Assembly: GCA_041659685.1 (NCBI GenBank)
Contig: JBAZXV010000002.1
Location: forward strand, 120,195-184,194
DNA: 64,000 nt
From: Parcubacteria group bacterium
GTDB taxonomy: Bacteria > Patescibacteriota > Minisyncoccia > Moranbacterales > UBA11712
Direction of reading: 5' to 3'
The notes under the pieces: model-generated
Databases searched by the model: none
Told to the model about the DNA's origin: nothing
The model's input: only the letters and a program-made list of their open reading frames with translations
Part shown: one piece after another, positions 1 through 64,000 of the stretch
Position numbering within the stretch: position 1 is the first letter of the stretch
Layout: every line of letters begins with the position of its first letter
Made by a program: the position numbers and the translations under genes

Positions 1-316
1 TTTTCGGCATACCTTTTTCAGTCGGACAGTAGAGGCATTTTCCCCGGCAGGGATGGAATTTGGTGAGAACGGCGACGACGGCCACTCCTGAAAGTGTGCG
101 GATTTTTTTGCTTTTAAGTATTTTTTCGAAAGCAGCAGCGCGTATTATTTTTTTTGCGTTTATAAGTTTTTCATAAAAATCCCGAAGGTCGGCATTGCGG
201 GGGGTAGTGGCCTTGAATTGCCCGCAAATTTCTTTTTTAAGTTCGTCAAAATCTTCCGCCGTCTTGCATTTCCGGCGAATTGCTTCTTTAATGATGGTAG
301 CAAACAATTGATTCAT
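1..316 (-). CDS. ELP3-like radical SAM protein, N-terminal part (gene continues beyond window start)
   Basis: Reverse-strand translation from the ATG whose complement lies at 314-316 gives MNQLFATIIKEAIRRKCK...IRTLSGVAVVAVLTKFHPCRGKCLYCPTEKGMPK. The SGVAVVAV...HPC.GKC.YCP radical-SAM cysteine motif is typical of the ELP3/histone-acetyltransferase-like radical SAM family. The ORF runs off the window edge. Confidence 0.6.
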   Translation of the reverse strand, partial: MNQLFATIIKEAIRRKCKTAEDFDELKKEICGQFKATTPRNADLRDFYEKLINAKKIIRAAAFEKILKSKKIRTLSGVAVVAVLTKFHPCRGKCLYCPTEKGMPK

Positions 317-346
317 AGGATTTTCCCAAGACTTAATCTTAAGTGA

Positions 347-1012
347 ATGAAAAAGAGAGAAACTGAAAAAAAAATATTATCCAATCTTGAAACCGGCTAC
401 GATTCAATAGCCGATAAATTTTCAAATACCCGCGCTTTCATGTGGCGGGATTTGGGATTTATGAAAAATTTGGTGGAATCCGACGGTTATATTCTTGATT
501 TTGGGTGCGGGAACGGCAGATTGGCGGGATTTTTTGAGGGAAATTACGGGAAGTATGTTGGGACCGATATTTCTCAAAAGCTCTTGAATATTGCCAGGCA
601 AAGGTATTCTAGCGAAAAAACAGAATTTATCAAAGTAAATCCGATGTTTGAGAGGCTGCCCTTCGGAGACGGTTACTTTGATACTGTTTTTTCAATTGCG
701 GTTTTTCATCATTTTCCAAGCAGAGAATATGCGCTCCAAGTTTCCAAGGAGCTGTATCGTATCTCAAAACCGGGCGGAAAAATCGTCATTTCTGTTTGGA
801 ATTTATGGCAAAAACAATATCTCAAATATCATCAAAAAACAAATAAAGAGTGGATGGATGCGAATATCCCTTTTAAATCCGGAGAAAGAATATTCAATCG
901 CTACCACCATCCTTTTAAGATAGGAGAGTTCGAAGGTCTTTTTCGGGAAGCCGGCTTCAAAACCATGGAAAAGAAAGAAGGCTGGAATTTGCTTTATATT
1001 GGGAAAAAATAG
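347..1012 (+). CDS. Class I SAM-dependent methyltransferase
   Basis: 221-aa ORF with an ILDFGCGNGR glycine-rich SAM-binding motif and a type-11 methyltransferase-like layout. Confidence 0.7.
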   Translation: MKKRETEKKILSNLETGYDSIADKFSNTRAFMWRDLGFMKNLVESDGYILDFGCGNGRLAGFFEGNYGKYVGTDISQKLLNIARQRYSSEKTEFIKVNPMFERLPFGDGYFDTVFSIAVFHHFPSREYALQVSKELYRISKPGGKIVISVWNLWQKQYLKYHQKTNKEWMDANIPFKSGERIFNRYHHPFKIGEFEGLFREAGFKTMEKKEGWNLLYIGKK

Positions 1013-1029
1013 GTGTGGATAAACAGATG

Positions 1030-1086
1030 TTGACTTAGTGATAATAGAAGTGATATAGTGATAATGTTTCATAGAACATGGAACAT
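1030..1086 (+). promoter_or_regulatory. Candidate sigma70-like promoter plus AACAT/ATGTT repeat operator upstream of lexA
   Basis: TTGACT at 1030-1035, an 18-nt spacer, then TATAGT at 1054-1059. Immediately downstream lies AATGTTTCATAGAACATGGAACAT at 1063-1086, an ATGTT...AACAT everted pair plus a GAACAT direct repeat. This is the expected position for LexA autoregulation. Confidence 0.35.
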
Positions 1087-1142
1087 CCGTCTGCGATATG
1101 AGCAGGATGTCGCTGGCGGGCATAACATGTAACAAAAATAAA

Positions 1143-1814
1143 ATGGAAAAAAATCTAACAGACAAACAAAGTCTGATCCTGGAGACTATCAGAGAAATGA
1201 CCGACAGCGGACAGGGGAATCCGACTACCTATAAAGTTTACAAATATCTGGAAAAGAAAGGAGTGAAGGCAGGAAGCGTTAAAAGTGTCTCCCAGGTTGT
1301 TGAGTCTCTTGAAAAAAAGGATCTTTTGAAGCGTGATATTTTTCGAAAGCTGTATCCGGTTGAAAATGATAATTTTTCGGGCGGACTCGAGGGATTGTTT
1401 CGGGTACCCGTTTACGGACTTGCTTCAGCCGGTGACGCACTTGCTTTTGCCGAGGATAATATGGATGGTTATCTTCAGATTTCGGAGAGCCTTTTTGCAC
1501 CCAGCGCTAAGGCAAAACTTTTTGCCGTAAAAACTCTTGGCGATTCGATGGACAAGGAAGGAATCGGGGACGGAGATTATGTAATTTTTGAAAAAAGGGA
1601 CGCTGACTTTGATTTTGACGATAAAATAGTGGTGGCAATCGTAAACGGACTTGCGACCATCAAGCGATATCGCAAGCTTGGAAATGGAGTGATCGGATTG
1701 TTTCCCAGCTCAACCAACAGTTTTCATCAGCCGATATATATCCACGAGTCCGATTCGTTTATGATCGCGGGAGTGTTCAGAAAAGTTCTGCCGGTTAAAT
1801 TTATCAGCCTGTGA
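1143..1814 (+). CDS. lexA: LexA-family transcriptional repressor (S24 peptidase)
   Basis: N-terminal winged-helix region (LTDKQ..ILETI..GQGNPTT). An Ala-Gly cleavage site (LASAGDALA). C-terminal S24 domain with catalytic Ser (KTLGDSM) and Lys (TIKRYRK). The internal start at 1143 (MEKNLT) is preferred over the 1098 start given in the ORF track. Confidence 0.8.
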   Translation: MEKNLTDKQSLILETIREMTDSGQGNPTTYKVYKYLEKKGVKAGSVKSVSQVVESLEKKDLLKRDIFRKLYPVENDNFSGGLEGLFRVPVYGLASAGDALAFAEDNMDGYLQISESLFAPSAKAKLFAVKTLGDSMDKEGIGDGDYVIFEKRDADFDFDDKIVVAIVNGLATIKRYRKLGNGVIGLFPSSTNSFHQPIYIHESDSFMIAGVFRKVLPVKFISL

Positions 1815-1826
1815 TTTGCGAATATT

Positions 1827-2294
1827 ATGATTATTGATTGCTGCAAACGTTTATTGCCTGAAGAATGGGATAAGAAGGAAATCGTCTGGCGGGACAAACC
1901 TTTTTACAGGGACCGTTATTTTTCTTTTCTTCATGTTCCAATTAATTTCGGCGGAAAGATTGCGAAGGGCCTTGAGAACATAAGGGAAGCGGGACTGGTC
2001 TCCGAACAGATGGTGCTTTCAAGACGCGATACCTTATGGGGTGGAGAAATGCTTATCCCTATCAGCAATAAAACTGAACAATTTCAGACAGAGCTTATAA
2101 CCGGAAGATTTCTCACCAGGCTTTTTGAGGGGCACTATGGCGATATGCGAAAATGGATCAAGGAAACGGGGAAATTTTGCGTTGAAAGGGGATATAAACC
2201 GAACGAATATATCTTCTTTTATGCCACTTGTCCAAAATGCGCCAAGAAGCACAGAGACAAGGTGCAGATTGTAATTTTTGCTAAAGTGGAATAG
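1827..2294 (+). CDS. Hypothetical protein, C-terminal CPKC motif
   Basis: 155-aa ORF beginning 13 nt after the lexA stop on the same strand. No recognised family. It ends ...ATCPKCAKKHRDK. Confidence 0.45.
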   Translation: MIIDCCKRLLPEEWDKKEIVWRDKPFYRDRYFSFLHVPINFGGKIAKGLENIREAGLVSEQMVLSRRDTLWGGEMLIPISNKTEQFQTELITGRFLTRLFEGHYGDMRKWIKETGKFCVERGYKPNEYIFFYATCPKCAKKHRDKVQIVIFAKVE

Positions 2295-2337
2295 TAATAA
2301 CACATACAAGACTATCATTCATAATTTGACTTAATAT

Positions 2338-2760
2338 ATGGACTGGCAGGAATTTGATCAAGGAGTTTTCTTAGTCAACCTTTTAGGGATTGTCTACGAT
2401 CCCCAAAAGAAGCTGATTTTGATCGGAAAAAGAAAAAATGACACCTATATCCGCGAACTGAGCTGGAGTTTTCCTGGCGGCCGGCCGGGCTATAAAGAAG
2501 ACTTGGAACACTATTTAAAATTAAAAATAAAAGAGAAGGCAAGCCTTGACGTTGATGTCAAGAAAATTATTTTTGCCAAATCCTATCCTGAAAAAAGAGA
2601 ATTCCTATCGATTTACTATCTCTGCGAAGCAGCTGGCGGCAGGGAAAAGGCGGGAGGAAAATTTACTGAAGTAAAATGGGTTGAACCGGCAGATGTCCAG
2701 CATTATTTTACAACTTCTTTGCATCCATTCTTGCTCGGGTACCTCAAATCTTTAAAATAG
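2338..2760 (+). CDS. NUDIX-family hydrolase (divergent)
   Basis: 140 aa. N-terminal beta-strand region (LLGIVYDPQKKLILIGKR...WSFPGG) and a loosely matching Nudix-box region. Confidence 0.5.
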   Translation: MDWQEFDQGVFLVNLLGIVYDPQKKLILIGKRKNDTYIRELSWSFPGGRPGYKEDLEHYLKLKIKEKASLDVDVKKIIFAKSYPEKREFLSIYYLCEAAGGREKAGGKFTEVKWVEPADVQHYFTTSLHPFLLGYLKSLK

Positions 2761-2849
2761 CTTTCTGATTTTGCTTTTTCCTTCAGGACGTAATATAATA
2801 ATTGGGCACACTTAAGGGGAGTGCCTTTTTTAACCTAAAATAAACATCT

Positions 2850-3401
2850 ATGCCTCCAGCTTTTAAGAGACCGTCTTGGGACGCGTATTTCATGGCCCTT
2901 GCCAAACTGGCCGCTTCGCGCTCGACTTGCATTTCCCGTCCGACGGGATGCGTGATTATTCGGGATAAGCAGGTTCTTTCGACCGGATATAACGGTTCCA
3001 TGCCGGGCGTGCCGCATTGCTCGGACGAAGGTTTTTGCTATCGTCGCAGCATCAAGGCGCCGGATGCGGGAAAATATGATTTCTGCCGGAGCATCCACGC
3101 CGAAGCCAACGCCATCGCACTTGCGGCCCGGACAGGAATCAGCGTTGAGGGAGCAACTGCTTACTTCACGCTTTTTCCATGTTACGTCTGTACGAAACTT
3201 TTGGTGCGGGCGGGAATCCGGGAGATCGTCTATGAATTCGGATATGACTCGAAAAACGCCCAGCGGGACAAGCACTGGCAGGAAGTGGCCGAAGGCGCCA
3301 ACATCAGGATTCGGCAGGTTCGGCTTTCCGAAGAAGACAAGAAGTGGTTTGAAGGATTTTTGCAGGATGACACATCGAGAAGGAGAATACCCAGCGAATA
3401 A
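2850..3401 (+). CDS. dCMP deaminase (cytidine/deoxycytidylate deaminase family)
   Basis: HAEANAI zinc-binding motif and PCYVCTKLL (PCxxC) motif. 183 aa. Confidence 0.8.
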   Translation: MPPAFKRPSWDAYFMALAKLAASRSTCISRPTGCVIIRDKQVLSTGYNGSMPGVPHCSDEGFCYRRSIKAPDAGKYDFCRSIHAEANAIALAARTGISVEGATAYFTLFPCYVCTKLLVRAGIREIVYEFGYDSKNAQRDKHWQEVAEGANIRIRQVRLSEEDKKWFEGFLQDDTSRRRIPSE

Positions 3402-3475
3402 TTTTACGATTTATGATTTACGAATTAAGATTTATGAATTTGTAAATCATTGATTTTAATTTTTTAACAAATTGT

Positions 3476-4015
3476 ATGCTAATCGGAATAAAAGATTTAT
3501 TAAATCTGGTCAAAGAGAAAAAACTCGTGGAAAATCTTTCGGAGCGGGAGCTTAAAAATCCCGAAGGGTCGGGATTTGATCTTCGAATGGGGGAAGTATA
3601 CGAACTTGAAGGGTACGGATATCTTGGCCTTGAGGAAAGGGAAACGCCGAAATCGACCCTGGTCGCTAAATTCGATCCAAAAAAAGTCACTTCCTATATT
3701 TTTGAGCCGGGGAAATATTATCTCATCAAAACAATCGAAACGGTTAATCTTCCCATTGATTTGGCGGGCATTATATTTCCGCGGACAACGCTTTTCCGTT
3801 CGGGTCTCGCGCTTTTCAACGGAATTGTGAATACCGGTTATCAGGGAGAGCTGACTTTCGGTCTTTGCAACCTCGGAAAATCGAATATTAAAGTCGACAT
3901 GGGAGCACGAGTGGTACATATCACCTTTCATGAAGTTTTGGGCGAAGGAAGCCAATATCGCGGTCAATGGCAGGGCGGAAGGGTTACCACTGAAGGAAGG
4001 GAAGTCCAGGTTTAG
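3476..4015 (+). CDS. dCTP deaminase / dUTPase-superfamily protein
   Basis: 179 aa. GSGFDLRMG and the overall beta-rich layout are typical of the dCTP deaminase-dUTPase family. Its position between dCMP deaminase and tmk is consistent with a dUMP/dTMP pathway cluster. Confidence 0.6.
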   Translation: MLIGIKDLLNLVKEKKLVENLSERELKNPEGSGFDLRMGEVYELEGYGYLGLEERETPKSTLVAKFDPKKVTSYIFEPGKYYLIKTIETVNLPIDLAGIIFPRTTLFRSGLALFNGIVNTGYQGELTFGLCNLGKSNIKVDMGARVVHITFHEVLGEGSQYRGQWQGGRVTTEGREVQV

Positions 4016-4088
4016 AAAAAATCAAAGTTCAAAATAAAGGTATCCCGCGAAGCGGGATGGCAATATATTTTTTCATTTTTACACATAA

Positions 4089-4775
4089 ATGAAGAATAAG
4101 AAGAAAGGTTTATTTATTGTTCTTGACGGGACTGACGGGAGCGGAAAGGCGACTCAGACCGAATTATTGGTCCGGAAGCTGAAAAAAAAAGGACACAAGG
4201 TGGAAAAAATTGACTTTCCGCGTTATGGGAAGAAATCAGCCGCTCTTGTGGAGGAATATCTGAACGGAGAATTCGGAACCGCCGAGGAGGTTGGTCCTTA
4301 CCGAGCCTCGATATTTTATGCTTGCGACCGGTATGCCGCCCATTTTCAAATAGAAAAGTGGATTGAAAAAGGAATAACCGTCATTGCTAACCGGTATGTG
4401 ACGGCCAATATGGGCCATCAGGGGGGAAAAATAAAGGAAAAATCGGAACGCAAAAAATATTTTCACTGGCTGTCCGATTTGGAATATAAAATATTTGAAA
4501 TTCCCAGGCCCGATATCAACTTGATACTTCATGTTGAAGCCGGGATTGCCCAAAGGCTGGCGCTTCAAAAAAAGAAGCGCGCATATCTCAAGAAAAAGAA
4601 AGCCGATATTCATGAATTGGACCTCGGGCACCTCAAAAACGCGGAAAAAATATATATCGAAATATCCAAGGTAATTCCGAACATAGAATTAGTCGAGTGC
4701 ATGAAAAATGGAAAGATTATGAAAAGAGAGGAAATAAGCGATTTAGTTTGGACAAAGATTAAGAAATATTTATAA
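4089..4775 (+). CDS. tmk: Thymidylate kinase
   Basis: P-loop LFIVLDGTDGSGKATQ and a typical dTMP kinase layout. Confidence 0.85.
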   Translation: MKNKKKGLFIVLDGTDGSGKATQTELLVRKLKKKGHKVEKIDFPRYGKKSAALVEEYLNGEFGTAEEVGPYRASIFYACDRYAAHFQIEKWIEKGITVIANRYVTANMGHQGGKIKEKSERKKYFHWLSDLEYKIFEIPRPDINLILHVEAGIAQRLALQKKKRAYLKKKKADIHELDLGHLKNAEKIYIEISKVIPNIELVECMKNGKIMKREEISDLVWTKIKKYL

Positions 4776-4811
4776 TAAATGGCTTACTAATGATAAATTT
4801 ATGTGGCGTCA

Positions 4812-4855
4812 TCCTAACATTGAATGTTAGGAGCGCTCAACATTCAATGTTAGGA
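4812..4855 (+). repeat. Two tandem TCCTAA-N9-TTAGGA palindromes abutting the gatB start codon
   Basis: TCCTAACATTGAATGTTAGGA at 4812-4832, then TCAACATTCAATGTTAGGA at 4837-4855. The second copy ends at the A of the gatB ATG. The same stem (TCCTAA/TTAGGA) occurs at uvrB (59519-59541) and in the REPs flanking the RAYT gene (37391-38115). Confidence 0.6.
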
Positions 4856-6297
4856 TGAAATACAAACCGACAATTGGAATGGAGGTTCATGTCGAGCTCA
4901 AGACCGACTCCAAGATGTTCTGCTCATGCAAAAATGAGCTGGGCCTTGATCGGATTCCAAACAAAAATATTTGCCCTGTTTGCACGGGCCAGCCCGGAGC
5001 TTTGCCGGTGGCGAATGAAAAGGCCATTGAGTATGTAATCAGGGCCGGATTGGCGCTTAATTGTGAGATTGCCAGGATTTCCAAGTTTGACCGCAAGAAC
5101 TATTTCTATCCTGACCTTCCGAAAGGATACCAGATTTCCCAATATGATCAGCCGCTTTGCGGAAAGGGATTTTTAGAAATTGGCGGAAAAAAAATCGGGA
5201 TCACAAGGATTCACCTTGAAGAAGACACGGGGAAACTTATTCATCAAAAAGGAACGGATTTCAGCCTTGTCGATTTCAATCGGAGCGGAGTGCCGCTTAT
5301 GGAGCTGGTTACGGAGCCTGAAATTGAATCAGCAGAAGAAGCGAAAAATTTTTGCGAAGAGCTTCAGCTTATTTTGCGATATATGGGAATATCGGACGCG
5401 GATATGGAAAAGGGGCAGATGAGATGCGAAGCGAATATCTCAATCCGAAAAGAGGGCGACAAAAATTTTGGAACAAAAGTGGAAGTGAAAAATTTGAATT
5501 CTTTCAGATCGGTTGAAAAAGCAATCGAATATGAACTCGGGAGGCAGGAAAAAGCGCTGGAAAACGGAGAAAAAATCATTCAGGAAACTCGCGGATGGGA
5601 CGAGGGAAAAATGCAAACTTTTTCCCAAAGAGAGAAAGAGTCGGCGCATGATTATCGGTACTTTCCGGAGCCGGATTTGCCGCCGCTTGAATTCAATGAT
5701 GATTACATCGAAAAAATAAAATGCGAGCTTACGGAATTGCCTGCGCAGAAGATTGAAAGATTCCGGAGGGAATATGAGTTGTCCGAATATGACGCGGAAA
5801 TGCTCGCGCGCGATAAGGATCTGGCGGAATTTTTTGAAAATTCAGTCAGTGAAGCCTGTGAAATTTGCAAGGGCGACGGAAAAATAGCAAAACTTACTGC
5901 CAATTATATAATCTCGGAGCTCAAAAAATATCTGGACGGCCGGAATAAGATTACCGAACTGAAATTAACCCCGGAAAATTTCGGGGAGCTGATGAGTATT
6001 ATTTTTCAAGGAAAGATTAATTCCAGCGCGGCTCAAATCGTTCTTTCTGAAATGGTGAAGACCGGCGCTGATCCGAGTCATGTCATCGCCGAAAAAAATC
6101 TGGGGCAAATCGAAGACGATTCGGAGATAGGAAAAATTATCGAAAAAGTTGTTTCCGAAAACCCTGATCCTGTCGAGGATTACAGAAAAGGAAAGCAGGC
6201 CGCCTTGCAATTTCTTCTGGGGCAGGTTATGAAAGAGAGCAGGGGCAAGGCGGAACCCAAAAAAGCAATGCAGTTAATAAAAGATATTTTACAATAA
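4855..6297 (+). CDS. gatB: Asp/Glu-tRNA(Asn/Gln) amidotransferase subunit B
   Basis: N-terminus MKYKPTIGMEVHVELKTDSKMFCSC and a 480-aa GatB-like layout including a C-terminal YqeY-like domain. Confidence 0.9.
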   Translation: MKYKPTIGMEVHVELKTDSKMFCSCKNELGLDRIPNKNICPVCTGQPGALPVANEKAIEYVIRAGLALNCEIARISKFDRKNYFYPDLPKGYQISQYDQPLCGKGFLEIGGKKIGITRIHLEEDTGKLIHQKGTDFSLVDFNRSGVPLMELVTEPEIESAEEAKNFCEELQLILRYMGISDADMEKGQMRCEANISIRKEGDKNFGTKVEVKNLNSFRSVEKAIEYELGRQEKALENGEKIIQETRGWDEGKMQTFSQREKESAHDYRYFPEPDLPPLEFNDDYIEKIKCELTELPAQKIERFRREYELSEYDAEMLARDKDLAEFFENSVSEACEICKGDGKIAKLTANYIISELKKYLDGRNKITELKLTPENFGELMSIIFQGKINSSAAQIVLSEMVKTGADPSHVIAEKNLGQIEDDSEIGKIIEKVVSENPDPVEDYRKGKQAALQFLLGQVMKESRGKAEPKKAMQLIKDILQ

Positions 6298-6941
6298 ATT
6301 CACCTGAAACGGGGGGCTACTATGCCGAGAGAGTTAGCATGTGAGCAGATAAGTTGTCAGAAAGACGGAAAGAATTGCGATCTTTCTGTCCGGATTTGCC
6401 AACCAATCTTAAAAAGCGGTTTCGCCGTTGATATTGATGAGCAGAACATTCAGATTATCTGCCCAGAGTGCAAAGTTAAGGGAGGAAAAAATCATAAAGG
6501 CTGCTGTACTAAGGGTCCGCCAGCGGGGTGACAGGATGGAGGGTAAAAAAAGTTGCGCCAAAAAAGCGGCTGTGGTTGAACCCGGTTCTTCAGAAGAGGA
6601 GCATTATGCAGAAGAGGGATATATCATTTCGGGTGGTCCTCCCGTGTGCGGAGTCTGTTTCGCTTCCTAATGGCGGCAATCATGAAGACGGGTGCATCTA
6701 TGGGCCGGGAGTAAAGTATTTTTAAGGAGGATCTGAAACTATTCATGAGAATAAAATCCAGGCCAGGGGTGGAGAACCGCCCCTGGCCGTAACTTTATCC
6801 CCCTGCACAGAAGATCGCGAACGTGAACTCGCCGGATAAGTGCTTCCTCTTTCTGTTTCGGGAAATTCCGCTCCCTCTCAAGAAACGGACGGATACCCCC
6901 GTGTGTAAATTCGGGGATCTTTATCAGCAGCCTTATCTTAG

Positions 6942-6970
6942 TTGACACATTATTCGGAGATTAATATAAT
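6942..6970 (+). promoter_or_regulatory. Consensus sigma70-like promoter (TTGACA-17-TATAAT)
   Basis: TTGACA at 6942-6947, a 17-nt spacer, then TATAAT at 6965-6970. It sits 130 nt upstream of the carbamoyltransferase gene. Confidence 0.5.
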
Positions 6971-7027
6971 GACAAAGATGACAAAAAAGATCGGAGTAAA
7001 AATTAGGTCAGGACACATTTAGCGGAT

Positions 7028-7054
7028 TCCCACCCGAAAGGTGGGAGTTTTTTT
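7028..7054 (+). terminator. Intrinsic terminator-like hairpin in the leader of the carbamoyltransferase gene (possible attenuator)
   Basis: TCCCACC-CGAAA-GGTGGGA stem-loop followed by GTTTTTTT. It lies between the 6942-6970 promoter and the 7102 start codon. Confidence 0.5.
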
Positions 7055-7101
7055 AAAAAATACACGAAAATAACAAATAATTAACGAAGAAAACGAAAAA
7101 T

Positions 7102-8142
7102 ATGAGTGAGAAAACATTGAAAGGGCAATCGATTTTGGAAGCTCAGCAATTTAACAAGGAAATCTTAGACGATTTGTTTTTGGAAGCGGACCGAATGAAA
7201 ACAATGTGTGATTTTCTTGATGATGGGAAAGTTTCGGATGAGGACGCCCAGTGGTGCAAAGATGTTCGAAACAAGATGGCGGAAAAAAGAATTGCGCTTT
7301 TATTTTACGAACCAAGCACCCGGACTTGGTCATCTTTTTTTGTGGCGTCGGAAAATGTGGGCGGGCGCGTGCTTCCGGTTCCTCCCGCGAAACAATTCTC
7401 ATCGGTGGTGAAAGGTGAAACAGTGAAAGATACAGTCGCCATGTTTTGCGGCTATGGAGTGGACGCGATTGTAATGCGGACAGACAAGGAAGGCATGGCA
7501 AAAGAAGCGGATGAAGCGGCGCGGACGAACGGACGAGAAGTGGCGATTATAAACGCGGGGGATGGGAAGGGGCAGCATCCGACACAATCGCTTCTTGATC
7601 TCTATACGATTAAGAGATTCTATGAAAATGAGCTTAAAAAAAATATTCACGGAGAAAAAATAAATATTGCTTTTGTGGGAGACCTTGCCAATGGAAGAAC
7701 GGTTCGGTCGCTCGCGTATCTTCTCAATAAATACCAGGAGGCGGGAAAACTCGAATTTTTCTTTGTTTCGCCGACGGTTCTCAAAATGAAAGACGATATT
7801 AAAGAATATCTCGCAGGAAAAGGCGTAAAATATTCGGAACATGAAAAATTAATCGATGTTGTTGGAAAAATAGACGTCTGTTATATGACGCGAGTGCAAA
7901 AAGAAAGGCTCGAAGGAATTCAAGTTGATTATGACTTTATCAGGCAGAATTGCTCGATAACAAGAGAAGTCGCCCAAAAAATGAAAAAGGAATCGATTGT
8001 GATGCATCCGCTTCCGCGCGATCCGGCTTTCGGCGAAATTCCGGAGTGGTTCGACTCGGATTCGCGGGCGAAGTATATTCAGCAGGCGCAAAACGGTCTT
8101 TATGTCCGGATGGCGCTGCTCAAGAAAGTGCTTTTGGGGTAA
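7102..8142 (+). CDS. Aspartate/ornithine carbamoyltransferase family, ATCase-like
   Basis: STRTW (STRTR-like) carbamoyl-phosphate motif. HPTQ motif (GQHPTQSLLD). HPLPR motif (MHPLPRD), which favours ATCase over OTCase (the latter has HCLP). 346 aa. Confidence 0.7.
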   Translation: MSEKTLKGQSILEAQQFNKEILDDLFLEADRMKTMCDFLDDGKVSDEDAQWCKDVRNKMAEKRIALLFYEPSTRTWSSFFVASENVGGRVLPVPPAKQFSSVVKGETVKDTVAMFCGYGVDAIVMRTDKEGMAKEADEAARTNGREVAIINAGDGKGQHPTQSLLDLYTIKRFYENELKKNIHGEKINIAFVGDLANGRTVRSLAYLLNKYQEAGKLEFFFVSPTVLKMKDDIKEYLAGKGVKYSEHEKLIDVVGKIDVCYMTRVQKERLEGIQVDYDFIRQNCSITREVAQKMKKESIVMHPLPRDPAFGEIPEWFDSDSRAKYIQQAQNGLYVRMALLKKVLLG

Positions 8143-8254
8143 TATTTAAGGGAAATATGGAATATTGACAACCTTTTTGATGGGGAGTATTATTGAAAAA
8201 ATGTGTAAGAATACCGGAGACAAAAAAATATTGAAACGATTTTGACGGAAAAAA

Positions 8255-8279
8255 CCGCCCCTGTGGGGGCGTTTTTTTT
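8255..8279. terminator. Bidirectional intrinsic terminator
   Basis: AAAAA-CGCCCC-TGTG-GGGGCG-TTTTTTT, with an A-run before and a T-run after the hairpin. Confidence 0.55.
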
Positions 8280-8354
8280 AGCACCTTAGCTTATTCAGGA
8301 AACAATCCGGCGGAACCATCGCCGGTAACTATTGAAAGGAGGGTCAGTAATAGT

Positions 8355-8543
8355 ATGGCAGGAGGAACAACGCAAGAGCGGATGGAACAAATTGCGGCAG
8401 CAAGGGACAGGTGTGTTTGCAGGGGCTGCAGTTGCTGCTTCGTTAGGGGAGCTAATCTTGAAGGTTGCGGGGGATGTTTTGATCCCAAGAAAGACATCGT
8501 GGCCTGTCAAAAATGCCCAGCTCGTCTTGCTGTGCGGAAATAG
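8355..8543 (+). CDS. Small Cys-rich ORF (62 aa) in a GC-rich island; may instead be part of a structured RNA
   Basis: A GGAGGG sequence upstream of the ATG. 9 Cys in 62 aa (CVCRGCSCC...CGGC...CQKC). The local GC content is far above the window background and several frames are open on both strands. A terminator follows at 8562-8597. Confidence 0.25.
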   Translation: MAGGTTQERMEQIAAARDRCVCRGCSCCFVRGANLEGCGGCFDPKKDIVACQKCPARLAVRK

Positions 8544-8561
8544 TTCCGCAGTTAACTATCG

Positions 8562-8597
8562 CCTCGATTCAGTTTCTGGATCGAGGCCAGTTTTTTA
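8562..8597 (+). terminator. Intrinsic terminator
   Basis: GCCTCGAT-loop-ATCGAGGC stem followed by TTTTTT. Confidence 0.55.
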
Positions 8598-9593
8598 TAA
8601 GAACTTATTTACTGCTTTATTAATCTCCGCATAGTTTTTCAGCCACTTGATTCTTTTGTCGCGCTTGAACCAGGTCATTTGCCGCTTGGCGTAATTTTTT
8701 TCGGCTTGAATAACTTTTTCGACGAGCTCTTGTTTTTTAATCTTTTTTTGTAAATATAGCGGAATCCAAAAATAGGCGAGGCCGAAAGATTGGATTTTTT
8801 TCCAACTTAATCCTTGCTCACGTAATTTTTCAACTTCTTTTATCATACCTTGTCTGAAGCGGGCGAGGACACGTTTTTCGATATTCTTATACAATTCATT
8901 TTTGGATAATTTGATTCCAATCTGCAAAAATTCATATTTCTTAAATCGTAAATCATAAATCTTTTCTCTTGCCGGCACCTTGCCGATGGATTCGCATATT
9001 TCAATCGCGCGGATGAGGCGGACTTTGTTTTTCGCATCGATATTTTTTGCGCGTTCGGAATCCGTCTTTTTCAGTATCGTGAGTAATTTTTCCACCGAAT
9101 ATTTTTCCAGTTTTTTGCGCAGCTGCCAATCCGGTTTCACTTCGGGAAAATTTACGTTGTCGACAATTGCCTGAATCCAAAATCCTGTTCCGCCGCAAAT
9201 GATGGGAAACTTTCCGCGCCGCAAAATATCCTCGATTATCTTTTCCGCCCGCTTTTTGAATTTCGCGACGCTATAATCCGTCTGTGGGGAAATTATGTCA
9301 ATCAGGTGGTGAGGAATGCCGCTGGAAAGGAATATCGTCCTCAGTGTTGCGAGATCCTTCGACGTGCTGCGCTTTCTCAGGATGACAGGCATTATTTTGC
9401 CCGTCACCTTTCCGGTGCCGATGTTCATGCCGCGAAAAACTTGCCGGCTGTCCGCCGAAATGACTTCTCCGTTAAACATTTTGGCTATTTTAATGGCAAT
9501 ATCGGATTTACCGGAAGATGTCGGTCCAAGGATAACGAATATTTTATTATTTTTTTTCGGCTGTGATATGCTGGCCGGAATTTTATTAGTCAT
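8595..9593 (-). CDS. miaA: tRNA dimethylallyltransferase
   Basis: P-loop ILGPTSSGKS and a DSRQVFRGMNIGT motif. 332 aa. Confidence 0.9.
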   Translation of the reverse strand: MTNKIPASISQPKKNNKIFVILGPTSSGKSDIAIKIAKMFNGEVISADSRQVFRGMNIGTGKVTGKIMPVILRKRSTSKDLATLRTIFLSSGIPHHLIDIISPQTDYSVAKFKKRAEKIIEDILRRGKFPIICGGTGFWIQAIVDNVNFPEVKPDWQLRKKLEKYSVEKLLTILKKTDSERAKNIDAKNKVRLIRAIEICESIGKVPAREKIYDLRFKKYEFLQIGIKLSKNELYKNIEKRVLARFRQGMIKEVEKLREQGLSWKKIQSFGLAYFWIPLYLQKKIKKQELVEKVIQAEKNYAKRQMTWFKRDKRIKWLKNYAEINKAVNKFL

Positions 9594-9935
9594 TTTGAGA
9601 AATAATTTTTCAACGAGAGAATTATTTGTTATAATTATATCAACGATTTTACGGGGGTGTGAATTATGTATTGGCTAAGTCCATGGGAGAAGGCATTAGA
9701 CATTGTTGCCAGGAATCTTTTTTGGAAAGCTTATCGGAAAAAGGATCTTCCAAAAAAGATTGAGATTGAAATGGAGCTCAAAATCTTCGAGCAAGACCAA
9801 TCTCTGTTCATTCGACTTATTGAGTTTTGCCAAAATATTGGTTGGGAATCGGCTGAATTCAAAAAGAGCGAGGAGAGGAGCATCTTCCTTGTGCTTAAAA
9901 GAGCGCAAAAAAGATGTTCTTCAGGCTGAGCCCGC

Positions 9936-11462
9936 TTACTGAGCGGGCTCAAGGATTTTCATCGATATTCCTTCCAGTCCGAACGGTTTGGCTTTTTCGA
10001 TTTTAACTTTTTGAAAACTCCCGATGGGGATTTTTTTGTTGGAGGAAAATATAACTTTCTTTTGAGTGCGGGTGTGGCTCGAGTATCTATATAAAATTCG
10101 AGTCGAAATTCTTTTCGTCCAAGGTTCGGCCTTTTTTCCTCCGACGTTACGTCGGAGTTCCTCAAGGTCAAACCTTTTATCAACTAAAACTTCAACGGAT
10201 TTTCTAACATACTTTTTATTGTTCGCAAGAGCTGTTTTTTTCAGAATTTCCGTGAGGACTTTTTCGCGGCGGACTTTTTCTTTTTTTGAAACATTGTCCT
10301 TCATCTTCCAGGCGGCGGTTTCAGGGCGCGGCGAGTATTGGGCGATATAGGCCATATCAAATTTCATGTCGCGGAAAAGCTTGGCGGTATTTTCAAATTG
10401 ATTTTTTGTTTCGCCGGGAAATCCGACAATTATGTCGGTGGAAACAGCGGGCGGCAGTTTGGAGACTAAGTCTCCAATTGGGGACTTAGTCTCCAAGTAG
10501 GCGCGGCGGATTTTTTTGATGAGGCACTTATAGTGTTCGGTTGTGTATTTGCGGTTCATTTTACGAAGGATTGTGTCATCTCCCGATTGGGCGGGCAAGG
10601 AAACATATTCACAAACTTTTTTGCATTTGGAAATTGTTTCTATGAGTTCATCGGACATATCTTTTGGGTGGCTGGTGAGAAACGTCAGCCAGAAGTTTCC
10701 GGGAATGACATCTATTAGTCTTAATAAGTCGGCAAAGCCAATAGCCTGCTTTTTTGAATCATGAATCATGAACCTCGAATTATGGTTTCTCGATTTTTTC
10801 CCTGATTCACAATTCATAATTCCTAATTCATTTTTGTAGCTATTCACATTCTGACCAAGCAAAAAAATTTCTCTGTATCCTTTTTTCACCAGGCTGCGAA
10901 CTTCTTTCAAAATGTTTTCAGCCGGCCTTGAATATTCCCTTCCGCGGGCGTAGGGCACGACGCAGTAGGCACAGAAATTGTTGCAGCCGGTCATGACGGG
11001 AATATAAGCGGTATACTTGTTGGTGTATGTCGGCTCTATTTTTAAGTAATCATTACATGGTTTATTTTTTGAATTATGAATTATGAATTTTGAATCAGGG
11101 TTTTTATTTTTTCTCCATAATTCCTGATTCATAATTCCTGATTCAATTATTTCTTGTGGAAAATATTTAATTTCACAAAATAAATCAACCTTTCCCTTGA
11201 GCCTTCTCCGGACATCTTTTCGATGGGCGAGGCAGCCAGTCAATATTATTTTTTTCTTAGGGTATTTTTTTCGCAGGTTATGAACCAGCCCATAAACCCT
11301 GTCCTCCGGTGTTTGGCGTACGCCGCAGGTGACGAACACGATTAAATCAGCCGCATCAATCGAGGCGGCCGGTTTAAGTTTGTTTTTTTTGAGAATTGTC
11401 GCAATTCTTTCGGCGTCGGAATAATTCATCTGGCAGCCGAATATTTTGAGAAAGTAGGTCAT
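9936..11462 (-). CDS. miaB: Radical SAM methylthiotransferase (MiaB-like) with in-frame insertions
   Basis: N-terminal MTTase domain (IFGCQMNYSD). Radical SAM CxxxCxxC (TGCNNFCAYC). C-terminal TRAM-like region. It is 508 aa versus about 445 typical. Two roughly 27-aa inserts (GIMNQELWRKNKNPDSKFIIHNSKNKP and GIMNCESGKKSRNHNSRFMIHDSKKQA) are encoded by palindromic DNA. It lies adjacent to miaA. Confidence 0.85.
   Translation of the reverse strand: MTYFLKIFGCQMNYSDAERIATILKKNKLKPAASIDAADLIVFVTCGVRQTPEDRVYGLVHNLRKKYPKKKIILTGCLAHRKDVRRRLKGKVDLFCEIKYFPQEIIESGIMNQELWRKNKNPDSKFIIHNSKNKPCNDYLKIEPTYTNKYTAYIPVMTGCNNFCAYCVVPYARGREYSRPAENILKEVRSLVKKGYREIFLLGQNVNSYKNELGIMNCESGKKSRNHNSRFMIHDSKKQAIGFADLLRLIDVIPGNFWLTFLTSHPKDMSDELIETISKCKKVCEYVSLPAQSGDDTILRKMNRKYTTEHYKCLIKKIRRAYLETKSPIGDLVSKLPPAVSTDIIVGFPGETKNQFENTAKLFRDMKFDMAYIAQYSPRPETAAWKMKDNVSKKEKVRREKVLTEILKKTALANNKKYVRKSVEVLVDKRFDLEELRRNVGGKKAEPWTKRISTRILYRYSSHTRTQKKVIFSSNKKIPIGSFQKVKIEKAKPFGLEGISMKILEPAQ
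10462..10495. repeat. Perfect palindrome GGAGACTAAGTCTCC plus a partial second copy, inside the miaB coding sequence
   Basis: ggagactaagtctcc-aattgg-ggacttagtctcc. It encodes LETKSPIGDLVSKL in frame. Confidence 0.6.
10755..10830. repeat. About 76-bp palindromic element (copy 1) inserted in frame in miaB
   Basis: tgaatcatgaatcatgaacctcgaattatgg...ccctgattcacaattcataattcctaattca. It contains an internal inverted repeat and is in reverse orientation relative to copy 2. Confidence 0.6.
11071..11146. repeat. About 76-bp palindromic element (copy 2) inserted in frame in miaB
   Basis: tgaattatgaattatgaattttgaatcaggg...ccataattcctgattcataattcctgattca. The left arm is approximately the reverse complement of the right arm of copy 1. 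Confidence 0.6.
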
Positions 11463-11489
11463 GAGACAAATAAAACAAATGGGGAGAAA

Positions 11490-13289
11490 TTATTTTTTTT
11501 CTTCAATTTCTTTTTCAATTTTTTCCAGAAACTTTTTGAAGTTGATCGCGCCGAGGTCGCCTTTTTCGCGGCTCCTCACAGCCACGGTTTTGGCGGAGAC
11601 TTCTTTCTCGCCGACAATCAGCATATAATTTATTTTTTCATTTTGGGCGGCGCGGATGCGTTTTCCCAAAGACTCGGATGATTCACGGATTTGCGAGCGG
11701 ATGCCGGCGGATAAAAGTTCGGAATGAATTTCTTCCCCGTATTTCTCAAATTTTTCCGAAACAGGAATGACTTCCACCTGGATGGGGGAGAGCCAAAGAG
11801 GGAAAGCGCCGGCGAAGTGTTCTATGAGAAAAGCGAAGAATCTTTCGAACGATCCGATGAGCGCCCGGTGAATTACGAATGGTTTTATTTTTTCCCCTTT
11901 ATCGTCAATATAAGCAAGATCAAACCGTTCAGGCAAATTGAAATCTACCTGAATAGTGGAAATGGAATCTTCCTTGCCATAAACATTGATTGCCTGGACA
12001 TCAAGCTTCGGGCCGTAAAAAGCGGCTTCTCCTTTGGCTTCATAAAAATCAACTTTATTTTTCTTGAGGACTTTTCGCATAATTTCCTCAGTTCGCTTCC
12101 AATTTTTGGGGTCGCCGACATATTTATCTTTGGTTTCGTCTGAAAGAGAAAGGCGGAATTTATAATTATCAAACCCAAGATCCGCATAAAACTTCATGAG
12201 CATTTCCATAACTTCCATGAACTGGCCTTCCAGCTGATCCGAAGTGCAATAGATATGCGCGTCATTTTGAGTAAAGCCGCGAACTCGTTGCATTCCATGA
12301 AGCTCCCCGGATTTTTCATAGCGATAAACGGTGCCTATTTCTCCGATTTTCATAGGCAATTCCCGGTAACTTCTTGGCTTCATTTTATAAACCATCATGC
12401 CGGCCGGACAATTCATGGGCTTCAGAACGAAGGTCTCTTTCACTTTGGGCTTCTCGCCTTCCTGGATTTCCCTTAAGCTCAGGCCCACTTCCAAAGGGGG
12501 GTACATGCTATCGCTATAAAATCCCCAATGTCCGGATGTTTCAAATAACTCCTTTTTGTTTATATGGGGAGTGATAATATGCTCGTAGCCATAAGAACGT
12601 TCCATTTGAATTATATAATCTTCAAGCAGTCTTCTGATGACATATCCCTTGGGCAGCCATACCGGCAGACCCTGGCCGATTTCCGGAAAAGTTGCAAAAA
12701 GTTCCAGCTCTTTTCCTAGTTTTACGTGATCCCGTTTTTTTGCTTCATCCATCATTGCGAGATATTGCCTAAGTTCTTTGGGATTTTCAAAAGCCACTCC
12801 ATATACTCTCTGGAGCATTTTGTTTTTCTCGTTTCCTTTCCAATAGGCGCCGGAAATTTTGGTGAGCTTAAATGATTTTGAATTTATTTCTCCGGTTGAT
12901 TCAAGATGGGGACCGGTGCATAAATCCACAAAAGATCCGGTTCTATATATTGAAACCGTTTTTGTTTCAGGTTCATTATTCTCAATATCCTTTATCAGTT
13001 CGGTCTTATACGGTTGTTTGGCTTTCTTGAAATCCTGAAGCGCCTCTTCAATCGAAATGTCTGCCCTTTCAAATTTCAGATTATTTTTGATGATATTTTC
13101 CATTTTGTCTTCCAGGATTTGCAAGTCTTCCGGAATGAGCGTCCGGGGCAAATCGAAGTCATAATAAAACCCGTTTTCGATTGCCGGGCCTATTCCGAAT
13201 TTCGCCTCCGGAAACATCTCAAAAACCGCCGCGGCGAGAACGTGGGAAAGAGAATGGCGGATAATTTCAATTTTATTAGATTTTTTCAT
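11490..13289 (-). CDS. thrS: Threonyl-tRNA synthetase
   Basis: 599 aa. N-terminal editing domain HSLSHVLAAAV and class II core motifs. Confidence 0.9.
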   Translation of the reverse strand: MKKSNKIEIIRHSLSHVLAAAVFEMFPEAKFGIGPAIENGFYYDFDLPRTLIPEDLQILEDKMENIIKNNLKFERADISIEEALQDFKKAKQPYKTELIKDIENNEPETKTVSIYRTGSFVDLCTGPHLESTGEINSKSFKLTKISGAYWKGNEKNKMLQRVYGVAFENPKELRQYLAMMDEAKKRDHVKLGKELELFATFPEIGQGLPVWLPKGYVIRRLLEDYIIQMERSYGYEHIITPHINKKELFETSGHWGFYSDSMYPPLEVGLSLREIQEGEKPKVKETFVLKPMNCPAGMMVYKMKPRSYRELPMKIGEIGTVYRYEKSGELHGMQRVRGFTQNDAHIYCTSDQLEGQFMEVMEMLMKFYADLGFDNYKFRLSLSDETKDKYVGDPKNWKRTEEIMRKVLKKNKVDFYEAKGEAAFYGPKLDVQAINVYGKEDSISTIQVDFNLPERFDLAYIDDKGEKIKPFVIHRALIGSFERFFAFLIEHFAGAFPLWLSPIQVEVIPVSEKFEKYGEEIHSELLSAGIRSQIRESSESLGKRIRAAQNEKINYMLIVGEKEVSAKTVAVRSREKGDLGAINFKKFLEKIEKEIEEKK

Positions 13290-13431
13290 ATTTTTGCTGA
13301 ATAGTTACGGTTTAATGGTAATATTAAAACGGCTTACTTGCAAGGTTTCGTGAGTGGGGTAGAATATGATTATTGCCGCTTCGCGCTTTTTGAGACTTTA
13401 ACAATGCGCTGTAAGATAGAAGGAAAAAGTT

Positions 13432-14280
13432 ATGACACCAGGAAAGAGAATTATTAAGAAGACAATCATATCGGCTGTTTATGTCGTTATTTTTTCATTA
13501 TTAGCAGTCGGATTTTACAGCCTTTTCAGCGCCAATCCGACGTGCAGCGACGGAACAAAAAATCAAAACGAGGAAGGAGTTGATTGCGGCGGATCGTGTT
13601 CGGCCGTATGCGAGAAGATTCCCGATGTCGAAAATATTCAAGTCATCGAAAAAAATATTTTGCCGGCAGGGGACGGGCAATATGACGTCCTGGCCAGGAT
13701 AAGCAATCCGAATACGCAGTTTGGAATAGCCGATCTTGAGTATTCCTTCGATTTGCTGGACGGAGCCGGGAAAATAGTCGGCCAAAGCGAAGGAAAAAAT
13801 TTTATTCTTCCCAGCCAGGAAAAATATATTTTAGCTTTCAACCTAACCTCTTCCAGCGAGCCCAAAGACCTGAATTTTAAGATAAGGTCTTTCAGATGGA
13901 CCAAATTCTCCGAATATGAAGAACCGCTGGTGCAGGTTTATTCAAAGGAGTTTAACTTTGTCAGTGCGGGAAGCAATTTTGCCACCCTTAAGGCCAGGAT
14001 AAAAAATCTCAGTGATTACGATTTTAGGAATATCACTGTCAGCACTATAATAAGAAACGATCAGAATGTTCCGGTGGCGTTGAATCAAACAAACGTGAAC
14101 GACGTAAAAGTAAATGAAGAAAGGGAGATTGTGTTCAATTGGGGGAGAAGTTTTGAAATATCACAAGAGGCCCCCAAAATAGAAATAAACACAGATGTGG
14201 ATTTCTTCAGCGACGATAATTTTATGAAAAAATATGGCTCCCCGGACCAATATAGAAGTTATGGAGCGGATTCCGAATAA
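13432..14280 (+). CDS. Hypothetical membrane-anchored or secreted protein
   Basis: 282 aa. N-terminal TM helix (IISAVYVVIFSLLAVGFYSLF) followed by a Cys-containing segment (CSDG...CGGSCSAVC). No family recognised. Confidence 0.5.
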   Translation: MTPGKRIIKKTIISAVYVVIFSLLAVGFYSLFSANPTCSDGTKNQNEEGVDCGGSCSAVCEKIPDVENIQVIEKNILPAGDGQYDVLARISNPNTQFGIADLEYSFDLLDGAGKIVGQSEGKNFILPSQEKYILAFNLTSSSEPKDLNFKIRSFRWTKFSEYEEPLVQVYSKEFNFVSAGSNFATLKARIKNLSDYDFRNITVSTIIRNDQNVPVALNQTNVNDVKVNEEREIVFNWGRSFEISQEAPKIEINTDVDFFSDDNFMKKYGSPDQYRSYGADSE

Positions 14281-14285
14281 CCGGA

Positions 14286-15428
14286 TTGCCATATCGGGCG
14301 AATTTTTTTGTTTGCCGACTACAAATAATGATCAGAAGCTTTCTAAAACTAGATTGGATACTTATTACAGCCGTTGTCCTGCTTCTTATCCTGAGCCTCT
14401 CGGTTCTCTACACTATAAGTTATGGCGGAGAGTCAGTCGCTAAAGACCAGAGTCATTTTTTCAGGCAGTTGATATTCATGGGGATAGGGCTTGCGGTTTT
14501 TTTTGTTTTGTCTTTTTTTGATTACAGAATTGTTAAAGGCTATTCGGCTCCGCTTTTTGTTGCCGGCGCGCTTCTCCTGGTTGCGGTTCTTATAATCGGA
14601 AAAACGATTCGCGGCACGGTCGGGTGGATTGGATTTTCGGCCTTTCACATCCAGCCGGTCGAACCTTTCAAAATAATTCTCGTTATTGCGCTCGCAAAGT
14701 ATTTGTCGATAAATTCCAGAACAATAAAAGACTTCAGGCACGTGATAATTACATTTGTTCCCGTCAGCCTGGCGGTTTTTTTGGTTCTGAGCCAGCCAGA
14801 CTTGGGATCTGCTTTGGTTGTAATTTCAATCTGGCTGGGGATGCTGCTTGTCAGCGGAATCAAGAAGAGGCATCTCGCCGTCCTTCTTATTGCGGGGGCC
14901 GCAATTAGTGTAATCGCCTGGGGCTTTTTCCTGAAGGATTACCAGAGAGACAGAATAAATTCCCTCTTTAATCCCGCAGCCGATCCTTTGGGAGCGGGAT
15001 ATAATGTCATTCAATCGACAGTGGCGGTCGGTTCGGGGGGAATTTGGGGAAAAGGGCTGGGCCACGGATCTCAAAGCCAGCTTAATTTTCTTCCGGAAAA
15101 GCATACCGATTTTATTTTTGCCGTTACGGCGGAAGAACTCGGCCTCTTTGGAGCTTTTTTTGTTCTGGTTTTGCTTTCCATAGTCATTCTTCGTTTATTT
15201 AGAATTATGCAGAAAAGCCGCGGTAATTTTGGAAAGCTTATGGTCGCGGGGATAGCCGTCATGATTTTCGTCCAATCGGCGGTTAATATCGGCATGAATA
15301 TCGGGATTGCCCCGATTACGGGAATTCCTCTGCCGCTTCTCAGCTATGGAGGAAGTTCCCTGATATCGACACTAGCCGCTTTAGGGATCGCAGAAAGCGT
15401 CTCAAGGCGTTCGAAATCAAGTTTCTGA
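14286..15428 (+). CDS. SEDS-family peptidoglycan glycosyltransferase FtsW/RodA
   Basis: About 10 TM helices. Conserved SEDS motifs (QPDLGSALV, GHGSQSQLNFLPEKHTDFIFA, PITGIPLPLLSYGGSS). The true start may be the internal Met near 14331. Confidence 0.85.
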   Translation: MPYRANFFVCRLQIMIRSFLKLDWILITAVVLLLILSLSVLYTISYGGESVAKDQSHFFRQLIFMGIGLAVFFVLSFFDYRIVKGYSAPLFVAGALLLVAVLIIGKTIRGTVGWIGFSAFHIQPVEPFKIILVIALAKYLSINSRTIKDFRHVIITFVPVSLAVFLVLSQPDLGSALVVISIWLGMLLVSGIKKRHLAVLLIAGAAISVIAWGFFLKDYQRDRINSLFNPAADPLGAGYNVIQSTVAVGSGGIWGKGLGHGSQSQLNFLPEKHTDFIFAVTAEELGLFGAFFVLVLLSIVILRLFRIMQKSRGNFGKLMVAGIAVMIFVQSAVNIGMNIGIAPITGIPLPLLSYGGSSLISTLAALGIAESVSRRSKSSF

Positions 15429-15563
15429 AAGGATAAATGAAAAAAAAGCTGATTTTCTGATCTTTTTCAATTAGGAAATTGGCCTAAGAGTTGACTAACA
15501 GGAGGATATCTGGTAGATTTTCATAGTAACCCAAAAATTAATTGATATAAATTTTTATAGCAT

Positions 15564-16256
15564 ATGGTTGCGGATTTGACGCTTAAGACGAAAAAAAGGA
15601 CAAAAAAGGACGAAAAAGTCGCGGGGAAAGGCAATGTCCCCGGTATTTTGTATGGAAAAGGAGTTGAAAACGAGATGATTTGGGTGGACGGTAAAATTTT
15701 TGGAAAGACATATGAAGAAGCGGGGGAAAGCACAATTTTGAAGCTGGCCCTTGAAGGCGGCGGCGAGCGCAATGTTATCGTGAAGGATGTGCAGAAAGAT
15801 ATTTTGACCGGAGCGCCGATTCACGTTGATTTTTATCAGGTTCGAATGGATGAAGAGATCGAAGCGGAAGTGGAATTGGAATTCGTCGGCGAGTCTCCGG
15901 CGGTCAAGGAGCTTGGCGGAGTGCTGGTCAAAAATATGGACAAGATCGAAATCAAATGCCTTCCGGGAGACCTTCTTTCGAAAATCGAGGTTGATATCAG
16001 CCGGATCAAAACTTTTGATGATTATGTGTATGTTAAGGACCTTCCTATTCCGGAAAAAGTTGAAGTTTCGGTGGATCCGGAAACGGTCGTGGCAATGGTT
16101 TCCGAACCGCGTTCCGAGGAAGAACTTGCTGATCTTGAAGCGGAAGTGAAAGAAGACGTGACTCAGGTTGAAGGTGTCGTGAAAGAAGAGAAGCCGGCCG
16201 AAGGCGAGGCAAGTGAAGAAAAATCCGGAGAAAAGCCCGAAGGGAAAAAAGAATAG
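15564..16256 (+). CDS. rplY: 50S ribosomal protein L25 (Ctc/general stress form)
   Basis: L25 N-terminal beta-barrel (KGNVPGILYGKG...PIHVDFYQV) with an acidic C-terminal extension. Confidence 0.8.
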   Translation: MVADLTLKTKKRTKKDEKVAGKGNVPGILYGKGVENEMIWVDGKIFGKTYEEAGESTILKLALEGGGERNVIVKDVQKDILTGAPIHVDFYQVRMDEEIEAEVELEFVGESPAVKELGGVLVKNMDKIEIKCLPGDLLSKIEVDISRIKTFDDYVYVKDLPIPEKVEVSVDPETVVAMVSEPRSEEELADLEAEVKEDVTQVEGVVKEEKPAEGEASEEKSGEKPEGKKE

Positions 16257-16358
16257 CGGTATTACTCAGTTAGCTAGCAAGGCGCCTGATCTTCGGATCG
16301 GGTGCCTTTTTTTTGGCGTTAATATATAATATGAATAGTTCAAAATTCAAAAATAAAA

Positions 16359-17648
16359 GTGCAAAATTACAATGTAAAATTTAAAATTATAATTTTCTTG
16401 TCTGTTTTTATTGCAGTCAGCTTATTTTTTGTGGTTTTGTTTGCGAGAGGCGCCAGCAGCGACGAAGAGCTTAAAAGCAAAATCGAAACTCTCCGCAGCC
16501 AAATATCAAAATATCAGGATGAGATAGATCAGAAAAGCCGGCTGGAAGAAACACTTGCTGGCAGAATCGAAGTATTGGAAGCGGATATCAATAAAATCGA
16601 ACTTCAGATTCAGGAAACTAATCTGGTGATTAGCGGAATTGACGAAGAAATCTCATCCAAGCAGATGGAAGTCGACGAAATGCAAAAAAGAATTGAAGCG
16701 AAACAGGAAATCCTGTCTAAATTTTTGGAGGAACTTTACGAGCGGGGAGATGTTTCTTCGACGGAACTCATTCTGGGAAACAAAAATTTTTCTGATTATT
16801 TTTTTCAGTCCGAGAGCGTGGAGGCTTTTGAGGGCCAGACAAAGGATATCTTTGATCAGCTGGTGAGTTTGCAGCAGGATCTTGAGAAAGAAAAAGAAGC
16901 ACTCATGGAGAAGAGAGCCGAACAGGAAAATTACCGATATATTCAGATTGACCAGGAAAGATCTCTTGACAGTGAAAGGCAGATGAAGGATCTGCTCGCG
17001 AAAAAAACAAAAAATGAAAAAGATTCTCTGCAGGCGGAAACCGAAAAACTTCAGACGGAGCTTAACGCGATCCAGTCGCTCGGGGAACCTATTGCCATTG
17101 ATGAGGCGGTAAAGTCAGCCAAGTACGCGAGCGGCTTGACGGGTGTTGCTCCGGAACTTCTTTTGGGCGTTCTTCGCGTGGAATCGGGTCTTGGGACAAA
17201 TGTCGGAGGGGGGCGGTATAAGACCGACATGAATCCGAGCCAATGGGAAACGTTTAAAGGCATTTGCAAAGAGCTTGGATTGAATCCCGACAAAATGCCG
17301 GTTTCGCGGCGGGTATGCTACAACAAGGGTTCAAAGGACGGGTGCGGGGGATGGGGCGGAGCGATGGGGCCCGCGCAATTCATGCCTTCAACCTGGATGG
17401 GATATAAAAGCAAAGTTGAAAAGACAGCCGGGAAATCTCCGGCCAGCCCGTGGGACATTAAAGACTCCCTTGTGGCGATGGGACTCAAACTTGCGGCAAT
17501 CGACGGCGTGACGAGAGGGGATCGCAAGGCCTGGGCAAAAGCGGCAGGAACATATTTGGCGGGAAGCAACTGGGAAAGCTATCCATGGTATTCCGACAGA
17601 GTTCTTTTCTATGCGGACGGGTTCAAGAAGATAATCAAAGACTACTAG
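16359..17648 (+). CDS. Secreted coiled-coil protein with C-terminal lysozyme-like (SLT-type) domain
   Basis: N-terminal TM or signal sequence. About 230 aa of heptad-rich coiled coil. A C-terminal LLLGVLRVESGLGTNVGG segment resembles the catalytic Glu-Ser region of lytic transglycosylases. Confidence 0.55.
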   Translation: MQNYNVKFKIIIFLSVFIAVSLFFVVLFARGASSDEELKSKIETLRSQISKYQDEIDQKSRLEETLAGRIEVLEADINKIELQIQETNLVISGIDEEISSKQMEVDEMQKRIEAKQEILSKFLEELYERGDVSSTELILGNKNFSDYFFQSESVEAFEGQTKDIFDQLVSLQQDLEKEKEALMEKRAEQENYRYIQIDQERSLDSERQMKDLLAKKTKNEKDSLQAETEKLQTELNAIQSLGEPIAIDEAVKSAKYASGLTGVAPELLLGVLRVESGLGTNVGGGRYKTDMNPSQWETFKGICKELGLNPDKMPVSRRVCYNKGSKDGCGGWGGAMGPAQFMPSTWMGYKSKVEKTAGKSPASPWDIKDSLVAMGLKLAAIDGVTRGDRKAWAKAAGTYLAGSNWESYPWYSDRVLFYADGFKKIIKDY

Positions 17649-18059
17649 CTTTCACGCCAGGGGACGCAGATTTTTTTTGCATTCCAGGTTCAAATTTTTT
17701 TAAGCAAAAATTTCTTTTGCCAGGAGAACTAGAAATAATAATTTTCGAAAAAATAATTCCAGGATAATAATTGCAAAAAATGATTCACGCTATTTGATGT
17801 TTTATCCGGCCTTTTTTTGTCAAGCCTTTTGTTGAAATTTCTCCCGGCTTTGATTGACTTATTGGTAAATTAGTTATATAATAATAAAGTAAGATCCAAT
17901 AAAGGGGGATTTTATAACCTCGAACGAATTATCACTTAGGGAATAATTCGGAGAGGCGAAAGGGTGGTTTACTCGGGTGTGAATCGCTTTTTATTTTTGG
18001 AAAAAATTTGATTAATTGATATATAAATAACTTCGGAGCGGGGTGAGCTCAAATGCTTA

Positions 18060-19406
18060 ATGTTTGAATTCCTTATCTGGGTGAAACGGGTGAGTCATAT
18101 TAATAAGGTGAGCTCGAAATCCGTACCGGAAAAATTTCTGGCATTATTTTGTGTTGCCGCTCTTTCCTCTTTTTTCGCTCTTGCCTTTTTTACGCCTCCT
18201 GCCAGCGCTTCCGGTATTACCGTTCAAAAGGTCGTCGAGTTGTGCAATGCCGAAAGGACAAAAGAGGGGATGGGAAACCTTTCTGAAAATAAAAAATTGG
18301 ATAAATCGGCGGAGAAAAAGGCGGAGGATATGGCAGAGAAGGATTATTTCGCCCACACTTCTCCCGGAGGAGTGACGCCCTGGCATTGGATAGAGAGTGA
18401 AAATTATGATTATGCGTATGCCGGAGAGAATTTGGCAATGGACTTTACTTCGGCGGAAAAAATGAATCAGGCTTGGCTTGACAGCCCGACTCACCGGGCC
18501 AATATTTTGAATGAGAAATATAAGGACATTGGAGTTTCGGTGAAGGAAGCGGTGATTAGCGGTCATTCAACTGTCATTGTTGTGCAGCAATTCGGTTCAG
18601 GCGATAAAAGTGAAAAAGAAAAGATCAGCGCCGAAAAACCGTCAGGCGAAGCATCGGTCCGGACGGAGAAATCTTACCCGAGTCTCCCCCCGGGAACGAA
18701 GAATGACAAAAAAATCGGCCAGTCAATATCGAACCCGGTAATAACCAGTCCGGCCCAGAATGAAATCGTCTCTAATGATGATGCGGAAGTGATCGGGCGT
18801 TCGGCGCCGAATTCTGTTGTCAGTCTGTGGGAAGGCGAAAACAGAATCGGCCAGACAATTTCGGACGAAAAGGGATGGTTTCGGGAAAATATTTCCGCGC
18901 TCCCCGAGGGATCTCATGAGTTAAGGGCCGAAAGCGGAGAATATGCAGGGAAGTCAAAAGGAACAAAGAGCCCATTAAATGTCGTCGGTTTTTCCATCGA
19001 CAGATCCAGGCCAAAGGTGGATTACCGGCTTTATGCCAAAGAAGGAGAGTCCGGCAGCGGGGAATATTTTTTGCAGGTTACTTCTGACAAGCCGAATTGT
19101 TATTTCAGGATCGGCGGCCAATCAGGAATTGCTGAGAATTCCGGTGCAGCGTTTTTCTCAATTTCCGGGAGAAATCTTTCCTCGGTAGTCGAAGTCGAGG
19201 ATCAGGCAGGAAACAAAACCGCCAAACAAATTGTCCTGGCAAATTATTACCAGGGAGACGGGGGAAACAATATTATTAATGAGATAACCCAGATGTTTTC
19301 CCGAGGCAAGACTCTTGCGGACAAATCAGGAGGGGAGGCCGTGAAAGAAAATTCAGGATTTTTTTCGCAGCAGTTATTATCAATGCAAATGACAGAAAAG
19401 CGATAA
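18060..19406 (+). CDS. CAP/SCP/PR1-like domain secreted protein with C-terminal Ig-like region
   Basis: N-terminal hydrophobic segment. CAP-domain motifs (YFAHTSPGG...GENLAMDF...HRANILNEKYKDIGVSV). The start codon position is uncertain. Confidence 0.7.
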   Translation: MFEFLIWVKRVSHINKVSSKSVPEKFLALFCVAALSSFFALAFFTPPASASGITVQKVVELCNAERTKEGMGNLSENKKLDKSAEKKAEDMAEKDYFAHTSPGGVTPWHWIESENYDYAYAGENLAMDFTSAEKMNQAWLDSPTHRANILNEKYKDIGVSVKEAVISGHSTVIVVQQFGSGDKSEKEKISAEKPSGEASVRTEKSYPSLPPGTKNDKKIGQSISNPVITSPAQNEIVSNDDAEVIGRSAPNSVVSLWEGENRIGQTISDEKGWFRENISALPEGSHELRAESGEYAGKSKGTKSPLNVVGFSIDRSRPKVDYRLYAKEGESGSGEYFLQVTSDKPNCYFRIGGQSGIAENSGAAFFSISGRNLSSVVEVEDQAGNKTAKQIVLANYYQGDGGNNIINEITQMFSRGKTLADKSGGEAVKENSGFFSQQLLSMQMTEKR

Positions 19407-19810
19407 TAAATATTAAATATTAAACAAAAAAATGTGACGTAAAAACAAAAAGAATGCTCCTTAACAAAATTCACTCCGTTAACGAACTGCGAAATGAACA
19501 GGGATTCGCAAAAATTAACAGGGTAAAATAAAAATAAAAATCGTTTCGTTTAAAAGCGAAACATGGGTGAACGACACAAAAGTGTCATATAAAAAAAAGT
19601 AAGTGTCCTTACTTTTAGCTATTGAAGCTTATTGGGCTAACATCCCGTCCATGCAGGTCTTGCAGGGCGGGATTTTGTTATTCTTAGGAACCGCTTGATT
19701 GGAATGCTTCCCCTCTCTGCTTCGGGGCGGCCTGCTCCCGCCGGAGAAACGGACGGATACCCCGCCCGAGAGCCTCATTGCAAAATCATAATCCGGGAAG
19801 GATGCTGCAT

Positions 19811-19839
19811 TTGATTATATCAAGGTTTTCGTTTATAAT
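19811..19839 (+). promoter_or_regulatory. Sigma70-like promoter upstream of murA (TTGATT-17-TATAAT)
   Basis: TTGATT at 19811-19816, a 17-nt spacer, then TATAAT at 19834-19839. It sits 19 nt before the murA start. Confidence 0.45.
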
Positions 19840-19857
19840 GACAACGCTGTAAAATCG

Positions 19858-21120
19858 ATGTTTATGTCATATTTTGAGATAATTGGCGGAAAAAAATTGA
19901 ACGGAGAAATCGATGTTAAGGGAGCGAAAAATGCGGCGCTTAAGGTTGCGGCGGCGGCGCTTTTATCGCGCAAAAAGTGGACTATCACCAATTTTCCCTT
20001 TATAGAAGACACAAATCGGATCTTGGAAATGATCGAGGACTTGGGGGCAAGAGTAAAGAAAGCTGAAGGAAAAGTCGAGATCGAGTCCGGAACGATCATG
20101 AAGAGCAATTTAAACAAGGGGTTGACCAAAAAGCTTCGCGCTTCCATAATATTGGCCGGACCTATTCTGGCGAGAATGGGTAAGATCAAGATGTATCATC
20201 CGGGGGGCTGCATAATCGGAAAACGTCCCATCGATATGTTTTTGGACGGATTTCGCGCGTTTGGAGCGAAGCTTGAACAAAGGGGCGACGAATTCACCCT
20301 AAGAGCCGGCAAGTTAAGGGGAGCAAGGATATTTTTTTCCAAGGTAACGGTTACCGGAACGGAAACGATGATGATGACGGCGGTGCTGGCAGAAGGAGAG
20401 ACCGTTCTTGAGAACGCTGCCATGGAACCGGAAATTCCGATGCTGGCTGAATTTTTAAATCGCTGCGGAGCAAAAATAGAGGGGGCCGGCACGCCAACTA
20501 TCAAAATCAAGGGTGTCAGAAAAATCGGCGGCGGGAAAATTGATTTGATACCGGACAGAATCGAAGCCGGAACCTTTGCCATTCTCGGAGCCGTTTCGGG
20601 AGGCAGGATAAAAATAAAGAAATGCAATCCGGACCATATCCGCGCTCTTCTCATAAGCCTTGAAAAAGCGGGGGTGAAAATTAAAGAGGGAAAAAACGAA
20701 ATTACGGTTGAGGGAGCAAAAGAAATAAAAGCGGTGAATATTTCAACTCATGAATATCCCGGGTTTGCCACTGATCTTCAGCCTCCCTTCACGCTTCTTA
20801 TGACCCAGGCTCGGGGGACAAGCCTTATACATGATTCAATCTTTGACGGGCGTTTTATGTTTACTGATGCTTTGAATTTGATGGGAGCGGACATTGCGAT
20901 GAACGATCCGCATCGTGTGACTGTGAACGGGCCAAGAAAATTATGCGGCAGGAGAATCGCGAGTCCCGATCTCAGGGCGGGGATTGCTTTGGTGCTGGCA
21001 GGGATTATTGCCGAAGGGAAAACGAAAATTGAAAACATCTACCAGATAGACCGCGGATACGAAAAAATAGAAGAGCGGCTCAGAAAATTGGGGGCGGATA
21101 TCAGGAGAGTGCAAAACTGA
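19858..21120 (+). CDS. murA: UDP-N-acetylglucosamine 1-carboxyvinyltransferase
   Basis: 420 aa with an EPSP-synthase-like fold and MurA-characteristic segments (KNAALKVAAAALLS, catalytic-loop region PGGC). Confidence 0.9.
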   Translation: MFMSYFEIIGGKKLNGEIDVKGAKNAALKVAAAALLSRKKWTITNFPFIEDTNRILEMIEDLGARVKKAEGKVEIESGTIMKSNLNKGLTKKLRASIILAGPILARMGKIKMYHPGGCIIGKRPIDMFLDGFRAFGAKLEQRGDEFTLRAGKLRGARIFFSKVTVTGTETMMMTAVLAEGETVLENAAMEPEIPMLAEFLNRCGAKIEGAGTPTIKIKGVRKIGGGKIDLIPDRIEAGTFAILGAVSGGRIKIKKCNPDHIRALLISLEKAGVKIKEGKNEITVEGAKEIKAVNISTHEYPGFATDLQPPFTLLMTQARGTSLIHDSIFDGRFMFTDALNLMGADIAMNDPHRVTVNGPRKLCGRRIASPDLRAGIALVLAGIIAEGKTKIENIYQIDRGYEKIEERLRKLGADIRRVQN

Positions 21121-21281
21121 AAAATAAAAATGCCATGCCAGAGGCAGATCAGCCTTTGGCTGAAAAAATGACAATGCAAAATGTTAAAATTAATTTCGTG
21201 AAAAATATTTTAACATTCGAAACATTTTTCCTTTTTAATTGTCATTTTTATTTTTAACTTTTACATTTAAAATTTTTTAAC

Positions 21282-22289
21282 GTGTTTATAAAAAAAATAG
21301 GAATTGATTTAGGTACTGCAAACACCCTCGTTTTTCTTCCAGGGAAAGGGATTGTTGTTAATGAACCCTCAGTGGTGGCTATTTCGATGATCGACAACAA
21401 AGTGCTGGCGGTGGGCAACGAGGCCAAGGAAATGATAGGAAGAACGCCGGAGTCAATTACGGCTTCGAGGCCTCTAAAAGACGGTGTAATTGCGGATTAT
21501 CGGATTACGGAAGCCATGCTTCGCTACTTTATCAACAAAGTGAGCGGCGGATTCAGGCTGGTGAGGCCGGAGGTCATGGTTTCCATTCCGGCGGGTGTAA
21601 CTTCTACGGAAAGAAGAGCGGTAATAGATGCAACCGTAAAAGCCGGAGCGAGGACTGCCTATGTGGTCAAGGAGCCCGTTCTTGCCGCTATCGGAGCCGG
21701 AATTCCAATCAATAATGCGGCAGGAAATATGATAGTCGATATCGGAGGCGGGACGAGCGAAGTGGCGATAATATCTTTGGGCGGAGTGGTTGCGGCCACC
21801 AGCGCCAGAGTAGGGGGGGACAAAATAGACCAGGCGATCGCTGATTTCGTAAAAAAGAAACACGGCCTTGCAATCGGGGAAAGAACCGCCGAGGAAATAA
21901 AGATCGCCATCGGGAGTGCCATTCCTCAGATGAAAGATGAATATGTCGAAGTGCGCGGACGCGATCTTATTGCCGGACTTCCGAAGACTATCCGCGTTTC
22001 TTCGAATGAAATTACGGAAGCCATTCAGGATGAATTGCGCGAGATAATTAACGCGATTAAAAAAGTTCTTCAGGAAACTCCTCCGGAATTGGCGGCTGAC
22101 GTGATTGACAAAGGAATGATTCTTTCGGGCGGGGGAGCGCTTCTTAAGCATCTTGACCAGCTCATCACTAAAACGACGGGTGTCCCGTGCTATGTTGCGG
22201 ATGATCCCTTGTTCTGCGTGGTGAAGGGAACGGGAATCGCCCTGGAACAGCTGGATATGTATAAGCGGACTATAATGATGAGCAAGTAA
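21282..22289 (+). CDS. mreB: Rod shape-determining protein MreB (paralog 1, standalone)
   Basis: IGIDLGTANTLVF and DIGGGTSEVAIIS actin-fold phosphate motifs. 335 aa. Confidence 0.9.
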   Translation: MFIKKIGIDLGTANTLVFLPGKGIVVNEPSVVAISMIDNKVLAVGNEAKEMIGRTPESITASRPLKDGVIADYRITEAMLRYFINKVSGGFRLVRPEVMVSIPAGVTSTERRAVIDATVKAGARTAYVVKEPVLAAIGAGIPINNAAGNMIVDIGGGTSEVAIISLGGVVAATSARVGGDKIDQAIADFVKKKHGLAIGERTAEEIKIAIGSAIPQMKDEYVEVRGRDLIAGLPKTIRVSSNEITEAIQDELREIINAIKKVLQETPPELAADVIDKGMILSGGGALLKHLDQLITKTTGVPCYVADDPLFCVVKGTGIALEQLDMYKRTIMMSK

Positions 22290-22410
22290 GCGAGAGATTT
22301 TGAACAAATCGCGAAAGGCCGGGTCTTCTTGAGCGGCCTGGTCTCCGCCAGAGGACTGGCGGACTAACGCGATGCCTTCAAAAATCTAATCCTTCTCTTT
22401 ATTATATATT

Positions 22411-23520
22411 ATGACCATTGGAATCGACGCTTCGCGTGCGTTTCAAAAAAACAAAACCGGAATTGAAGAATATTCTTATCAGGTTATCAAGCACCTGCGG
22501 GATCATCTTGGAAATGACCAGGTGATTTTATATTGCAATCCGGCAATAAACAAAAAAGAATTTATTGATTTTGATCTGCCGGAAAAATGGAAGATTAAAT
22601 ATTTGCGCGCTCCGTTTTTTTGGACACAAATCAGGCTGTCTCTCGAAATGCTTTTTCATCCGGTTGATGCGCTTTTTGTTCCGGCTCACACTGTCCCGTC
22701 CGCTCACCCTGAAAACACCGCGGTAACCATTCACGGGCTCGAATATGAGTTTTGCCCCAAGTCGTATTCTTTTTTGGAAAAAGCTTATATGCGATTCGTA
22801 ATCAAAAATTCTTGCAAGTGGGCGAAAAAAATAATTACAGTCAGTGAAAACACAAAGAGGGATCTGGGGCGATTATATGAGGTGCCCGAGAAGAAGATGA
22901 CGGTTATTTATGAAGGAATCAATTCGGAAGCGTCCGATAAAATATCAAATCCAAAATTCAAAAATTCAAAATATGAAATTCCGGACAGGAAATATTTTTT
23001 CTTTGTCGGCCGTTTGGAAGAAAGAAAAAATATCTGTGGCCTCATCGAAGCCTTTGACATCTTAAAGAATAAATACAAAGTGCCGCATAAGTTGGTTTTG
23101 GCGGGTAAATTCGGATACGGGGAAAAAGAAATAAGAAATAAAATAGAGAGCAGCCGGCACAAAAAAGAAATAATTTTACCCGGTTATGTGTTTAATAAGG
23201 AAAAGTTCTGGCTGATGGGAAACGCGGACGCATTTTTGTTTCCGACTCTTTACGAGGGATTTGGTTTGCCGATTCTCGAAGCGCAAAGCGCGGGAACGCC
23301 GGTGGTGACATCAAATATTTCATCCATGCCGGAAGTCGCCGGAGACAGCGCAGTTTTGGTTGATCCGAAAAATCCGAATGAAATCGCGGAAGCGGCTTAT
23401 AGGCTAATCTCAAACGAAAGTTATAAAAATGATATAATAAAAAAGGGATATGATAATATTAAGAGATTCAGCTGGGAGAAATGTGCGGAAAACATAGCGG
23501 ATACGATAAATAATACTTGA
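22411..23520 (+). CDS. Glycosyltransferase family 4 (GT-B, GT1 domain)
   Basis: C-terminal EGFGLPILEAQSAGTPVVTS motif. Confidence 0.8.
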   Translation: MTIGIDASRAFQKNKTGIEEYSYQVIKHLRDHLGNDQVILYCNPAINKKEFIDFDLPEKWKIKYLRAPFFWTQIRLSLEMLFHPVDALFVPAHTVPSAHPENTAVTIHGLEYEFCPKSYSFLEKAYMRFVIKNSCKWAKKIITVSENTKRDLGRLYEVPEKKMTVIYEGINSEASDKISNPKFKNSKYEIPDRKYFFFVGRLEERKNICGLIEAFDILKNKYKVPHKLVLAGKFGYGEKEIRNKIESSRHKKEIILPGYVFNKEKFWLMGNADAFLFPTLYEGFGLPILEAQSAGTPVVTSNISSMPEVAGDSAVLVDPKNPNEIAEAAYRLISNESYKNDIIKKGYDNIKRFSWEKCAENIADTINNT

Positions 23521-23521
23521 T

Positions 23522-24682
23522 TTGGATTTAAGAACTATGAATAATAAATTTCCAAACTTAAGAATTGCCCTTGTTCACGATTTCTTGAACCAATACGGCG
23601 GGGCGGAGAGGGTGCTTCTTGCGCTTCACGAGATGTTCCCCGAGGCGCCGATTTACACCCTGCTTTACGACAAGGAAAAACTCAGGGGAAAGTTCGAGGG
23701 AGCTGACGTCAGAACTTCCTTTCTCAGAAGGTTCCCGAAATTTCTGCAAAAAAGACACAAATGGCTTTTGCCTTTCATGCCGACGGCGCCGGAGACGTTT
23801 AATCTTCGCGATTTCGATCTGGTCATTTCATCTTCCAGCGCTTTCGCGAAGGGGATTGTAATAAAACCGAAAACACTCCATGTTTGCTATTGCCACAGTC
23901 CCATGCGATACGTTTGGGACTGGAATGAAAAATATCTCCGCGATCAAAAGATGGGAAAGTCCAAAAAACTTTTCAGCCGGATGATTCTGAATTATATCCG
24001 GATGTGGGATCGGGTGGCGTCGGACAGGGTGGATTATTTCATTGCCAATTCCAAAACAACGCAAGAACGGATAAAAAAATATTACCGTAGCGAGAGCGAG
24101 GTTGTCTATCCGCCGGTGGATACGGATGCGGTTGGCGGTGATATTGCGAAAGAAGATTTCTTTCTAATCGTATCGAGGCTTGTTCCGTACAAGAAAATAG
24201 AAACTGCAATTGAAGCGATGAACAAGCTGGATATGCCCCTTGTAATCATCGGAGAAGGTTCAAAAAAATATACGGCTTATCTCAAAAAGATCGCCGGGCC
24301 GAAAATAAAATTTACCGGATGGAAGAGCGATGAGGAAATAAAAAATTATTATAAAAGATCAAGGGCATTTCTTTTTCCGAGTGAAGATGATTTCGGGATT
24401 ACTCCGGTTGAGGCAATGGCCCAAGGGACTCCCGTGCTCGCTCTTCGGAGGGGCGGGGCAAGGGAAACGGTTATCGAAGGAGTGACAGGAGAATTTTTTG
24501 GGGATCCGACGGTAGAATCTCTCGCTGACGGGGTGAGAAGATTGATTTCCCGGGAAGGAGAATATGACCAGGAAAGGATAAGGAGCGAGGCGCTCAAGTT
24601 TTCAAAAGATAAATTCGAGGAAAATATCTTGAGAGCGATAGGCGATGCAATTGAAAAATCAGGGGGCAATAAAATTAAATAA
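23522..24682 (+). CDS. Glycosyltransferase family 4 (GT-B, GT1 domain)
   Basis: FGITPVEAMAQGTPVLA motif. Its start is 2 nt after the stop of the preceding GT4 gene. Confidence 0.8.
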   Translation: MDLRTMNNKFPNLRIALVHDFLNQYGGAERVLLALHEMFPEAPIYTLLYDKEKLRGKFEGADVRTSFLRRFPKFLQKRHKWLLPFMPTAPETFNLRDFDLVISSSSAFAKGIVIKPKTLHVCYCHSPMRYVWDWNEKYLRDQKMGKSKKLFSRMILNYIRMWDRVASDRVDYFIANSKTTQERIKKYYRSESEVVYPPVDTDAVGGDIAKEDFFLIVSRLVPYKKIETAIEAMNKLDMPLVIIGEGSKKYTAYLKKIAGPKIKFTGWKSDEEIKNYYKRSRAFLFPSEDDFGITPVEAMAQGTPVLALRRGGARETVIEGVTGEFFGDPTVESLADGVRRLISREGEYDQERIRSEALKFSKDKFEENILRAIGDAIEKSGGNKIK

Positions 24683-24686
24683 TGAA

Positions 24687-25205
24687 ATGGGAGAACGAGA
24701 TTTCAAAAGCGCCGTAAAAAAAGAAAGGTTTAAGATTGTCCCGGCATCTTATCTGGTTTTGATTGAGGACGGGAAAATCTTGATGCTGAGGCGGTTTAAC
24801 ACTGGATTCGAGGACGGAAAATACGGTCTGGTGTCCGGGCATCTTGACGGGGGCGAAACATTCCGGGAAACCATGGTAAGGGAAGCCAGAGAAGAAGCGA
24901 ACATAACTCTTTGCGCAGAGGATCTTGAAGTTGTTCATGTTCTTAACCGGCATGTTATATTTAATGATGTCGGCCACAGGGAAAGGGTGGATTTATTCAT
25001 CCGGCCTGGAAAATGGGAAGGAAAAATAAAAAATATGGAGCCTGATAAATGCGATGATTTAAGCTGGTTTCCGATTGATAGCCTCCCTGGAAACACGATT
25101 CCCGTATGTACGATCGGTGATAGAAAATATCCGCAACGGAATTTTTTACAGCGAATTCGGCTGGTAAATCTTCGGCCTAGGGATAATCCCTGGGCTGAGA
25201 AATAA
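24687..25205 (+). CDS. NUDIX hydrolase
   Basis: Canonical Nudix box GHLDGGETFRETMVREAREEANI. The internal Met at 24687 is preferred over the overlapping start at 24645. Confidence 0.7.
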   Translation: MGERDFKSAVKKERFKIVPASYLVLIEDGKILMLRRFNTGFEDGKYGLVSGHLDGGETFRETMVREAREEANITLCAEDLEVVHVLNRHVIFNDVGHRERVDLFIRPGKWEGKIKNMEPDKCDDLSWFPIDSLPGNTIPVCTIGDRKYPQRNFLQRIRLVNLRPRDNPWAEK

Positions 25206-25213
25206 GAAAAAAT

Positions 25214-26035
25214 ATGGATGAAATTATATCTTCTAAAATAAAAAATTATCTTGATCGGCTGGCGCAATCCAAAAGGCGTCCAAGCTCATTTATTTTTTTT
25301 GGAACGGATGAAGAGGGAAAAATCGGAGCGGCTTTTTATTTTATCCGAAAAATTTCCGGAAAAACAGGCGACGATGAATTCTTGGGGCGCATGAGAGCCG
25401 GCATTCATCCGGACATTGTCATTATCGAGCCGGAAACGGTTGAGGATAAAAAAGGAAGGATGCGGGAAAAAGAAATTGTTATCGAGCAGATCAGAAAGGC
25501 GCAGGGGCGGATGAAGTTTTTTCCATACGAGCTCAATTATAAGTTCTGTATTATTAAAAAAGCCCAGAAGCTCAATGCGGAAGCTTCGAATGCCCTTCTT
25601 AAAATTCTCGAGGAACCGACGGCAAGCACGATTTTGATTCTTCTTGCCGGCGATGTCGATTCCGTTCTCCCAACCATATCTTCGCGCTGCGCGGCCCTTC
25701 GTTTTTCAAGGAAGGATCTTCCGGCCTGGAGCGAGGAAAATCGGAAACGCCTGCGAGAAATATTTATTGAGGATATTTTCGATAAGTTTAATTATGCGGA
25801 GAAAGTTTCGAAAGACAAAAACGGCGCGATTGAGGTGCTTAAGGATTGGGAAGCGGTGATGGCGGACAGCATGAGGAATTTAGCGGACAAAAATAATTCG
25901 ACTGACCGGGAGAAAATTAGAAAAATTGCATCAATGATTCGGGAAAACAGGGGAGCGATAGACAAAATGGACTACTCGAGCGCCAATCCCCGATCTATTT
26001 TGGAAAATTTGTTTCTTGGGTTACAATGGAAATAG
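25214..26035 (+). CDS. holB: DNA polymerase III delta-prime subunit-like (clamp-loader AAA+)
   Basis: FFGTDEEGKIGAA P-loop-like segment, a Walker-B-like CIIKKAQKLN, and sensor-1 SRC (TISSRCAAL). 273 aa. Confidence 0.7.
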   Translation: MDEIISSKIKNYLDRLAQSKRRPSSFIFFGTDEEGKIGAAFYFIRKISGKTGDDEFLGRMRAGIHPDIVIIEPETVEDKKGRMREKEIVIEQIRKAQGRMKFFPYELNYKFCIIKKAQKLNAEASNALLKILEEPTASTILILLAGDVDSVLPTISSRCAALRFSRKDLPAWSEENRKRLREIFIEDIFDKFNYAEKVSKDKNGAIEVLKDWEAVMADSMRNLADKNNSTDREKIRKIASMIRENRGAIDKMDYSSANPRSILENLFLGLQWK

Positions 26036-26076
26036 CCCGAAGATGAGTCTGTCTGATAATTAAGGGGTCAAAAAAC

Positions 26077-27141
26077 ATGAAAACAAAAAGAATAATTATT
26101 TTTTTGGCCGGCGTACTATTTTTGGCCGGATGCACTTTGACCGGCGGGGGGAGTGACGGAGGATTCTACCGTTCAGACGACGGCGGAAAAACTTTTTTGC
26201 CTAAAAATAACATCAGTCAGAACGGAAAGGCGGGAACGATTGGCGGTGTGGACGTATTAAGTTTGGCTCCCAATCCGCAGAGCGGAGGGGAAATATACAT
26301 CGGAACAAAAACCAGCGGTATCTTCAAGACAACCGATGCCGGTGACAATTGGCGGCTTCTTAGTGTTGCCACCCTCACGCCGAATAAGGTATACGCCATG
26401 GCGATTGATCCCGTAAACCCCAATAATGTCTATGCCGCAACGCTCGTTGGAAAAAGAGGAAAAATAATAAAGTCGGAAAACGCCGGAGAAAACTGGAAAG
26501 AAGTATATACCGAACCTTCTGACGGATCGATCGTGCTCTCGATCGCCCTTGATCCGGCGAATTCTCAAAACATTTATGCCGGAACAGATCAGGGACAGAT
26601 AATATTTTCGGAGTCAGGCGGAGAATCATGGAGATCGCTTTATTGGACAAGCGAAAAGGACGCGGTTTATAAAATTGCCATAGATAAATCCAATTCCCAG
26701 CTTCTCTATTTCGCGATTTTTAAAAAAGGCATTATCCGGAGCAAGGACGGAGGGAAAAACTTCGAAGAATTGGGCCAGAATAATTCTTTTGAAAAGGATT
26801 CCGATCTTCAAAATCCGACGGCGATAATCGCCGATCCGAACAGGCCGGGCTGGGTGTATGCGGGAACAGGGAAAGGGCTTATCCGGAGCAAAGACGGCGG
26901 AGACAGCTGGGAAGCGGTCAGCATATTAAACAAAGCCGAGGAGCAATCAATCTGGTCAATCGACATCAATACCCAGAATTCGGACGAGATAATATATTCC
27001 GTTTCCAAGGCCTTTTATAAATCAAACGACGGAGGAGTGAACTGGATGACTGTTCAGTTCGATTCCAGCCGGTCTCCCAACATGGTTTCATATAATCCTC
27101 AAAAACCGGAAATGATATATATCGGAATGAGCAAAAAATAA
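26077..27141 (+). CDS. BNR/Asp-box repeat lipoprotein (Ycf48-like beta-propeller)
   Basis: Lipobox LAGC. At least seven S-x-D-x-G-x-x-W/F repeats (SDDGGKTF, TDAGDNW, SENAGENW, SESGGESW, SKDGGKNF, SKDGGDSW, SNDGGVNW). Confidence 0.7.
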   Translation: MKTKRIIIFLAGVLFLAGCTLTGGGSDGGFYRSDDGGKTFLPKNNISQNGKAGTIGGVDVLSLAPNPQSGGEIYIGTKTSGIFKTTDAGDNWRLLSVATLTPNKVYAMAIDPVNPNNVYAATLVGKRGKIIKSENAGENWKEVYTEPSDGSIVLSIALDPANSQNIYAGTDQGQIIFSESGGESWRSLYWTSEKDAVYKIAIDKSNSQLLYFAIFKKGIIRSKDGGKNFEELGQNNSFEKDSDLQNPTAIIADPNRPGWVYAGTGKGLIRSKDGGDSWEAVSILNKAEEQSIWSIDINTQNSDEIIYSVSKAFYKSNDGGVNWMTVQFDSSRSPNMVSYNPQKPEMIYIGMSKK

Positions 27142-27188
27142 CTGCGTGCAGCATAGTTTTGCCATTAATAATAAATCAATAACGAAAT

Positions 27189-27746
27189 ATGCTAGAACAA
27201 ACTATCCAAAATGCAAGACCGAAAATGGAAAAATCCATAGAGCGTTTCAGAGAGGAAATCGGGAAACTGCGGACCGGAAGAGCAAATCCGGCAATCGTGG
27301 AGAACCTGATAGTCGACTATTACGGATCAAAGAGCCCGCTCAAACAAATCGCCAGCATAAATGTTCCGGAACCGCGTTTGATTGTGATTCAGCCCTGGAG
27401 CAAAGATAATCTTGTTGATATAGAAAAATCCATTAATGAGGCTCAACTCGGGCTTAATCCGACTAATGACGGGCAGGTGGTGAGAATTGCGATTCCTGCT
27501 CTCAATGAGGAAAGGCGCGGCGAGCTTGTGAAGGTGCTTGGAAAATACGCGGAAGAAGCCCGGGTGCAAATAAGGCAAGCCCGCGAAGAAGCCTGGAGCG
27601 AGGTCCAGGATCTGGTAAAAGAAGGGAAATTGGCCGAGGATGACAAATTTAAGGGAAAAGAAAAACTCCAGAAAATCGTAGATGAATATAACAGCCGAAT
27701 CGAGGAAATCAAAGAAAAGAAAGAAAAGGAAATCATGGAAATATAG
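27189..27746 (+). CDS. frr: Ribosome recycling factor
   Basis: 185 aa. RRF signature region (IGKLRTGRANPAIVENLIVDYYG). Confidence 0.9.
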   Translation: MLEQTIQNARPKMEKSIERFREEIGKLRTGRANPAIVENLIVDYYGSKSPLKQIASINVPEPRLIVIQPWSKDNLVDIEKSINEAQLGLNPTNDGQVVRIAIPALNEERRGELVKVLGKYAEEARVQIRQAREEAWSEVQDLVKEGKLAEDDKFKGKEKLQKIVDEYNSRIEEIKEKKEKEIMEI

Positions 27747-27930
27747 CGAAGTCTCGGAGCGAAAGAACAAAATGTAAAAACTGAAGACGGGAACGGATAG
27801 TTTTTATGCTTTAAATGTTGCTTTCGAGATTTGCAATTTATTGTCGAACGAGTGACGACATCAAAATGGTTTTACCTCGTTCCGCTTTGGCGGGCTTTGG
27901 GGCAAATGCCAATTTATTTTTAGCTTATAC

Positions 27931-29100
27931 TTGCGAATGGTTACAGTCTTAATCTTTATCATAATTCTTGGCCTCCTTGTTTTTGTCCATGAATTCGGCC
28001 ATTTTATCGTGGCGCGAAGAAATGGTGTCGGAGCGGAAGAATTTGGATTTGGTTTTCCGCCAAGGATTTTGGGCATCTATAAAAACAGGGACGGCCGGTG
28101 GAAAATCGCCTGGGGATCGAAAGAAGTGAAGTCTGATGATACAATTTATTCAATAAATTGGGTGCCGCTCGGAGGATTTGTGAAAATAACGGGGGAGGAC
28201 GGAGAGGAGAAGGCTAATCCCCGAAGCTTTGCCGGGAAAAAACCTTTCGCTCGCGTAAGAATTTTGGCGGCAGGAGTCATTATGAACCTGATTCTGGCTG
28301 TCGCGCTTTTTTCATTCAGTTTTTACCTGGGGGTTCCGCAAATCGCCGACGAAGTGACGAACGGGAAGACAGGCGCCGAAAAAATACAGATTTCCGATAT
28401 CGGAAAAGGAACTCCTGCAGAAACAATGGGACTTCGGATGGGAGATCAGATATTGGGTGCGATTGACAGCGGTGGAAATTCAGTAAGCTTTTCCAATGTG
28501 GATCAGATTCAGCAATATGTGGCAGAAAATAAAGGTTCGCAAATCACTCTCGATCTGAAGCGGGGGAATGAAGAATTGAAGCTTTCTGGCGTTCCGAGGG
28601 CGGAATCCCCTCAGGGAGAAGGACCGCTTGGCATCGGCCTTGTTGAGACTGTGGATGTAAGCTATCCGTGGTATCAAGCGATTGTCGAGGGGTTCAAATA
28701 CACCTTCAATCTGATTATAGTTTTTATTTCATTTTTGGGAGGATTGATATGGCGGCTTGTTGCCGGCCAGCCGGCGGGACTTGATTCGGTTTCCGGTCCA
28801 GTGGGAATTGCAGTCCTGACCGGACAAGTAGCCAAGCTCGGCCTCAATTATTTGGTCCGCTTTGCCGGGATGCTTTCAGTTAATTTGGCGATCATTAACG
28901 CTCTTCCCATTCCTGCGCTGGACGGGGGGAGGATCCTCTTCATACTTATCGAAAAAATAAAGGGATCGCCGGTCAGCCAACGCATTGAGCAACGGGCGCA
29001 CAGTGTCGGTTTTGCTCTTCTCATCAGTCTCATGGTATTTGTGACGTTCCGGGATGTAATGAGATTTGATATCGTGGAGAAGGTTAGAAATTTGTTTTGA
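27931..29100 (+). CDS. rseP: Site-2 protease RseP (M50 zinc metalloprotease with PDZ)
   Basis: HEFGH zinc motif (FVHEFGHFIVAR), a central PDZ-like region, and C-terminal LDGG (ALDGGRILF). Confidence 0.85.
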   Translation: MRMVTVLIFIIILGLLVFVHEFGHFIVARRNGVGAEEFGFGFPPRILGIYKNRDGRWKIAWGSKEVKSDDTIYSINWVPLGGFVKITGEDGEEKANPRSFAGKKPFARVRILAAGVIMNLILAVALFSFSFYLGVPQIADEVTNGKTGAEKIQISDIGKGTPAETMGLRMGDQILGAIDSGGNSVSFSNVDQIQQYVAENKGSQITLDLKRGNEELKLSGVPRAESPQGEGPLGIGLVETVDVSYPWYQAIVEGFKYTFNLIIVFISFLGGLIWRLVAGQPAGLDSVSGPVGIAVLTGQVAKLGLNYLVRFAGMLSVNLAIINALPIPALDGGRILFILIEKIKGSPVSQRIEQRAHSVGFALLISLMVFVTFRDVMRFDIVEKVRNLF

Positions 29101-29351
29101 TCCCCGCGTTGAGATTGTTAAGATATCTTAAAGAAGACGACAGGGAAATGTTCGGGCCACGACGCAGAAAAACATCCCGCCAAAAGGGGGAAGCGAGCGC
29201 TTTGACACTCCCTTTTTTATTAGCTAGTATATAGGGACGAGACGAAAAAACTAAAAACTAAAATCGAAAGTCCGAAGATTGCATCTGGGATGCGAGTTTT
29301 TTGCTTTTAAGTTGCAATTTTGCGTTAATATTTTCGATTTTTTATTTCATC

Positions 29352-30404
29352 ATGCTAAGTAATTTTTTCGGTAGATTTTCCAAGGATATAGGCATCGATC
29401 TGGGGACGGCCAATACTTTGGTATATGTGAGGGGAAGAGGAATCGTGATTAACGAACCTTCGGTGGTGGCGATCAACAAAAAGACCGGCCAGATTTTGGC
29501 TATCGGAAGCGAAGCCAAAAAAATGGTCGGGAAAACCCCGTCGCATATCGTTGCGACCCGCCCGCTTGTTGACGGCGTTATCAGCGATTTTGAAGTGACG
29601 GAGCAGATGCTTCGCTATTTCATCGATAAGGTTCACAGCGAAAGCTTTACTCTCCTTCCGAGGCCGCAAGTGGTAATCGGGATCCCTTCCGGAGTGACGG
29701 AGGTTGAAAAAAGAGCAGTAGTTGATGCGGCAGTGAGCGCCGGAGCGCGAAAAGCATATCTCGTCGACGAACCGATGGCGGCGGCAATCGGAGCCCGTCT
29801 TTCGGTCCAAGAAGCATCCGGAAATATGATCGTCGATATCGGAGGCGGTACAACGGAAATTGCGGTTATATCGCTCGGGGGCGTTGTTGTCTGCCGGAGC
29901 CTTCGGATTGCGGGGGACGAAATGAATGAGGACATTATCCGTTATTCGCGTGACCAGTTTAATCTGCTTCTTGGGGAAAAAACGGCCGAGGATATAAAAA
30001 TTGCAATTGGCAGCGCCTACGAGCTAGACGAGGTTCTTGAAATGCCCATGCGCGGCAGGGATCTTGTTACGGGCCTCCCAAAAGAAGTGATCGTAAATGA
30101 CACTCAGGTCAGAGAAGCCATTTTTCGTTCGATAAAGGTAATCGTCAACAGCATCAAGGCAACCATAGAAGAAACGCCGCCGGAGCTTATTTCCGACATT
30201 ATGCAGAGAGGGATTATTCTGGCCGGGGGAGGAAGTCTCATTCGGGGTCTTGACCGTCTTATTGCTGAACAGACGGATATGCCGGTCAGGGTCATGGATG
30301 ACCCTCTGACAGCCGTAGCCCGCGGAACCGGAATAATACTGGAGCATCTTGATGAGCTTAAAGGCGTCCTGGCGGAAACGCAATACGACAAAGTCAGATT
30401 TTGA
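29352..30404 (+). CDS. mreB: Rod shape-determining protein MreB (paralog 2, in mreBCD-pbp2 cluster)
   Basis: IGIDLGTANTLVYV and DIGGGTTEIAVIS motifs. The internal Met at 29352 is preferred over the 29301 start. Confidence 0.85.
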   Translation: MLSNFFGRFSKDIGIDLGTANTLVYVRGRGIVINEPSVVAINKKTGQILAIGSEAKKMVGKTPSHIVATRPLVDGVISDFEVTEQMLRYFIDKVHSESFTLLPRPQVVIGIPSGVTEVEKRAVVDAAVSAGARKAYLVDEPMAAAIGARLSVQEASGNMIVDIGGGTTEIAVISLGGVVVCRSLRIAGDEMNEDIIRYSRDQFNLLLGEKTAEDIKIAIGSAYELDEVLEMPMRGRDLVTGLPKEVIVNDTQVREAIFRSIKVIVNSIKATIEETPPELISDIMQRGIILAGGGSLIRGLDRLIAEQTDMPVRVMDDPLTAVARGTGIILEHLDELKGVLAETQYDKVRF

Positions 30405-30427
30405 ATCGAAAATGCAAAAGAATTTAA

Positions 30428-31231
30428 ATGAAATTTTTTTCCAAAAAAAATAAGAAATTTCTCTGGGCGGTTATTTTTCTGATAATCGTTGTGTTTATCT
30501 TCTCCCGCGGAGGAAACAATCCGGTTAAGGGTTCCGTTTTATACCTGACAAGTCCGTTTCTGAAGACTTTCCGCGTATTTTCAGGAGGAACGGAGGGGTT
30601 TTTCCATTTTTTGGGATCTATCGGAGACTTGAAATCAGAAAATGAGAAAATACTTGAAGAGAACAAAGCGCTTTTGGCCAAAAACGCTCTTCTTAAGGAC
30701 ATTGAAGGCGAGAATAAGCTTCTCCGGGAGCAAATGGAGCTCCTGCCCCGAAAAGAATATGAGCTTGAATCAAGCTTTGTGATTGCGCAGGATCCGTTGG
30801 GGATGGGAAACTATCTTTTCATCGACAAAGGGGAAAACAGCGGGATTAAGGCCGGAATGCCCGTTATTGTGTCAAAAGGAATCCTGGCGGGGAAAATAAC
30901 GGAAGTTTATCCAAACAGCGCGAAGGTGGTTCTGGTCAATGAAAAAAGCAGCGCCATAAATTCTGAAATCGAAGAAAGCGGAGCGAAGGGAATTGTGAAA
31001 GGAGCTTACGGATTAGGGCTTATGATGGATATGATATCCCAGTCGGAAATGGTAAAGGAGGGCGATGCCGTCATCACATCGGGTCTCGGAGGGGATATGC
31101 CCAGAGGTCTCTATATAGGAAAAATAAAGGAAGTCGGACAATCGGCCGATAAGCTTTTTCAGCAATCTACCATTATTTCTCCCGTCGATTTTTCATCTTT
31201 GCGGGTTGTGTCAGTCATAAAAAAGTATTAA
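30428..31231 (+). CDS. mreC: Rod shape-determining protein MreC
   Basis: N-terminal TM, a coiled-coil segment (ENEKILEENKALLAKNALLKD), and a C-terminal beta domain. It lies immediately downstream of mreB. Confidence 0.75.
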   Translation: MKFFSKKNKKFLWAVIFLIIVVFIFSRGGNNPVKGSVLYLTSPFLKTFRVFSGGTEGFFHFLGSIGDLKSENEKILEENKALLAKNALLKDIEGENKLLREQMELLPRKEYELESSFVIAQDPLGMGNYLFIDKGENSGIKAGMPVIVSKGILAGKITEVYPNSAKVVLVNEKSSAINSEIEESGAKGIVKGAYGLGLMMDMISQSEMVKEGDAVITSGLGGDMPRGLYIGKIKEVGQSADKLFQQSTIISPVDFSSLRVVSVIKKY

Positions 31232-31284
31232 TTCATTCCGGAAAAATCTTTAAAAGTGTTAAATTATTTTTTCGGGATTAAATT

Positions 31285-31827
31285 ATGAGAAATTTTTTCT
31301 TTGTGATATTTTGCGCAGCAGTCGTTTTTCTCCAGGTGTCATCGGCTGGTGTGATCTTTGGATCCGAAAGGGTTCCTAACTTTGCTTTGGCGCTGGTGAT
31401 CAGTCTCGTTCTGGTTTTGGGATTTGAGAAATCACTGGCATGGATCATCCTGACCGGAATCCTGGTTGATGTCTATTCAGGATGGATCATCGGTATGGAT
31501 GCTCTTGTCATGATTATCATTGCCTGGGTGGTAAGCGCTCTTTTGTCGGTAGCTGACATTAAATCAAGGAAATCTCTGTTCTTTCCGGCGCTTTTTCTTC
31601 TCTCGGCCGGATTTGCCCTGATTTATGATATTTTGGCCGGAATTTTTATGCATGTCGCCATTTTGTGGTTAAATATCGGCGGATCGTATTTCCGGGTGAA
31701 TTATTCCGGCTGGGACTACACTTTTAAAATATTTTTCACCGCTTTGTCTGTTTACGCGGTTTATTATTTTGTGGAAAGAATCAACAGGTTGTTCTCGAGG
31801 CCTGCGCCGGCTTTTGTGAGAAAATAG
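31285..31827 (+). CDS. mreD: Rod shape-determining protein MreD (polytopic membrane protein)
   Basis: 180 aa with about 5 TM helices. Its position between mreC and pbp2 supports the call. Confidence 0.55.
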   Translation: MRNFFFVIFCAAVVFLQVSSAGVIFGSERVPNFALALVISLVLVLGFEKSLAWIILTGILVDVYSGWIIGMDALVMIIIAWVVSALLSVADIKSRKSLFFPALFLLSAGFALIYDILAGIFMHVAILWLNIGGSYFRVNYSGWDYTFKIFFTALSVYAVYYFVERINRLFSRPAPAFVRK

Positions 31828-31831
31828 CATA

Positions 31832-33745
31832 ATGTTACAAGACATGTTCAATAAATATTTTCTAAAAAAAAGAAAGCGGCGGAGCTTGGAAATTGAAGAA
31901 GTTTCGCATTCGAATTCAAGCGTGGATCCCCAAGAAGCTCCGTCAATAGGAAAACCAATTTCAGAAGAAGGCCTGAGACTTCTGAAGTTTTTAGTTTTTT
32001 TTGTTTTTGTTTTTCTGGCCGGCCGGGTCTTTTTCCTTCAGGTTGTGAAAGGGGATTATTACACGGAGATGTCAAAAGAAAATCGCACGCGATATGTTCT
32101 CATTAATGCGCCCAGAGGAATTGTTTATGACCGTAACGGAAAAAAACTGGTGCGGAACATCCCGAGTTTCGATGCGGTTGCCATTCCGGCTGATCTCCCA
32201 AAAGACGCATCAGAAAGGGCAAAGGAAGAAAGAGAGATAGCATCATTTCTCGGTATGAATGACCAGGGCGTAAGTGTGATTGTGGAATCGCAGGATCTCA
32301 ATTCCTTTAATCCCATCTTAATAAAAGAAAACGTCTCCGAAGAAGAGGCTTTGATATTTTCGGAACGAAAATCCCATCTTTCGGGATTCATGCTTGATCA
32401 GACGGCCGTCCGTTATTATGAAGACGGAAATTATTTTTCTTCAATTATGGGGTACAGCGGAAAAATAACAAAAGAAGAGCTCGAAAAAAATCCCGATTAC
32501 TATATGACCGATTACGTCGGAAAAACCGGCCTTGAAGCGAGCTACGAAAAGTATTTGCGGGGAGTGTCCGGAAAGCAGAAAGTGGAAGTTGATTCTTCGG
32601 GGAACATTAAAAAAAATCTGGGAGTTGATTCCCCGGTGAACGGCGACGATCTGCATCTTACTCTTGACGCGGATCTTCAGAAGAAAATTCAGGACAGCCT
32701 GCAAAACATGCTGTCAACGACAGGAACGAAAACGGCTGCGGCGGTTGCCATTGATCCGCGGGACGGCGGGATTTTAGCAACTGTCAATCTTCCCAGCTAT
32801 GACAATAATCTTTTTGCTAAAGGGATTTCCCAGGAAGATTATCAGAAACTGATTACCGATGAAGACAAACCGATGTTTAACCGGTCGATTTCCGGGGAAT
32901 ACGCGCCAGGTTCCACTTTTAAGCCTCTGGTGGCCGCGGCTGCCCTTCAGGAAGGAACTATCAACGCGGGTACGACCCTGAACTGCCCGGGGGAAATTAA
33001 TATCGGGAGTTATCGGTTCCCGGACTGGAAAACTCACGGAGCAATGGATATCAGAAATGCCATTGCCGAGAGCTGTGACGTCTTTTTCTATGCGGTAGGC
33101 GGGGGATGGGGCGACATTCCCGCCCTTGGCATCGATCGAATAAAAAAATATGCCGACCTTTTTGGTTTCGGCAGTCCTTTGGGCATTGATATTCCGGGAG
33201 AGGCGAGCGGCCTTATTCCCAATCAGGAATGGAAACAGAACAGGTTTAATGAAAAATGGTACGTGGGGGACGACTATCATTGTTCCATCGGGCAGGGATT
33301 CGATACGGCGACGCCGCTTCAGCTTGCGGATATGACTGCGACGGTAGCCAATGGAGGAAAAGTATATCAGCCGCACGTGGTCGGCGGGATCGTGAAACCT
33401 GACGGATCGGAGGAAAAGATTGGATCAAAAATCATAAACCAAAATTTCATTTCGCCTTCCAATATGAATGTCGTAAGAGAGGGTATGAGAATGACGGTTT
33501 CGTCGGAACACGGATCGGCAATGCAGCTCAATGACCTCAAAGTGGCGGTGGCCGGAAAAACAGGAACGGCTCAATTTGGAGGAGAAGGAAAGACTCACGG
33601 ATGGTTTATATCTTTCGCGCCTTACGATAATCCGGAAATCGCCATGGCAGTCCTTGTGGAAGGCGGCGGAGAAGGCCACTCTACGGCCGTGCCGGTGACA
33701 AAAGAAGTTTATAAATGGTATTTTGAAGAGAGGAATAAACAATAA
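31832..33745 (+). CDS. mrdA: Penicillin-binding protein 2 (class B transpeptidase)
   Basis: N-terminal TM, a PBP dimerisation domain, and transpeptidase motifs SxxK (PGSTFKP), SxN (SCDVFF region), KTG (AGKTGTAQ). Confidence 0.85.
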   Translation: MLQDMFNKYFLKKRKRRSLEIEEVSHSNSSVDPQEAPSIGKPISEEGLRLLKFLVFFVFVFLAGRVFFLQVVKGDYYTEMSKENRTRYVLINAPRGIVYDRNGKKLVRNIPSFDAVAIPADLPKDASERAKEEREIASFLGMNDQGVSVIVESQDLNSFNPILIKENVSEEEALIFSERKSHLSGFMLDQTAVRYYEDGNYFSSIMGYSGKITKEELEKNPDYYMTDYVGKTGLEASYEKYLRGVSGKQKVEVDSSGNIKKNLGVDSPVNGDDLHLTLDADLQKKIQDSLQNMLSTTGTKTAAAVAIDPRDGGILATVNLPSYDNNLFAKGISQEDYQKLITDEDKPMFNRSISGEYAPGSTFKPLVAAAALQEGTINAGTTLNCPGEINIGSYRFPDWKTHGAMDIRNAIAESCDVFFYAVGGGWGDIPALGIDRIKKYADLFGFGSPLGIDIPGEASGLIPNQEWKQNRFNEKWYVGDDYHCSIGQGFDTATPLQLADMTATVANGGKVYQPHVVGGIVKPDGSEEKIGSKIINQNFISPSNMNVVREGMRMTVSSEHGSAMQLNDLKVAVAGKTGTAQFGGEGKTHGWFISFAPYDNPEIAMAVLVEGGGEGHSTAVPVTKEVYKWYFEERNKQ

Positions 33746-33872
33746 ATCGGGCGCAAAAATCGCTTGCTAATGACTAGTCTTGACATTATATTAGTATCCG
33801 ATATAATTGGAGCTGTCCAATATAACGCGTCTGGTGCTCATTAAAGAGTGCTTTTATATTCATTTCAAAAAT

Positions 33873-34358
33873 ATGATAAAACTATTAACTGCGGAGGGGC
33901 TAAAAAAATTGAAAGACGAACTCGAAATGCGAAAGAAGGAAATGAGGCAGAAAATCGCCCTCATTATTAAGGAAGCCAAGGAACAGGGCGACCTTTCGGA
34001 AAATGCCGAATATACGGAAGCGAAGAGACAGCAGGCTGACAATGAGCGCCGGATTTTAGAGCTCGAAAACCAAATTCGAACTTCGGAAGTCGCCAGTTTC
34101 GTCAAGGGCTCCCAGACCGTCCAAATGGGCTCAAAAGTCACCGTAAAATTCTCCGCCAAAGACGGATCCGCCTCTGGAGGAAATGGCAATGAACAAGTTT
34201 TTGATATTGTCGGATCAAATGAAGCTGATCCGTTAAACGGGAAAATATCCAACGAATCGCCGATCGGCAAAGCTTTGATGGGAAAAAAAGCCAGTGAGAA
34301 AATAATGGTCCAGACTCCGAGCGGAGAGAAAGAATATAAAATTCTGGAAGTTAAGTAA
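33873..34358 (+). CDS. greA: Transcription elongation factor GreA
   Basis: MIKLLTAEGLKKLKDELE...GDLSENAEYTEAKRQQ coiled-coil plus a C-terminal FKBP-like domain. The start at 33873 is preferred, since the 33807 start adds 22 non-conserved residues. Confidence 0.85.
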   Translation: MIKLLTAEGLKKLKDELEMRKKEMRQKIALIIKEAKEQGDLSENAEYTEAKRQQADNERRILELENQIRTSEVASFVKGSQTVQMGSKVTVKFSAKDGSASGGNGNEQVFDIVGSNEADPLNGKISNESPIGKALMGKKASEKIMVQTPSGEKEYKILEVK

Positions 34359-34410
34359 TAGTTCCATTTCTTCACTGACGAATTAACTAGTCGTTTTTGA
34401 CAATTTTGAA

Positions 34411-34445
34411 ACAAGCCCGGGTTTAATCCCAGGCTTGTTTTTTTA
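34411..34445 (+). terminator. Intrinsic terminator after greA
   Basis: ACAAGCC-CGGGTTTAATCCCA-GGCTTGT stem-loop followed by TTTTTTT. Confidence 0.6.
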
Positions 34446-34501
34446 TGGAAAAACGGGTAATATTATGAAATCAAGCATCATATAATCGATTTAATAACCC
34501 T

Positions 34502-36088
34502 ATGTTTTGGGCGGATAAGCTAGTCAGTCAAATCAAAAATGAATATGCGGGAAAAATCGAAAGCGGCCAGCCGCTTATTATTCGCGACGAAAAAACGGCT
34601 TCCGGGCGGGTGCACGTCGGGTCTTTGCGCGGCGTGGCGATTCACGGCATAATTTCCGAAACACTGACGGAAATCGGCATAAAAAACAAATATCTTTATG
34701 AAATAAACGACTTCGATCACATGGACGGCTTGCCGTCATATTTAGACAAAAAGAAATTTGAGCCATATCTCGGAATGCTGCTTTGCAACGTTCCCAGTCC
34801 GGACGGAAAAGCGAAAAATTATGCCGAATACTTCGGAGAAGAATATGTCGAGGTTATCCAGGAATTGGGCTTCGAACCGGAATTCTACCGTTCGAGCGAC
34901 TTATATAAAAAAGGAAAATATAACGAGGTTATTAAGATCGCCATTGAAAATGCTGATAAAATCCGCGAAATATACAAAAAAATTTCCGGTTCGCAAAAAC
35001 AAGATCAGTGGCTGCCAATTCAAATGATCTGCGAAAAATGCGGAAAGATTAGTACGACCCGGGCCTTGAGCTTTGACGGAGAAAAAGTGGAATATGAATG
35101 CGCCCCCGATGCAGTTGTGTGGACCCGGGGATGCGGACACAAGGGGAAAAATTCGCCTTTCGATGGAAATGCCAAGCTTCCTTGGAAAGTGGAATGGGCG
35201 GCCAAATTCAAAGTTCTCGGAGTAGACATTGAAGGGGCGGGAAAGGATCATTCCACCAAAGGCGGTTCGCGCAATATCGCGGAAGCGATTTGTCGAGAAG
35301 TTTTTGGTTGCGCTGTGCCTTTTGATATTCCCTATGAATTTTTCAACGTGAGCGGAAAGAAAATGTCGTCTTCGAAAGGCGCCGGATCATCTTCGCGGGA
35401 AATCGCCGATACGCTTCCTCCCGAACTCTTGAGGCTGCTTCTTCTCGGAAAGGATCCAAAAAGGGTGATAGACTTCATTCCGGATGGAGACACCATCCCG
35501 GTTCTTTATGATTTGTATGACAAAATGGCCGAAGCGTATTTTGCGGGAGATAACAGCGACTATTCCAGGATTTTTAAACTTATTCATAAAAATCGAGAGG
35601 AGAAGATGAAAAAAAGATTTTTGCCGAGATTTTCACAGGTGGCATTTGTGGCGCAGATGCCGCATATGGACAACTTCGAAGCGGTGGAAAAAATGAAAGG
35701 GGCCTCACTTACAGAAGAGGATAAAGAAGAAGTTGATTACCGCGCGGGATATGCGAAGAAGTGGCTTGAAAAATATGCTCCTGAGGATTATAAATATGAC
35801 CTTCAGGAAAACGAAATTCCGGATGCGGCCAAGGATTTTTCTGACCGGCAAAAAGAAGGTCTCAAGAAAATTTTGGAATATGTAAAGTCCCAGGACAATC
35901 TTGACGGACAGCTCCTTCACACCAAGGTGCACGATATAAAAAAAGAAATAGGGATCGAACCAAAAGAGCTTTTTTCCGCGATTTATATCAGTTTTCTTGG
36001 CAAGGACCGCGGTCCGAAAGTCGGCTGGTTTCTGAGCGTCCTCGACCGCGATTTTCTGGAAAAAAGGCTTGAGGATGTGATAAGATAG
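34502..36088 (+). CDS. lysS: Lysyl-tRNA synthetase, class I (archaeal-type)
   Basis: HIGH-equivalent HVGSLRG and a KMSKS-equivalent KMSSSKG. 528 aa with zinc-binding Cys pairs (CEKCGK...CAPD...CGHKG). This matches class-I LysRS, not the class-II enzyme usual in bacteria. Confidence 0.8.
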   Translation: MFWADKLVSQIKNEYAGKIESGQPLIIRDEKTASGRVHVGSLRGVAIHGIISETLTEIGIKNKYLYEINDFDHMDGLPSYLDKKKFEPYLGMLLCNVPSPDGKAKNYAEYFGEEYVEVIQELGFEPEFYRSSDLYKKGKYNEVIKIAIENADKIREIYKKISGSQKQDQWLPIQMICEKCGKISTTRALSFDGEKVEYECAPDAVVWTRGCGHKGKNSPFDGNAKLPWKVEWAAKFKVLGVDIEGAGKDHSTKGGSRNIAEAICREVFGCAVPFDIPYEFFNVSGKKMSSSKGAGSSSREIADTLPPELLRLLLLGKDPKRVIDFIPDGDTIPVLYDLYDKMAEAYFAGDNSDYSRIFKLIHKNREEKMKKRFLPRFSQVAFVAQMPHMDNFEAVEKMKGASLTEEDKEEVDYRAGYAKKWLEKYAPEDYKYDLQENEIPDAAKDFSDRQKEGLKKILEYVKSQDNLDGQLLHTKVHDIKKEIGIEPKELFSAIYISFLGKDRGPKVGWFLSVLDRDFLEKRLEDVIR

Positions 36089-36106
36089 ACTATTAATCTT
36101 AAATAT

Positions 36107-37390
36107 ATGCTTGATATTAAATACATCCGGGAAAATAAAGATGCCGTAAAGAAAAATTGCGAGCTTCGCAATATCGCTTGCGATGTGGATAGGATTTTGG
36201 AATTGGATGGAGAAAGAAAAGATCTAATTGAGAAAATTGAAGGATTTAGAAAAGGAAAAAATGAAATAAATGAGCAGATGAAAAATATCGCAAATATCAG
36301 TGCCGAAGAAAAAAAAGAAATCCTGATGAGAGCAAGCGCAATAAAGTTAAACCTTGAACAATTAGAACCGAAATTTGAAGAAATAAATAAGCAATTTCAG
36401 GAGCTTATTTTAGGCATTCCGAATATGACGCATCCCGATTCGCCGATTGGGAAAGACGACGGCGAAAACAAGGAGATTGAAAGATATGGCGAACCGCCGA
36501 AGTTAGATTTTGTGCCAAAGGGGCATGAAGAGCTGATGAACGATTTGGATCTTATTGATTTCGAACGCGGTGCAAAAGTAGCCGGCGCGAAATTTTATTT
36601 TCTCAAAAACGAAGCGGTGCTTTTGGAACAAGCGCTCATCAACTTTGCTTTTCAGAAGCTGATTAAAAAAGGTTTTATTCTGTTTTCTACGCCTGATATA
36701 GCCAAGGATAAGGTGCTTTTTGGCACAGGCTATAATCCCCGCGGTCCGGAACAGCAAATATACTCCATTGAAAATACGGATTTAAGCTTGATAGCCACCT
36801 CCGAAATTCCTATGGGCGGTTATCACATGAATGAAGTTATTGAAGAAAAAGATCTGCCACTGAAATATGCCGCTATTTCCCATTGTTACCGTGTTGAAGC
36901 CGGATCATATGGAAGGCACAGCGCCGGGCTTTATCGGGTGCATCAGTTTACCAAGGTGGAAATGTTTGTCTATGCCGCTCCGGAATTTTCCGAGGCGATA
37001 CATACGGAACTTAAGAATATAGAAGTGGAAATATTCAAAGACCTAGGCGTGCCGTTTCGCGTGGTGGATATATGCACGGGGGATCTTGGCGGCCCGGCAT
37101 GCCGGAAATATGATCTTGAGGCCTGGATGACAAGCCGCAATGATTGGGGAGAAGTGACGTCGACATCTGATACGACCGATTATCAAGCCCGCAGACTTAA
37201 TATTAAAATTAAACGAGAGAACGGAAAAAAGGAATTTTTACACATGCTCAACGGCACAGCAATCGCTATTTCTCGCGCGCTGATTGCCATCATCGAAAAT
37301 GGACAACTTGTCGACGGTTCAGTCATGATTCCGGAAGTTCTCCAGAAATACATGCCAGGCGGACAAAAAGCCATCAAACCCAAAAAATGA
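36107..37390 (+). CDS. serS: Seryl-tRNA synthetase
   Basis: N-terminal coiled-coil arm (MLDIKYIRENKDAVKKN) and class II motifs. 427 aa. Confidence 0.9.
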   Translation: MLDIKYIRENKDAVKKNCELRNIACDVDRILELDGERKDLIEKIEGFRKGKNEINEQMKNIANISAEEKKEILMRASAIKLNLEQLEPKFEEINKQFQELILGIPNMTHPDSPIGKDDGENKEIERYGEPPKLDFVPKGHEELMNDLDLIDFERGAKVAGAKFYFLKNEAVLLEQALINFAFQKLIKKGFILFSTPDIAKDKVLFGTGYNPRGPEQQIYSIENTDLSLIATSEIPMGGYHMNEVIEEKDLPLKYAAISHCYRVEAGSYGRHSAGLYRVHQFTKVEMFVYAAPEFSEAIHTELKNIEVEIFKDLGVPFRVVDICTGDLGGPACRKYDLEAWMTSRNDWGEVTSTSDTTDYQARRLNIKIKRENGKKEFLHMLNGTAIAISRALIAIIENGQLVDGSVMIPEVLQKYMPGGQKAIKPKK

Positions 37391-38115
37391 TTCCTAAAGC
37401 TCGGCTTTAGGAATAAAAAAATGAGGAAAATACAATTTGCCAATGGTGAATATTACCACATCTTTAATAGAGGTGTGGACAAAAGAAAGATATTCTTGGA
37501 AGAAAGGGATTATCAGAGGTTTTTGTTTTCGCTGAATTTACTCAATGACGATGAAGATGGCTTATTGTTGAAATGGCGCGATTACATGAAGTGCAAAGAA
37601 AAATCTTCAAAACCATTCCTAAAGCTCGGCTTTAGGAATAGAAAGTTCCTAGTTGACATTATAGTTTATTGCCTTAATCCGAATCACTATCATTTATTGG
37701 TAAAGCAGAGAATTGAGAAGGGTGTAGAAAGATTTATGCATAAACTTGGGACGAGCTACACAAAATATTTCAATGAAAAATATAAAAGATCGGGAGTTTT
37801 ATTTCAGGGAAAATTCAAAGCGGTTCACATAAAAAATAACGCAAAACTCCTTTATTTATCGGCCTATATTAATCAAAACAGCCAAATCCACGGAATTGCC
37901 AAATCTGATAAATATCCCTGGAGCAGCTACTCGCAATATTCGGCAAATAAAAAATTTTGTTTATGCAGAACGCATGTTATAGTAAGCCAATTCAGAAACG
38001 CGAAGGAGTATAAGGAATTTTGCAAAGAAAATTTGAAAGAAATGATTGAAAGAAAACAGGATGAAAAACTACTCATGGAAGAGTAATTTGCATTCCTAAA
38101 GCCGAGCTTTGGGAA
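37391..38115 (+). mobile_element. IS200/IS605-like Y1 transposase (RAYT) unit flanked by inverted REP-like palindromes
   Basis: REP1 ttcctaaagctcggctttaggaa at 37391-37413. REP3 ttcctaaagccgagctttgggaa at 38093-38115 is the reverse complement of REP1 with one mismatch. An identical REP2 copy lies at 37616-37638 inside the transposase ORF. Confidence 0.7.
37421..38086 (+). CDS. REP-associated tyrosine transposase (IS200-like Y1_Tnp)
   Basis: YHIFNRG N-terminal motif. HUH motif NHYHLLV. A C-terminal SAYINQN region with Tyr. An extended loop between the motifs contains an in-frame REP copy (..KPFLKLGFRNRKF..). Confidence 0.75.
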   Translation: MRKIQFANGEYYHIFNRGVDKRKIFLEERDYQRFLFSLNLLNDDEDGLLLKWRDYMKCKEKSSKPFLKLGFRNRKFLVDIIVYCLNPNHYHLLVKQRIEKGVERFMHKLGTSYTKYFNEKYKRSGVLFQGKFKAVHIKNNAKLLYLSAYINQNSQIHGIAKSDKYPWSSYSQYSANKKFCLCRTHVIVSQFRNAKEYKEFCKENLKEMIERKQDEKLLMEE

Positions 38116-38252
38116 TGATGATTATGAAGGAAAATATTAATTTGTCTCCCATAAAAGAAATGGAACTCCGGACGTCGAGGATTCTTGCTATTCCGGAAGT
38201 GCTTCAGAAATGGATGCCGGGCGGACAGAAAATAGTTAAACCAAAAAAGTAA
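38115..38252 (+). pseudogene. Chimeric gene remnant: aminotransferase 5'-end-like fused to a duplicate of the serS 3' end
   Basis: The 45-aa ORF MIMKENINLSPIKEMELRTSRILAIPEVLQKWMPGGQKIVKPKK has two recognisable parts. Its first part is about 85% identical at nucleotide level to the start of the aminotransferase gene at 40969 (MEDGKINLSPIKEMELRASRI). Its last roughly 65 nt duplicate serS 37327-37390 (IPEVLQKYMPGGQKAIKPKK*). Confidence 0.45.
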
Positions 38253-38341
38253 GTATTTTTTCTGATAACAAAAAGGTCCCAAGGATCAACCCCGGGATTT
38301 TTTTTGGTTGTGCTGTTGGATGTGATTTAAAGTCTTGTCGT

Positions 38342-38746
38342 TTACAGCAGGGCAAAAAGTTTCTTCAGGCTGTCATGCGAAGCCGTATATTTATCGCCAA
38401 GAAATTCATCTTTTGTCACCCATTTATACTCCGTGATATTTTCATCGGCGGGATTTTTTGTTATATCAATATCATAATTATTGGCGGTGCATAAGAACGT
38501 TGTGCAAACCACCTGGTCTCCGTCATGCCTGAAAAACCAGAAAAACCCAACAGGCTTGATAATCTCGACAGAAAGACCAATTTCTTCTCTGACTTCGCGT
38601 GCCAATGTGTCATATGGAGACTCGCCAAAATCAACTTTACCGCCCGGCAGATCCCAGACGGTTCTCCCCGCAAACTCCTGCTTAATCACAAGAAATCTTT
38701 CGCCTTGTTGTATTATGGCTTTAACCGCCGGATGTACGCGATTCAT
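38342..38746 (-). CDS. NUDIX hydrolase
   Basis: Nudix box GGKVDFGESPYDTLAREVREEIGL. 134 aa. Confidence 0.7.
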   Translation of the reverse strand: MNRVHPAVKAIIQQGERFLVIKQEFAGRTVWDLPGGKVDFGESPYDTLAREVREEIGLSVEIIKPVGFFWFFRHDGDQVVCTTFLCTANNYDIDITKNPADENITEYKWVTKDEFLGDKYTASHDSLKKLFALL

Positions 38747-38767
38747 ATTTTAGAAAAAAATTAAAAA

Positions 38768-39625
38768 TTATTGCCACCCGAGCCGTTGGTAAACATCGCT
38801 AATTGATTTATTGAAAGATCCCCGCTGTTCCAATGAAATTGTGGCTGTCATCGCCGCGAATTGTCCGCATTTTTCAAAGTCATCGAATAATTCCAATGAT
38901 CTGATAAACGCAGCCATATAGACATCGCCGGCGCCGGTCGGATCAGCAACTCGTTTCGGAGGATAGGCAGGGATCTCAATAATTCTATCCTTTGAGAAAA
39001 TACGGGAACCTTTGGAAGCGTTCGTTGCCGCAATCATAAAAGTTCCTTTTTCTTGGATTTTCTTAGCCGCTTCTTCCGCTGTGTCTTTTTGGGAGACAAA
39101 CTTGATTTCATTTTCATCCAGAAACAAATAGTCAATATATTGCGCGGCATTCATCAGATTTTCCGGATGTTTCTGAATAAATTTATTTCCAATTCCATAG
39201 GTGAACATCCCAAAATTTCCATGAACAATTTTTTTTCCAAGATTTTTCTTTATTGCGGTAAATAATTCCAAAGGGATGTTATCATGAAAGAGAGGCGAGA
39301 GGACAATATAATCAAAGGATTTCAGTTTGGACAATAACTCATCTGTTGGATGGATGATATTCGGGCTATAATCAATTTCGATTGATCGGCATACATCCGG
39401 ATTGTCGCTGGTGTATATCCTTTCGAATTCCAGTGTTTTTTGGACCGGAATATGTTCAACTGTAACGTCTGTTAAGTTCTTTCTGAACCATTTGTCGTCC
39501 CGGGAAGCATAAGTGACAAAAACCGTTGTCTCCGCTCCAAGACGGGCAAAAACATTTCCCGCATAATATGGAATACCCCCGACTTGAATCTCGGTATTCT
39601 TATCAACAGTGACGCGGTCTTTCAC
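38768..39625 (-). CDS. PfkB-family carbohydrate/nucleoside kinase (ribokinase-like)
   Basis: C-terminal DPTGAGDVYMAAF anion-hole/ATP motif. 285 aa. Confidence 0.75.
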   Translation of the reverse strand: MKDRVTVDKNTEIQVGGIPYYAGNVFARLGAETTVFVTYASRDDKWFRKNLTDVTVEHIPVQKTLEFERIYTSDNPDVCRSIEIDYSPNIIHPTDELLSKLKSFDYIVLSPLFHDNIPLELFTAIKKNLGKKIVHGNFGMFTYGIGNKFIQKHPENLMNAAQYIDYLFLDENEIKFVSQKDTAEEAAKKIQEKGTFMIAATNASKGSRIFSKDRIIEIPAYPPKRVADPTGAGDVYMAAFIRSLELFDDFEKCGQFAAMTATISLEQRGSFNKSISDVYQRLGWQ

Positions 39626-39664
39626 GATTGGACCAAGAATGGCGACTTTCGTAGCAATTGATAA

Positions 39665-40813
39665 TTACGAATTATTCCCCCGGTTTTTTTTATTGGCTAT
39701 TTGTTGGGCGCCCGGTGCGGCAGGGAAGCTTATCTCTTTGGGATCATTGGGTTGATCCGGAAGACATGATATGAAATGTTTTCTTCCGTTTTCATCTTTC
39801 AATATTCTGAATCCGATAATCTTTCCTTTTTCCGCGCCGATTCTGTTAAATTCTTTATTCAGGAAATAAATCAGCTGGTTCTCGTGGCTGAAACCCAAAA
39901 CGCGGATTCTTTTATGCCGGGGATGGTCGGCTTCGTAGGCGTCTATTGCATCATCATATCTTTCCATGAGATAAAGAGTATTGCGAAAATTTTTCTCGTA
40001 CATATCCTTCACGGACGCAAAATGCGGAATAATATTACTGTCCGAACTCTGCCGGGCCTTATGTTCGTCAAACAATCTTTGCAATTGTTCAGAATATTCC
40101 AGGAAATTGGCGCCCCAACTGCCTTTATTATCCGCCTCGATTATTTTTCGAGCTTCAGCCCATAATTCCTTGTATCCATCCGGTATTTTTTCGAGATATT
40201 TTTTCTGGACTTTATTCATGTAATTATCCTGATGGAAAATGAATTCAACAAACATTTGTTTGATGTTATCAAGCGACAACGGTCCGAGTGTGCGGATCTC
40301 GTTTCCGCCTTGCCTTTCGAACAATTCTTTTGTCACCTGGCCGCGGCTTTGATGAAATTCCTTTTTTGCTTGATTCAATTTTTCGAATTCCTCCTGACTG
40401 AGAAAATTGACGTTGCCGTGATCATCGCCGGCAATAATTTTAACAGTAAATCCTTTTTCTTTCGCGACTTCGAGATAAATCGCCGCTGTTTGTCTCGAAC
40501 GGGTCAGAGCGGATGACGCAATTGCTATTTCATCGGTGTTTGGATTGAAATGATTAAAAAATTCATTAGCCATTTCGTATGCGTGCTCCCTTCCTTTTAC
40601 CGATAAATCTTCCGGCGGTTGGGCTAGTTTTTCGAATAATTGCAAAGGCTCCGAACTTCTCGGAATCATCTCATTTTGCGAATAGATGGCGTCATCGTGC
40701 CGTCCTATGCCGTATCGTAATTTGGCGTACGAAGCTTCTTCTCTTATTCGTTCCGGAGTGATGGTTTTGAGTTCATTTTCTCCGGAAACATGTTTATCAT
40801 TAAATCTTTCCAT
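39665..40813 (-). CDS. Hypothetical protein (382 aa)
   Basis: Long ORF with no overlapping alternative and coding-like composition. No family confidently recognised. A GRHDDAIY segment could be a degenerate histidine-phosphatase RHG motif, but this is weak. Confidence 0.45.
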   Translation of the reverse strand: MERFNDKHVSGENELKTITPERIREEASYAKLRYGIGRHDDAIYSQNEMIPRSSEPLQLFEKLAQPPEDLSVKGREHAYEMANEFFNHFNPNTDEIAIASSALTRSRQTAAIYLEVAKEKGFTVKIIAGDDHGNVNFLSQEEFEKLNQAKKEFHQSRGQVTKELFERQGGNEIRTLGPLSLDNIKQMFVEFIFHQDNYMNKVQKKYLEKIPDGYKELWAEARKIIEADNKGSWGANFLEYSEQLQRLFDEHKARQSSDSNIIPHFASVKDMYEKNFRNTLYLMERYDDAIDAYEADHPRHKRIRVLGFSHENQLIYFLNKEFNRIGAEKGKIIGFRILKDENGRKHFISCLPDQPNDPKEISFPAAPGAQQIANKKNRGNNS

Positions 40814-40968
40814 AATATTTGATATAAATTAAAAGCTATACAGTATAAACAATCTTTATTTCAATAATTGACTCATTGGTGGAAAACCGCTAAAATTCCT
40901 TTGTATTTAACTTGTATTGATTATAACAGCCCTTCTTAACCACTGGCAAATCAGCCTTAAATCATGAT

Positions 40969-42180
40969 ATGGAAGACGGAAAAATAAATCTATCCCCCAT
41001 AAAGGAAATGGAGCTCCGGGCGTCGAGGATTTCCGGAGTTATTTCGCTGGCTCAAGGCGTGCCGTCTTTTGACACTCCGGAACCGATAAAGAGGGCGGCC
41101 ATCGAAGCTATTGAGAAGGGGAAGGTGGCCAGATATTCTCTCGCTCCCGGGACGCTTGAGTTTCGGGAATCAATTGCCCAGAGCCTGGAACGGGAAAATA
41201 AATATTTCGACTTTGAAGACGAGATTATCGCCACTGCCGGATCAATCGAAGCCATAACGGCGACAATGCTGGCGATCCTCACGCCGGGGGATGAAGTGCT
41301 TATCCCGGATCCGACCTATACGTCATACCAGCCCGCTATAAAAGTGGCGCGCGGGGTTCCTGTTTTCGTTCCGCTCGACGAAAAAAGGCACTGGGCGTTT
41401 GATATTGATAAATTTGAGAAACTTATTACTCCCCGCACAAAAGCCTTTCTTTTTTGCAATCCAAATAATCCGACCGGAACGATATTCAGCCGAAACCAGC
41501 TTCATGCGCTGGCGCAAATCGCCATTAAACACAACATATACATCCTCAGCGACGAAGTGTACAAGGATTTTGTTTTTGACTCGGAAGAGAGGCTTTACTC
41601 GCTTGCGGAGCTTCGCGGCATCCGCGACCGGCTTATCTATATCTTTTCTTTTTCTAAGGCTTATGCCATGACGGGGTGGAGAATCGCATATCTTGCGACT
41701 CATCAGGATCTGGCGAGAAAAATTCTGGCAGTTCATGACGCTCTTGTCACCTGCGCGCCGGTAGTTTCTCAATTTGCCGCCATGGGGGCGCTTGAAATGG
41801 CCAGAGAAGATGTTTCTTATTTTAAGGAATATTTTAAAAAAAGGAGGGATTTAACGTGCAAAAGGCTTGATAAATTGAGTCATGTTTTCGAATATCAAAA
41901 ACCAGACAGCGCCTATTTCGTTTTTCCGAAAATAAAGGATGATTTTCTTAAAAAATTTGCATCCGGCATGCCTGTGGCGAATCGCAAAGAAACCAGGGAA
42001 AGCGGCGGCTCGTGGCAGCTTGCCATAGAATTGCTGGAAAAGGCCAAGGTTGCCGTCGTTCCGGGGGCGGCATTCGGTCCAAGCGGAGAAAATCACATTC
42101 GAATGTGCTTTGGGAGATCGGAAGAAGACATAAATTTGGCCTTTGACAGGATGGAAAATTTTTTCGACAGTCCGGCCTAA
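40969..42180 (+). CDS. Class I/II PLP-dependent aminotransferase (aspartate aminotransferase-like)
   Basis: PLP-lysine motif SFSKAYAMTGWRIAY and an N-terminal GVISLAQGVPSFDTP segment. 403 aa. Confidence 0.85.
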   Translation: MEDGKINLSPIKEMELRASRISGVISLAQGVPSFDTPEPIKRAAIEAIEKGKVARYSLAPGTLEFRESIAQSLERENKYFDFEDEIIATAGSIEAITATMLAILTPGDEVLIPDPTYTSYQPAIKVARGVPVFVPLDEKRHWAFDIDKFEKLITPRTKAFLFCNPNNPTGTIFSRNQLHALAQIAIKHNIYILSDEVYKDFVFDSEERLYSLAELRGIRDRLIYIFSFSKAYAMTGWRIAYLATHQDLARKILAVHDALVTCAPVVSQFAAMGALEMAREDVSYFKEYFKKRRDLTCKRLDKLSHVFEYQKPDSAYFVFPKIKDDFLKKFASGMPVANRKETRESGGSWQLAIELLEKAKVAVVPGAAFGPSGENHIRMCFGRSEEDINLAFDRMENFFDSPA

Positions 42181-42226
42181 GGCTTGGTTTCAGGCCGAGG
42201 CCGGCAAATAATATATTTATTTTTAG

Positions 42227-42979
42227 GTGAGAATTATGAAAAAAATTTTTAAGCCAGTTGTCCAATTTTATCTCAAGATTTTCACCAAAATTATTCTCCG
42301 GCGGCACAGGCCTTTTGTTATTTCTGTGGCGGGAACCACAAATAAAACCACAGTCAAGGAATACATCCTTAAGTTTCTCCGGGAAAAGTACGGTGAAAGC
42401 GAAGTCCGGGGAAACCCGAAATCTTATAATACGGAGATTGGTTTGCCCCTGGCTATCCTGTATCTCGAATCAGGAGATTCATCTTCTTTGAAATGGCTTA
42501 AAATCCTCATTCAAGCCAAAATAATGGCTCTCTTCGGGCGAAAATTTCCCTCCAAGCTTGTTTTAGAGCTGGGAGTGGAAGAAAAAGGAGACATGAAAGA
42601 ACTGCTTGAGATAGTGAAGCCGAATGTGGCGATTATCACTAATATAGAAGGAAGCTACACGTATTCAAATTCCAGCCTGGAAGTAATCAAGGACGAGCTG
42701 AAGCAGCTTATTTTGAAAATACCCGCGGATGGTTATGTCCTATTGAACAGCGACGATGAAAGAGTGAAAGAACTTAAGGATTTTGCCAGGGGAAAAGTCA
42801 TTACATACGGATTCCAGGAAGGATCAGACGCGTGGGCCACGGAACAAAAAACTGATGTCGAAGGACAAACTTTCAGCTTCGATTTTCAGGGAAAAAGCGA
42901 GCCAGTCCGCATCAGAAAATACGGCCGTCAGAATATTTACGCCTGGATGGCGGCTAAGGTAGTAAAAAGCATTTTATGA
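42227..42979 (+). CDS. Mur ligase family protein, MurF-like central domain only (truncated)
   Basis: P-loop ISVAGTTNKTT followed by NTEIGLPLAIL, which matches the MurF NxxIGxPLT motif. It is only 250 aa, lacking the N- and C-terminal Mur ligase domains. It lies directly upstream of ftsQ, as in dcw clusters. Confidence 0.55.
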   Translation: MRIMKKIFKPVVQFYLKIFTKIILRRHRPFVISVAGTTNKTTVKEYILKFLREKYGESEVRGNPKSYNTEIGLPLAILYLESGDSSSLKWLKILIQAKIMALFGRKFPSKLVLELGVEEKGDMKELLEIVKPNVAIITNIEGSYTYSNSSLEVIKDELKQLILKIPADGYVLLNSDDERVKELKDFARGKVITYGFQEGSDAWATEQKTDVEGQTFSFDFQGKSEPVRIRKYGRQNIYAWMAAKVVKSIL

Positions 42980-43038
42980 CGGACATCCCGGCTTCAAACA
43001 ATGTCAATTCTTAAGGATTAGTATTCTTTAGTCCATTT

Positions 43039-43914
43039 ATGCCCTTCTTTCAAAAAAAAGAAAAGAATAAAACCTGGAGAAGAAAAGCCCCCCGGATGTA
43101 TTCCGGAGTTCCCCGCAAGGAAAAGAAAAAAGAAAAAAAAGGGTTTTCGCGCTTTCTTTTTTGGTTTCTGTCGCTGGTATTTTTTGGGGTATGTATTTAT
43201 CTCCTGGTCTTTTCTTCTCTGCTTGAGATAGAGACAGTCTCGGTTGAAGGCAATCAGAGCGTTCCGTCTGAAGAAATAATCGACCGGGTGAATGAATCAA
43301 TAGGCGGGAATTACTATAAATTATTTCCCAAAAATAATTTTTTCCTGGTCAATAGCAGGGAAATTGACGGCGCTTTGAGAAATAATTTCTATCGTCTGGA
43401 AGTGGCGGGAATCGAAAAGAAATTTCCTAAAGCCATTCTTGTTAAAGTTAAGGAGCGCCAACCGGAAATGGTTTGGTGCAGCGGGGGAGTTTGCTATCTT
43501 ATCGATAAAGAGGGGCTTGCCTATACGGGAACCAATGGGGCTGACGATGAAATGAAGAACAGAAATTTCCTGACGGTGATTGACGACAACTCCAGATCTG
43601 TTGACATCGGAAAAACAACCATAGGGAAGGATTTTATTGAATATCTCAAACAAACGGATGCTGTGCTGACCGACGATCTGAAGCTTGAAATAGAAGACAC
43701 TTATCATACTCCGGCATTAGCCTCTCAGGAAATATTCGTGAAAATAAAGGAAGGGGACGGATGGATACTGAAGCTTTCAAGCGGCGTGGCGCCGGATGAG
43801 ACCAAAAAAATTATCCAGACTATCTTCGACAAAGATTTGAATCCGGAAAAGAGAAAAAATCTCGACTATTTGGATTTGAGAGTCAAAGGAAAAGCGTATT
43901 ATAAATTGAAATAA
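43039..43914 (+). CDS. ftsQ: Cell division protein FtsQ/DivIB (POTRA domain)
   Basis: Basic N-terminus, a single TM (LFWFLSLVFFGVCIYLLVF), a POTRA-like segment (IETVSVEGNQSVPSEEII...FFLVNSREI...LEVAGIEKKFPKAILVKVKER), and a beta-domain. Confidence 0.65.
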   Translation: MPFFQKKEKNKTWRRKAPRMYSGVPRKEKKKEKKGFSRFLFWFLSLVFFGVCIYLLVFSSLLEIETVSVEGNQSVPSEEIIDRVNESIGGNYYKLFPKNNFFLVNSREIDGALRNNFYRLEVAGIEKKFPKAILVKVKERQPEMVWCSGGVCYLIDKEGLAYTGTNGADDEMKNRNFLTVIDDNSRSVDIGKTTIGKDFIEYLKQTDAVLTDDLKLEIEDTYHTPALASQEIFVKIKEGDGWILKLSSGVAPDETKKIIQTIFDKDLNPEKRKNLDYLDLRVKGKAYYKLK

Positions 43915-43944
43915 ATACGCATAGCGGACAAAAGAATATTGGTG

Positions 43945-43965
43945 TCCCGCCTTGGCGGGATTTTT
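43945..43965 (+). terminator. Intrinsic terminator after ftsQ
   Basis: CCCGCC-TT-GGCGGG hairpin followed by ATTTTT. It sits between convergent genes. Confidence 0.45.
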
Positions 43966-44008
43966 CATGCGGGAACCATATTTGCAACGAGTTCCTTTTT
44001 TTTGCACT

Positions 44009-45808
44009 CTATTTATCTTTGATATTATAGATCAGGATAGACCCTCCAATATTGGCGTCAGGCTCTCTTTCCCGAAGCCACTGATAATCCGGTTTTCCCT
44101 CGGTGATTTTGTCGTAAAGGGAATTTTCCAAAAAGGTGGCGGAGATCGCATACCAACCCGGCTCCTGGCCCATATGAGCATGCCAGATGATGGCTTTGTC
44201 TCCGAGATAATGTCCGACATCGCCGCCTCCGAAATAGTCTATGCGGATTTTATCGATGTTGTTCTCTTCGACAAATTTTTGAAGGCGTTTCAAATCTTGT
44301 CCCCAATCGACATTCGAATCGGTTACATATTTGTACCCATTCTTCGAACCGCCGACAGTCTCGTTGAAATAGGCAAGGTAGCCGGGGTAAGCGGCCGCAG
44401 TCTCCGCAAGGAGCCAAAAAAGCATGAGAAAAACAAATCCCCAATAAATTTTTTTCCCGGATTTACTGATTTTCTCTGAGAAAAGGGTCACTTCTTTTGC
44501 GATCAAAACATACATGAACGGCAAGATGGGGAAAAGGTGGCGAAAGCCGATGTTGAGGTTGCCGGTTATGCTGACGTAGGCATAAAGGGCGATGAAGGCC
44601 AGCATGGAAAATTCGGCAATATGCCCGTCAAGATAATTTTTCATGTTCGTCCATATTTTTTTCGGAAAAGCCGTAAGATTGCGATTTAAGGCGGTATAAA
44701 TCCCGAAAGCGGATGCAAAAAGAAGAAGGATTAACGCCGGAAGCGATTCCTTTATCAAAAATACCATTGGAAAATACGACCGAAAGCTTTGATTGGTCAC
44801 TTGTCCGAAAAAATAAGTTGTGTTTCCTCCCTCGACTCTTCCAAAGACCATGAAAAGACCGATCAGATATTGGCTGTAAGGCCTGAGTATCGGATTATCC
44901 GCCATCATATGAAGATAGGGAGTTATTATTTGCTGGGTGCCTCCGTAAAGCTGGGTGTCAATCAGATTATGAATTTTTGATACCGGCATATCGAAAATAT
45001 TGATCTCGTATACGATCCCAACCAAAATCCCGGCAATAACAAGAACCATGATGAAGGATGCCGCGTAAAGATAAAATTTTTGGAGCCAGAATTTTTTTAT
45101 TTTTTCGGATCCCAAGAGGGAAAATTTGACGCGCTCTTTTCGCGCGAAAATATAAACAAGAAGAGTGAGGCCGAAAATGGGAAGAATAAGGACGGCCGAA
45201 AATTTAGCCAATTGAGCCAGCCCGAAAAATATGCCTGCAAGAAAGATGGTTTTCCAGCCGGGGTTTTTCAAATACTTTATGAAAAAATAAAATGCAAAGA
45301 AAACAAAAGCGGCAATCCCAAGATCAGTCGTAACATAATGATCATGGCCGAGAATATTGGGATCAAAAGCATAAAGGGCGAGAGCAATCAAGCCGGCTTT
45401 TACCCCGAAAAGTTCTTTTGTCCAGCGGAAAACAAGCCAGCCCAGGAGCAAGGAAAGAATAATGATGGGGAAGCGGGACCAGAAAAGGATGGCCTCGGTA
45501 TTGTTGCCGGGGAGGTATATAAATCTCCATCCCGCGTTCCACTGGCCGTTTGGTTCGGTTGTCCAGTAACTTTCATCGGTAGGAAAAGTAACTTTGAGAA
45601 ATTGGAGGGGGATTCCCGCTAAATCCTTAAGGATGGGAGGATGCTCGGGATTGAGCCGGTAATCATGAAATTTGACATAACTGTATCCGGAGGGGATATG
45701 GGCCACTTCGTCCATTATGGCGGCGTCTCCCAGTGATGTGCCGATGGAAATAGCTAGCATTACAAGCAAAATTGCGGCAACGATGTGCTTCTGATATTTT
45801 TCGAGCAT
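44009..45808 (-). CDS. GT39/PMT_2-family membrane glycosyltransferase (ArnT/PMT-like)
   Basis: 599 aa with more than 10 TM helices. The N-terminal loop carries a DE motif (AIMDEVAHIPSGYSY) and there is a large C-terminal extracytoplasmic domain. Confidence 0.7.
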   Translation of the reverse strand: MLEKYQKHIVAAILLVMLAISIGTSLGDAAIMDEVAHIPSGYSYVKFHDYRLNPEHPPILKDLAGIPLQFLKVTFPTDESYWTTEPNGQWNAGWRFIYLPGNNTEAILFWSRFPIIILSLLLGWLVFRWTKELFGVKAGLIALALYAFDPNILGHDHYVTTDLGIAAFVFFAFYFFIKYLKNPGWKTIFLAGIFFGLAQLAKFSAVLILPIFGLTLLVYIFARKERVKFSLLGSEKIKKFWLQKFYLYAASFIMVLVIAGILVGIVYEINIFDMPVSKIHNLIDTQLYGGTQQIITPYLHMMADNPILRPYSQYLIGLFMVFGRVEGGNTTYFFGQVTNQSFRSYFPMVFLIKESLPALILLLFASAFGIYTALNRNLTAFPKKIWTNMKNYLDGHIAEFSMLAFIALYAYVSITGNLNIGFRHLFPILPFMYVLIAKEVTLFSEKISKSGKKIYWGFVFLMLFWLLAETAAAYPGYLAYFNETVGGSKNGYKYVTDSNVDWGQDLKRLQKFVEENNIDKIRIDYFGGGDVGHYLGDKAIIWHAHMGQEPGWYAISATFLENSLYDKITEGKPDYQWLREREPDANIGGSILIYNIKDK

Positions 45809-45813
45809 ATATA

Positions 45814-47514
45814 TTAATTAATGTTTATAACAAAAGAATCAGTTCTGTTTCCAGGCTGGGGGTCGAGCTTTTGGACGGTTGCTCCCGGATAAATCGATTT
45901 TATTTTTGCAATCACTTCTCCATCATAGTACATCAAAACCATCTTAGCCGGCGATTTTATGGCGGACGGATCAAAATCGCGATGAAGATATGACACTCCG
46001 GGCGTTCGATAATGTGTCAGAAGTTTTACGACCTCGGCTGACACCGGAAGGCCGTCATCCATAATCTGCCCGCCGGCATTGGCGACGACATATTTATGGA
46101 CACTACCGGGAAGGTTGTTGATATAGAGCGCCATATTTTTGAAGTTTTGGGAAAAAGCAGGGTGGATTTCAAGGCTTTGTCCCCAGTCGACGAAATATCT
46201 TCTGGTTGAAACGCAGCCGCTATAGAGGACCACGGAAACAAGGATCAGATAAGCGGGAATTTTAACGTATTTATTTTTAACTTTCAGAATCTGGCGATAA
46301 AAAATTTCAATCCCGTAGGCGGCAATAAGAAGCGCTGCCGGGAGCGATCCGATTGTCCTGATCGCGTGCGGAATCCCTTCATAAGCGAGCAGTCCCGGAA
46401 GAAGCATGATTAAAAGCCAGGAAAGGAGCAGGGCTGAAATAATGAGATTATCGCTGCGCTTTTTGTTTCGAAATCTCCGGTAAGTCCAGTATAATATCTG
46501 AATAAAAAGAAGGGCGGCTCCGAAAAGAAAGAAAAGGCCGATAAAAAACGGCAGTTCCGGCTGGCTGGGAAGATTGTGCCTCCAATTTTGGTCTCCGTGG
46601 AAATTAAACATTCCCAAAGTAAGCGCCGTGCTTGTTTTCAAGGCCTTCCAGAGATGTCCCTGGTTAACTTTTGGGCTGAAAACTGAAACAGCCTCCGATC
46701 GGGTTTCGAAGTATTCCGGGTGGGAATAAAAAGTGAGGAGAATTGGAAGGGCGATAATGAAAATTGTGAGGAGATAAACCAGTATTTCTTTCCAATGCTC
46801 CCTGAAAAAATTTTTTCGGGCAAGGAGAAAGGCAATAAAGAGCGCGACCAGAATTGCCGGCGCTATCCGAAATGCAATGTAGGTGTGGACGCCGAGGCCG
46901 AAAAAAGCTCCGGCGAGAATATAATCGCGCATTTTTCGAGTCCTCAGTCCCTTGAAGAGAAAATAGAAAGAAAAAACCATCACGAAAGGGAGCATATTGG
47001 CCCGAAAAGCAATACGATTGAAATTAATCGCCCAAAAAGTCGTGGCGTACAGGAATCCGGCAACCAGACCGGCGTGCCAGGACTTAAAAAGTTCCCGGGC
47101 AAGGAGAATCATCCCGAGAACCGTGAGGGTGCCAAAAAAAACCGACCACATTTTGAGAGTGATAACGCTCGCACCAAAAAAAACAAAACCGGAAGCAATT
47201 AGATTTATATAAAGGCCTTCCCGGCCGTAATTATTCGGATAAAAAAGCTTGAAATTTCCGGTTTCGATGGCGTTAATGGCGTCGGTTCCATTAACAGCTT
47301 CGTCGGGATATATTCCGGGGGGAAGCGAAGAAAGGTGGTATGTCCGGATAAAAAGCGCGCCGAGAACGATTACGGCGCCGGCTAGGAGATATAGATATTT
47401 GGTTTTTTTTGACAGGAAGTGTTCTTTTATAAGTTCTTTCTTTTCAAAAACAACACTCCTCAAATTTTCCTGTTGAGGCTCGGTTTTATTTCTCATTTTA
47501 TCGAACTTATGCAA
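45814..47514 (-). CDS. GT39/ArnT-like membrane glycosyltransferase (second tandem copy)
   Basis: 566 aa, polytopic. The N-terminal loop has PGIYPDEAVNGTDAINAIETGN, an ArnT/PMT-type DE motif. Confidence 0.7.
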   Translation of the reverse strand: MHKFDKMRNKTEPQQENLRSVVFEKKELIKEHFLSKKTKYLYLLAGAVIVLGALFIRTYHLSSLPPGIYPDEAVNGTDAINAIETGNFKLFYPNNYGREGLYINLIASGFVFFGASVITLKMWSVFFGTLTVLGMILLARELFKSWHAGLVAGFLYATTFWAINFNRIAFRANMLPFVMVFSFYFLFKGLRTRKMRDYILAGAFFGLGVHTYIAFRIAPAILVALFIAFLLARKNFFREHWKEILVYLLTIFIIALPILLTFYSHPEYFETRSEAVSVFSPKVNQGHLWKALKTSTALTLGMFNFHGDQNWRHNLPSQPELPFFIGLFFLFGAALLFIQILYWTYRRFRNKKRSDNLIISALLLSWLLIMLLPGLLAYEGIPHAIRTIGSLPAALLIAAYGIEIFYRQILKVKNKYVKIPAYLILVSVVLYSGCVSTRRYFVDWGQSLEIHPAFSQNFKNMALYINNLPGSVHKYVVANAGGQIMDDGLPVSAEVVKLLTHYRTPGVSYLHRDFDPSAIKSPAKMVLMYYDGEVIAKIKSIYPGATVQKLDPQPGNRTDSFVININ

Positions 47515-47761
47515 TCTGAAACTTTATTTTATTATACCTTAAAAGCGGGATGTCAACAATGAGAGATTCAGAATCTTTTTCAGTTCCTAATTCATTTATT
47601 ATCAACACATTCCATCCGGCAAAAAAAGATCGGATTGAGTTATCCACAATGTTCTAATTAAATTAATTTTGTGGTATAATTTAAAAAAGCGCTGGTTTAA
47701 TTTTCGGCGTTAAAATAAAAAGAAAAAAACTCGGAATCTAAATCTCAATCAAAGATATTTT

Positions 47762-50700
47762 TTGGTTTATTTTGATATTATTATGACAAGAACTCCTCTA
47801 GGCGACAAAAGAAGAGCACAACAAGCACCGAGAAACAGAATAAAAAAACCGAAGGGATCGCAACCTGCCCCATCCGGCGGGCCTGTTGGAGGCGGTTCAA
47901 TGGAATTTCCGCCTCCGCCGCAGGAAGCGGCTCCAGATCCGTCCGCTGAACCGGAAGTGAAATTACCCGAAGTTGGTGATGTCATTGAGTATAGAGTGGG
48001 CGGCAGTTCTAATCCCCAAATATTTCGCGACAAAGTTATAGGGTTACATAAAGATCCAATTACTCAGCAAATGGTTCCGATAATTGAAACTATTTCGGGC
48101 AATGAACGGCCTGTCATGGAATGGTATGATACAGGGGCGAAAATAGTGGGTAAAGCGGGTGAAGTTGAAACAGGATTAGTTGGTGGACCATGTTTTTCAG
48201 GAAGCCCGAAACCGACAGCAGGACCGAATGCTCCTCTGCCGCAGGAAGCGGCTCCAGATCCGTCCGCGGAACCGGAAGTAGATGAAAACTCCATGGATCC
48301 CGTAAAGTTTAAAGAGGTAATAACGAGATTGAGGAGTTCGGATCCGGCCGAGAGAAGCAAAGCCGCGCGAGAAGCCGGCGATCTTGGTTATGTCGAACCG
48401 TTGATAGAAGCGCTTCAGGACCCTGACAAAAAAGTTCGATTCTGGGCCGCTTATTCTTTGGGGGCAATAAAAGATCCTCGCGCCGTAGACCCCCTAATTA
48501 ATTCTCTGAAAGATGTTGACGAAGGCGTTCGCTATCGCGCAGTTGAAGCTTTGGGTGAAATTGCGGACTCAAAAGCAAAAGACGCTATCGAGGGAGCCTT
48601 AAAAGACCCCAGCGCAGCCGTCTGCCAGATTGCTGCGTGGTCCCTAAAAAAAATAGAACAGCAGGAAGCGCAAAAAAACAGCTCCGCCGCGGGGGAACCC
48701 GATGCTGTCTCGGATCCCAAGGGCGTGAGTGCGACCGGGGATGTCCCTGAAGTTGATGCGCCCTCCGGATATGTATATTCGCCGGGCGATGAGTTCTTAT
48801 CCCGGGAACAGCTTGCAGCGCAGCGGGAAGGGGACAAAAAGGCGCCGGAAATCAGAGAGGCAAGAAGAAAAGAAAAAGAAAAACAAAGAGCGAATGAAGA
48901 AGAGTTTGAGGGAAAAATGATCCAGTTTAAGGAAGATATGGCCGGGAAGGCGAGAAATTTTGCGCGAAAAGACCTGGAGAACACGAATAGATGGGAAAAA
49001 TTCAAAAAGATACTCGGAATCGGCAGAGAAGCGGAAAAAGATGAAGTGGTGAAAAATGCCGAAAAAGAATTTGATGACGCTCTTTGGGCGTATGTTGAGG
49101 CCGGGAAGGAAAAATTACCGGAAGGGAACAAAGAGCTGGCTCGGGTGTTTCTGAAATATGCTTTTCTGGTAGGAGAAATAGACCTTCGCTCAATCAAAGT
49201 GGATGAGGCGGCGGAAATGAAAAGAGAAAGCGGCGCCTGGTCGAATAAATATACCGAACATTATAAAAAAAGCAAAGATTGGTGGAAAAACTTGAGCTTC
49301 AAGAAAAAAATGGCCTATTCCGGCGCTGTTTTTGCGGTAGGCGCTACGGGAATTGGGGCCAGTTTCGCTTCGATTGGCGCCATGACTCTTTCGGCAAAGA
49401 TGGGAACCAGAATTCTTGGGGCCGGGGTCATGTATGACAGTTCGATGAAGTGGCAGGAGGCGCTTGACGTGGACGAAGCGGAATATATGGTCAATCAAAA
49501 AATAAACGAAATTTTGAAAGAGAGCGACTGGGAAGAAAGGATTAAAAAACTGACAAAAGAAGAAGTTCTTTCCGTTGCCAAAGAAAGAAGAAAAACTTTC
49601 GAATCCTACGATTCGCTGAATAAAAGAAGGGCTTATTTAATGGCTCTCGCCTTGCCGGTGGTCACAACGGCAGTCGACATATATAGATGGGGGTTTAAGA
49701 CGGCAGGCGCGGGGAGGCTGGTTGGCGAATCCGTAACAAAACCGTCCATTCAGGGAATTGATACTTCTCCCGGATCTCCATCTTCAGGAGGGGTTCTGAC
49801 GAATGCCGATACTTCGCCTAAGGCTGCGGGGGAGATCGCGCCGAGGATTCAAGGGCAAGAAATGAATAATATTGACGCTTCTTCTCAAAATTCTCTTGAA
49901 AATACGCCAAAAAGTGTTAGCGGAATTTTAACGGAAACCGACTCTTCCCCGAAGGCGGTTGAAATTGGTTCCGACACGGTTGGGAGAGGCGGCGGATTAT
50001 GGAGATCAACAGAAAGGTTTATCCGGGCCAATCCTGAAGAGTTTAAACTGGACAGAAAAAGTGCAAATTTTGTCGGCGAAGTGCGAAAACTCACCAGAGA
50101 ACTGCTCGAAAATCATGCCTCCGAACATGGAATGAGCTACGAAGAACTTAACGAAATTGCCAGCACAAAAGTCCAGAGCGAGGATATCCTGAAATTTATC
50201 AAGGACCCTTCAACGGGAGAAATCCATGTTGAATATTCAAGGGATGATATTTTCGGCCAGGGAGGCATTGCAAAGCCGGATGTGCCGCTGGATGAGGGTG
50301 CGGACAAAGAAAAATATATTCAGGAAAAGGCGGCAAAAATTAATGAAGAATATTTAAAATATAAGGGTGGCGGAATTTCAGCAGAACAACATGCCGCACC
50401 CGGCGTTTCGGGCGCTTCGGCCGAAGATTTGGGCCGGAGCAGGCCCGCTCCGAAAGCTCCGGAATGGCTCCAAAAGCATAATGATAATATTGCCATGAAG
50501 AAAGCGGTGGAGGGGCAATTCAGCGATGTGCAGAAAGGAACCGAAGCAAGACTTCGAGAAATTCAAGGGCTTCACCATGAGAACATAACCGCCGAAGCCG
50601 TTATCAGGCAGGGAATTGCGGTTCGCGGACTTCTTAAAAATATCATTCATGAATCAGGTATTGGAAATAATGTTTCTCTTTGGGATGAACCGGCGGAAAA

Positions 50701-50941
50701 ATGGTATGGGGACTTTATAAACAGCGAGGAGTTAATTCCTCAGGATGTATCCCAAAATATGCCAAGCGGTAATTCAATCGATAATATAAATAATAATCGC
50801 AGGATATTAAAGAAAATTTTTTCCCAGCTTCCCAAACCGCAGCCCGGACAGAAGACCTGGCCCGCTCTTCTTGACGCACTGAGAAAAGATCCAGGCAACC
50901 TCGTGAGAATTGAAGAGGCTTTGAATGCGAGATATAAATAG
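47762..50941 (+). CDS. Large (1059 aa) HEAT/PBS-lyase-repeat protein with Pro/Ala-rich linkers and a glycine-zipper hydrophobic segment
   Basis: A tandem duplicated PPPQEAAPDPSAEPEV linker. Four or more HEAT_2-like repeats (DPAERSKAAREAGDLGYVEPLIEALQDPDKKVRFWAAYSLGAIKDPRAVDPLINSLKDVDEGVRYRAVEALGEI...). A charged coiled region. A central GAxxGxG segment (FAVGATGIGASFASIGAMTLSAKMG). Confidence 0.7.
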   Translation: MVYFDIIMTRTPLGDKRRAQQAPRNRIKKPKGSQPAPSGGPVGGGSMEFPPPPQEAAPDPSAEPEVKLPEVGDVIEYRVGGSSNPQIFRDKVIGLHKDPITQQMVPIIETISGNERPVMEWYDTGAKIVGKAGEVETGLVGGPCFSGSPKPTAGPNAPLPQEAAPDPSAEPEVDENSMDPVKFKEVITRLRSSDPAERSKAAREAGDLGYVEPLIEALQDPDKKVRFWAAYSLGAIKDPRAVDPLINSLKDVDEGVRYRAVEALGEIADSKAKDAIEGALKDPSAAVCQIAAWSLKKIEQQEAQKNSSAAGEPDAVSDPKGVSATGDVPEVDAPSGYVYSPGDEFLSREQLAAQREGDKKAPEIREARRKEKEKQRANEEEFEGKMIQFKEDMAGKARNFARKDLENTNRWEKFKKILGIGREAEKDEVVKNAEKEFDDALWAYVEAGKEKLPEGNKELARVFLKYAFLVGEIDLRSIKVDEAAEMKRESGAWSNKYTEHYKKSKDWWKNLSFKKKMAYSGAVFAVGATGIGASFASIGAMTLSAKMGTRILGAGVMYDSSMKWQEALDVDEAEYMVNQKINEILKESDWEERIKKLTKEEVLSVAKERRKTFESYDSLNKRRAYLMALALPVVTTAVDIYRWGFKTAGAGRLVGESVTKPSIQGIDTSPGSPSSGGVLTNADTSPKAAGEIAPRIQGQEMNNIDASSQNSLENTPKSVSGILTETDSSPKAVEIGSDTVGRGGGLWRSTERFIRANPEEFKLDRKSANFVGEVRKLTRELLENHASEHGMSYEELNEIASTKVQSEDILKFIKDPSTGEIHVEYSRDDIFGQGGIAKPDVPLDEGADKEKYIQEKAAKINEEYLKYKGGGISAEQHAAPGVSGASAEDLGRSRPAPKAPEWLQKHNDNIAMKKAVEGQFSDVQKGTEARLREIQGLHHENITAEAVIRQGIAVRGLLKNIIHESGIGNNVSLWDEPAEKWYGDFINSEELIPQDVSQNMPSGNSIDNINNNRRILKKIFSQLPKPQPGQKTWPALLDALRKDPGNLVRIEEALNARYK

Positions 50942-50967
50942 ACAATAATAAATTGTTATATAAATAA

Positions 50968-51294
50968 ATGCAAAATAATTCAATTCTCAAAAAAAATTTG
51001 ATTGACGAGCTGGGATTAGGCGCCTTGCCCCAAGAAAAGCAGGATGAACTGATAGCTAAAATGGGCGAAGTGATAACGAAAAAGATATATCTTGAGACAA
51101 TGGAAAATTTGAGTGAAACCGACAAAGAGGAGCTGGTGAAAATGCTCGATGCCGAAGCTGAATCGGAAAAAATAGAAGAATTTCTCAAAGGAAAAATTGA
51201 AAATTACGAAGAGATTGTGAAAAAAATCATTGATGATTTTAAGGAGGAAATAAAAGAAGCGGCGAATAAATTTGATGATAAATATAAAGAGTAA
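50968..51294 (+). CDS. Small acidic hypothetical protein (108 aa)
   Basis: ORF directly downstream of the HEAT protein on the same strand. Glu/Lys-rich helical composition. No family recognised. Confidence 0.4.
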   Translation: MQNNSILKKNLIDELGLGALPQEKQDELIAKMGEVITKKIYLETMENLSETDKEELVKMLDAEAESEKIEEFLKGKIENYEEIVKKIIDDFKEEIKEAANKFDDKYKE

Positions 51295-51298
51295 TTCT

Positions 51299-51793
51299 AT
51301 GCCTACAAATTATCTTGAGCCAATTGAGAAGGAGGATGTTGATCTGAAGGGAAAATTTACGGGACAAAGAGAAAGCGCGGTTCCAAGCCCCGAAAAAAAT
51401 CTTATAAAAGAAGAAAAGATAGCGACGATTGAAACGCCGGGGAAAAAAGAAATTGAACCAGCCGGCCCCGAAAAAGAAACGGGAGCGGAAGTCCAGGAAG
51501 AAAAAATTTCCGAGAAAATAGAAACTGCCAGAAAAACGATCAGCACCCATAAGCCGGGTACTGCGGCGGCAATTACGGATGACGCGAAAACGATTGCCGG
51601 AATCACCGAATATGAAAAAAAAGTGGAAAAGCTTGTCGAGCTTGCCCTCCAAAAGGGTCCAGAACATGCGATCAAAGTCGCTCAGCACATGGATTCAAAT
51701 GACAACTATACTCTTGATGAACTTCATGATCGGATGATAGAAGACGATTTGAGAAAACAGCTTGTTCAAAAAGGCATGCTGAAAGATTTATAG
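51299..51793 (+). CDS. Hypothetical protein (about 165 aa), Glu/Lys/Pro-rich N-terminal half
   Basis: The start at 51299 (MPTNYLEP) is preferred over the overlapping 51272 start. The C-terminal 60 aa look globular. Confidence 0.4.
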   Translation: MPTNYLEPIEKEDVDLKGKFTGQRESAVPSPEKNLIKEEKIATIETPGKKEIEPAGPEKETGAEVQEEKISEKIETARKTISTHKPGTAAAITDDAKTIAGITEYEKKVEKLVELALQKGPEHAIKVAQHMDSNDNYTLDELHDRMIEDDLRKQLVQKGMLKDL

Positions 51794-51833
51794 AATTTTT
51801 CAAAAAAATTTGGTTTAAGTAACAAAAACAAAA

Positions 51834-54374
51834 ATGGATGCGTTGAATCTTAATTTAATTCTGTATCCGCTGGCCGGCCTTCTGGCGCTTGCCAGCCTGA
51901 TTTCCGGTTTTTGGATGGTATTTCGAAGTTTCTCTATTTTTCGCGGGGAGATAACCCGGTCCTTAAACATGGACATGGATGTCGTAAAGGTGAGCCATTC
52001 GCTCAAGACCCAATCGCAATCATCACAACAGCAACAGCAGCAGCCAAAACCGGAAAAGGAAATAATTTCCGTTATGGAACACCTCTTTGCCAGTCTTGGA
52101 AATATAAAAGAAAAAGCGGGATTTTGGCACAGGATAATATACGGCGACGCAGTGATCGCGCTTGAAATTGCCAATCCGTCTGAAAACGACGAAATTTGTT
52201 TTTATATCGGGGCGCCAAAAAAATTCATCTCAATCGTGGAGCGCCAAGTCCACAGTTTTTTCCCGAAAGCGTCCATCGAAAGAGTGAAGGATTACAATAT
52301 ATTTTACCCGGGCAGCAGAACGGCTGCTTCATATCTTATGCTTCGCGACAAGGACTGCCTTCCGGTTCGCACGTACCAAACGCTCGAATCCGATCCTCTT
52401 AACAATATCACCAACGTCCTTGGAAAATTCGACGAGAAAAAAGAAGGAGCCGCCATTCAAGTTCTCATTAAGCCGGCTCGCGGAGACTGGAGAAGCAAGG
52501 GAAGGGAGATTGCCCATAAGATGCAGCAGGGCAGGCGCCTTGCTGACGTAAAGAGAGACACACCCGTCCGGCTTTTCCTTCGGGGCTTTTTTAGTATTAT
52601 TTTTAAAAAAGACGATGACCAAAAAAAAGATATATTCAAGCCGAACAAAGAGCAGGTTCAACTGACGCCTGAAGAACAGGAGATAGTGAAAAAAATCGAG
52701 GGAAAATCTAATAAACCTGGTTTTGGCGTCAACATCAGGCTGGTGGCTTCCGCTTTGAACCAGGAAAGGGCCGAGTCGATCTTGGCGGAGCTTGAGAACG
52801 CTTTCATCCAGTATGAAAATCCAAGCATCAACGGATTCAAGGTAGTGAGGGACAGCAAGAAAAATAGCAACAACACCGCCTTTAATTTCATATTTCGGAT
52901 TTTCAAAAATGAGCAGAGCTTCGTTCTTTCTTCGGAGGAAATATCGAGTATCTTTCATTTCCCTCTTTTTTCGACTGAAACGCCGAAGATTGCCTGGCTC
53001 AAGGCCAGAACTGCCGCGCCGCCTTCAAATATTTCCAAGGAGGGGATAAAACTCGGTTTTAACGATTATCGGGGAGTGGACACGGTTATCCATCATGCGG
53101 ATGATGACCGCCGCCGCCATTTCTATATTATCGGTCAGACCGGAACCGGAAAATCAACCATGATGGAAGAAATGGTGAAGCAGGACATAATAAACGGAAA
53201 AGGAGTTTGCGTTATTGATCCCCATGGCGAGTTCGTGGAGCATGTGATCGAATGCGTTCCGAAAGAAAGGGCGGAGGACGTCATCTATTTCGACCCGGGC
53301 GATATGGAAAGGCCGTTCGGGCTCAACATGCTCGAATACGATACATCGAAGCCGGAACAGAAGACATTTGTCATTAATGAAATGATAAATATTTTTGACA
53401 AGCTGTATGACCTTAAGCAAACCGGTGGTCCGATGTTCGAGCAATATATGCGAAACGCGGCCCTTCTTGTCATGGAACATCCCGAATCAGGATCGACTCT
53501 CATGGAAATTCCGCGGGTGCTCGCTGACGAAGAATTCCGGCACCTCAAGCTTTCTCACTGCACCAATCCGATTGTCAAAAATTTTTGGGAAAAGGAAGCC
53601 GAAAAAGCGGGCGGAGAAGCGGCTCTTGCCAATATGGTTCCTTATATCACATCGAAACTCACTCAGTTCATATCAAATGATATGATGCGGCCGATTATCG
53701 CCCAGGAAAAAACGACCGTGAATTTCCGTCGGGCCATGGATGAACAGCAAATAGTCCTCGTCAATCTTTCCAAAGGAAAAATAGGGGAAATAAATGCCAA
53801 TCTTTTGGGTATGATAATCGTTGGGAAAATTTTAATTTCGGCTCTTTCGCGGGTGGATATGCCGGAAGAGGAACGCAAGGACTTTTATCTCTATATCGAC
53901 GAATTTCAGAATTTTACAACTGATTCAATCGCCCAAATTCTCTCCGAGGCGCGAAAATACCGTCTGGCCCTCGTCATAGCTCACCAGTTCATTGCCCAGC
54001 TCAAGGAAGAAATATCAAAAGCTGTCTTCGGAAACGTGGGATCGATTTGCTCATTCCGTGTTGGCGCGGAAGACGCAGAGTTTCTGCAAAAACAATTCGA
54101 GCCGGTTTTTGACGCAAACGATCTCATGAACGTAGATAACAGAAATTGTTTCATGAAACTTCTCATCGCGAGCCAGGTGGCTTCGCCCTTCAATATGAAG
54201 ACATATCCGCCGACGAAGGGCAGCGCAAAGATTGCCGAAGCGATAAAAGAGCTTTCTAAATTGAAATATGGAAGAAATCGTGATATAGTAAATGAAGAGA
54301 TAATGAAAAAATCTAATTATGTTACTCCGCCGCCTTCTGCCGACGCGTTCGATATGGGGGAAAAACCATTATAA
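51834..54374 (+). CDS. Membrane-anchored P-loop ATPase of the VirB4/TraC/HerA/FtsK superfamily
   Basis: N-terminal TM (LILYPLAGLLALASLISGFWMVF). Walker A at about aa 435 (HFYIIGQTGTGKSTMM). A DPHGE motif. Walker B (FYLYIDEFQNF). 846 aa. The Walker A position near residue 440 resembles VirB4-type conjugative ATPases. Confidence 0.75.
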   Translation: MDALNLNLILYPLAGLLALASLISGFWMVFRSFSIFRGEITRSLNMDMDVVKVSHSLKTQSQSSQQQQQQPKPEKEIISVMEHLFASLGNIKEKAGFWHRIIYGDAVIALEIANPSENDEICFYIGAPKKFISIVERQVHSFFPKASIERVKDYNIFYPGSRTAASYLMLRDKDCLPVRTYQTLESDPLNNITNVLGKFDEKKEGAAIQVLIKPARGDWRSKGREIAHKMQQGRRLADVKRDTPVRLFLRGFFSIIFKKDDDQKKDIFKPNKEQVQLTPEEQEIVKKIEGKSNKPGFGVNIRLVASALNQERAESILAELENAFIQYENPSINGFKVVRDSKKNSNNTAFNFIFRIFKNEQSFVLSSEEISSIFHFPLFSTETPKIAWLKARTAAPPSNISKEGIKLGFNDYRGVDTVIHHADDDRRRHFYIIGQTGTGKSTMMEEMVKQDIINGKGVCVIDPHGEFVEHVIECVPKERAEDVIYFDPGDMERPFGLNMLEYDTSKPEQKTFVINEMINIFDKLYDLKQTGGPMFEQYMRNAALLVMEHPESGSTLMEIPRVLADEEFRHLKLSHCTNPIVKNFWEKEAEKAGGEAALANMVPYITSKLTQFISNDMMRPIIAQEKTTVNFRRAMDEQQIVLVNLSKGKIGEINANLLGMIIVGKILISALSRVDMPEEERKDFYLYIDEFQNFTTDSIAQILSEARKYRLALVIAHQFIAQLKEEISKAVFGNVGSICSFRVGAEDAEFLQKQFEPVFDANDLMNVDNRNCFMKLLIASQVASPFNMKTYPPTKGSAKIAEAIKELSKLKYGRNRDIVNEEIMKKSNYVTPPPSADAFDMGEKPL

Positions 54375-54453
54375 ATGAAAAATGCAAAAATAAAAGTGAA
54401 AAATGACAATTTAAAATGCAAAATTATTTTAATGTTCAATTTATTATAATATT

Positions 54454-54624
54454 ATGACAGACGATCAATTTCAAGAGCAATCCGAAGAACAGGGGACACT
54501 CGACCCCCATTGCGTTTCCTGCGGCATGCCCATGAAAAAAGAAGAAGAATACGGAACAAATGCGGATGGAAGTAAAAATAATGAATATTGCTGCCATTGC
54601 CTTATTGATGGCGAGAAAAAATAA
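54454..54624 (+). CDS. Small zinc-ribbon protein (56 aa)
   Basis: MTDDQFQEQSEEQGTLDPHCVSCGMPMKKEEEYGTNADGSKNNEYCCHCLIDGEKK, with CxxC...CxxC pairs. It lies directly downstream of the ATPase. Confidence 0.4.
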   Translation: MTDDQFQEQSEEQGTLDPHCVSCGMPMKKEEEYGTNADGSKNNEYCCHCLIDGEKK

Positions 54625-54650
54625 AAGTAAACTAGAAAGCGAGGTGAAAT

Positions 54651-54815
54651 ATGACAGACGACATGACAACAACTCCTCCGGCAGACGACACGCAAGCCGA
54701 CGAAGGGATGCAAACTCAGCCAATGACTCCTGCAGGAGAAACTCCTGCAGAAGAAGCTCCAGTTGAGGAAACTCCGGCTGAAGAAGGCGCGGAAGCGACT
54801 CCTCCGACTGAATAG
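54651..54815 (+). CDS. Small acidic Pro/Thr/Glu-rich ORF (54 aa)
   Basis: MTDDMTTTPPADDTQADEGMQTQPMTPAGETPAEEAPVEETPAEEGAEATPPTE. It shares the MTDD start with the preceding ORF. The sequence is low-complexity and the call is low-confidence. Confidence 0.25.
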   Translation: MTDDMTTTPPADDTQADEGMQTQPMTPAGETPAEEAPVEETPAEEGAEATPPTE

Positions 54816-54958
54816 TAAGTAGCCACGCTATTTATCCGCCTTTGCAGAAGGCCACGAGTGTTTTCTAAGCTAAAATACACGAAAATCTTCTGCTTCGGCG
54901 GATTCCGCACTGATGAATAAAATTATTTGTCGGGCTTGCGGAACTTCATAATCAAAAA

Positions 54959-54986
54959 ACCGGCCATTGATTTGGCTGGTTTTTTG
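54959..54986. terminator. Bidirectional intrinsic terminator
   Basis: AAAAAACCGGCCA-TTGATT-TGGCTGGTTTTTTG. It sits between the convergent plus-strand block and the minus-strand gene at 55003. Confidence 0.55.
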
Positions 54987-55002
54987 TTATATATAAGGAT
55001 AA

Positions 55003-55473
55003 TTATCCATTCTTCATTTCATCATACTCTTTTACGGTCTGTCCGAATATTCCTTTTTCCTCTTCTTCTGTCAGTCTGGCACGTTTTTTTTCTCCAAGTT
55101 GATGCAAGCGGGCTTGTCTGACCATCGACTCGGTCAGTTTTTTTGCAAATAACGGATTGCTTTCTGTTTCTCCGCTCTTTTTCCGCCTGGTGAAAAATTC
55201 GTATATATGATTTATTAAGTTAGTCGCTTTTTCGGAATCCAGATCATCCTTGTCAAATATTTTTTTATCTATTAAAAATACTTTTATTAAGAATCTGATA
55301 TTATGCTCTGCTTTTTCTTTTGGCAATTCCGATGTTGTTTGGTCCTTGGGCTGCTTTGCCATCATTTCCAAAAATCCGTTTCCCAGTTCTTCGAGTATAA
55401 TTATTTCGCCGTCTCGAGTTGCGGATTCCTCATTTGGAGCCGGACCGCCGAATTTTTCATTTGATTCCATCAT
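55003..55473 (-). CDS. Hypothetical protein (156 aa)
   Basis: Overlaps the upstream DUF763-like gene by 4 nt (ATGA), which suggests translational coupling. No family recognised. Confidence 0.5.
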   Translation of the reverse strand: MMESNEKFGGPAPNEESATRDGEIIILEELGNGFLEMMAKQPKDQTTSELPKEKAEHNIRFLIKVFLIDKKIFDKDDLDSEKATNLINHIYEFFTRRKKSGETESNPLFAKKLTESMVRQARLHQLGEKKRARLTEEEEKGIFGQTVKEYDEMKNG

Positions 55474-56615
55474 ATTAATTTATTGGATAATTTCTTTTTT
55501 TCAGAATATCCGATTTTCATTTTCTCTACAAGCTTTTGCATTGTTGCGATAGTCTCGTCGTATGTCGGGCGGTCGACGGGGTAGGGGATGAAGTCTTTTC
55601 CGCCATGAGCGAAAGAATAGCGGGCCGGGTCTTCATATGACGCTTTTGCGCCATAAATCACTTCCGCGGTGAGAGCGAGAGCCCGGATGGTTTTTGGACC
55701 GACACCCTTGAGAGACAAAAGCTCTTCGTAACTCTTCGGCTTGATTTCAGAAACTTCATATAAAATCTTTTGCAGGTATTTGCTTTTGGTGAAATCTTCA
55801 GTGACAACGGGCAAAACCTTGAAGTCCCGGTCGTGGAGATGCATTGTGGTCAATTCCTGGTTTCTGTTTCCAATTGAAACAACGTCACTTTGCGGCGTGG
55901 AATATTTTCGAAGTAGCTGAAAATCATTCATGAGAGTTTTATAGCTCCCTTGCACGAGTTCTGTTGAAATTTTTTGAGTATTTTCGCTTTCCCGCGCGGC
56001 CATATTCAGGCCGACATGCCGGCCATCGGAGATGATCCCGCTGTGCGGCTCAAGGACAAGATTCTTGGCGGTGTCAGAATACCAATGGTATCTTCTCGCG
56101 GTTACATTTTTTTCGTTCATTCCCTGTTGCACAACCGCCCAGGCGCCGTTTCGTGAAAAGAAAAATGAATGGTGATAAATTTGGAATCCGTCTTGAACGA
56201 GCGAGGAGTCGACTTTGGCTGCCATTCGGGAATTATATTCCAAAGAATTTATTTTTTCCTGAGAAAGCTCCGCCCGCGCCCCAAAGAGGGAAATCTGTTC
56301 CGGAGTTTTGAGGGAAGTTTTCCCTTTACCGCCGCAAATGTATATTCCGAGGTCCATTTCTTCGTCACGGATGGCTTCTTTGAGAGCGGCCGTTAAAATA
56401 GTGGTGAGGCCCGAGGCGTTCCAGTCAAAAGCCAGCACCGTTCCGAGTGCCTGAAACCAGACCGGATCGGCGATTCGGCGAACGTATTCATCCGGCCCGT
56501 ATTCGGCAATAATCACCCGTGTCATCTCCCGCCCCAATTTCACCATCCGCTCAAACAGCCATCTCGGACACTTGCCGTAATCAAGGGTAAATGTGGCAAT
56601 TCCTCTCTTAAACAT
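55470..56615 (-). CDS. DUF763-like protein
   Basis: The N-terminal segment KCPRWLFERMVKLGREMTRVIIAEYGPDEYVRRIADPVWFQALGTVLAFDWNASGLTTI matches my recollection of the DUF763 family (H.GK.P.WL..RM...DP.WFQA..C.LGFDW.SSG.TT). This is from memory and has not been verified. Confidence 0.55.
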   Translation of the reverse strand: MFKRGIATFTLDYGKCPRWLFERMVKLGREMTRVIIAEYGPDEYVRRIADPVWFQALGTVLAFDWNASGLTTILTAALKEAIRDEEMDLGIYICGGKGKTSLKTPEQISLFGARAELSQEKINSLEYNSRMAAKVDSSLVQDGFQIYHHSFFFSRNGAWAVVQQGMNEKNVTARRYHWYSDTAKNLVLEPHSGIISDGRHVGLNMAARESENTQKISTELVQGSYKTLMNDFQLLRKYSTPQSDVVSIGNRNQELTTMHLHDRDFKVLPVVTEDFTKSKYLQKILYEVSEIKPKSYEELLSLKGVGPKTIRALALTAEVIYGAKASYEDPARYSFAHGGKDFIPYPVDRPTYDETIATMQKLVEKMKIGYSEKKKLSNKLI

Positions 56616-56697
56616 AAAATACCTTTTAGTAACGTTTCGTGTTGTGGGTTATGTGCCTCGAGAGCACACTATCACTATATCACCAATATCAGCTCCA

Positions 56698-56730
56698 AGC
56701 AAAACAAAAACACTGCAATAAATTGCAGTG
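56698..56730 (-). terminator. Intrinsic terminator after the ATP-grasp gene (minus strand)
   Basis: Perfect 9-bp hairpin CACTGCAAT-AA-ATTGCAGTG. On the minus strand it is followed by TTTTTGTTTTG. Confidence 0.55.
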
Positions 56731-56758
56731 GGAAAAAAATTGGAAAAGTTCAGTATAA

Positions 56759-57625
56759 TTAAATAAGCAAGTTCATGCTCTCGAGCAAGGATTTTTGGTT
56801 CACGTTTTGGATTTCGATGCCCGGACGGCCGTTGATTTCGATGAGGACGACGCGATCATTTTTGTCGATGATCAAATCCACCCCGGAAATAAGAAGTTGG
56901 GAAAGTTTAGAGGCCTCTATAGAGGCCTCTATCAATTTGCCCCAATGCGGGATGCGAAAGTTTTCCGGAATGTCAAAATCCGAAAGTTTGAATGCGCGTT
57001 CCTCTTTTTTGGAAAAAAGATGCGTCACTTTGCCGGTTTTGACGTCGATGCCGACGCCGATGGCGCCGACGGTGAGGTTGGCCCGTCCGCGGGTGGCTTT
57101 GGTCGAATGTCTCAGCATGGCCATGACGGGAACGAAATTTACGCAAAAAATCCGGATGTCGGGCAGGCCGGCGGAGTGTTTGAACATAATTTTTGGCGAC
57201 GGATAGATTCTTTCCTCAACGATTGCGACATCTCTTTCCGAATGGCCGGAATATTCACCATCCAGGATGCGGCGAATGTGTTTTCGAATTTGTTTTTCGG
57301 AATACTTTTCGCCCGAAGGATCAAAAAACTTCCCGTCTTTCTTCTCAAGGACCATGATGCCGCTTCCGCCGAAGCCCCGGGACGGCTTGATCACGAATTC
57401 TTCCGGGAAAAGCCGGATTTTTTCAAGATCCGCGATGTTTTCAATTTCGAAAAAAGTTTTCGGCGAATATATTCCATGCTGAGAAAAGAGTTTTTTGGCC
57501 GCCGCTTTATTCTTGGCGAGGTCGAGTGATTCCCAGAAATTATATTCCCGAATCAAGAAATTGCGAAAATTCATGCCGAGCGGCTTTTTCTTTTCAGAAA
57601 AATATTTTCTGGACAAATTAATCAT
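56759..57625 (-). CDS. RimK-like ATP-grasp ligase (alpha-L-glutamate-ligase-like)
   Basis: 288 aa. FVIKPSRGFGGSGIMV (ATP-grasp B-loop) and a C-terminal LIEINGRPGIEIQN (Mg/ATP-binding E..N motif). Confidence 0.7.
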   Translation of the reverse strand: MINLSRKYFSEKKKPLGMNFRNFLIREYNFWESLDLAKNKAAAKKLFSQHGIYSPKTFFEIENIADLEKIRLFPEEFVIKPSRGFGGSGIMVLEKKDGKFFDPSGEKYSEKQIRKHIRRILDGEYSGHSERDVAIVEERIYPSPKIMFKHSAGLPDIRIFCVNFVPVMAMLRHSTKATRGRANLTVGAIGVGIDVKTGKVTHLFSKKEERAFKLSDFDIPENFRIPHWGKLIEASIEASKLSQLLISGVDLIIDKNDRVVLIEINGRPGIEIQNVNQKSLLESMNLLI

Positions 57626-58737
57626 TTTTTTCGAAGCATCTTAAAGCGAAAAAATTCGGTGAAACGGAGGCCGTTATAATGTCCGGCCGCGATCGCGAGC
57701 AGGATGGAGGCGGCGAAAATGAGCCAGATGGCGCCATACGATTGCGTAATAAGATAGCTGCCGATGAAAGTGAGGACAACGGCCAAGGCCATGGTTTGCA
57801 CCGTGAGCAAGATTGCGTCGCCAATTCGGTGTTCGCCGACAGTTTTCGAAAATCTTTCGATGATGTGAGTCGTGATGATGAGCGGAAAAAAGACCGTGGT
57901 GACGGCGACTTGAAAACCGAGCGGCAGAAAAGAAAAACCGACCAGTGACAAAACGACAGCCGACATAATGAGCGACATTTCGGCGACATGCGGCAGTTTC
58001 AATTTTTCAAAAAAAATAATTTTGAAGCCGGTGCCGATGGAAATGAGAAAAATATAAATAAAAATTCCCTGAACGATGTTTGGCGACATCAAAATGAGCG
58101 AAAGGGCGATGACGACGGGAGCAAAAACTCCAAAAGTTCTGAGACCCCCGATGAGCTGGAAAAGAACCACTAGAGCGCCGAGAATCGGGATGATGAGAAT
58201 GTCTTTGCTGACGGCGCGGTTGGCCGAGCGAGCCAAAATTATGGCTTTTGAGAATCGCTGATTGACCGGAGCTTTCGGTTCATTCAAAAATTGTCGGGCC
58301 GGATCAATGGTGAATCCGAGAAGATCTTGGCGTCCGATGATCATGTCGGTGTTGAGTTGCGACCGATCGGCGACGGACAGAACTGAACTGATAGTTTTGT
58401 CTCCGAGGATAAATTCTGCATTGACAGTTTCTCGAACCTGAACTCCCGAGGCACTGATAACCCGGCGTTTCAATTTGTTGCGCTGAAGTCCCAGTCGGTC
58501 GGCGAGCGAAGAGTCGATGGCGGAAAAATCCGCGCCTGTGTCGGTTTTGGCGACGATATTGGCCGGACCCTGAGGCGAGAGCAGAATGACATTTTCCTGA
58601 GATCCGATCAGGGAGCTCGTTTCGTTTCTTGATTCAAAAAAATCGATGAGAACCCCGGCCAAGATTGCGAGGGCGAGGGCGGTCGAAAAAATGGCGATTC
58701 TGCGGCGTTTTGAAATTTTTGGGTTGGTGAATTGCAT
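57622..58737 (-). CDS. Retropepsin-like aspartyl protease fused to a C-terminal 7-TM domain
   Basis: N-terminal TM. Aspartyl protease motifs AKTDTGADFSAID ... MIIGRQDLLGFTID. About 7 predicted TM helices in the C-terminal 200 aa. It overlaps the ATP-grasp gene by 4 nt. Confidence 0.7.
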   Translation of the reverse strand: MQFTNPKISKRRRIAIFSTALALAILAGVLIDFFESRNETSSLIGSQENVILLSPQGPANIVAKTDTGADFSAIDSSLADRLGLQRNKLKRRVISASGVQVRETVNAEFILGDKTISSVLSVADRSQLNTDMIIGRQDLLGFTIDPARQFLNEPKAPVNQRFSKAIILARSANRAVSKDILIIPILGALVVLFQLIGGLRTFGVFAPVVIALSLILMSPNIVQGIFIYIFLISIGTGFKIIFFEKLKLPHVAEMSLIMSAVVLSLVGFSFLPLGFQVAVTTVFFPLIITTHIIERFSKTVGEHRIGDAILLTVQTMALAVVLTFIGSYLITQSYGAIWLIFAASILLAIAAGHYNGLRFTEFFRFKMLRKK

Positions 58738-58953
58738 ATGTTTGAATTAATATATCCTTCTCCTAACTATACTCATATTTCAGAATTTTACAAAAAAAAT
58801 TATTCACTATTTTTCTTAGAAAATTTAGTCAATATATTTGTATTTACCGTTTCATACTGCAATATTGACAAAATAATAGTTTTGTTGTAGCTTCACAACA
58901 GATCCAGGGAATAACTCCCGATGGATATAACCCTAACTAAGGAGGACATAAAA

Positions 58954-59409
58954 ATGTCCGAGCATCAGTGGCCGACTCTTTATGAGGTGTATTTCGCAGT
59001 ATGGAAAGCGCTGGGTGAAGAAGGCATTAGGATGGTTCAATATGGGGAAGTTGAATTTCCCTGCAGCGCTAGTCGTTTCAATGATTGCATTCCGGCAGAT
59101 ATTTTTATTTACCTCACTCGGTATTACTTTAAAGCTGAGTTGAGGGTAGTAAAAAGTGATAGTGAAAGTGCCTGGGTAAGAGAAGCGGTCCTAAGGCAGA
59201 TATCGAAAGACTTTAAGGAGTCCTATACGGTATACGCGAGGGATTTCAAGAGCGGACTATTTTGTCCGGTCCGCGAAATGGCCTGGAACCTGGCCGGAGC
59301 GCTGGAAGCGTTTCGGACTCTGTGGCCGAAAATAAAAGCGTCCGAGGAGAAATACAGCACTAAACTCGAAGAAATCAGACAGCGGGCACTCGACGAGTGC
59401 TTTGGCTAA
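58954..59409 (+). CDS. Hypothetical protein (151 aa), GC-rich relative to neighbours
   Basis: Strong SD (AAGGAGG) 7 nt upstream of the ATG at 58954. GC is about 48% versus about 40% locally. No family recognised. Confidence 0.5.
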   Translation: MSEHQWPTLYEVYFAVWKALGEEGIRMVQYGEVEFPCSASRFNDCIPADIFIYLTRYYFKAELRVVKSDSESAWVREAVLRQISKDFKESYTVYARDFKSGLFCPVREMAWNLAGALEAFRTLWPKIKASEEKYSTKLEEIRQRALDECFG

Positions 59410-59473
59410 AAGCAACAAGAAGATGAAAAGAAATTGGGAGGCGTTGGCTGGATGCGGCGCCTCTTTTCAATGG

Positions 59474-59545
59474 TGGACTTTTATTTTTTTAGTGTATATA
59501 ATTTATGAACGATGCGTTTTCCTAACATTTAATGTTAGGAAATGA
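59474..59545 (+). promoter_or_regulatory. uvrB promoter (TGGACT-17-TATAAT) plus downstream TTCCTAACATTTAATGTTAGGAA palindrome (candidate LexA operator or 5'UTR hairpin)
   Basis: -35 at 59474-59479 and -10 at 59497-59502. A perfect 9+9 palindrome with a 1-nt centre lies at 59519-59541, 20 nt before the uvrB ATG. A rho-independent-like hairpin (GAGGCG...CGCCTC TTTT) lies upstream at about 59437-59470. Confidence 0.45.
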
Positions 59546-59560
59546 AAACAATGCTAGGAA

Positions 59561-61561
59561 ATGAAATTCAAAATTAACTCCAAATTCAAGCCCGATGGGG
59601 ATCAGCCCAAGGCGATCAAGGATTTGACCGCCGGGCTTCGCAGTGGCGCGAAATTCCAAACACTTCTTGGAGTGACTGGGTCGGGCAAGACTTTCACGAT
59701 GGCGAATGTGATTGAGAATGTCCAGAAACCGACACTAGTCATTGCGCCGAACAAAACGCTCGCTGCCCAGCTCGCGCAGGAATTTCGCACATTTTTTCCG
59801 AAAAACGCGGTCGAATATTTTGTCTCCTACTATGATTATTACCAGCCGGAAGCATATATCGCTTCGTCCGACACATATATCGAAAAAGAAGCGGAGATAA
59901 ACGATGAAATTGACCGGCTCCGTCATGCGGCGACGGTGGCGGTTATGTCGCGAAAGGACTCGATTGTGGTGGCGTCGGTTTCCTGCATCTATGGCTTGGG
60001 ATCGCCGGAATTTTATGAGGACATTTCTCTCAGTCTCAAGATCGGAGAAGCGGCAGACAGAGATAAGTTAATCAAAGATCTGACGGACATGCATTTTTTT
60101 CGGTCGGAATATCTGTCTCGCGGGAAGTTTCGCGCGCATGGAGATACGATCGAAGTCATGTCGCCGTCACGGGAAATAATAACGAGAATTGAGATAGGAG
60201 ATGGGAGAGTGGGGAAAATATCGGAGTATGATTTTCTGACCGGTGAGGCTCTTGGAATTCTCGATAAAGTTTTGATATACCCGGCAAAGCATTTTGTCGT
60301 TCCCGAACCGCTAATGGAGGAAGCGCTTGGAAAGATAGAGACAGAGATGAGAGACAGAGTGGATTATTTTAAGAAACATAATAAACTGCTTGAAGCCGAG
60401 AGGATATACCGCCGGACAAAACAAGATCTTGAGATGATGCGGGAAATCGGGTATTGCAACGGGATTGAAAATTATTCCCGCTATTTGACCGGCCGCGTCC
60501 CGGGGGAAGCTCCTTATACTCTTGTAGACTATTTCAGCAAAGATTTTTTGATTATAATCGACGAATCTCACGTAACCGTTCCTCAGCTCAACGCGATGTA
60601 TAACGGCGACCATGCCCGCAAAAAAGCGCTTATCGATAACGGTTTTCGGCTTCCGAGCGCTTTCGACAATCGGCCGCTGAAATTCAGTGAATTTGAAAAG
60701 AAAATCAATCAAGTAATTTTCACTTCAGCGACTCCGGCTGAGTACGAAAAGCGTAACTCGAAACGCGTAACGCATAACGCGACAGGAATCGTTGAACAGA
60801 TTATCAGGCCTACTGGCTTAATAGATCCTGAGCTGGTTATTAAACCCGCGAAGGGGCAGGTGAAGGACGTGATTGAGGAGATAAAGGAAGAGATTAAAGA
60901 TAAAGATAGAGATAGAGAAATGAGAGGGAGAGTGCTGGTGACGACGCTGACCAAAAAAATGGCCGAAGATCTTGCCGAATTTTTGAAAGAAAATGAGATA
61001 AAATCGGAATATCTGCATTCCGGAGTGGACACCATGGACCGGGTGCGGATTCTCGAAAATTTACGCCGGGGAAAATTTGATGTTTTGGTGGGCGTGAATC
61101 TTCTGCGGGAAGGCCTTGATTTGCCGGAAGTGTCGCTGGTGACCATTCTTGATGCGGACAAAGAAGGTTTTTTGCGATCCGAAACATCGCTCGTTCAAAC
61201 GATCGGCCGCGCGGCGCGGAATATTTCCGGACGGGTGATTCTCTACGCTGACAAAATCACGGGCTCGATGAAACGGGCGATTGATGAAACCAACCGCCGG
61301 CGAGAAACGCAAACAGCTTACAACAAAAAGCATCATATCACGCCGAAAACAATCAAAAAGAAGATTGAATCGATTGTCGATCACGAACTCAAACCCGAAA
61401 TTCCGCGGGAATTTGTGAAACTCGAATCTCTTGAGGATATTGCGGGATATCTGAAAATCAAGGAACGCGAAATGAAAGAAGCGGCGCGGAATATGGAATT
61501 TGAAAAAGCGGCGGTGATCCGGGATGAAATCATACAACTGAGGAAGTTGCAGATGGGATAG
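59561..61561 (+). CDS. uvrB: Excinuclease ABC subunit B
   Basis: MKFKINSKFKPDGDQPKAIKDL N-terminus. Walker A GVTGSGKT. Helicase motifs. C-terminal UVR domain (EFEKAAVIRDEIIQLRK). Confidence 0.9.
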   Translation: MKFKINSKFKPDGDQPKAIKDLTAGLRSGAKFQTLLGVTGSGKTFTMANVIENVQKPTLVIAPNKTLAAQLAQEFRTFFPKNAVEYFVSYYDYYQPEAYIASSDTYIEKEAEINDEIDRLRHAATVAVMSRKDSIVVASVSCIYGLGSPEFYEDISLSLKIGEAADRDKLIKDLTDMHFFRSEYLSRGKFRAHGDTIEVMSPSREIITRIEIGDGRVGKISEYDFLTGEALGILDKVLIYPAKHFVVPEPLMEEALGKIETEMRDRVDYFKKHNKLLEAERIYRRTKQDLEMMREIGYCNGIENYSRYLTGRVPGEAPYTLVDYFSKDFLIIIDESHVTVPQLNAMYNGDHARKKALIDNGFRLPSAFDNRPLKFSEFEKKINQVIFTSATPAEYEKRNSKRVTHNATGIVEQIIRPTGLIDPELVIKPAKGQVKDVIEEIKEEIKDKDRDREMRGRVLVTTLTKKMAEDLAEFLKENEIKSEYLHSGVDTMDRVRILENLRRGKFDVLVGVNLLREGLDLPEVSLVTILDADKEGFLRSETSLVQTIGRAARNISGRVILYADKITGSMKRAIDETNRRRETQTAYNKKHHITPKTIKKKIESIVDHELKPEIPREFVKLESLEDIAGYLKIKEREMKEAARNMEFEKAAVIRDEIIQLRKLQMG

Positions 61562-61733
61562 TGTTGAAATTGATTTATTAACTGTATAGTAGTAATATCG
61601 ATAGAACCCCCCGCACCAAATTATCTGGTGCTACATGGAAATGTAAATTAGGGGCGTTTTTTGAGTTTGAGAAGAAAATTTGGTGCGGGACAAGCCAATT
61701 TCAGGCACTTTTTGCATTTCAACAAAATAATAT

Positions 61734-64000
61734 ATGGATAAGATTGTTATAAGAGGCGCTAGGGAACATAATTTGAAAAACGTGAATCTCGAACTTCCTC
61801 GGGGGAAGTTTATCGTGTTCACCGGAATCAGCGGGTCGGGGAAATCCACGCTGGCTTTTGATACCATTTTTGCCGAAGGGCAGAGGCGGTATCTTGAGAG
61901 TCTTTCGAGTTATGCCCGGCAATTTTTGGGACAAATGGAAAAGCCGGATGTCGATTCGATTGAGGGCCTCAGCCCGGCGATTTCGATTGACCAAAAAGCG
62001 TCATCTCACAACCCGCGCTCGACCGTCGGAACCGTGACGGAAATTCATGACTATTTGAGGCTTTTGTATGCGAAAATCGGTGTGGCGCACTGCCCTGAAT
62101 GCGGAAAAGAAATATCGAAAATGTCGATCGATGAAATCGTGGATCGGATTTTGGAAGCCGGGAACGGATCGAAAATAGAAATACTCGCGCCCGTTGTTCG
62201 GGAAAGAAAAGGGGATTATGCGACACTTCTTGGGGAAATGTGGAAACGAGGGTTCGGAAAGGCGTATATTGACGGCCAAAAAGTGAATCTTGAAGAAGAA
62301 GCCAAAAAGGGGAAAGTTCTGGCAAGATACAAAAAACACAGCATTGATATTTTGATCGACACGGTCGAGATCAATGATAAAAATATTAGCCGCATATTTG
62401 AGTCGGTTGAGTCGGCGCTCAAGTTGTCGCAAGGGCTAGTAAAAATTATTCCCGAAACGCATAACGCGAAACGCGACACGCGAAATGAAGAAATTATTTT
62501 CAATCAAAACATGGCATGTGTGGATCACGAAGACGTGACTTTTCCGGAAATTGAGCCGCGACTTTTTTCATTCAACAGTCCGCAGGGAGCGTGTCCCGAG
62601 TGCGAGGGACTCGGCACAAAAAAAGAAATTGATCCGAATTTGGTGATCCCCGACAAAAGCCGAACTATCGCCGAGGGAGCCATTATGCCTTGGAGTTACA
62701 AACCGAACAATTACCAAGGTTCGATTCTCCGCGCCGTGACGAACTACTACCGTATTCCCGATAACGTCCGCTTTCGGGATCTTCCTGAAAAACAGCAGGA
62801 AATCCTTATCAGCGGGGAAGAAGAACCTGATTCAATAGAAGTCCGCCTCAAAACAAAAACCGGCGCAGTTTGGCGTTTTGATGTGAAATGGAACGGGATT
62901 TTGGGTTTCATGCGCGACCGTTATTTCAAAACGGATTCCGAAAGCGTGCGGCAGGACATTGAAAAATATATGTCGCAAAGCGCTTGCCCGGCCTGTAAAG
63001 GCTCAAGACACAAGCCCGAAGCCTTGCTGATCACTGTTGGCGGGGCAAGTATCGCTGAAATTTCGGGCATAAGCGTTGCGGAGACCCTGAAATCTTTTGA
63101 TGGAATAAAATTGAACGAAAGGGAAAAAATAATTGCCGATAAAATCTTAAAAGAGATCCAGAATCGTCTCGGATTTTTGAAAGATGTGGGACTCGGGTAT
63201 CTTACTTTGGGGCGCGCCGCGAACACTCTGGCGGGAGGGGAGACGCAAAGAATCCGCCTTGCTTCGCAAATCGGCTCGCAACTTGTCGGTGTATTGTATA
63301 TTCTTGATGAACCGTCCGTTGGTCTTCATGCGCGGGACAATGCCAAGCTTCTTGAGACGCTTTTGAAACTTCGGGACATTGGCAACACGGTGATTGTCAT
63401 TGAACACGATGAAGAAACCATTCGAGCCGCCGACCATTTGGTTGATATCGGTCCGGGAGCAGGCAAACATGGCGGAGAGGTCGTGGCGGAAGGTTCTGTT
63501 TTGGAAGTTGAGAAGAGCAAAAAATCCATTACAGCCCAATATTTGCGGGGAGATCTTGAAATCGAGATTCCGCGCGAACGCCGTCCGGTGCGAAACAAAA
63601 AATGGCTGACGGTCAAAGGCGCGACAGAGCATAATCTCAAAAATGTGACCGTTGATTTTCCGCTCAAGACTTTGACTTGCGTGACAGGTGTTTCGGGCTC
63701 GGGGAAATCGACGCTCGTTGAAGATATTTTGGGAAAAGGTCTTTCGGCGAAAATAATGCGCTCGCTTGAGCGGCCGGGACGTCACAAAGAAATTCTCGGA
63801 ACGCAGTATGTCGACAAAGTGATTCACATTGATCAATCACCGATTGGGCGCACGCCGCGTTCGAATCCGGCGACCTATGTCGGTTTTTTCACTTTGATCC
63901 GGGAACTTTTCGCGATGACGAAAGACGCGCGGGAAAGGGGATACGGGCCGGGAAGATTTTCATTTAATGTAAACGGGGGAAGATGCGACAACTGTCGGGG
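61734..64000 (+). CDS. uvrA: Excinuclease ABC subunit A (5' portion; continues beyond window end)
   Basis: MDKIVIRGAREHNLKNVNLELPRGKFIVFTGISGSGKSTLAFDTIFAEGQRRY, two ABC modules, and zinc-finger Cys pairs (CPECGK, CPECEGLG). No stop codon before position 64000. Confidence 0.9.
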   Translation, partial: MDKIVIRGAREHNLKNVNLELPRGKFIVFTGISGSGKSTLAFDTIFAEGQRRYLESLSSYARQFLGQMEKPDVDSIEGLSPAISIDQKASSHNPRSTVGTVTEIHDYLRLLYAKIGVAHCPECGKEISKMSIDEIVDRILEAGNGSKIEILAPVVRERKGDYATLLGEMWKRGFGKAYIDGQKVNLEEEAKKGKVLARYKKHSIDILIDTVEINDKNISRIFESVESALKLSQGLVKIIPETHNAKRDTRNEEIIFNQNMACVDHEDVTFPEIEPRLFSFNSPQGACPECEGLGTKKEIDPNLVIPDKSRTIAEGAIMPWSYKPNNYQGSILRAVTNYYRIPDNVRFRDLPEKQQEILISGEEEPDSIEVRLKTKTGAVWRFDVKWNGILGFMRDRYFKTDSESVRQDIEKYMSQSACPACKGSRHKPEALLITVGGASIAEISGISVAETLKSFDGIKLNEREKIIADKILKEIQNRLGFLKDVGLGYLTLGRAANTLAGGETQRIRLASQIGSQLVGVLYILDEPSVGLHARDNAKLLETLLKLRDIGNTVIVIEHDEETIRAADHLVDIGPGAGKHGGEVVAEGSVLEVEKSKKSITAQYLRGDLEIEIPRERRPVRNKKWLTVKGATEHNLKNVTVDFPLKTLTCVTGVSGSGKSTLVEDILGKGLSAKIMRSLERPGRHKEILGTQYVDKVIHIDQSPIGRTPRSNPATYVGFFTLIRELFAMTKDARERGYGPGRFSFNVNGGRCDNCR

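Follow-up and report, generated by a model that had tools for sequence, protein, structure and literature searches.

Four genes, A, B, C and D (47783–54374, + strand), form a conserved, vertically inherited chromosomal operon and functional unit of the ultra-small Moranbacteria. The 64,000-nucleotide stretch of DNA in which they lie (the window) comes from a Candidatus Moranbacteria (Patescibacteria) genome and consists of housekeeping chromosome. The function of the unit is most likely that of a membrane-associated translocation or coupling motor, possibly for a type IV secretion system (T4SS) encoded elsewhere. We lean towards the explanation that A–B–C–D is a conserved, D-driven coupling machine that would supply the T4SS of Patescibacteria with its missing coupling complex. 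What is established for the four genes is their homology and domain architecture, the presence of invariant catalytic residues, their linkage and the fusion of two of them, and their core-genome context. Orphan homologues of type IV coupling proteins (T4CPs) have already been noted in 96% of Patescibacteria genomes (PMC12102498); new relative to that study are the domain architecture of D and its partners A, B and C.

Layout and conservation of the operon

The co-directional block of six ORFs (A–F) described by the earlier note on this DNA is present, with all ORFs on the + strand and separated, in order, by 26, 4, 40, 79 and 26 bp. The genes on either side have the opposite orientation, as had been claimed: two PMT_2 glycosyltransferase genes on the 5′ side, and a 156-aa ORF and a DUF763 gene on the 3′ side, all lie on the − strand. 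The bidirectional terminator that had been placed at 54959–54986 was found as a terminator-like hairpin at 54953–54986, where a 14-pair stem with 6 G–C pairs is flanked by an A-run and a T-run.

Conservation was assessed in 84 GTDB species-level Moranbacteria loci and in a wider set of 77 diverse D loci. Across the 84 loci, the genes recur in the order PMT, PMT, A, B, C, D, which is also seen in a 52%-identity relative, and most of the 84 show the succession of a large protein, a protein of ~100 aa, another of ~145 aa and the ATPase. The core of A is present in 58–60 of them, B in 55–57 and C in 72. In distant lineages (L112, L130, L154, L160, L167) the order becomes D–A–B, with the linkage kept. 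A–B–C–D are thus co-conserved in most Moranbacteria loci, a point on which the earlier note had staked its proposal of a module.

Its inclusion in that module of two short ORFs beginning MTDD, one a zinc ribbon, did not survive, although both ORFs exist. ORF E (54454–54624, + strand) encodes a 56-aa zinc ribbon (CVSC...CCHC; Zn_ribbon_2, E 4.6e-13), whose homologues directly follow D only in L006, L007 and L010, together with a 55-aa ORF in an 87%-identity relative, that is, in ~4 close relatives. ORF F (54651–54815, + strand), a putative 54-aa acidic Pro/Thr-rich orphan by its sequence, is preceded by a GAGGTG Shine–Dalgarno-like site; it has no homologue in any fetched locus, and the 87%-identity relative has no space for it. 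E and F lie outside the conserved unit and are not part of the proposed machine.

The gene D family is a Patescibacteria-wide core gene and is not mobile. It comprises 5,796 clusters (50% identity) at E<1e-30, and its neighbours are ftsQ, mur, dnaX, adk, map, ribosomal-protein and rpoB genes. A previous survey counted 5,713 VirD4-type homologues in 2,918 of 3,035 Patescibacteria genomes, near virB4 in only 148 (PMC12102498). Moranbacteria D proteins are 55–92% identical across the order, and their genes keep synteny with those for cell division and replication. Because D is core, vertically inherited and set amid housekeeping genes, the opposite of a patchy, island-borne distribution, an anti-phage role of the HerA or MADS kind is very unlikely; the earlier note had mentioned a defence module as a possibility. 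PADLOC did return weak partial matches to mad8 (E 3.6e-14) and several HerA models (E 1e-8 to 1e-2), as well as a HEAT-ARM_XIII match for A. However, the mad8 match covers only the ATPase domain (residues 411–755), the HerA matches only short stretches round Walker A and the HEAT-ARM_XIII match only the HEAT repeats of A; no NurA, Sir2, DUF4297, methylase or nuclease partner was found, and the 64-kb window holds no defence partners. We give even less credence to the idea that an integrated conjugative element has decayed here. D is T4CP-like, and such genes normally adjoin relaxases on mobile elements (PMC12102498), but a search for an integrase, relaxase, VirB4, repeats or a tRNA target gave nothing, the GC content of the block (0.42–0.48) is inside the range of the window, and synteny is kept across ~84 species, with invariant catalytic residues and strong purifying selection.

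The ATPase encoded by gene D

Gene D (51834–54374, + strand) encodes an 846-aa T4CP-like ATPase. From the N-terminus it comprises a transmembrane (TM) helix, the DUF8128 domain and a nucleotide-binding domain of the VirD4/TraD type, into which an all-alpha domain is inserted. The N-terminal TM helix (residues ~6–30; 51849–51923, + strand) is predicted from a hydropathy peak at residues 1–36, and the AF2 model of D (pLDDT 89.8) has a helix at residues 6–44. The DUF8128 alpha/beta domain (residues ~45–400, ~350 aa; 51966–53033, + strand) was recognized through PF26449, which is annotated on all homologues among the matches listed; it is conserved in 137 of the best 150 cluster representatives, is modelled mostly at pLDDT >90, and resembles neither TrsD nor the N-terminal domain of VirB4 in profile comparisons. 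Walker A (GQTGTGKS, residues 434–441; 53133–53156, + strand) and Walker B (LYIDEFQN, residues 686–693; 53889–53912, + strand) carry G434, K440, D689 and E690, which are invariant in 82 family members, as are residues beyond these motifs. With DPHGE at residues 462–466 and DEFQNF at 689–694, the motifs and membrane anchor that had been read from the letters are all present.

By sequence profile, the ATPase domain is assigned to the T4CP type (VirD4/TraD/TrwB branch of the FtsK/HerA superfamily), and the earlier description as "VirB4/HerA-like" is disfavoured. DUF87, one of the Pfam families that had been expected, does match (E 4.5e-11); TrwB_AAD_bind also matches (E 2.9e-12). Among 56 D-family members, TrwB_AAD_bind matches 56/56, TraG-D_C 54/56 and T4SS-DNA_transf 31/56, and NCBIfam TraD models also match all 56, although NCBIfam scores are all far under the family cutoffs (for example, 46 bits vs 366). 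Among PDB sequences, TrwB and DotL come closest. With hhalign, D gave a probability of 97.4% against TrwB (E 1.2e-11, 268 columns including the all-alpha insertion) and 94.6% against TrsK, versus 8.9% and 11.7% against the single VirB4 sequences TrwK and PrgJ, and 85% against TrsE over the Walker-B stretch only; a VirB4 family profile matched D in the C-terminal domains (94.8%, E 5.4e-8), more weakly than TrwB. Foldseek matched the D model to VirB4, HerA, Cag-beta, TrwB and DotL, with TM-scores (target length) of 0.60–0.67 for TrwB and 0.53–0.57 for Cag-beta and DotL. Though the profiles favour the T4CP type, the best whole-chain fold matches are full-length VirB4 TrwK (7o42, 8rtd; E 1.8e-15, ~930 columns), at TM-scores of only 0.25–0.32 and an rmsd of ~16 Å.

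These whole-chain matches also speak for a possible, if less probable, alternative, in which D works as a nucleic-acid translocase without a T4SS, its ring pumping DNA or RNA in or out in the manner of archaeal CedD/CedB (DNA import) or of Streptomyces TraB and FtsK (dsDNA). Such a translocase could serve nucleotide scavenging or DNA exchange where the host cannot make nucleotides. D has the same layout as CedD (TM helix, N-terminal domain, HerA/VirB4-like ATPase), which Sulfolobales need to import DNA (PMC11868833). Of 56 D-family members, 49 are matched by the NCBIfam CedD model, whose alignment to the D of the window covers residues 264–472 and thus takes in part of the N-terminal domain, but with a score of 33 bits, far under the cutoff of 600. 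In several lineages D stands without partners amid housekeeping genes, and in L085 it shares 17 bp with the RmuC gene that follows it. T4CP homologues, moreover, are commoner in Patescibacteria (96% of genomes) than VirB4 (80%), an observation that also speaks against a coupling role for a T4SS. Against a free-standing translocase, competence in Saccharibacteria needs ComEC and type IV pili (PMC12857230), and no gene for a DNA-binding protein or nuclease accompanies D consistently. FtsK is reportedly discussed in transcriptome studies of Saccharibacterium TM7x, so D looks unlikely to be an FtsK replacement.

The partners A, B and C

Gene A (47783–50941, + strand; 1052 aa from the ATG at 47783, or 1059 aa from a TTG at 47762) encodes a probable membrane protein, judged from its hydropathy, with variable N- and C-terminal regions around a conserved core. 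Orthologues of 440–2000 aa lie 0.8–1.5 kb upstream of D in ~60/84 Moranbacteria loci, and none of the seven examined contains a Pfam family. A had earlier been named a "giant HEAT-repeat protein". HEAT/PBS-lyase-type repeats are real but confined to residues ~170–296 (annotated at residues ~179–296; 48317–48670, + strand; HEAT_2 E 1.2e-24, HEAT_PBS E 1.5e-14), and the PDB sequence matches of A are alphaRep proteins, all within residues 170–312 and nearly all within 170–295. The label misleads, however: the repeats make up ~120 of 1052 residues (about 12%), are absent from every orthologue examined, those of the closest relatives included, and gave no tblastn match in the 84 related loci. They are a lineage-specific addition. 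The Pro/Ala-rich linkers described for A are there, as two copies of PQEAAPDPSAEPEV at residues 46 and 153, and the glycine-zipper-like segment corresponds to a Gly/Ala-rich hydrophobic stretch at ~513–558.

This stretch belongs to the conserved core (residues ~370–634; 48890–49684, + strand), where it is preceded by charged helices and followed by a charged helix and the onset of a second hydrophobic helix (~617–640). An iterated HMM (residues 341–680) matched the large upstream protein in 60/84 loci (E 1e-12 to 1e-74), as well as A-like proteins encoded 3′ of D in L154, L160 and L167; only this charged-helix and Gly/Ala-rich hydrophobic core of A is conserved. The region after the hydrophobic core starts Ser/Thr/Pro-rich, diverges very fast and is conserved in 7 close loci only. 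That would fit a surface-exposed domain, as expected if D drove insertion, export or turnover of A or other surface glycoproteins jointly with the neighbouring PMT_2 glycosyltransferases and a GtrA-like flippase. In the window, as in most Moranbacteria loci, two divergent PMT_2 genes do lie upstream, and GtrA follows D in many lineages. Nevertheless, we regard such a role in envelope biogenesis as improbable: the PMT genes run in the other direction and distant D loci lack them, the GtrA–dnaX adjacency may be mere synteny of streamlined genomes, and the topology of A is a hydropathy prediction. T4CP-family ATPases are not known to act in glycoprotein export, which also counts against it.

The two small proteins are acidic, as had been noted. 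Gene B (50968–51294, + strand) encodes a 108-aa helical protein of pI 4.6 with a DUF5663 match (PF18908, E 9.9e-9), an annotation its relatives also carry; it lies between A and C in 57/84 Moranbacteria loci and, in some distant loci, after the A-like protein downstream of D. Gene C (51299–51793, + strand; 164 aa, pI 5.1) has, in its family alignment, an N-terminal LEPIExxDLDL motif that is separated by a low-complexity spacer from a conserved helical domain of ~60 aa at the C-terminus (consensus KLVxLAxxKGxxHAVKVAxHxxDNYxLDxxHD). It has no match in Pfam, NCBIfam or the PDB, and none of A, B and C has detectable homology to T4SS components or any characterised protein.

In most loci C is directly upstream of D (median gap 61 bp in Moranbacteria), and in a large sister clade the two are fused. 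Among the 77 diverse D loci, C is adjacent in 28 and fused to the D N-terminus in 30. Fusion and the TM helix are mutually exclusive, the helix being missing in 29/29 fused and present in 116/122 unfused D proteins; fused C replaces it in the sister clade. Since the genes are adjacent or fused and fusion excludes the helix, C and D presumably interact, with C a dedicated partner of D.

Proposed function and known systems

A Pfam scan of the 46 ORFs of the window found no T4SS, relaxase or pilin families, in agreement with the earlier note. Its view that the block could be an uncharacterised P-loop translocase module associated with the membrane, and that it resembles no canonical T4SS or described defence system, is supported. 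Because no T4SS gene lies within the 64 kb, the link to a T4SS is drawn purely from homology. In the coupling machine that we favour, D, by analogy with its homologues, would be a hexameric ATP-driven ring on the cytoplasmic membrane face, held by its own TM helix or by the C domain where the helix is replaced, with C as an obligatory adaptor subunit. A would cross the membrane via its Gly/Ala-rich hydrophobic core and bear fast-evolving end domains, here including the presumably cytoplasmic HEAT module; with the small helical B it may form a membrane platform or channel-proximal partner. The complex would recruit a macromolecular substrate, protein or nucleic acid, and deliver it to the membrane or pass it across. 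It is most economical to assume that the complex serves as the "missing" coupling complex of a T4SS encoded elsewhere: the essential Saccharibacteria T4SS has no recognisable coupling protein in its cluster (PMC10633639). Counting against this, a t4cp homologue (DUF8128-type or other) of Southlakia epibionticum is non-essential, whereas the T4SS is essential (PMC12102498).

Among known systems, Sulfolobales CedD (PMC11868833) resembles D in its TM helix, N-terminal domain and FtsK/HerA-superfamily ATPase, and is likewise chromosomal without relaxase linkage; it differs in being archaeal and in having a HerA/VirB4-like rather than T4CP-like ATPase, and its partners (CedA/A1/A2/B/E) have no counterparts at the D locus. 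VirB4/TrwK/TraC proteins share with D a ~400-aa N-terminal domain followed by a homologous C-terminal ATPase, but the N-terminal domains are not alike by profile (hhalign probability 0.1%), D has no PF03135 match, and VirB3, VirB6 and VirB8 neighbours are absent. The Legionella Dot/Icm system pairs a T4CP ATPase with a membrane partner and with adaptor proteins that are small and acidic. The likeness of A–D to this coupling complex (DotL, DotM/DotN, IcmS/IcmW/LvgA) is by analogy only: sequence and fold searches with D do match DotL, but no homology to DotM, DotN, IcmS, IcmW or LvgA was detected for A, B or C. T4CPs (VirD4/TraG/TraD family, with TrwB of R388, TrsK of pGO1, PcfC of pCF10, DotL and Cag-beta) are the best sequence-profile matches of D and good domain-level fold matches, and share with it the RecA-like domain, the inserted all-alpha domain, Walker A and B, conserved Q/R/K residues and an N-terminal membrane tether. 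The N-terminal architecture of D, which speaks against the coupling-machine reading, is unlike theirs: T4CPs usually have two TM helices, whereas D has one, or none if fused to C, and carries the extra ~350-aa DUF8128 domain between helix and ATPase. Unlike T4CPs, D is a chromosomal core gene without nearby relaxase or T4SS genes, and its partners A, B and C are novel.

Locus layout and genomic setting

The block at 47762-54815 consists of six ORFs, A to F, all on the plus strand. Gene A, which starts most plausibly at the ATG at 47783, encodes 1052 aa and is followed by B, C, D, E and F (108, 164, 846, 56 and 54 aa, respectively), with intergenic gaps of 26, 4, 40, 79 and 26 bp, in that order. 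As the earlier note had described, these co-directional genes lie between genes of opposite orientation. On the minus strand are two PMT_2 glycosyltransferases (PMT) upstream and a 156-aa ORF and DUF763 downstream, and the block ends at a hairpin (54953-54986; a 14-pair stem flanked by an A-run and a T-run). The GC content of the block is unremarkable. For D and C, the nearest homologues are encoded in MAGs of Candidatus Moranbacteria/Moraniibacteriota and the "Parcubacteria group", and one NCBI MAG protein (P0311) is identical to C.

When 46 ORFs of the window were scanned against Pfam, the majority fell into housekeeping families, including nucleotide metabolism, GatB, ThrRS, LysRS, SerRS, FtsW, two MreB, PBP2, MurA-like, a Mur ligase, FtsQ and UvrB, and none belonged to type IV secretion system (T4SS), relaxase or pilin families. 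T4SS and relaxase genes were also not found in those related loci that have precomputed Pfam annotation; no integrase was found in the window, and tRNA and Rfam scans of it were both empty. The window is chromosome rather than a mobile element, and a mobile-element reading of the block was rejected, distribution and context being against it.

Other genes of the window deserve mention in their own right. On the minus strand at 56759-58737, downstream of the DUF763 gene, an ATP-grasp gene (ATPgrasp_ST) adjoins a 7TM_transglut protein bearing an aspartyl-protease domain; the pair, which is kept in a relative with 87% identity, looks like a peptide-modification or ligation module. Two full-length MreB paralogues (21282-22289 and 29301-30404) share the 64-kb stretch with FtsW/RodA, PBP2, site-2 protease and MurA-like genes. 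A 448-aa protein (18060-19406) combines a CAP (cysteine-rich secretory protein) domain with a bacterial Ig-like domain, and a distant locus, L088, likewise has a CAP-domain protein near D.

Domain organisation and distribution of D

The three motifs that had been listed for D were all found (GQTGTGKS at 434-441, DPHGE at 462-466 and DEFQNF at 689-694). Walker A GQTGTGKS (434-441) and Walker B DEFQN (689-693) are invariant among 82 homologues and, because these catalytic residues are invariant, D is very likely an active ATPase. D has a single hydrophobic helix (~6-30) followed by a 350-aa domain that precomputed annotations label DUF8128, a recent Pfam family. AlphaFold2 modelling of D with 20 close homologues gave a pLDDT of 59; the model used here was obtained with 82 diverse homologues (pLDDT 89.8, pTM 0.81). 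In it, the N-terminal helix covers residues 6-44 and the alpha/beta domain ~45-400; the RecA-like domain carries a helical insertion (~509-613), the helices of which sit between Walker A and Walker B.

In Pfam, D passes the thresholds of both TrwB_AAD_bind (E 2.9e-12, 46.6 bits versus 20.5) and DUF87 (E 4.5e-11, 43.7 bits versus 23.2), and TraG-D_C matches weakly. Across 56 diverse members of the family, TrwB_AAD_bind matches 56, TraG-D_C 54 and T4SS-DNA_transf 31; NCBIfam TraD models match all 56 as well, far under their cutoffs. For D itself, NCBIfam scores are below the curated cutoffs, the best being 46 bits versus 366 (SXT_TraD) and 38.6 versus 250 (CD1115). Sequence matches of D in the PDB were to TrwB and DotL only.

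Profile comparison with hhalign places the ATPase domain of D closer to type IV coupling proteins (T4CPs; VirD4/TraG/TraD) than to VirB4. The alignment with TrwB (97.4%, E 1.2e-11) spans residues 419-725 over 268 columns and includes the all-alpha insertion, and TrsK, a Gram-positive T4CP, was matched at 94.6%. The VirB4 C-terminal profile gave a weaker match (94.8%, E 5.4e-8), and single VirB4 sequences gave 9-12% (TrwK, PrgJ) or matched in the Walker-B stretch only (TrsE, 85%). The HerA equivalog model scores D at 20.9 bits against a cutoff of 970. The assignment of D to VirB4- or HerA-like ATPases in the earlier note is unsupported. A Foldseek search of the PDB with the model returned full-length TrwK/VirB4 at the top (E 1.8e-15, ~930 columns), with TM-scores of only 0.25-0.32, followed by HerA, Cag-beta, TrwB and DotL; the target-normalised TM-scores for TrwB were 0.60-0.67 and concern the ATPase part only. 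In profile-profile comparisons, DUF8128 showed no similarity to a 43-sequence VirB4 N-terminal alignment (probability 0.1%) or to TrsD; the fold of this N-terminal domain may be VirB4/CedD-like. D belongs to a distinct clade, in which a novel N-terminal domain precedes a motor domain of the T4CP type.

When 1.84 billion cluster representatives were searched exhaustively with HMMER, 22,257 proteins matched at E<1e-3, of which 5,796 reached E<1e-30. Among the best 150 representatives, 137 have DUF8128 together with the ATPase domain, with identities as low as 33-36%. Within Moranbacteria the identity of D is 55-92%, which is very high given the fast-evolving genomes. The neighbourhoods of D are made up of core genes: ftsQ, an ftsA-like gene and rpoBC, elsewhere uvrABC, in other cases a ribosomal-protein operon with NAD kinase, or GtrA and dnaX downstream with adk, a UMP-kinase-like gene and map upstream. 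A role in defence, also raised earlier, was rejected on the grounds of distribution and context; the PADLOC mad8 match to D covers the ATPase domain only (residues 411-755), and the locus holds no other defence component.

The searches also brought up variants of D. One paralogous set of ~820-960 aa (P0232, P0238, P0240, P0253, P0257, P0260, P0261, P0264 and P0269) has the D-type ATPase domain at 44-50% identity and a ~400-aa N-terminal region that the DUF8128 HMM does not recognise; it may represent a second T4CP homologue per genome, the literature count implying about two. Some family members, of 1,400-2,000 aa (L086:8001-14021, P0170, P0173, P0180, P0184, P0186, P0190 and P0191), carry a C-terminal extension of ~1,000-1,200 residues without a Pfam domain. 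In a Minisyncoccia relative, a gene for RmuC (DNA recombination; L085:10456-11460) shares 17 bp with the end of D; this arrangement was seen once and suggests translational coupling. In the same locus a stretch of ~2.4 kb upstream of the C-D pair (5150-7615) contains almost no ORFs of at least 40 aa. Many GTDB or ENA records with this clearly Moranbacteria-type locus (L007, L010, L012-L014 and others) bear names such as "uncultured Bdellovibrionales", "Candidatus Bathyarchaeia archaeon", "Micavibrio sp." or "Fimivivens sp."; they are probably mislabelled or contaminated MAG records.

Linkage of A, B and C with D

We compared 84 loci from GTDB species representatives of Moranbacteria using locally iterated HMMs. 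The rule among them is two minus-strand PMT genes and then, on the plus strand, a large protein, a protein of ~100 aa, one of ~145 aa and D. C was detected in 72 of the 84 loci (median gap to D, 61 bp), B in 57, and the core of A in 60, where it invariably lies 0.8-1.5 kb upstream of D; the whole PMT-PMT-A-B-C-D arrangement is kept in a relative with 52% identity. A second scan, of metagenome contigs with distant D seeds, yielded 77 loci whose identity to the seed P0135 is 37-58%. C adjoins D in 28 of these diverse loci, and in 30 D carries a C-like domain as an N-terminal fusion, the fused protein having ~920 aa. The N-terminal hydrophobic helix is absent from all 29 scorable C-fused D proteins and present in 116 of 122 unfused ones; fusion to C and the transmembrane helix of D are mutually exclusive. 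In five of the loci (L130, L154, L160, L167 and L112), an A-like protein and then a B-like protein of ~100 aa lie downstream of D, so that the linkage of A and B to D is retained in distant lineages though gene order is shuffled.

Adjacency, fusion and retained linkage are classical evidence of a functional complex, and they point to one here, most strongly for C and D and with good support for A and B. Recurrent adjacency and fusion mark C as the predicted dedicated partner of D, and A, B, C and D are co-inherited in a core-genome context. All proteins recovered in a database search with the profile of C were unnamed ones of Moranbacteria/Parcubacteria, and neither B nor C had a match in PDB sequence searches. 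B is a small acidic helical protein that matches DUF5663 (Pfam PF18908) over profile positions 1-84 of 84, with 36.1 bits versus a threshold of 23.7. In one locus (L063:12641-14911), D is followed directly by another A-like gene (629 aa) and another B-like gene, besides the upstream A-B-C; the A-B pair appears to be duplicated there.

A had been presented as a giant HEAT-repeat protein. Its HEAT repeats are genuine (HEAT_2, 86.8 bits) but span residues ~170-296 of 1052 rather than the bulk of the protein, and the emphasis placed on them is not supported. The HEAT module was found in none of the 84 Moranbacteria loci and is also missing in relatives with 92% and 87% identity, where the region consists of two genes without HEAT matches. 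Seven orthologues of A (875-1784 aa) showed no Pfam domain, the sole match in that set being a weak DnaJ on a separate upstream gene. Conservation in A is limited to the core (~370-634), composed of charged helices, a hydrophobic stretch rich in Gly/Ala and another hydrophobic helix, and only seven close loci have a recognisable counterpart of the C-terminal 370 residues. A is described here as a predicted membrane protein whose hydrophobic core is conserved and whose ends are hypervariable. Its N-terminal region also contains an exact 14-residue direct repeat, PQEAAPDPSAEPEV, at residues 46-59 and 153-166 (window 47918-47959 and 48239-48280), the copies of which flank a small beta-rich segment; the repeat may be a trace of recent internal duplication or domain insertion.

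The two short "MTDD" ORFs, E and F, do not belong with A to D, although the earlier note had included them. The paired CxxC motifs reported for E are present (Zn_ribbon_2, E 4.6e-13); homologues of E were found only directly after D in three loci (L006, L007 and L010), to which a 55-aa ORF of the relative with 87% identity can be added. F had no homologue in any related locus examined. The finding as such is real and conserved, and the view of it as an uncharacterised membrane translocation module was right.

Possible role and comparison with known systems

D is a P-loop motor of the T4CP type; its catalytic residues are intact and it has a membrane helix. Its homology with TrwB, VirD4 and DotL suggests that it would assemble at the membrane as a hexameric ring, bind a macromolecular substrate and translocate it. 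C might dock D to its platform or present substrates to it and, in the fused forms, replace the transmembrane anchor. A and B would provide the membrane platform, and the variable ends of A, here including the HEAT module, would serve as lineage-specific interaction surfaces.

Our leading idea is that A-B-C-D may be the coupling complex of the Patescibacteria T4SS. This T4SS is essential in Southlakia, and its cluster has neither a coupling protein nor a relaxase (PMC10633639). In Patescibacteria it usually lies near dnaA, and VirD4-type homologues number 5,713 in 2,918 of 3,035 genomes (96%), only 148 of them near virB4 (PMC12102498, 2025). The same study explicitly left exaptation of these homologues possible, since the one in Southlakia is non-essential. 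The main rival reading takes the module for a nucleic-acid translocase that works autonomously, as an analogue of archaeal CedD (PMC11868833); the NCBIfam CedD model aligns with residues 264-472 of D and matches 49 of the 56 diverse family members. Tentatively, C and D with A and B could be an ancient, Patescibacteria-wide machine for translocating macromolecules, which arose from a coupling protein and was remodelled by gaining a new N-terminal domain and novel subunits. It would act either as the long-sought coupling or energising complex of the essential relaxase-less T4SS or as an independent motor that acquires or delivers nucleic acids or proteins of the host where epibiont and host meet; we regard this full picture as somewhat unlikely. 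An FtsK-replacement role for D was considered and set aside; transcriptome papers on TM7x (Saccharibacteria) reportedly mention FtsK.

A large part of bacterial diversity belongs to the Patescibacteria, which have an epibiont lifestyle, and the module bears on the question of how they exchange macromolecules with their hosts. In the sole genetically tractable species the T4SS is essential, yet its cluster is without a coupling protein. Orphan T4CP homologues in Patescibacteria are already published (PMC12102498), in a paper that makes no mention of the partners A, B and C. Our literature searches found no description of the architecture of DUF8128 with a T4CP-type ATPase, of the partner C and its fusion, or of the linkage with DUF5663 and A-type proteins, and no papers on DUF8128 or DUF5663. 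The motor of D is a recognisable T4CP relative, and its N-terminal domain and all three partners are uncharacterised. The orphan coupling-protein gene gains a concrete anatomy (transmembrane helix, DUF8128 and T4CP-type ATPase), together with a putative dedicated partner, C, and two linked proteins, one of DUF5663 and one a membrane protein with hypervariable ends. With a function that we infer, the locus offers a concrete handle on one of the phylum's most conserved unknown machines.

HerA helicases of repair or defence have an N-terminal HAS-barrel domain and a NurA, Sir2 or DUF4297 partner, whereas only the DUF87/P-loop region of D matches, and no partner nuclease for such a system is present in the window. 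With T4CPs, D shares the nucleotide-binding domain of the FtsK/HerA superfamily, with Walker A and Walker B, and the all-alpha domain inserted in it. T4CPs, however, have two transmembrane helices directly before the nucleotide-binding domain, whereas D has one helix with DUF8128 in between, and they are encoded with relaxase and/or T4SS (mating-pair formation) genes, neither of which was found near D. Since D lacks the two helices, a score above the curated thresholds and the T4SS or relaxase context, we name it T4CP-like rather than a T4CP.

What the first reader, a model, noticed from the sequence alone, without database searches (positions are those of the whole stretch)
55003..58737. Translationally coupled retropepsin-7TM protease + RimK-like ATP-grasp ligase, followed by DUF763-like and hypothetical genes
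On the minus strand there are four tightly linked genes with two 4-nt ATGA overlaps:
- a membrane protein made of a retropepsin-like aspartyl protease domain (DTGA...IIGRQDLL) fused to a polytopic, roughly 7-TM C-terminal domain;
- a RimK-like ATP-grasp amidoligase;
- after a clean hairpin terminator, a DUF763-like protein coupled to a 156-aa hypothetical.

ATP-grasp ligases linked to 'Zn_protease'-type retropepsins and 7TM modules have been proposed from comparative genomics to form peptide ligation/processing/export systems. To my knowledge none has been biochemically characterised. Fusion of the protease directly to the 7TM module is a compact variant. A possible function is peptide tagging, or synthesis and cleavage of a small peptide or metabolite at the membrane.
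Basis: partly seen in the sequence, partly recalled or inferred. Interest (0 to 1): 0.7.

Follow-up and report, generated by a model that had tools for sequence, protein, structure and literature searches.

The report
Compact two-gene Rlo-like protease–ligase module
A candidate-phyla (Parcubacteria) bacterium carries a conserved two-gene version of the recently named Pseudomonas "Rlo" envelope-stress system, in which the outward-facing aspartic protease is fused to the 7-helix membrane protein and paired with a cytoplasmic RimK-like ligase; it is a real new architectural variant of a known system, not a new kind of system.

Summary

The functional unit is only the first two genes:
- a 371-aa protein with an N-terminal TM anchor, an extracytoplasmic retropepsin domain and a 7TM_transglut domain;
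- a 288-aa ATPgrasp_ST ligase.

This pair is adjacent, usually overlapping, in 14 of 14 distinct related loci (Parcubacteria, Moranbacteria, Chloroflexi, Nitrospiraceae) whose flanking genes differ. One contig encodes all three modules as a single chain. DUF763 and the 156-aa ORF lie behind a terminator and are not conserved neighbours.

The system is homologous to rloABC of Pseudomonas aeruginosa (Lormand 2025): RloA is a secreted poly-Glu-cleaving retropepsin, RloB an inactive-transglutaminase 7TM protein, RloC an ATP-grasp. Here the retropepsin takes the place of the transglutaminase domain on the 7TM protein.

The best solved structural matches are the RloA crystal structures, and the basic residues needed for poly-Glu cleavage are invariant.

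Most likely mechanism (inferred): the ligase makes an anionic, probably poly-alpha-glutamate-type, product at the 7TM's cytoplasmic face, and the tethered dimeric protease trims it outside.

Novelty: new variant of a known kind. Interest is moderate.

The parts
58766..58793 (-). Sigma-70-like promoter match (TTGTAA-16-TATAGT) about 30 nt upstream of the fused gene
   Evidence: Consensus match only (9 of 12), and the number of such matches in the region does not exceed the shuffled expectation. Weak evidence.
57622..58737 (-). Gene 1: 371-aa membrane protein with an N-terminal TM anchor, a retropepsin-like domain, a flexible linker and a 7TM_transglut domain (an RloA-like domain fused to an RloB-like 7TM)
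   Evidence: domain hits; 100% match to a Parcubacteria MAG protein plus 24 fused relatives; AF2 model, mean pLDDT 76.
58642..58698 (-). N-terminal signal-anchor helix (residues 14-32), preceded by a cytoplasmic stub with 5 K/R
   Evidence: hydropathy peak 2.31; positive-inside rule; helix 6-36.
58282..58617 (-). Retropepsin-like aspartic protease domain (residues ~41-152), predicted to be extracytoplasmic. Catalytic D66 (codon 58540-58542) sits in AKTDTGA. K64, R102 and R125 are invariant. The IIGRQDLL motif is present.
58213..58281 (-). Poorly conserved linker of low predicted order (residues 153-175) between the protease and the 7TM domain
   Evidence: pLDDT below 50 for residues 152-175. 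One search shows the linker expanded by repeats in relative P0157.
57682..58212 (-). Seven-helix membrane domain (residues ~176-352, PF14402)
   Evidence: 86.8 bits against a cut-off of 25; aligns to positions 317-507 of the 508-position RloB model; seven hydrophobic segments; no convincing solved homologue.
57643..57678 (-). Cytoplasmic C-terminal motif Y-x-G-L-R-x-T-E-x-x-R-F (residues 354-365), conserved in both the fused and the RloB-type 7TM proteins. Candidate docking or functional site facing the ligase.
   Evidence: at least 91% identity at Y354, G356, R358, E361, R364 and F365 in both groups. The docking role is inference.
56759..57625 (-). Gene 2: 288-aa cytoplasmic ATP-grasp ligase (ATPgrasp_ST, RloC/RimK-like), whose start overlaps the stop of gene 1 (ATGA). 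ATP and Mg residues are intact: K80, G-loop 84-89, E137, D250, E263, N265.
   Evidence: PF14397, E 1.7e-48; TIGR02291 at 175 bits, below the cut-off of 314; invariant columns; best solved relatives are RimK 7qys/5zct/4iwx at E ~1e-11, then cyanophycin synthetase.
56711..56730 (-). Intrinsic-terminator-like hairpin that ends the two-gene unit
   Evidence: (8-bp stem, 4 GC pairs, T-rich tail) and the sequence.
55470..56615 (-). Neighbouring DUF763/HhH gene, judged NOT to be part of the module
   Evidence: PF05559, E 9e-123; present only in the 82% relative L001 and absent from the nine divergent loci then held (L002-L010). L011 and L012 have no DUF763 call either. Loci fetched later were not screened for DUF763.
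55003..55473 (-). 156-aa ORF overlapping the DUF763 stop (ATGA). Strain-specific and of unknown function. NOT part of the module.
   Evidence: no family; no detectable homologue even in L001, where an unrelated ~100-aa ORF occupies the position.

Best explanation
Genes 58737..57622 and 57625..56759 form a self-contained two-gene homologue of the Rlo system (rloABC of Pseudomonas).

**Shown**
- Gene 1 has an N-in signal anchor, a retropepsin-like domain on the outer face of the membrane, and a 7TM_transglut domain whose conserved polar residues and C-terminal tail face the cytoplasm.
- Gene 2 is a catalytically intact cytoplasmic ATP-grasp amino-acid ligase of the RloC/RimK lineage.
- The two genes are co-inherited as an overlapping pair across phyla.
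- The same modules occur elsewhere as three separate genes, as other pairwise fusions, and once as a single chain.

**Inferred mechanism**
1. The ligase, docked on the cytoplasmic face of the 7TM domain, uses ATP to build an anionic peptide product. A poly-alpha-L-glutamate chain or tail is most likely, as with RimK.
2. The 7TM domain passes this product across the membrane or presents it there.
3. The protease domain works as a dimer, so the membrane protein must dimerise. It cuts the product on the outside, which limits its length or releases it.
4. In Pseudomonas the protease is a separate secreted protein and the 7TM protein carries an inactive transglutaminase domain at the same topological position. 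Here the protease replaces that domain and is held at the site of action.
5. The physiological role is probably envelope or osmotic homeostasis, as reported for rlo.
For: **Homology to Rlo**
- The NCBIfam RloB model aligns to residues 180-370, and the RloA3 and RimB models hit the protease domain weakly.
- The ATP-grasp's nearest relatives outside its own clade are "alpha-L-glutamate ligase-like" TIGR02291-type proteins. Its best solved relatives are RimK enzymes, then cyanophycin synthetase.

**Functional competence**
- DTGA is invariant in the 24-member alignment. K64, R102 and R125 are also invariant.
- The HMMER alignment places K64, R102 and R125 opposite K26, R94 and R117 of chain 9G58. 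Their spacing from the catalytic Asp (-2, +66, +89) equals that of K46, R114 and R137 of RloA. Of these, R114A and R137A most reduced poly-Glu cleavage and failed to complement in vivo (PMC12239564).
- The ligase keeps K80, the Gly loop, E137, D250, E263 and N265.

**Topology**
- The protein has a positively charged N-terminal stub, 1 + 7 helices, and a C-terminal tail with 6 K/R.
- The residues conserved in both the fused and the RloB-type 7TM domains (R194, which is Q in the window protein; T201; E294; R358; E361; R364) all lie on the predicted cytoplasmic face.

**Linkage**
- The ATP-grasp directly follows the fused gene in all 14 distinct loci that have downstream sequence. Of the nine loci with called genes, seven show overlaps of 4-17 nt and two show gaps of 1 and 7 nt. 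The flanking genes are unrelated.
- Percent identities of the two proteins across 8 loci are almost perfectly rank-correlated.
- P0165 encodes retropepsin + 7TM + ATP-grasp in one 657-aa chain.
- P0149 has two tandem protease domains (DTGA and DSGS) on one 7TM, which fits a need for a protease dimer.
- Separate-gene permutations of the same three modules are seen in L025-L027, L042 and L075.

**Genetic logic** (PMC12239564): deleting rloB or rloC suppresses the rloA1-3 null phenotype. This suggests RloB/C generate something the protease must process.
Against: - No experiment exists for this family or for any CPR bacterium. The product of RloC itself is unknown, so "poly-glutamate" is extrapolated from RimK and from RloA's in-vitro specificity.
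- The window proteins score far below the curated cut-offs of the RloA/RloB equivalogs and of TIGR02291. The protease domain is below the PF05618 cut-off.
- The protease domain has no net positive charge (12 K/R against 12 D/E). The flap residues that contact substrate in RloA cannot be aligned.
- The ligase lacks the ~85-residue N-terminal pre-ATP-grasp domain of RimK. Its Pfam family is named for an association with sugar transferases, so a non-Glu or non-peptide acceptor is possible.
- No solved homologue supports a transport function for the 7TM domain.
- Five of the 46 fused representative clusters have lost the D[TS]G motif, so the outer domain can be retained without catalysis.
- The single-chain fusion P0165 rests on one 4-kb contig.
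- The topology is predicted, not measured.
Confidence: 0.55

Rival explanations
1. Sensor or regulator model. The 7TM protein is not a conduit. It is a membrane receptor or scaffold that controls the cytoplasmic ligase. The outer domain (protease here, inactive transglutaminase in RloB) binds or cleaves an envelope ligand such as a peptidoglycan peptide. The ligase modifies a cytoplasmic target, such as a protein C-terminus, a cofactor or a cell-wall precursor, that never crosses the membrane.
For: - The outer domain is interchangeable and sometimes catalytically dead: an inactive transglutaminase in RloB, and 5 of 46 fused clusters without DTG.
- The conserved residues of the 7TM domain cluster on the cytoplasmic face rather than lining an obvious pore.
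- No transporter-like solved homologue was found.
- In L009 the pair sits inside the dcw cluster between ftsL and ftsI-murE-murD. The rlo mutants have cell-shape and beta-lactam phenotypes (PMC12239564).
Against: - The protease domain keeps the residues needed for poly-Glu cleavage. This ties its substrate chemically to what a RimK-like ligase makes.
- Suppression of the protease-null phenotype by rloB or rloC deletion is explained most simply if the protease removes a B/C-dependent product.
- The C-terminal tails of the 7TM proteins are basic rather than acidic, so they are not RimK-type acceptors.
Confidence: 0.22
2. Precursor model. The fusion is a polyprotein-like precursor. The retropepsin domain cleaves itself off at the disordered linker. 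This yields a free secreted RloA-like protease and a separate 7TM protein, so the system then works exactly like three-gene rloABC.
For: - Retropepsins classically autoprocess from polyproteins (established knowledge).
- The linker at residues 152-175 is disordered and variable in length.
Against: - The linker has no acidic run of the kind RloA cleaves (sequence).
- The N-terminal signal anchor would keep a released domain tethered to the membrane in any case.
- Linker sequences are not conserved, as a cleavage site would be.
Confidence: 0.1
3. Four-gene operon model. DUF763 and the 156-aa protein act together with the protease-7TM and ligase genes.
For: - All four genes are on the same strand and close together, each pair joined by a 4-nt overlap.
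- DUF763 keeps its position in the closest relative, L001.
Against: - A terminator hairpin and a 143-nt spacer separate the two pairs.
- None of the divergent loci has DUF763 nearby.
- The 156-aa ORF is absent even from L001.
Confidence: 0.03

Closest known systems
rloABC operon of Pseudomonas aeruginosa/P. fluorescens (Lormand et al. 2025, mBio, PMC12239564): RloA secreted retropepsin, RloB inactive-transglutaminase 7TM protein, RloC ATP-grasp
   Same: - The same three module types are present.
- The 7TM domain is homologous (PF14402; aligns to positions 317-507 of the RloB model).
- The protease domain's best solved matches are the RloA structures, and it shares the K-x-D-T-G-A, R-(P/D) and D-R-S residues.
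- The ligase belongs to the same ATPgrasp_ST / alpha-L-glutamate-ligase-like lineage.
- The topology is the same: protease outside, ligase inside.
   Different: - Two genes instead of three.
- The protease is covalently fused to the 7TM protein and occupies the place of the inactive transglutaminase domain, which is absent.
- It has a signal anchor instead of a cleaved signal peptide, and it lacks the disulfide cysteines described for periplasmic RloA.
- It keeps the retroviral IIGR motif, which RloA lacks.
- All proteins score far below the NCBIfam equivalog cut-offs.
- The hosts are CPR, Chloroflexi and Nitrospiraceae rather than Gammaproteobacteria.
RimB-RimK (RimABK) ribosomal protein S6 polyglutamylation system (PMC4741518, PMC7343187, PMC11957791)
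   Same: - A retropepsin-like Glu-specific endopeptidase is paired with an ATP-grasp alpha-L-glutamate ligase.
- Natural fusions of protease and ligase exist in both lineages: the RimB-RimK hybrid, and P0075, P0130 and P0241 here.
   Different: - The Rim system is wholly cytoplasmic, has no membrane component, and acts on RpsF.
- RimK has an N-terminal pre-ATP-grasp domain that the window ligase lacks.
- RimK-type models score weakly here (TIGR00768 at 38.6 bits against a cut-off of 143).
Comparative-genomic prediction of ATP-grasp + 7TM-inactive-transglutaminase + aspartyl-protease systems (Iyer, Abhiman, Burroughs & Aravind 2009, Mol Biosyst; source of Pfam PF14397, PF14400 and PF14402)
   Same: The same predicted peptide ligation and processing system at the membrane.
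   Different: I could not read this paper, so I cannot say whether it already lists the protease-7TM fusion. The Pfam name "usually fused to an inactive transglutaminase" suggests that exceptions were known.
Membrane-anchored bacterial retropepsin-like proteases such as Rickettsia APRc/ApRick (PDB 5c9b)
   Different: Only the fold match was tested here.
Synthesise-export-cleave polymer systems (analogy only): poly-gamma-glutamate PgsBCA with CapD/PgdS; cyanophycin synthetase with cyanophycinase
   Same: The logic matches: a non-ribosomal amino-acid polymerase is coupled to a dedicated hydrolase. Cyanophycin synthetase is the second-best solved relative of the ligase.
   Different: The membrane components and the hydrolases are unrelated. 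PgsB is a Mur-ligase-type enzyme, not an ATP-grasp (own knowledge).

Membership tests
Clan AA retropepsin-like aspartic protease (Pfam Asp_protease_2 PF13650) | HMM score above the gathering threshold | tested here: met
   32.3 bits against a cut-off of 24.3, residues 62-136.
Clan AA retropepsin-like aspartic protease | Catalytic D-T/S-G-A motif plus the retropepsin fold | tested here: met
   - D66-T-G-A is invariant in the 24-sequence alignment.
Clan AA retropepsin-like aspartic protease | Homodimer forming a two-Asp active site | not testable with these tools
   Indirect support only. Relative P0149 carries two tandem protease domains (DTGA and DSGS) on one 7TM.
RloA/RimB family (Pfam PF05618; NCBIfam RloA1-3 and RimB equivalogs) | HMM score above the curated cut-off | tested here: not met
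   - PF05618: 20.1 bits against 27.
- RloA3: 23.4 against 210. RimB: 15.5 against 200.
- Some fused relatives do carry a precomputed PF05618 hit.
RloA/RimB family | Basic residues that coordinate poly-Glu (RloA K46, R114, R137) | tested here: met
   K64, R102 and R125 are invariant and align to K26, R94 and R117 of 9G58, which have the same spacing from the catalytic Asp as in RloA. The mapping to RloA(Pa) numbering is inferred from spacing.
RloA/RimB family | Cleavage of runs of 8 or more glutamates | not testable with these tools
   Needs an enzyme assay.
7TM_transglut (Pfam PF14402) | HMM score above the gathering threshold, and seven TM helices | tested here: met
   86.8 bits against a cut-off of 25. 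Seven hydrophobic segments lie in residues 180-352.
RloB (NCBIfam NF052267, inactive transglutaminase + 7TM) | N-terminal inactive transglutaminase domain, and full-length model score | tested here: not met
   57.8 bits against a cut-off of 900. Only model positions 317-507 are matched. There is no Transglut_core or PF14400 hit.
ATP-grasp superfamily, ATPgrasp_ST (PF14397) | HMM score above threshold, and intact ATP/Mg-binding residues | tested here: met
   165.6 bits against a cut-off of 31.4. K80, the G-loop, E137, D250, E263 and N265 are invariant.
TIGR02291 alpha-L-glutamate ligase-like protein (RloC-type) | Score above the curated cut-off | tested here: not met
   175.3 bits against a cut-off of 314.2. 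Proteins named alpha-L-glutamate ligase-like are 31-39% identical to the window ligase. This makes it a sister clade rather than a member.
RimK family (TIGR00768) | Score above the cut-off, and an N-terminal pre-ATP-grasp domain | tested here: not met
   38.6 bits against a cut-off of 143.4. The alignment to RimK starts at RimK residue ~87.
Rlo-type system (operon level) | Conserved genomic linkage of protease, PF14402 7TM and ATPgrasp_ST modules | tested here: met
   14 of 14 distinct fused loci have the ligase as the next gene. One single-chain fusion was found. Three-gene permutations occur in L025-L027, L042 and L075.
Known anti-phage defence systems (PADLOC) | Any model hit | tested here: not met
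   No hits for any of five proteins.

The most novel reading that the evidence does not exclude
The pair is a minimal, self-sufficient machine of two polypeptides (one polypeptide in P0165). It non-ribosomally polymerises glutamate, or another acidic amino acid, in the cytoplasm. It threads the chain through a previously unrecognised 7TM peptide or polymer translocase. It then cuts the chain to length on the cell surface with a tethered retropepsin dimer. On this reading PF14402 would be a new class of exporter, and the surface or released poly-alpha-glutamate would be a new envelope or osmoprotective component of CPR and Chloroflexi cells.
Probability: 0.25. Interest if true: 0.75.

Novelty: new variant of a known kind. 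Interest (0 to 1): 0.5.

Why it matters
The Rlo system affects osmotic tolerance, biofilm formation, cell shape and beta-lactam sensitivity in Pseudomonas aeruginosa. What RloC makes and what RloB does are still unknown (PMC12239564).

The fused variants give three mechanistic constraints:
- The protease works at the outer face of the 7TM protein.
- The inactive transglutaminase domain can be replaced.
- The invariant core is the 7TM protein plus the ATP-grasp, which meet at a conserved cytoplasmic surface.

A two-protein version should be easier to reconstitute than the three-gene system, in which three paralogous proteases act redundantly.

The variant also extends the system from Gammaproteobacteria to CPR bacteria, whose small genomes contain few identified envelope-maintenance functions.

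Tried and rejected
- **Single-sequence phmmer against PDB** gave nothing for the fused protein, the ligase or DUF763. Profiles were needed.
- **The genome-contig scan** returned only one close relative, so neighbourhood evidence came from the look-up of encoding contigs and the metagenome scan.
- **Iyer et al. 2009** (PMC3268129) is not held, so prior description of the fusion could not be checked. Full-text searches for PF14402, PF14397 and 7TM_transglut found no paper discussing the architecture. The Lipocone paper was irrelevant.
- **Monoderm tethering idea dropped.** I considered that the fusion exists because monoderm or CPR cells lack a periplasm to retain a soluble protease. I did not adopt this as a claim, because a Nitrospiraceae (diderm) MAG also has the fusion and most clusters have no taxon name.
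- **The 7TM C-terminus as a RimK-type acceptor** was rejected: the tails are basic, not acidic.
- **A mobile-element or defence context** was rejected. There are no PADLOC hits and the flanks are chromosomal: uvrB, a Mur ligase, an FtsQ-like gene and glycosyltransferases.
- **Rfam and tRNA scans** of the window found nothing.
- **AF2 on the triple fusion** was not run, because the tool returns no inter-domain contacts.

Full report
**1. Observation**

Both junctions are 4-nt ATGA overlaps (sequence).

A terminator-like hairpin (8-bp stem, T-rich tail) lies at 56730..56711, just after the 288-aa gene. A 143-nt spacer then precedes the DUF763 gene.

Pfam returned the predicted families:
- 371-aa protein: Asp_protease_2 and gag-asp_proteas over residues 62-136, plus 7TM_transglut over 173-368.
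- 288-aa protein: ATPgrasp_ST (E 1.7e-48), plus RimK.
- 381-aa protein: DUF763 (E 9e-123) with an HhH motif.
- 156-aa protein: nothing.

An identical 371-aa protein is on record from a Parcubacteria-group MAG, so the window comes from a CPR bacterium. Its surroundings are ordinary chromosomal genes: uvrB, a Mur-ligase fragment, an FtsQ-like protein and PMT_2 glycosyltransferases. The window has no tRNA or Rfam features.

**2. Which genes belong together**

I looked up relatives of the fused protein at 33-58% identity in their own contigs, and added a metagenome scan using the family alignment. In every distinct locus that has downstream sequence (14 of 14), an ATPgrasp_ST gene immediately follows the fused gene on the same strand. 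In the nine loci with called genes, seven junctions overlap by 4-17 nt and two have gaps of 1 and 7 nt.

The flanking genes differ completely from locus to locus. They include superoxide dismutase and FtsEX, thioredoxin and an RND pump, a P-type ATPase, SAM-cycle genes, a dcw cluster and glutamate dehydrogenase.

Identities of the two proteins across eight loci are almost perfectly rank-ordered together. One 4-kb contig encodes retropepsin, 7TM and ATP-grasp as a single 657-aa chain (P0165).

DUF763 is different. It is found only in the 82%-identical relative L001. The 156-aa ORF has no detectable counterpart even there, where an unrelated ~100-aa ORF occupies its position. The functional unit is therefore the first two genes. 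DUF763 and the 156-aa ORF are a separate downstream unit.

**3. Anatomy of gene 1**

Hydropathy and charge distribution give this layout:
- A cytoplasmic N-terminal stub with 5 K/R.
- A signal-anchor helix at residues 14-32.
- About 147 residues outside the membrane, holding the protease domain and a linker.
- Seven helices between residues 180 and 352.
- A cytoplasmic tail with 6 K/R.

All loops obey the positive-inside rule. The AF2 model built from 24 relatives (mean pLDDT 76) shows a beta-rich domain at residues 47-134, a disordered linker at 152-175 and a helical bundle.

In the family alignment, K64, D66, T67, G68, A69, R102, R125 and G135 are invariant.

The HMMER alignment places K64, R102 and R125 opposite K26, R94 and R117 of chain 9G58. 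Their offsets from the catalytic Asp (-2, +66, +89) equal those of K46, R114 and R137 in P. aeruginosa RloA. Of these, R114A and R137A most reduced poly-Glu cleavage and failed to complement in vivo (PMC12239564). The mapping to RloA numbering is my inference from spacing.

The 7TM domain aligns to positions 317-507 of NCBI's 508-position RloB model. It has no convincing solved homologue.

I compared 66 fused proteins with 64 RloB-type proteins (median 512 aa). The positions conserved at 85% or more in both groups are:
- the TM1-TM2 turn (R194, which is Q in the window protein; G198; T201; G203; F205; P207);
- E294 in the TM5-6 loop;
- the C-terminal YxGLRxxExxRF motif.

All the conserved polar or charged residues among these lie on the predicted cytoplasmic face.

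**4. Anatomy of gene 2**

The 288-aa protein is a full-length ATPgrasp_ST domain. Its ATP-binding Lys (K80), Gly-rich loop, E137 and the D250/E263/N265 Mg-binding triad are invariant.

Its own clade (~285 aa, at least 42% identity) consists of partners of fused 7TM proteins. The next relatives, at 31-39% identity, are the 316-330-aa "alpha-L-glutamate ligase-like" proteins. TIGR02291 scores 175 bits, below its cut-off of 314.

The best solved relatives of the family profile are RimK enzymes (7qys, 5zct, 4iwx; E about 1e-11), followed by cyanophycin synthetase and GshAB. The alignment begins at RimK residue ~87, so the pre-ATP-grasp domain is absent here.

**5. What is already known**

NCBIfam's weak hits to RloA, RloB and RimB led to Lormand et al. 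2025 (PMC12239564). Their main findings in P. aeruginosa:
- rloA encodes a secreted retropepsin-like protease. rloB encodes an inner-membrane protein with a periplasmic inactive transglutaminase domain and seven helices. rloC encodes a cytoplasmic ATP-grasp that is 24% identical to RimK.
- RloA forms dimers, has a positively charged substrate channel and cleaves runs of at least eight glutamates in vitro.
- The triple protease mutant is sensitive to hypo-osmotic conditions, is misshapen, and is defective in biofilm formation and beta-lactam tolerance.
- Deleting rloB or rloC suppresses these defects.
- The authors report RloB as 96% proteobacterial and do not mention fused forms.

RimB/RimK is the cytoplasmic paralogous system, and protease-ligase hybrids of it exist (PMC11957791).

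However, the ligase product and the 7TM function remain open.

**6. How the window version differs**

The retropepsin occupies the position that the inactive transglutaminase holds in RloB: between an N-terminal anchor and the 7TM bundle, on the outer face. No transglutaminase domain and no separate protease gene are present.

Among the top 150 representatives of a library clustered at 50% identity:
- 46 clusters carry this fused architecture, and 41 of them keep D[TS]G[AS];
- 64 are RloB-type;
- 39 are free proteases.

Named sources are Parcubacteria, Moranbacteria, Chloroflexi and Nitrospiraceae. The ten clusters I looked up have only one or two members each, and all named sources are metagenome-assembled genomes.

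The modules appear in many permutations:
- tandem double protease + 7TM (P0149);
- ATP-grasp-protease fusions (P0075, P0130, P0241);
- protease > TGase-7TM > ligase (L025, L027);
- 7TM > ligase > protease (L026, L042, L075);
- TGase-7TM + ligase with no protease nearby (L013).

The invariant core is a 7TM protein carrying some extracytoplasmic domain, plus the ATP-grasp.

**7. Mechanism**

Shown: homology, intact catalytic residues, predicted topology and strict linkage.

Inferred:
- The ligase acts at the conserved cytoplasmic surface of the 7TM domain and builds an anionic peptide, most probably poly-alpha-glutamate.
- The 7TM domain transfers or presents this product across the membrane.
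- The tethered protease, which must dimerise, trims it.

The suppression genetics in Pseudomonas fit a model in which the protease disposes of a product that depends on RloB and RloC.

Points against are listed under the best explanation. The main ones are that the RloC product is unknown, the protein scores fall below family cut-offs, the protease domain has neutral net charge, the ligase lacks the pre-ATP-grasp domain, no transporter-like fold was found, and some fused clusters have a dead active site.

The main rival is a sensor or scaffold role for the 7TM protein with a purely cytoplasmic ligase target. Weaker rivals are autoprocessing of the fusion and a four-gene operon.

**8. Verdict**

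The finding is real and conserved, and its domains were correctly identified. It is a new architectural variant of a known, recently named system in lineages where that system had not been described. It is not a categorically new system. It is useful as a minimal form for working out what Rlo systems make. Interest 0.5.

Noticed in passing
window 58921-59409 (+): A 162-aa ORF with no family hit lies between uvrB and the fused gene. In the 82%-identical relative L001, uvrB ends about 180 nt from the fused gene and this ORF is absent, so it is a strain-specific insertion or loss.
   Followed up: partly
window 55003-55473 (-); L001 ~9850-10155: The 156-aa ORF that overlaps the DUF763 stop has no homologue in L001, where a different ~100-aa ORF sits at the same position. 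The slot downstream of DUF763 seems to hold a fast-evolving or replaceable small gene.
   Followed up: partly
window 54436-54910 (-); L001 ~10150-10400: Beyond the terminator after the 156-aa ORF there is a short ORF that ends in a Gly/Ser/Ala-rich stretch (…GGVASAPSSAGVSSTGASSAGVSPAGVIG). A similar low-complexity peptide is encoded at the matching place in L001. It could be a small secreted or surface peptide.
   Followed up: no
window 51834-54374 (+): An 846-aa VirD4/TraD/HerA-like P-loop ATPase with an N-terminal membrane segment and a poly-Q tract, conserved at 82% in L001. No other conjugation genes were seen next to it.
   Followed up: partly
P0149 / L011 4001-5464 (also L018, L022): A fused relative carries two tandem retropepsin domains (DTGA then DSGS) ahead of the 7TM domain. 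This single-chain pseudo-dimer parallels the duplication thought to have produced pepsins. Glutamate dehydrogenase is the next gene after its ATP-grasp partner.
   Followed up: partly
P0177, P0180, P0193, P0196, P0200: Five fused clusters have lost the catalytic D[TS]G motif (NTGI, DTAS, STGV, NTGA and others). This suggests a repeated move to a non-catalytic outer domain, as with RloB's inactive transglutaminase.
   Followed up: no
L009 3998-5876: In one contig the fused gene and its ATP-grasp sit inside the division/cell-wall cluster, between mraW-ftsL(DivIC) and ftsI-murE-murD-murC. This is a single case, but it fits the cell-shape and beta-lactam phenotypes of rlo mutants.
   Followed up: no
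L013 3311-6403: A Transglut_core-7TM protein and its ATP-grasp occur without any protease in the 9.5-kb locus, directly downstream of an aquaporin (MIP) gene. This may hint at an osmotic link.
   Followed up: no
L012 2098-2610: The Nitrospiraceae locus has an extra free RimB/RloA-like 170-aa protease two genes upstream of the fused pair, next to an outer-membrane beta-barrel gene.
   Followed up: no
P0284: A 539-aa protein combines a class-I lysyl-tRNA synthetase domain with a C-terminal RimB/RloA-like protease domain (PF05618 E 4e-6, 27.2 bits against a cut-off of 27, with no stretch passing on its own). This architecture was not examined further.
   Followed up: no
window 42227-42979 (+): A 250-aa ORF contains only the Mur_ligase_M middle domain. 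It may be truncated, or the gene may be split or mis-started.
   Followed up: no
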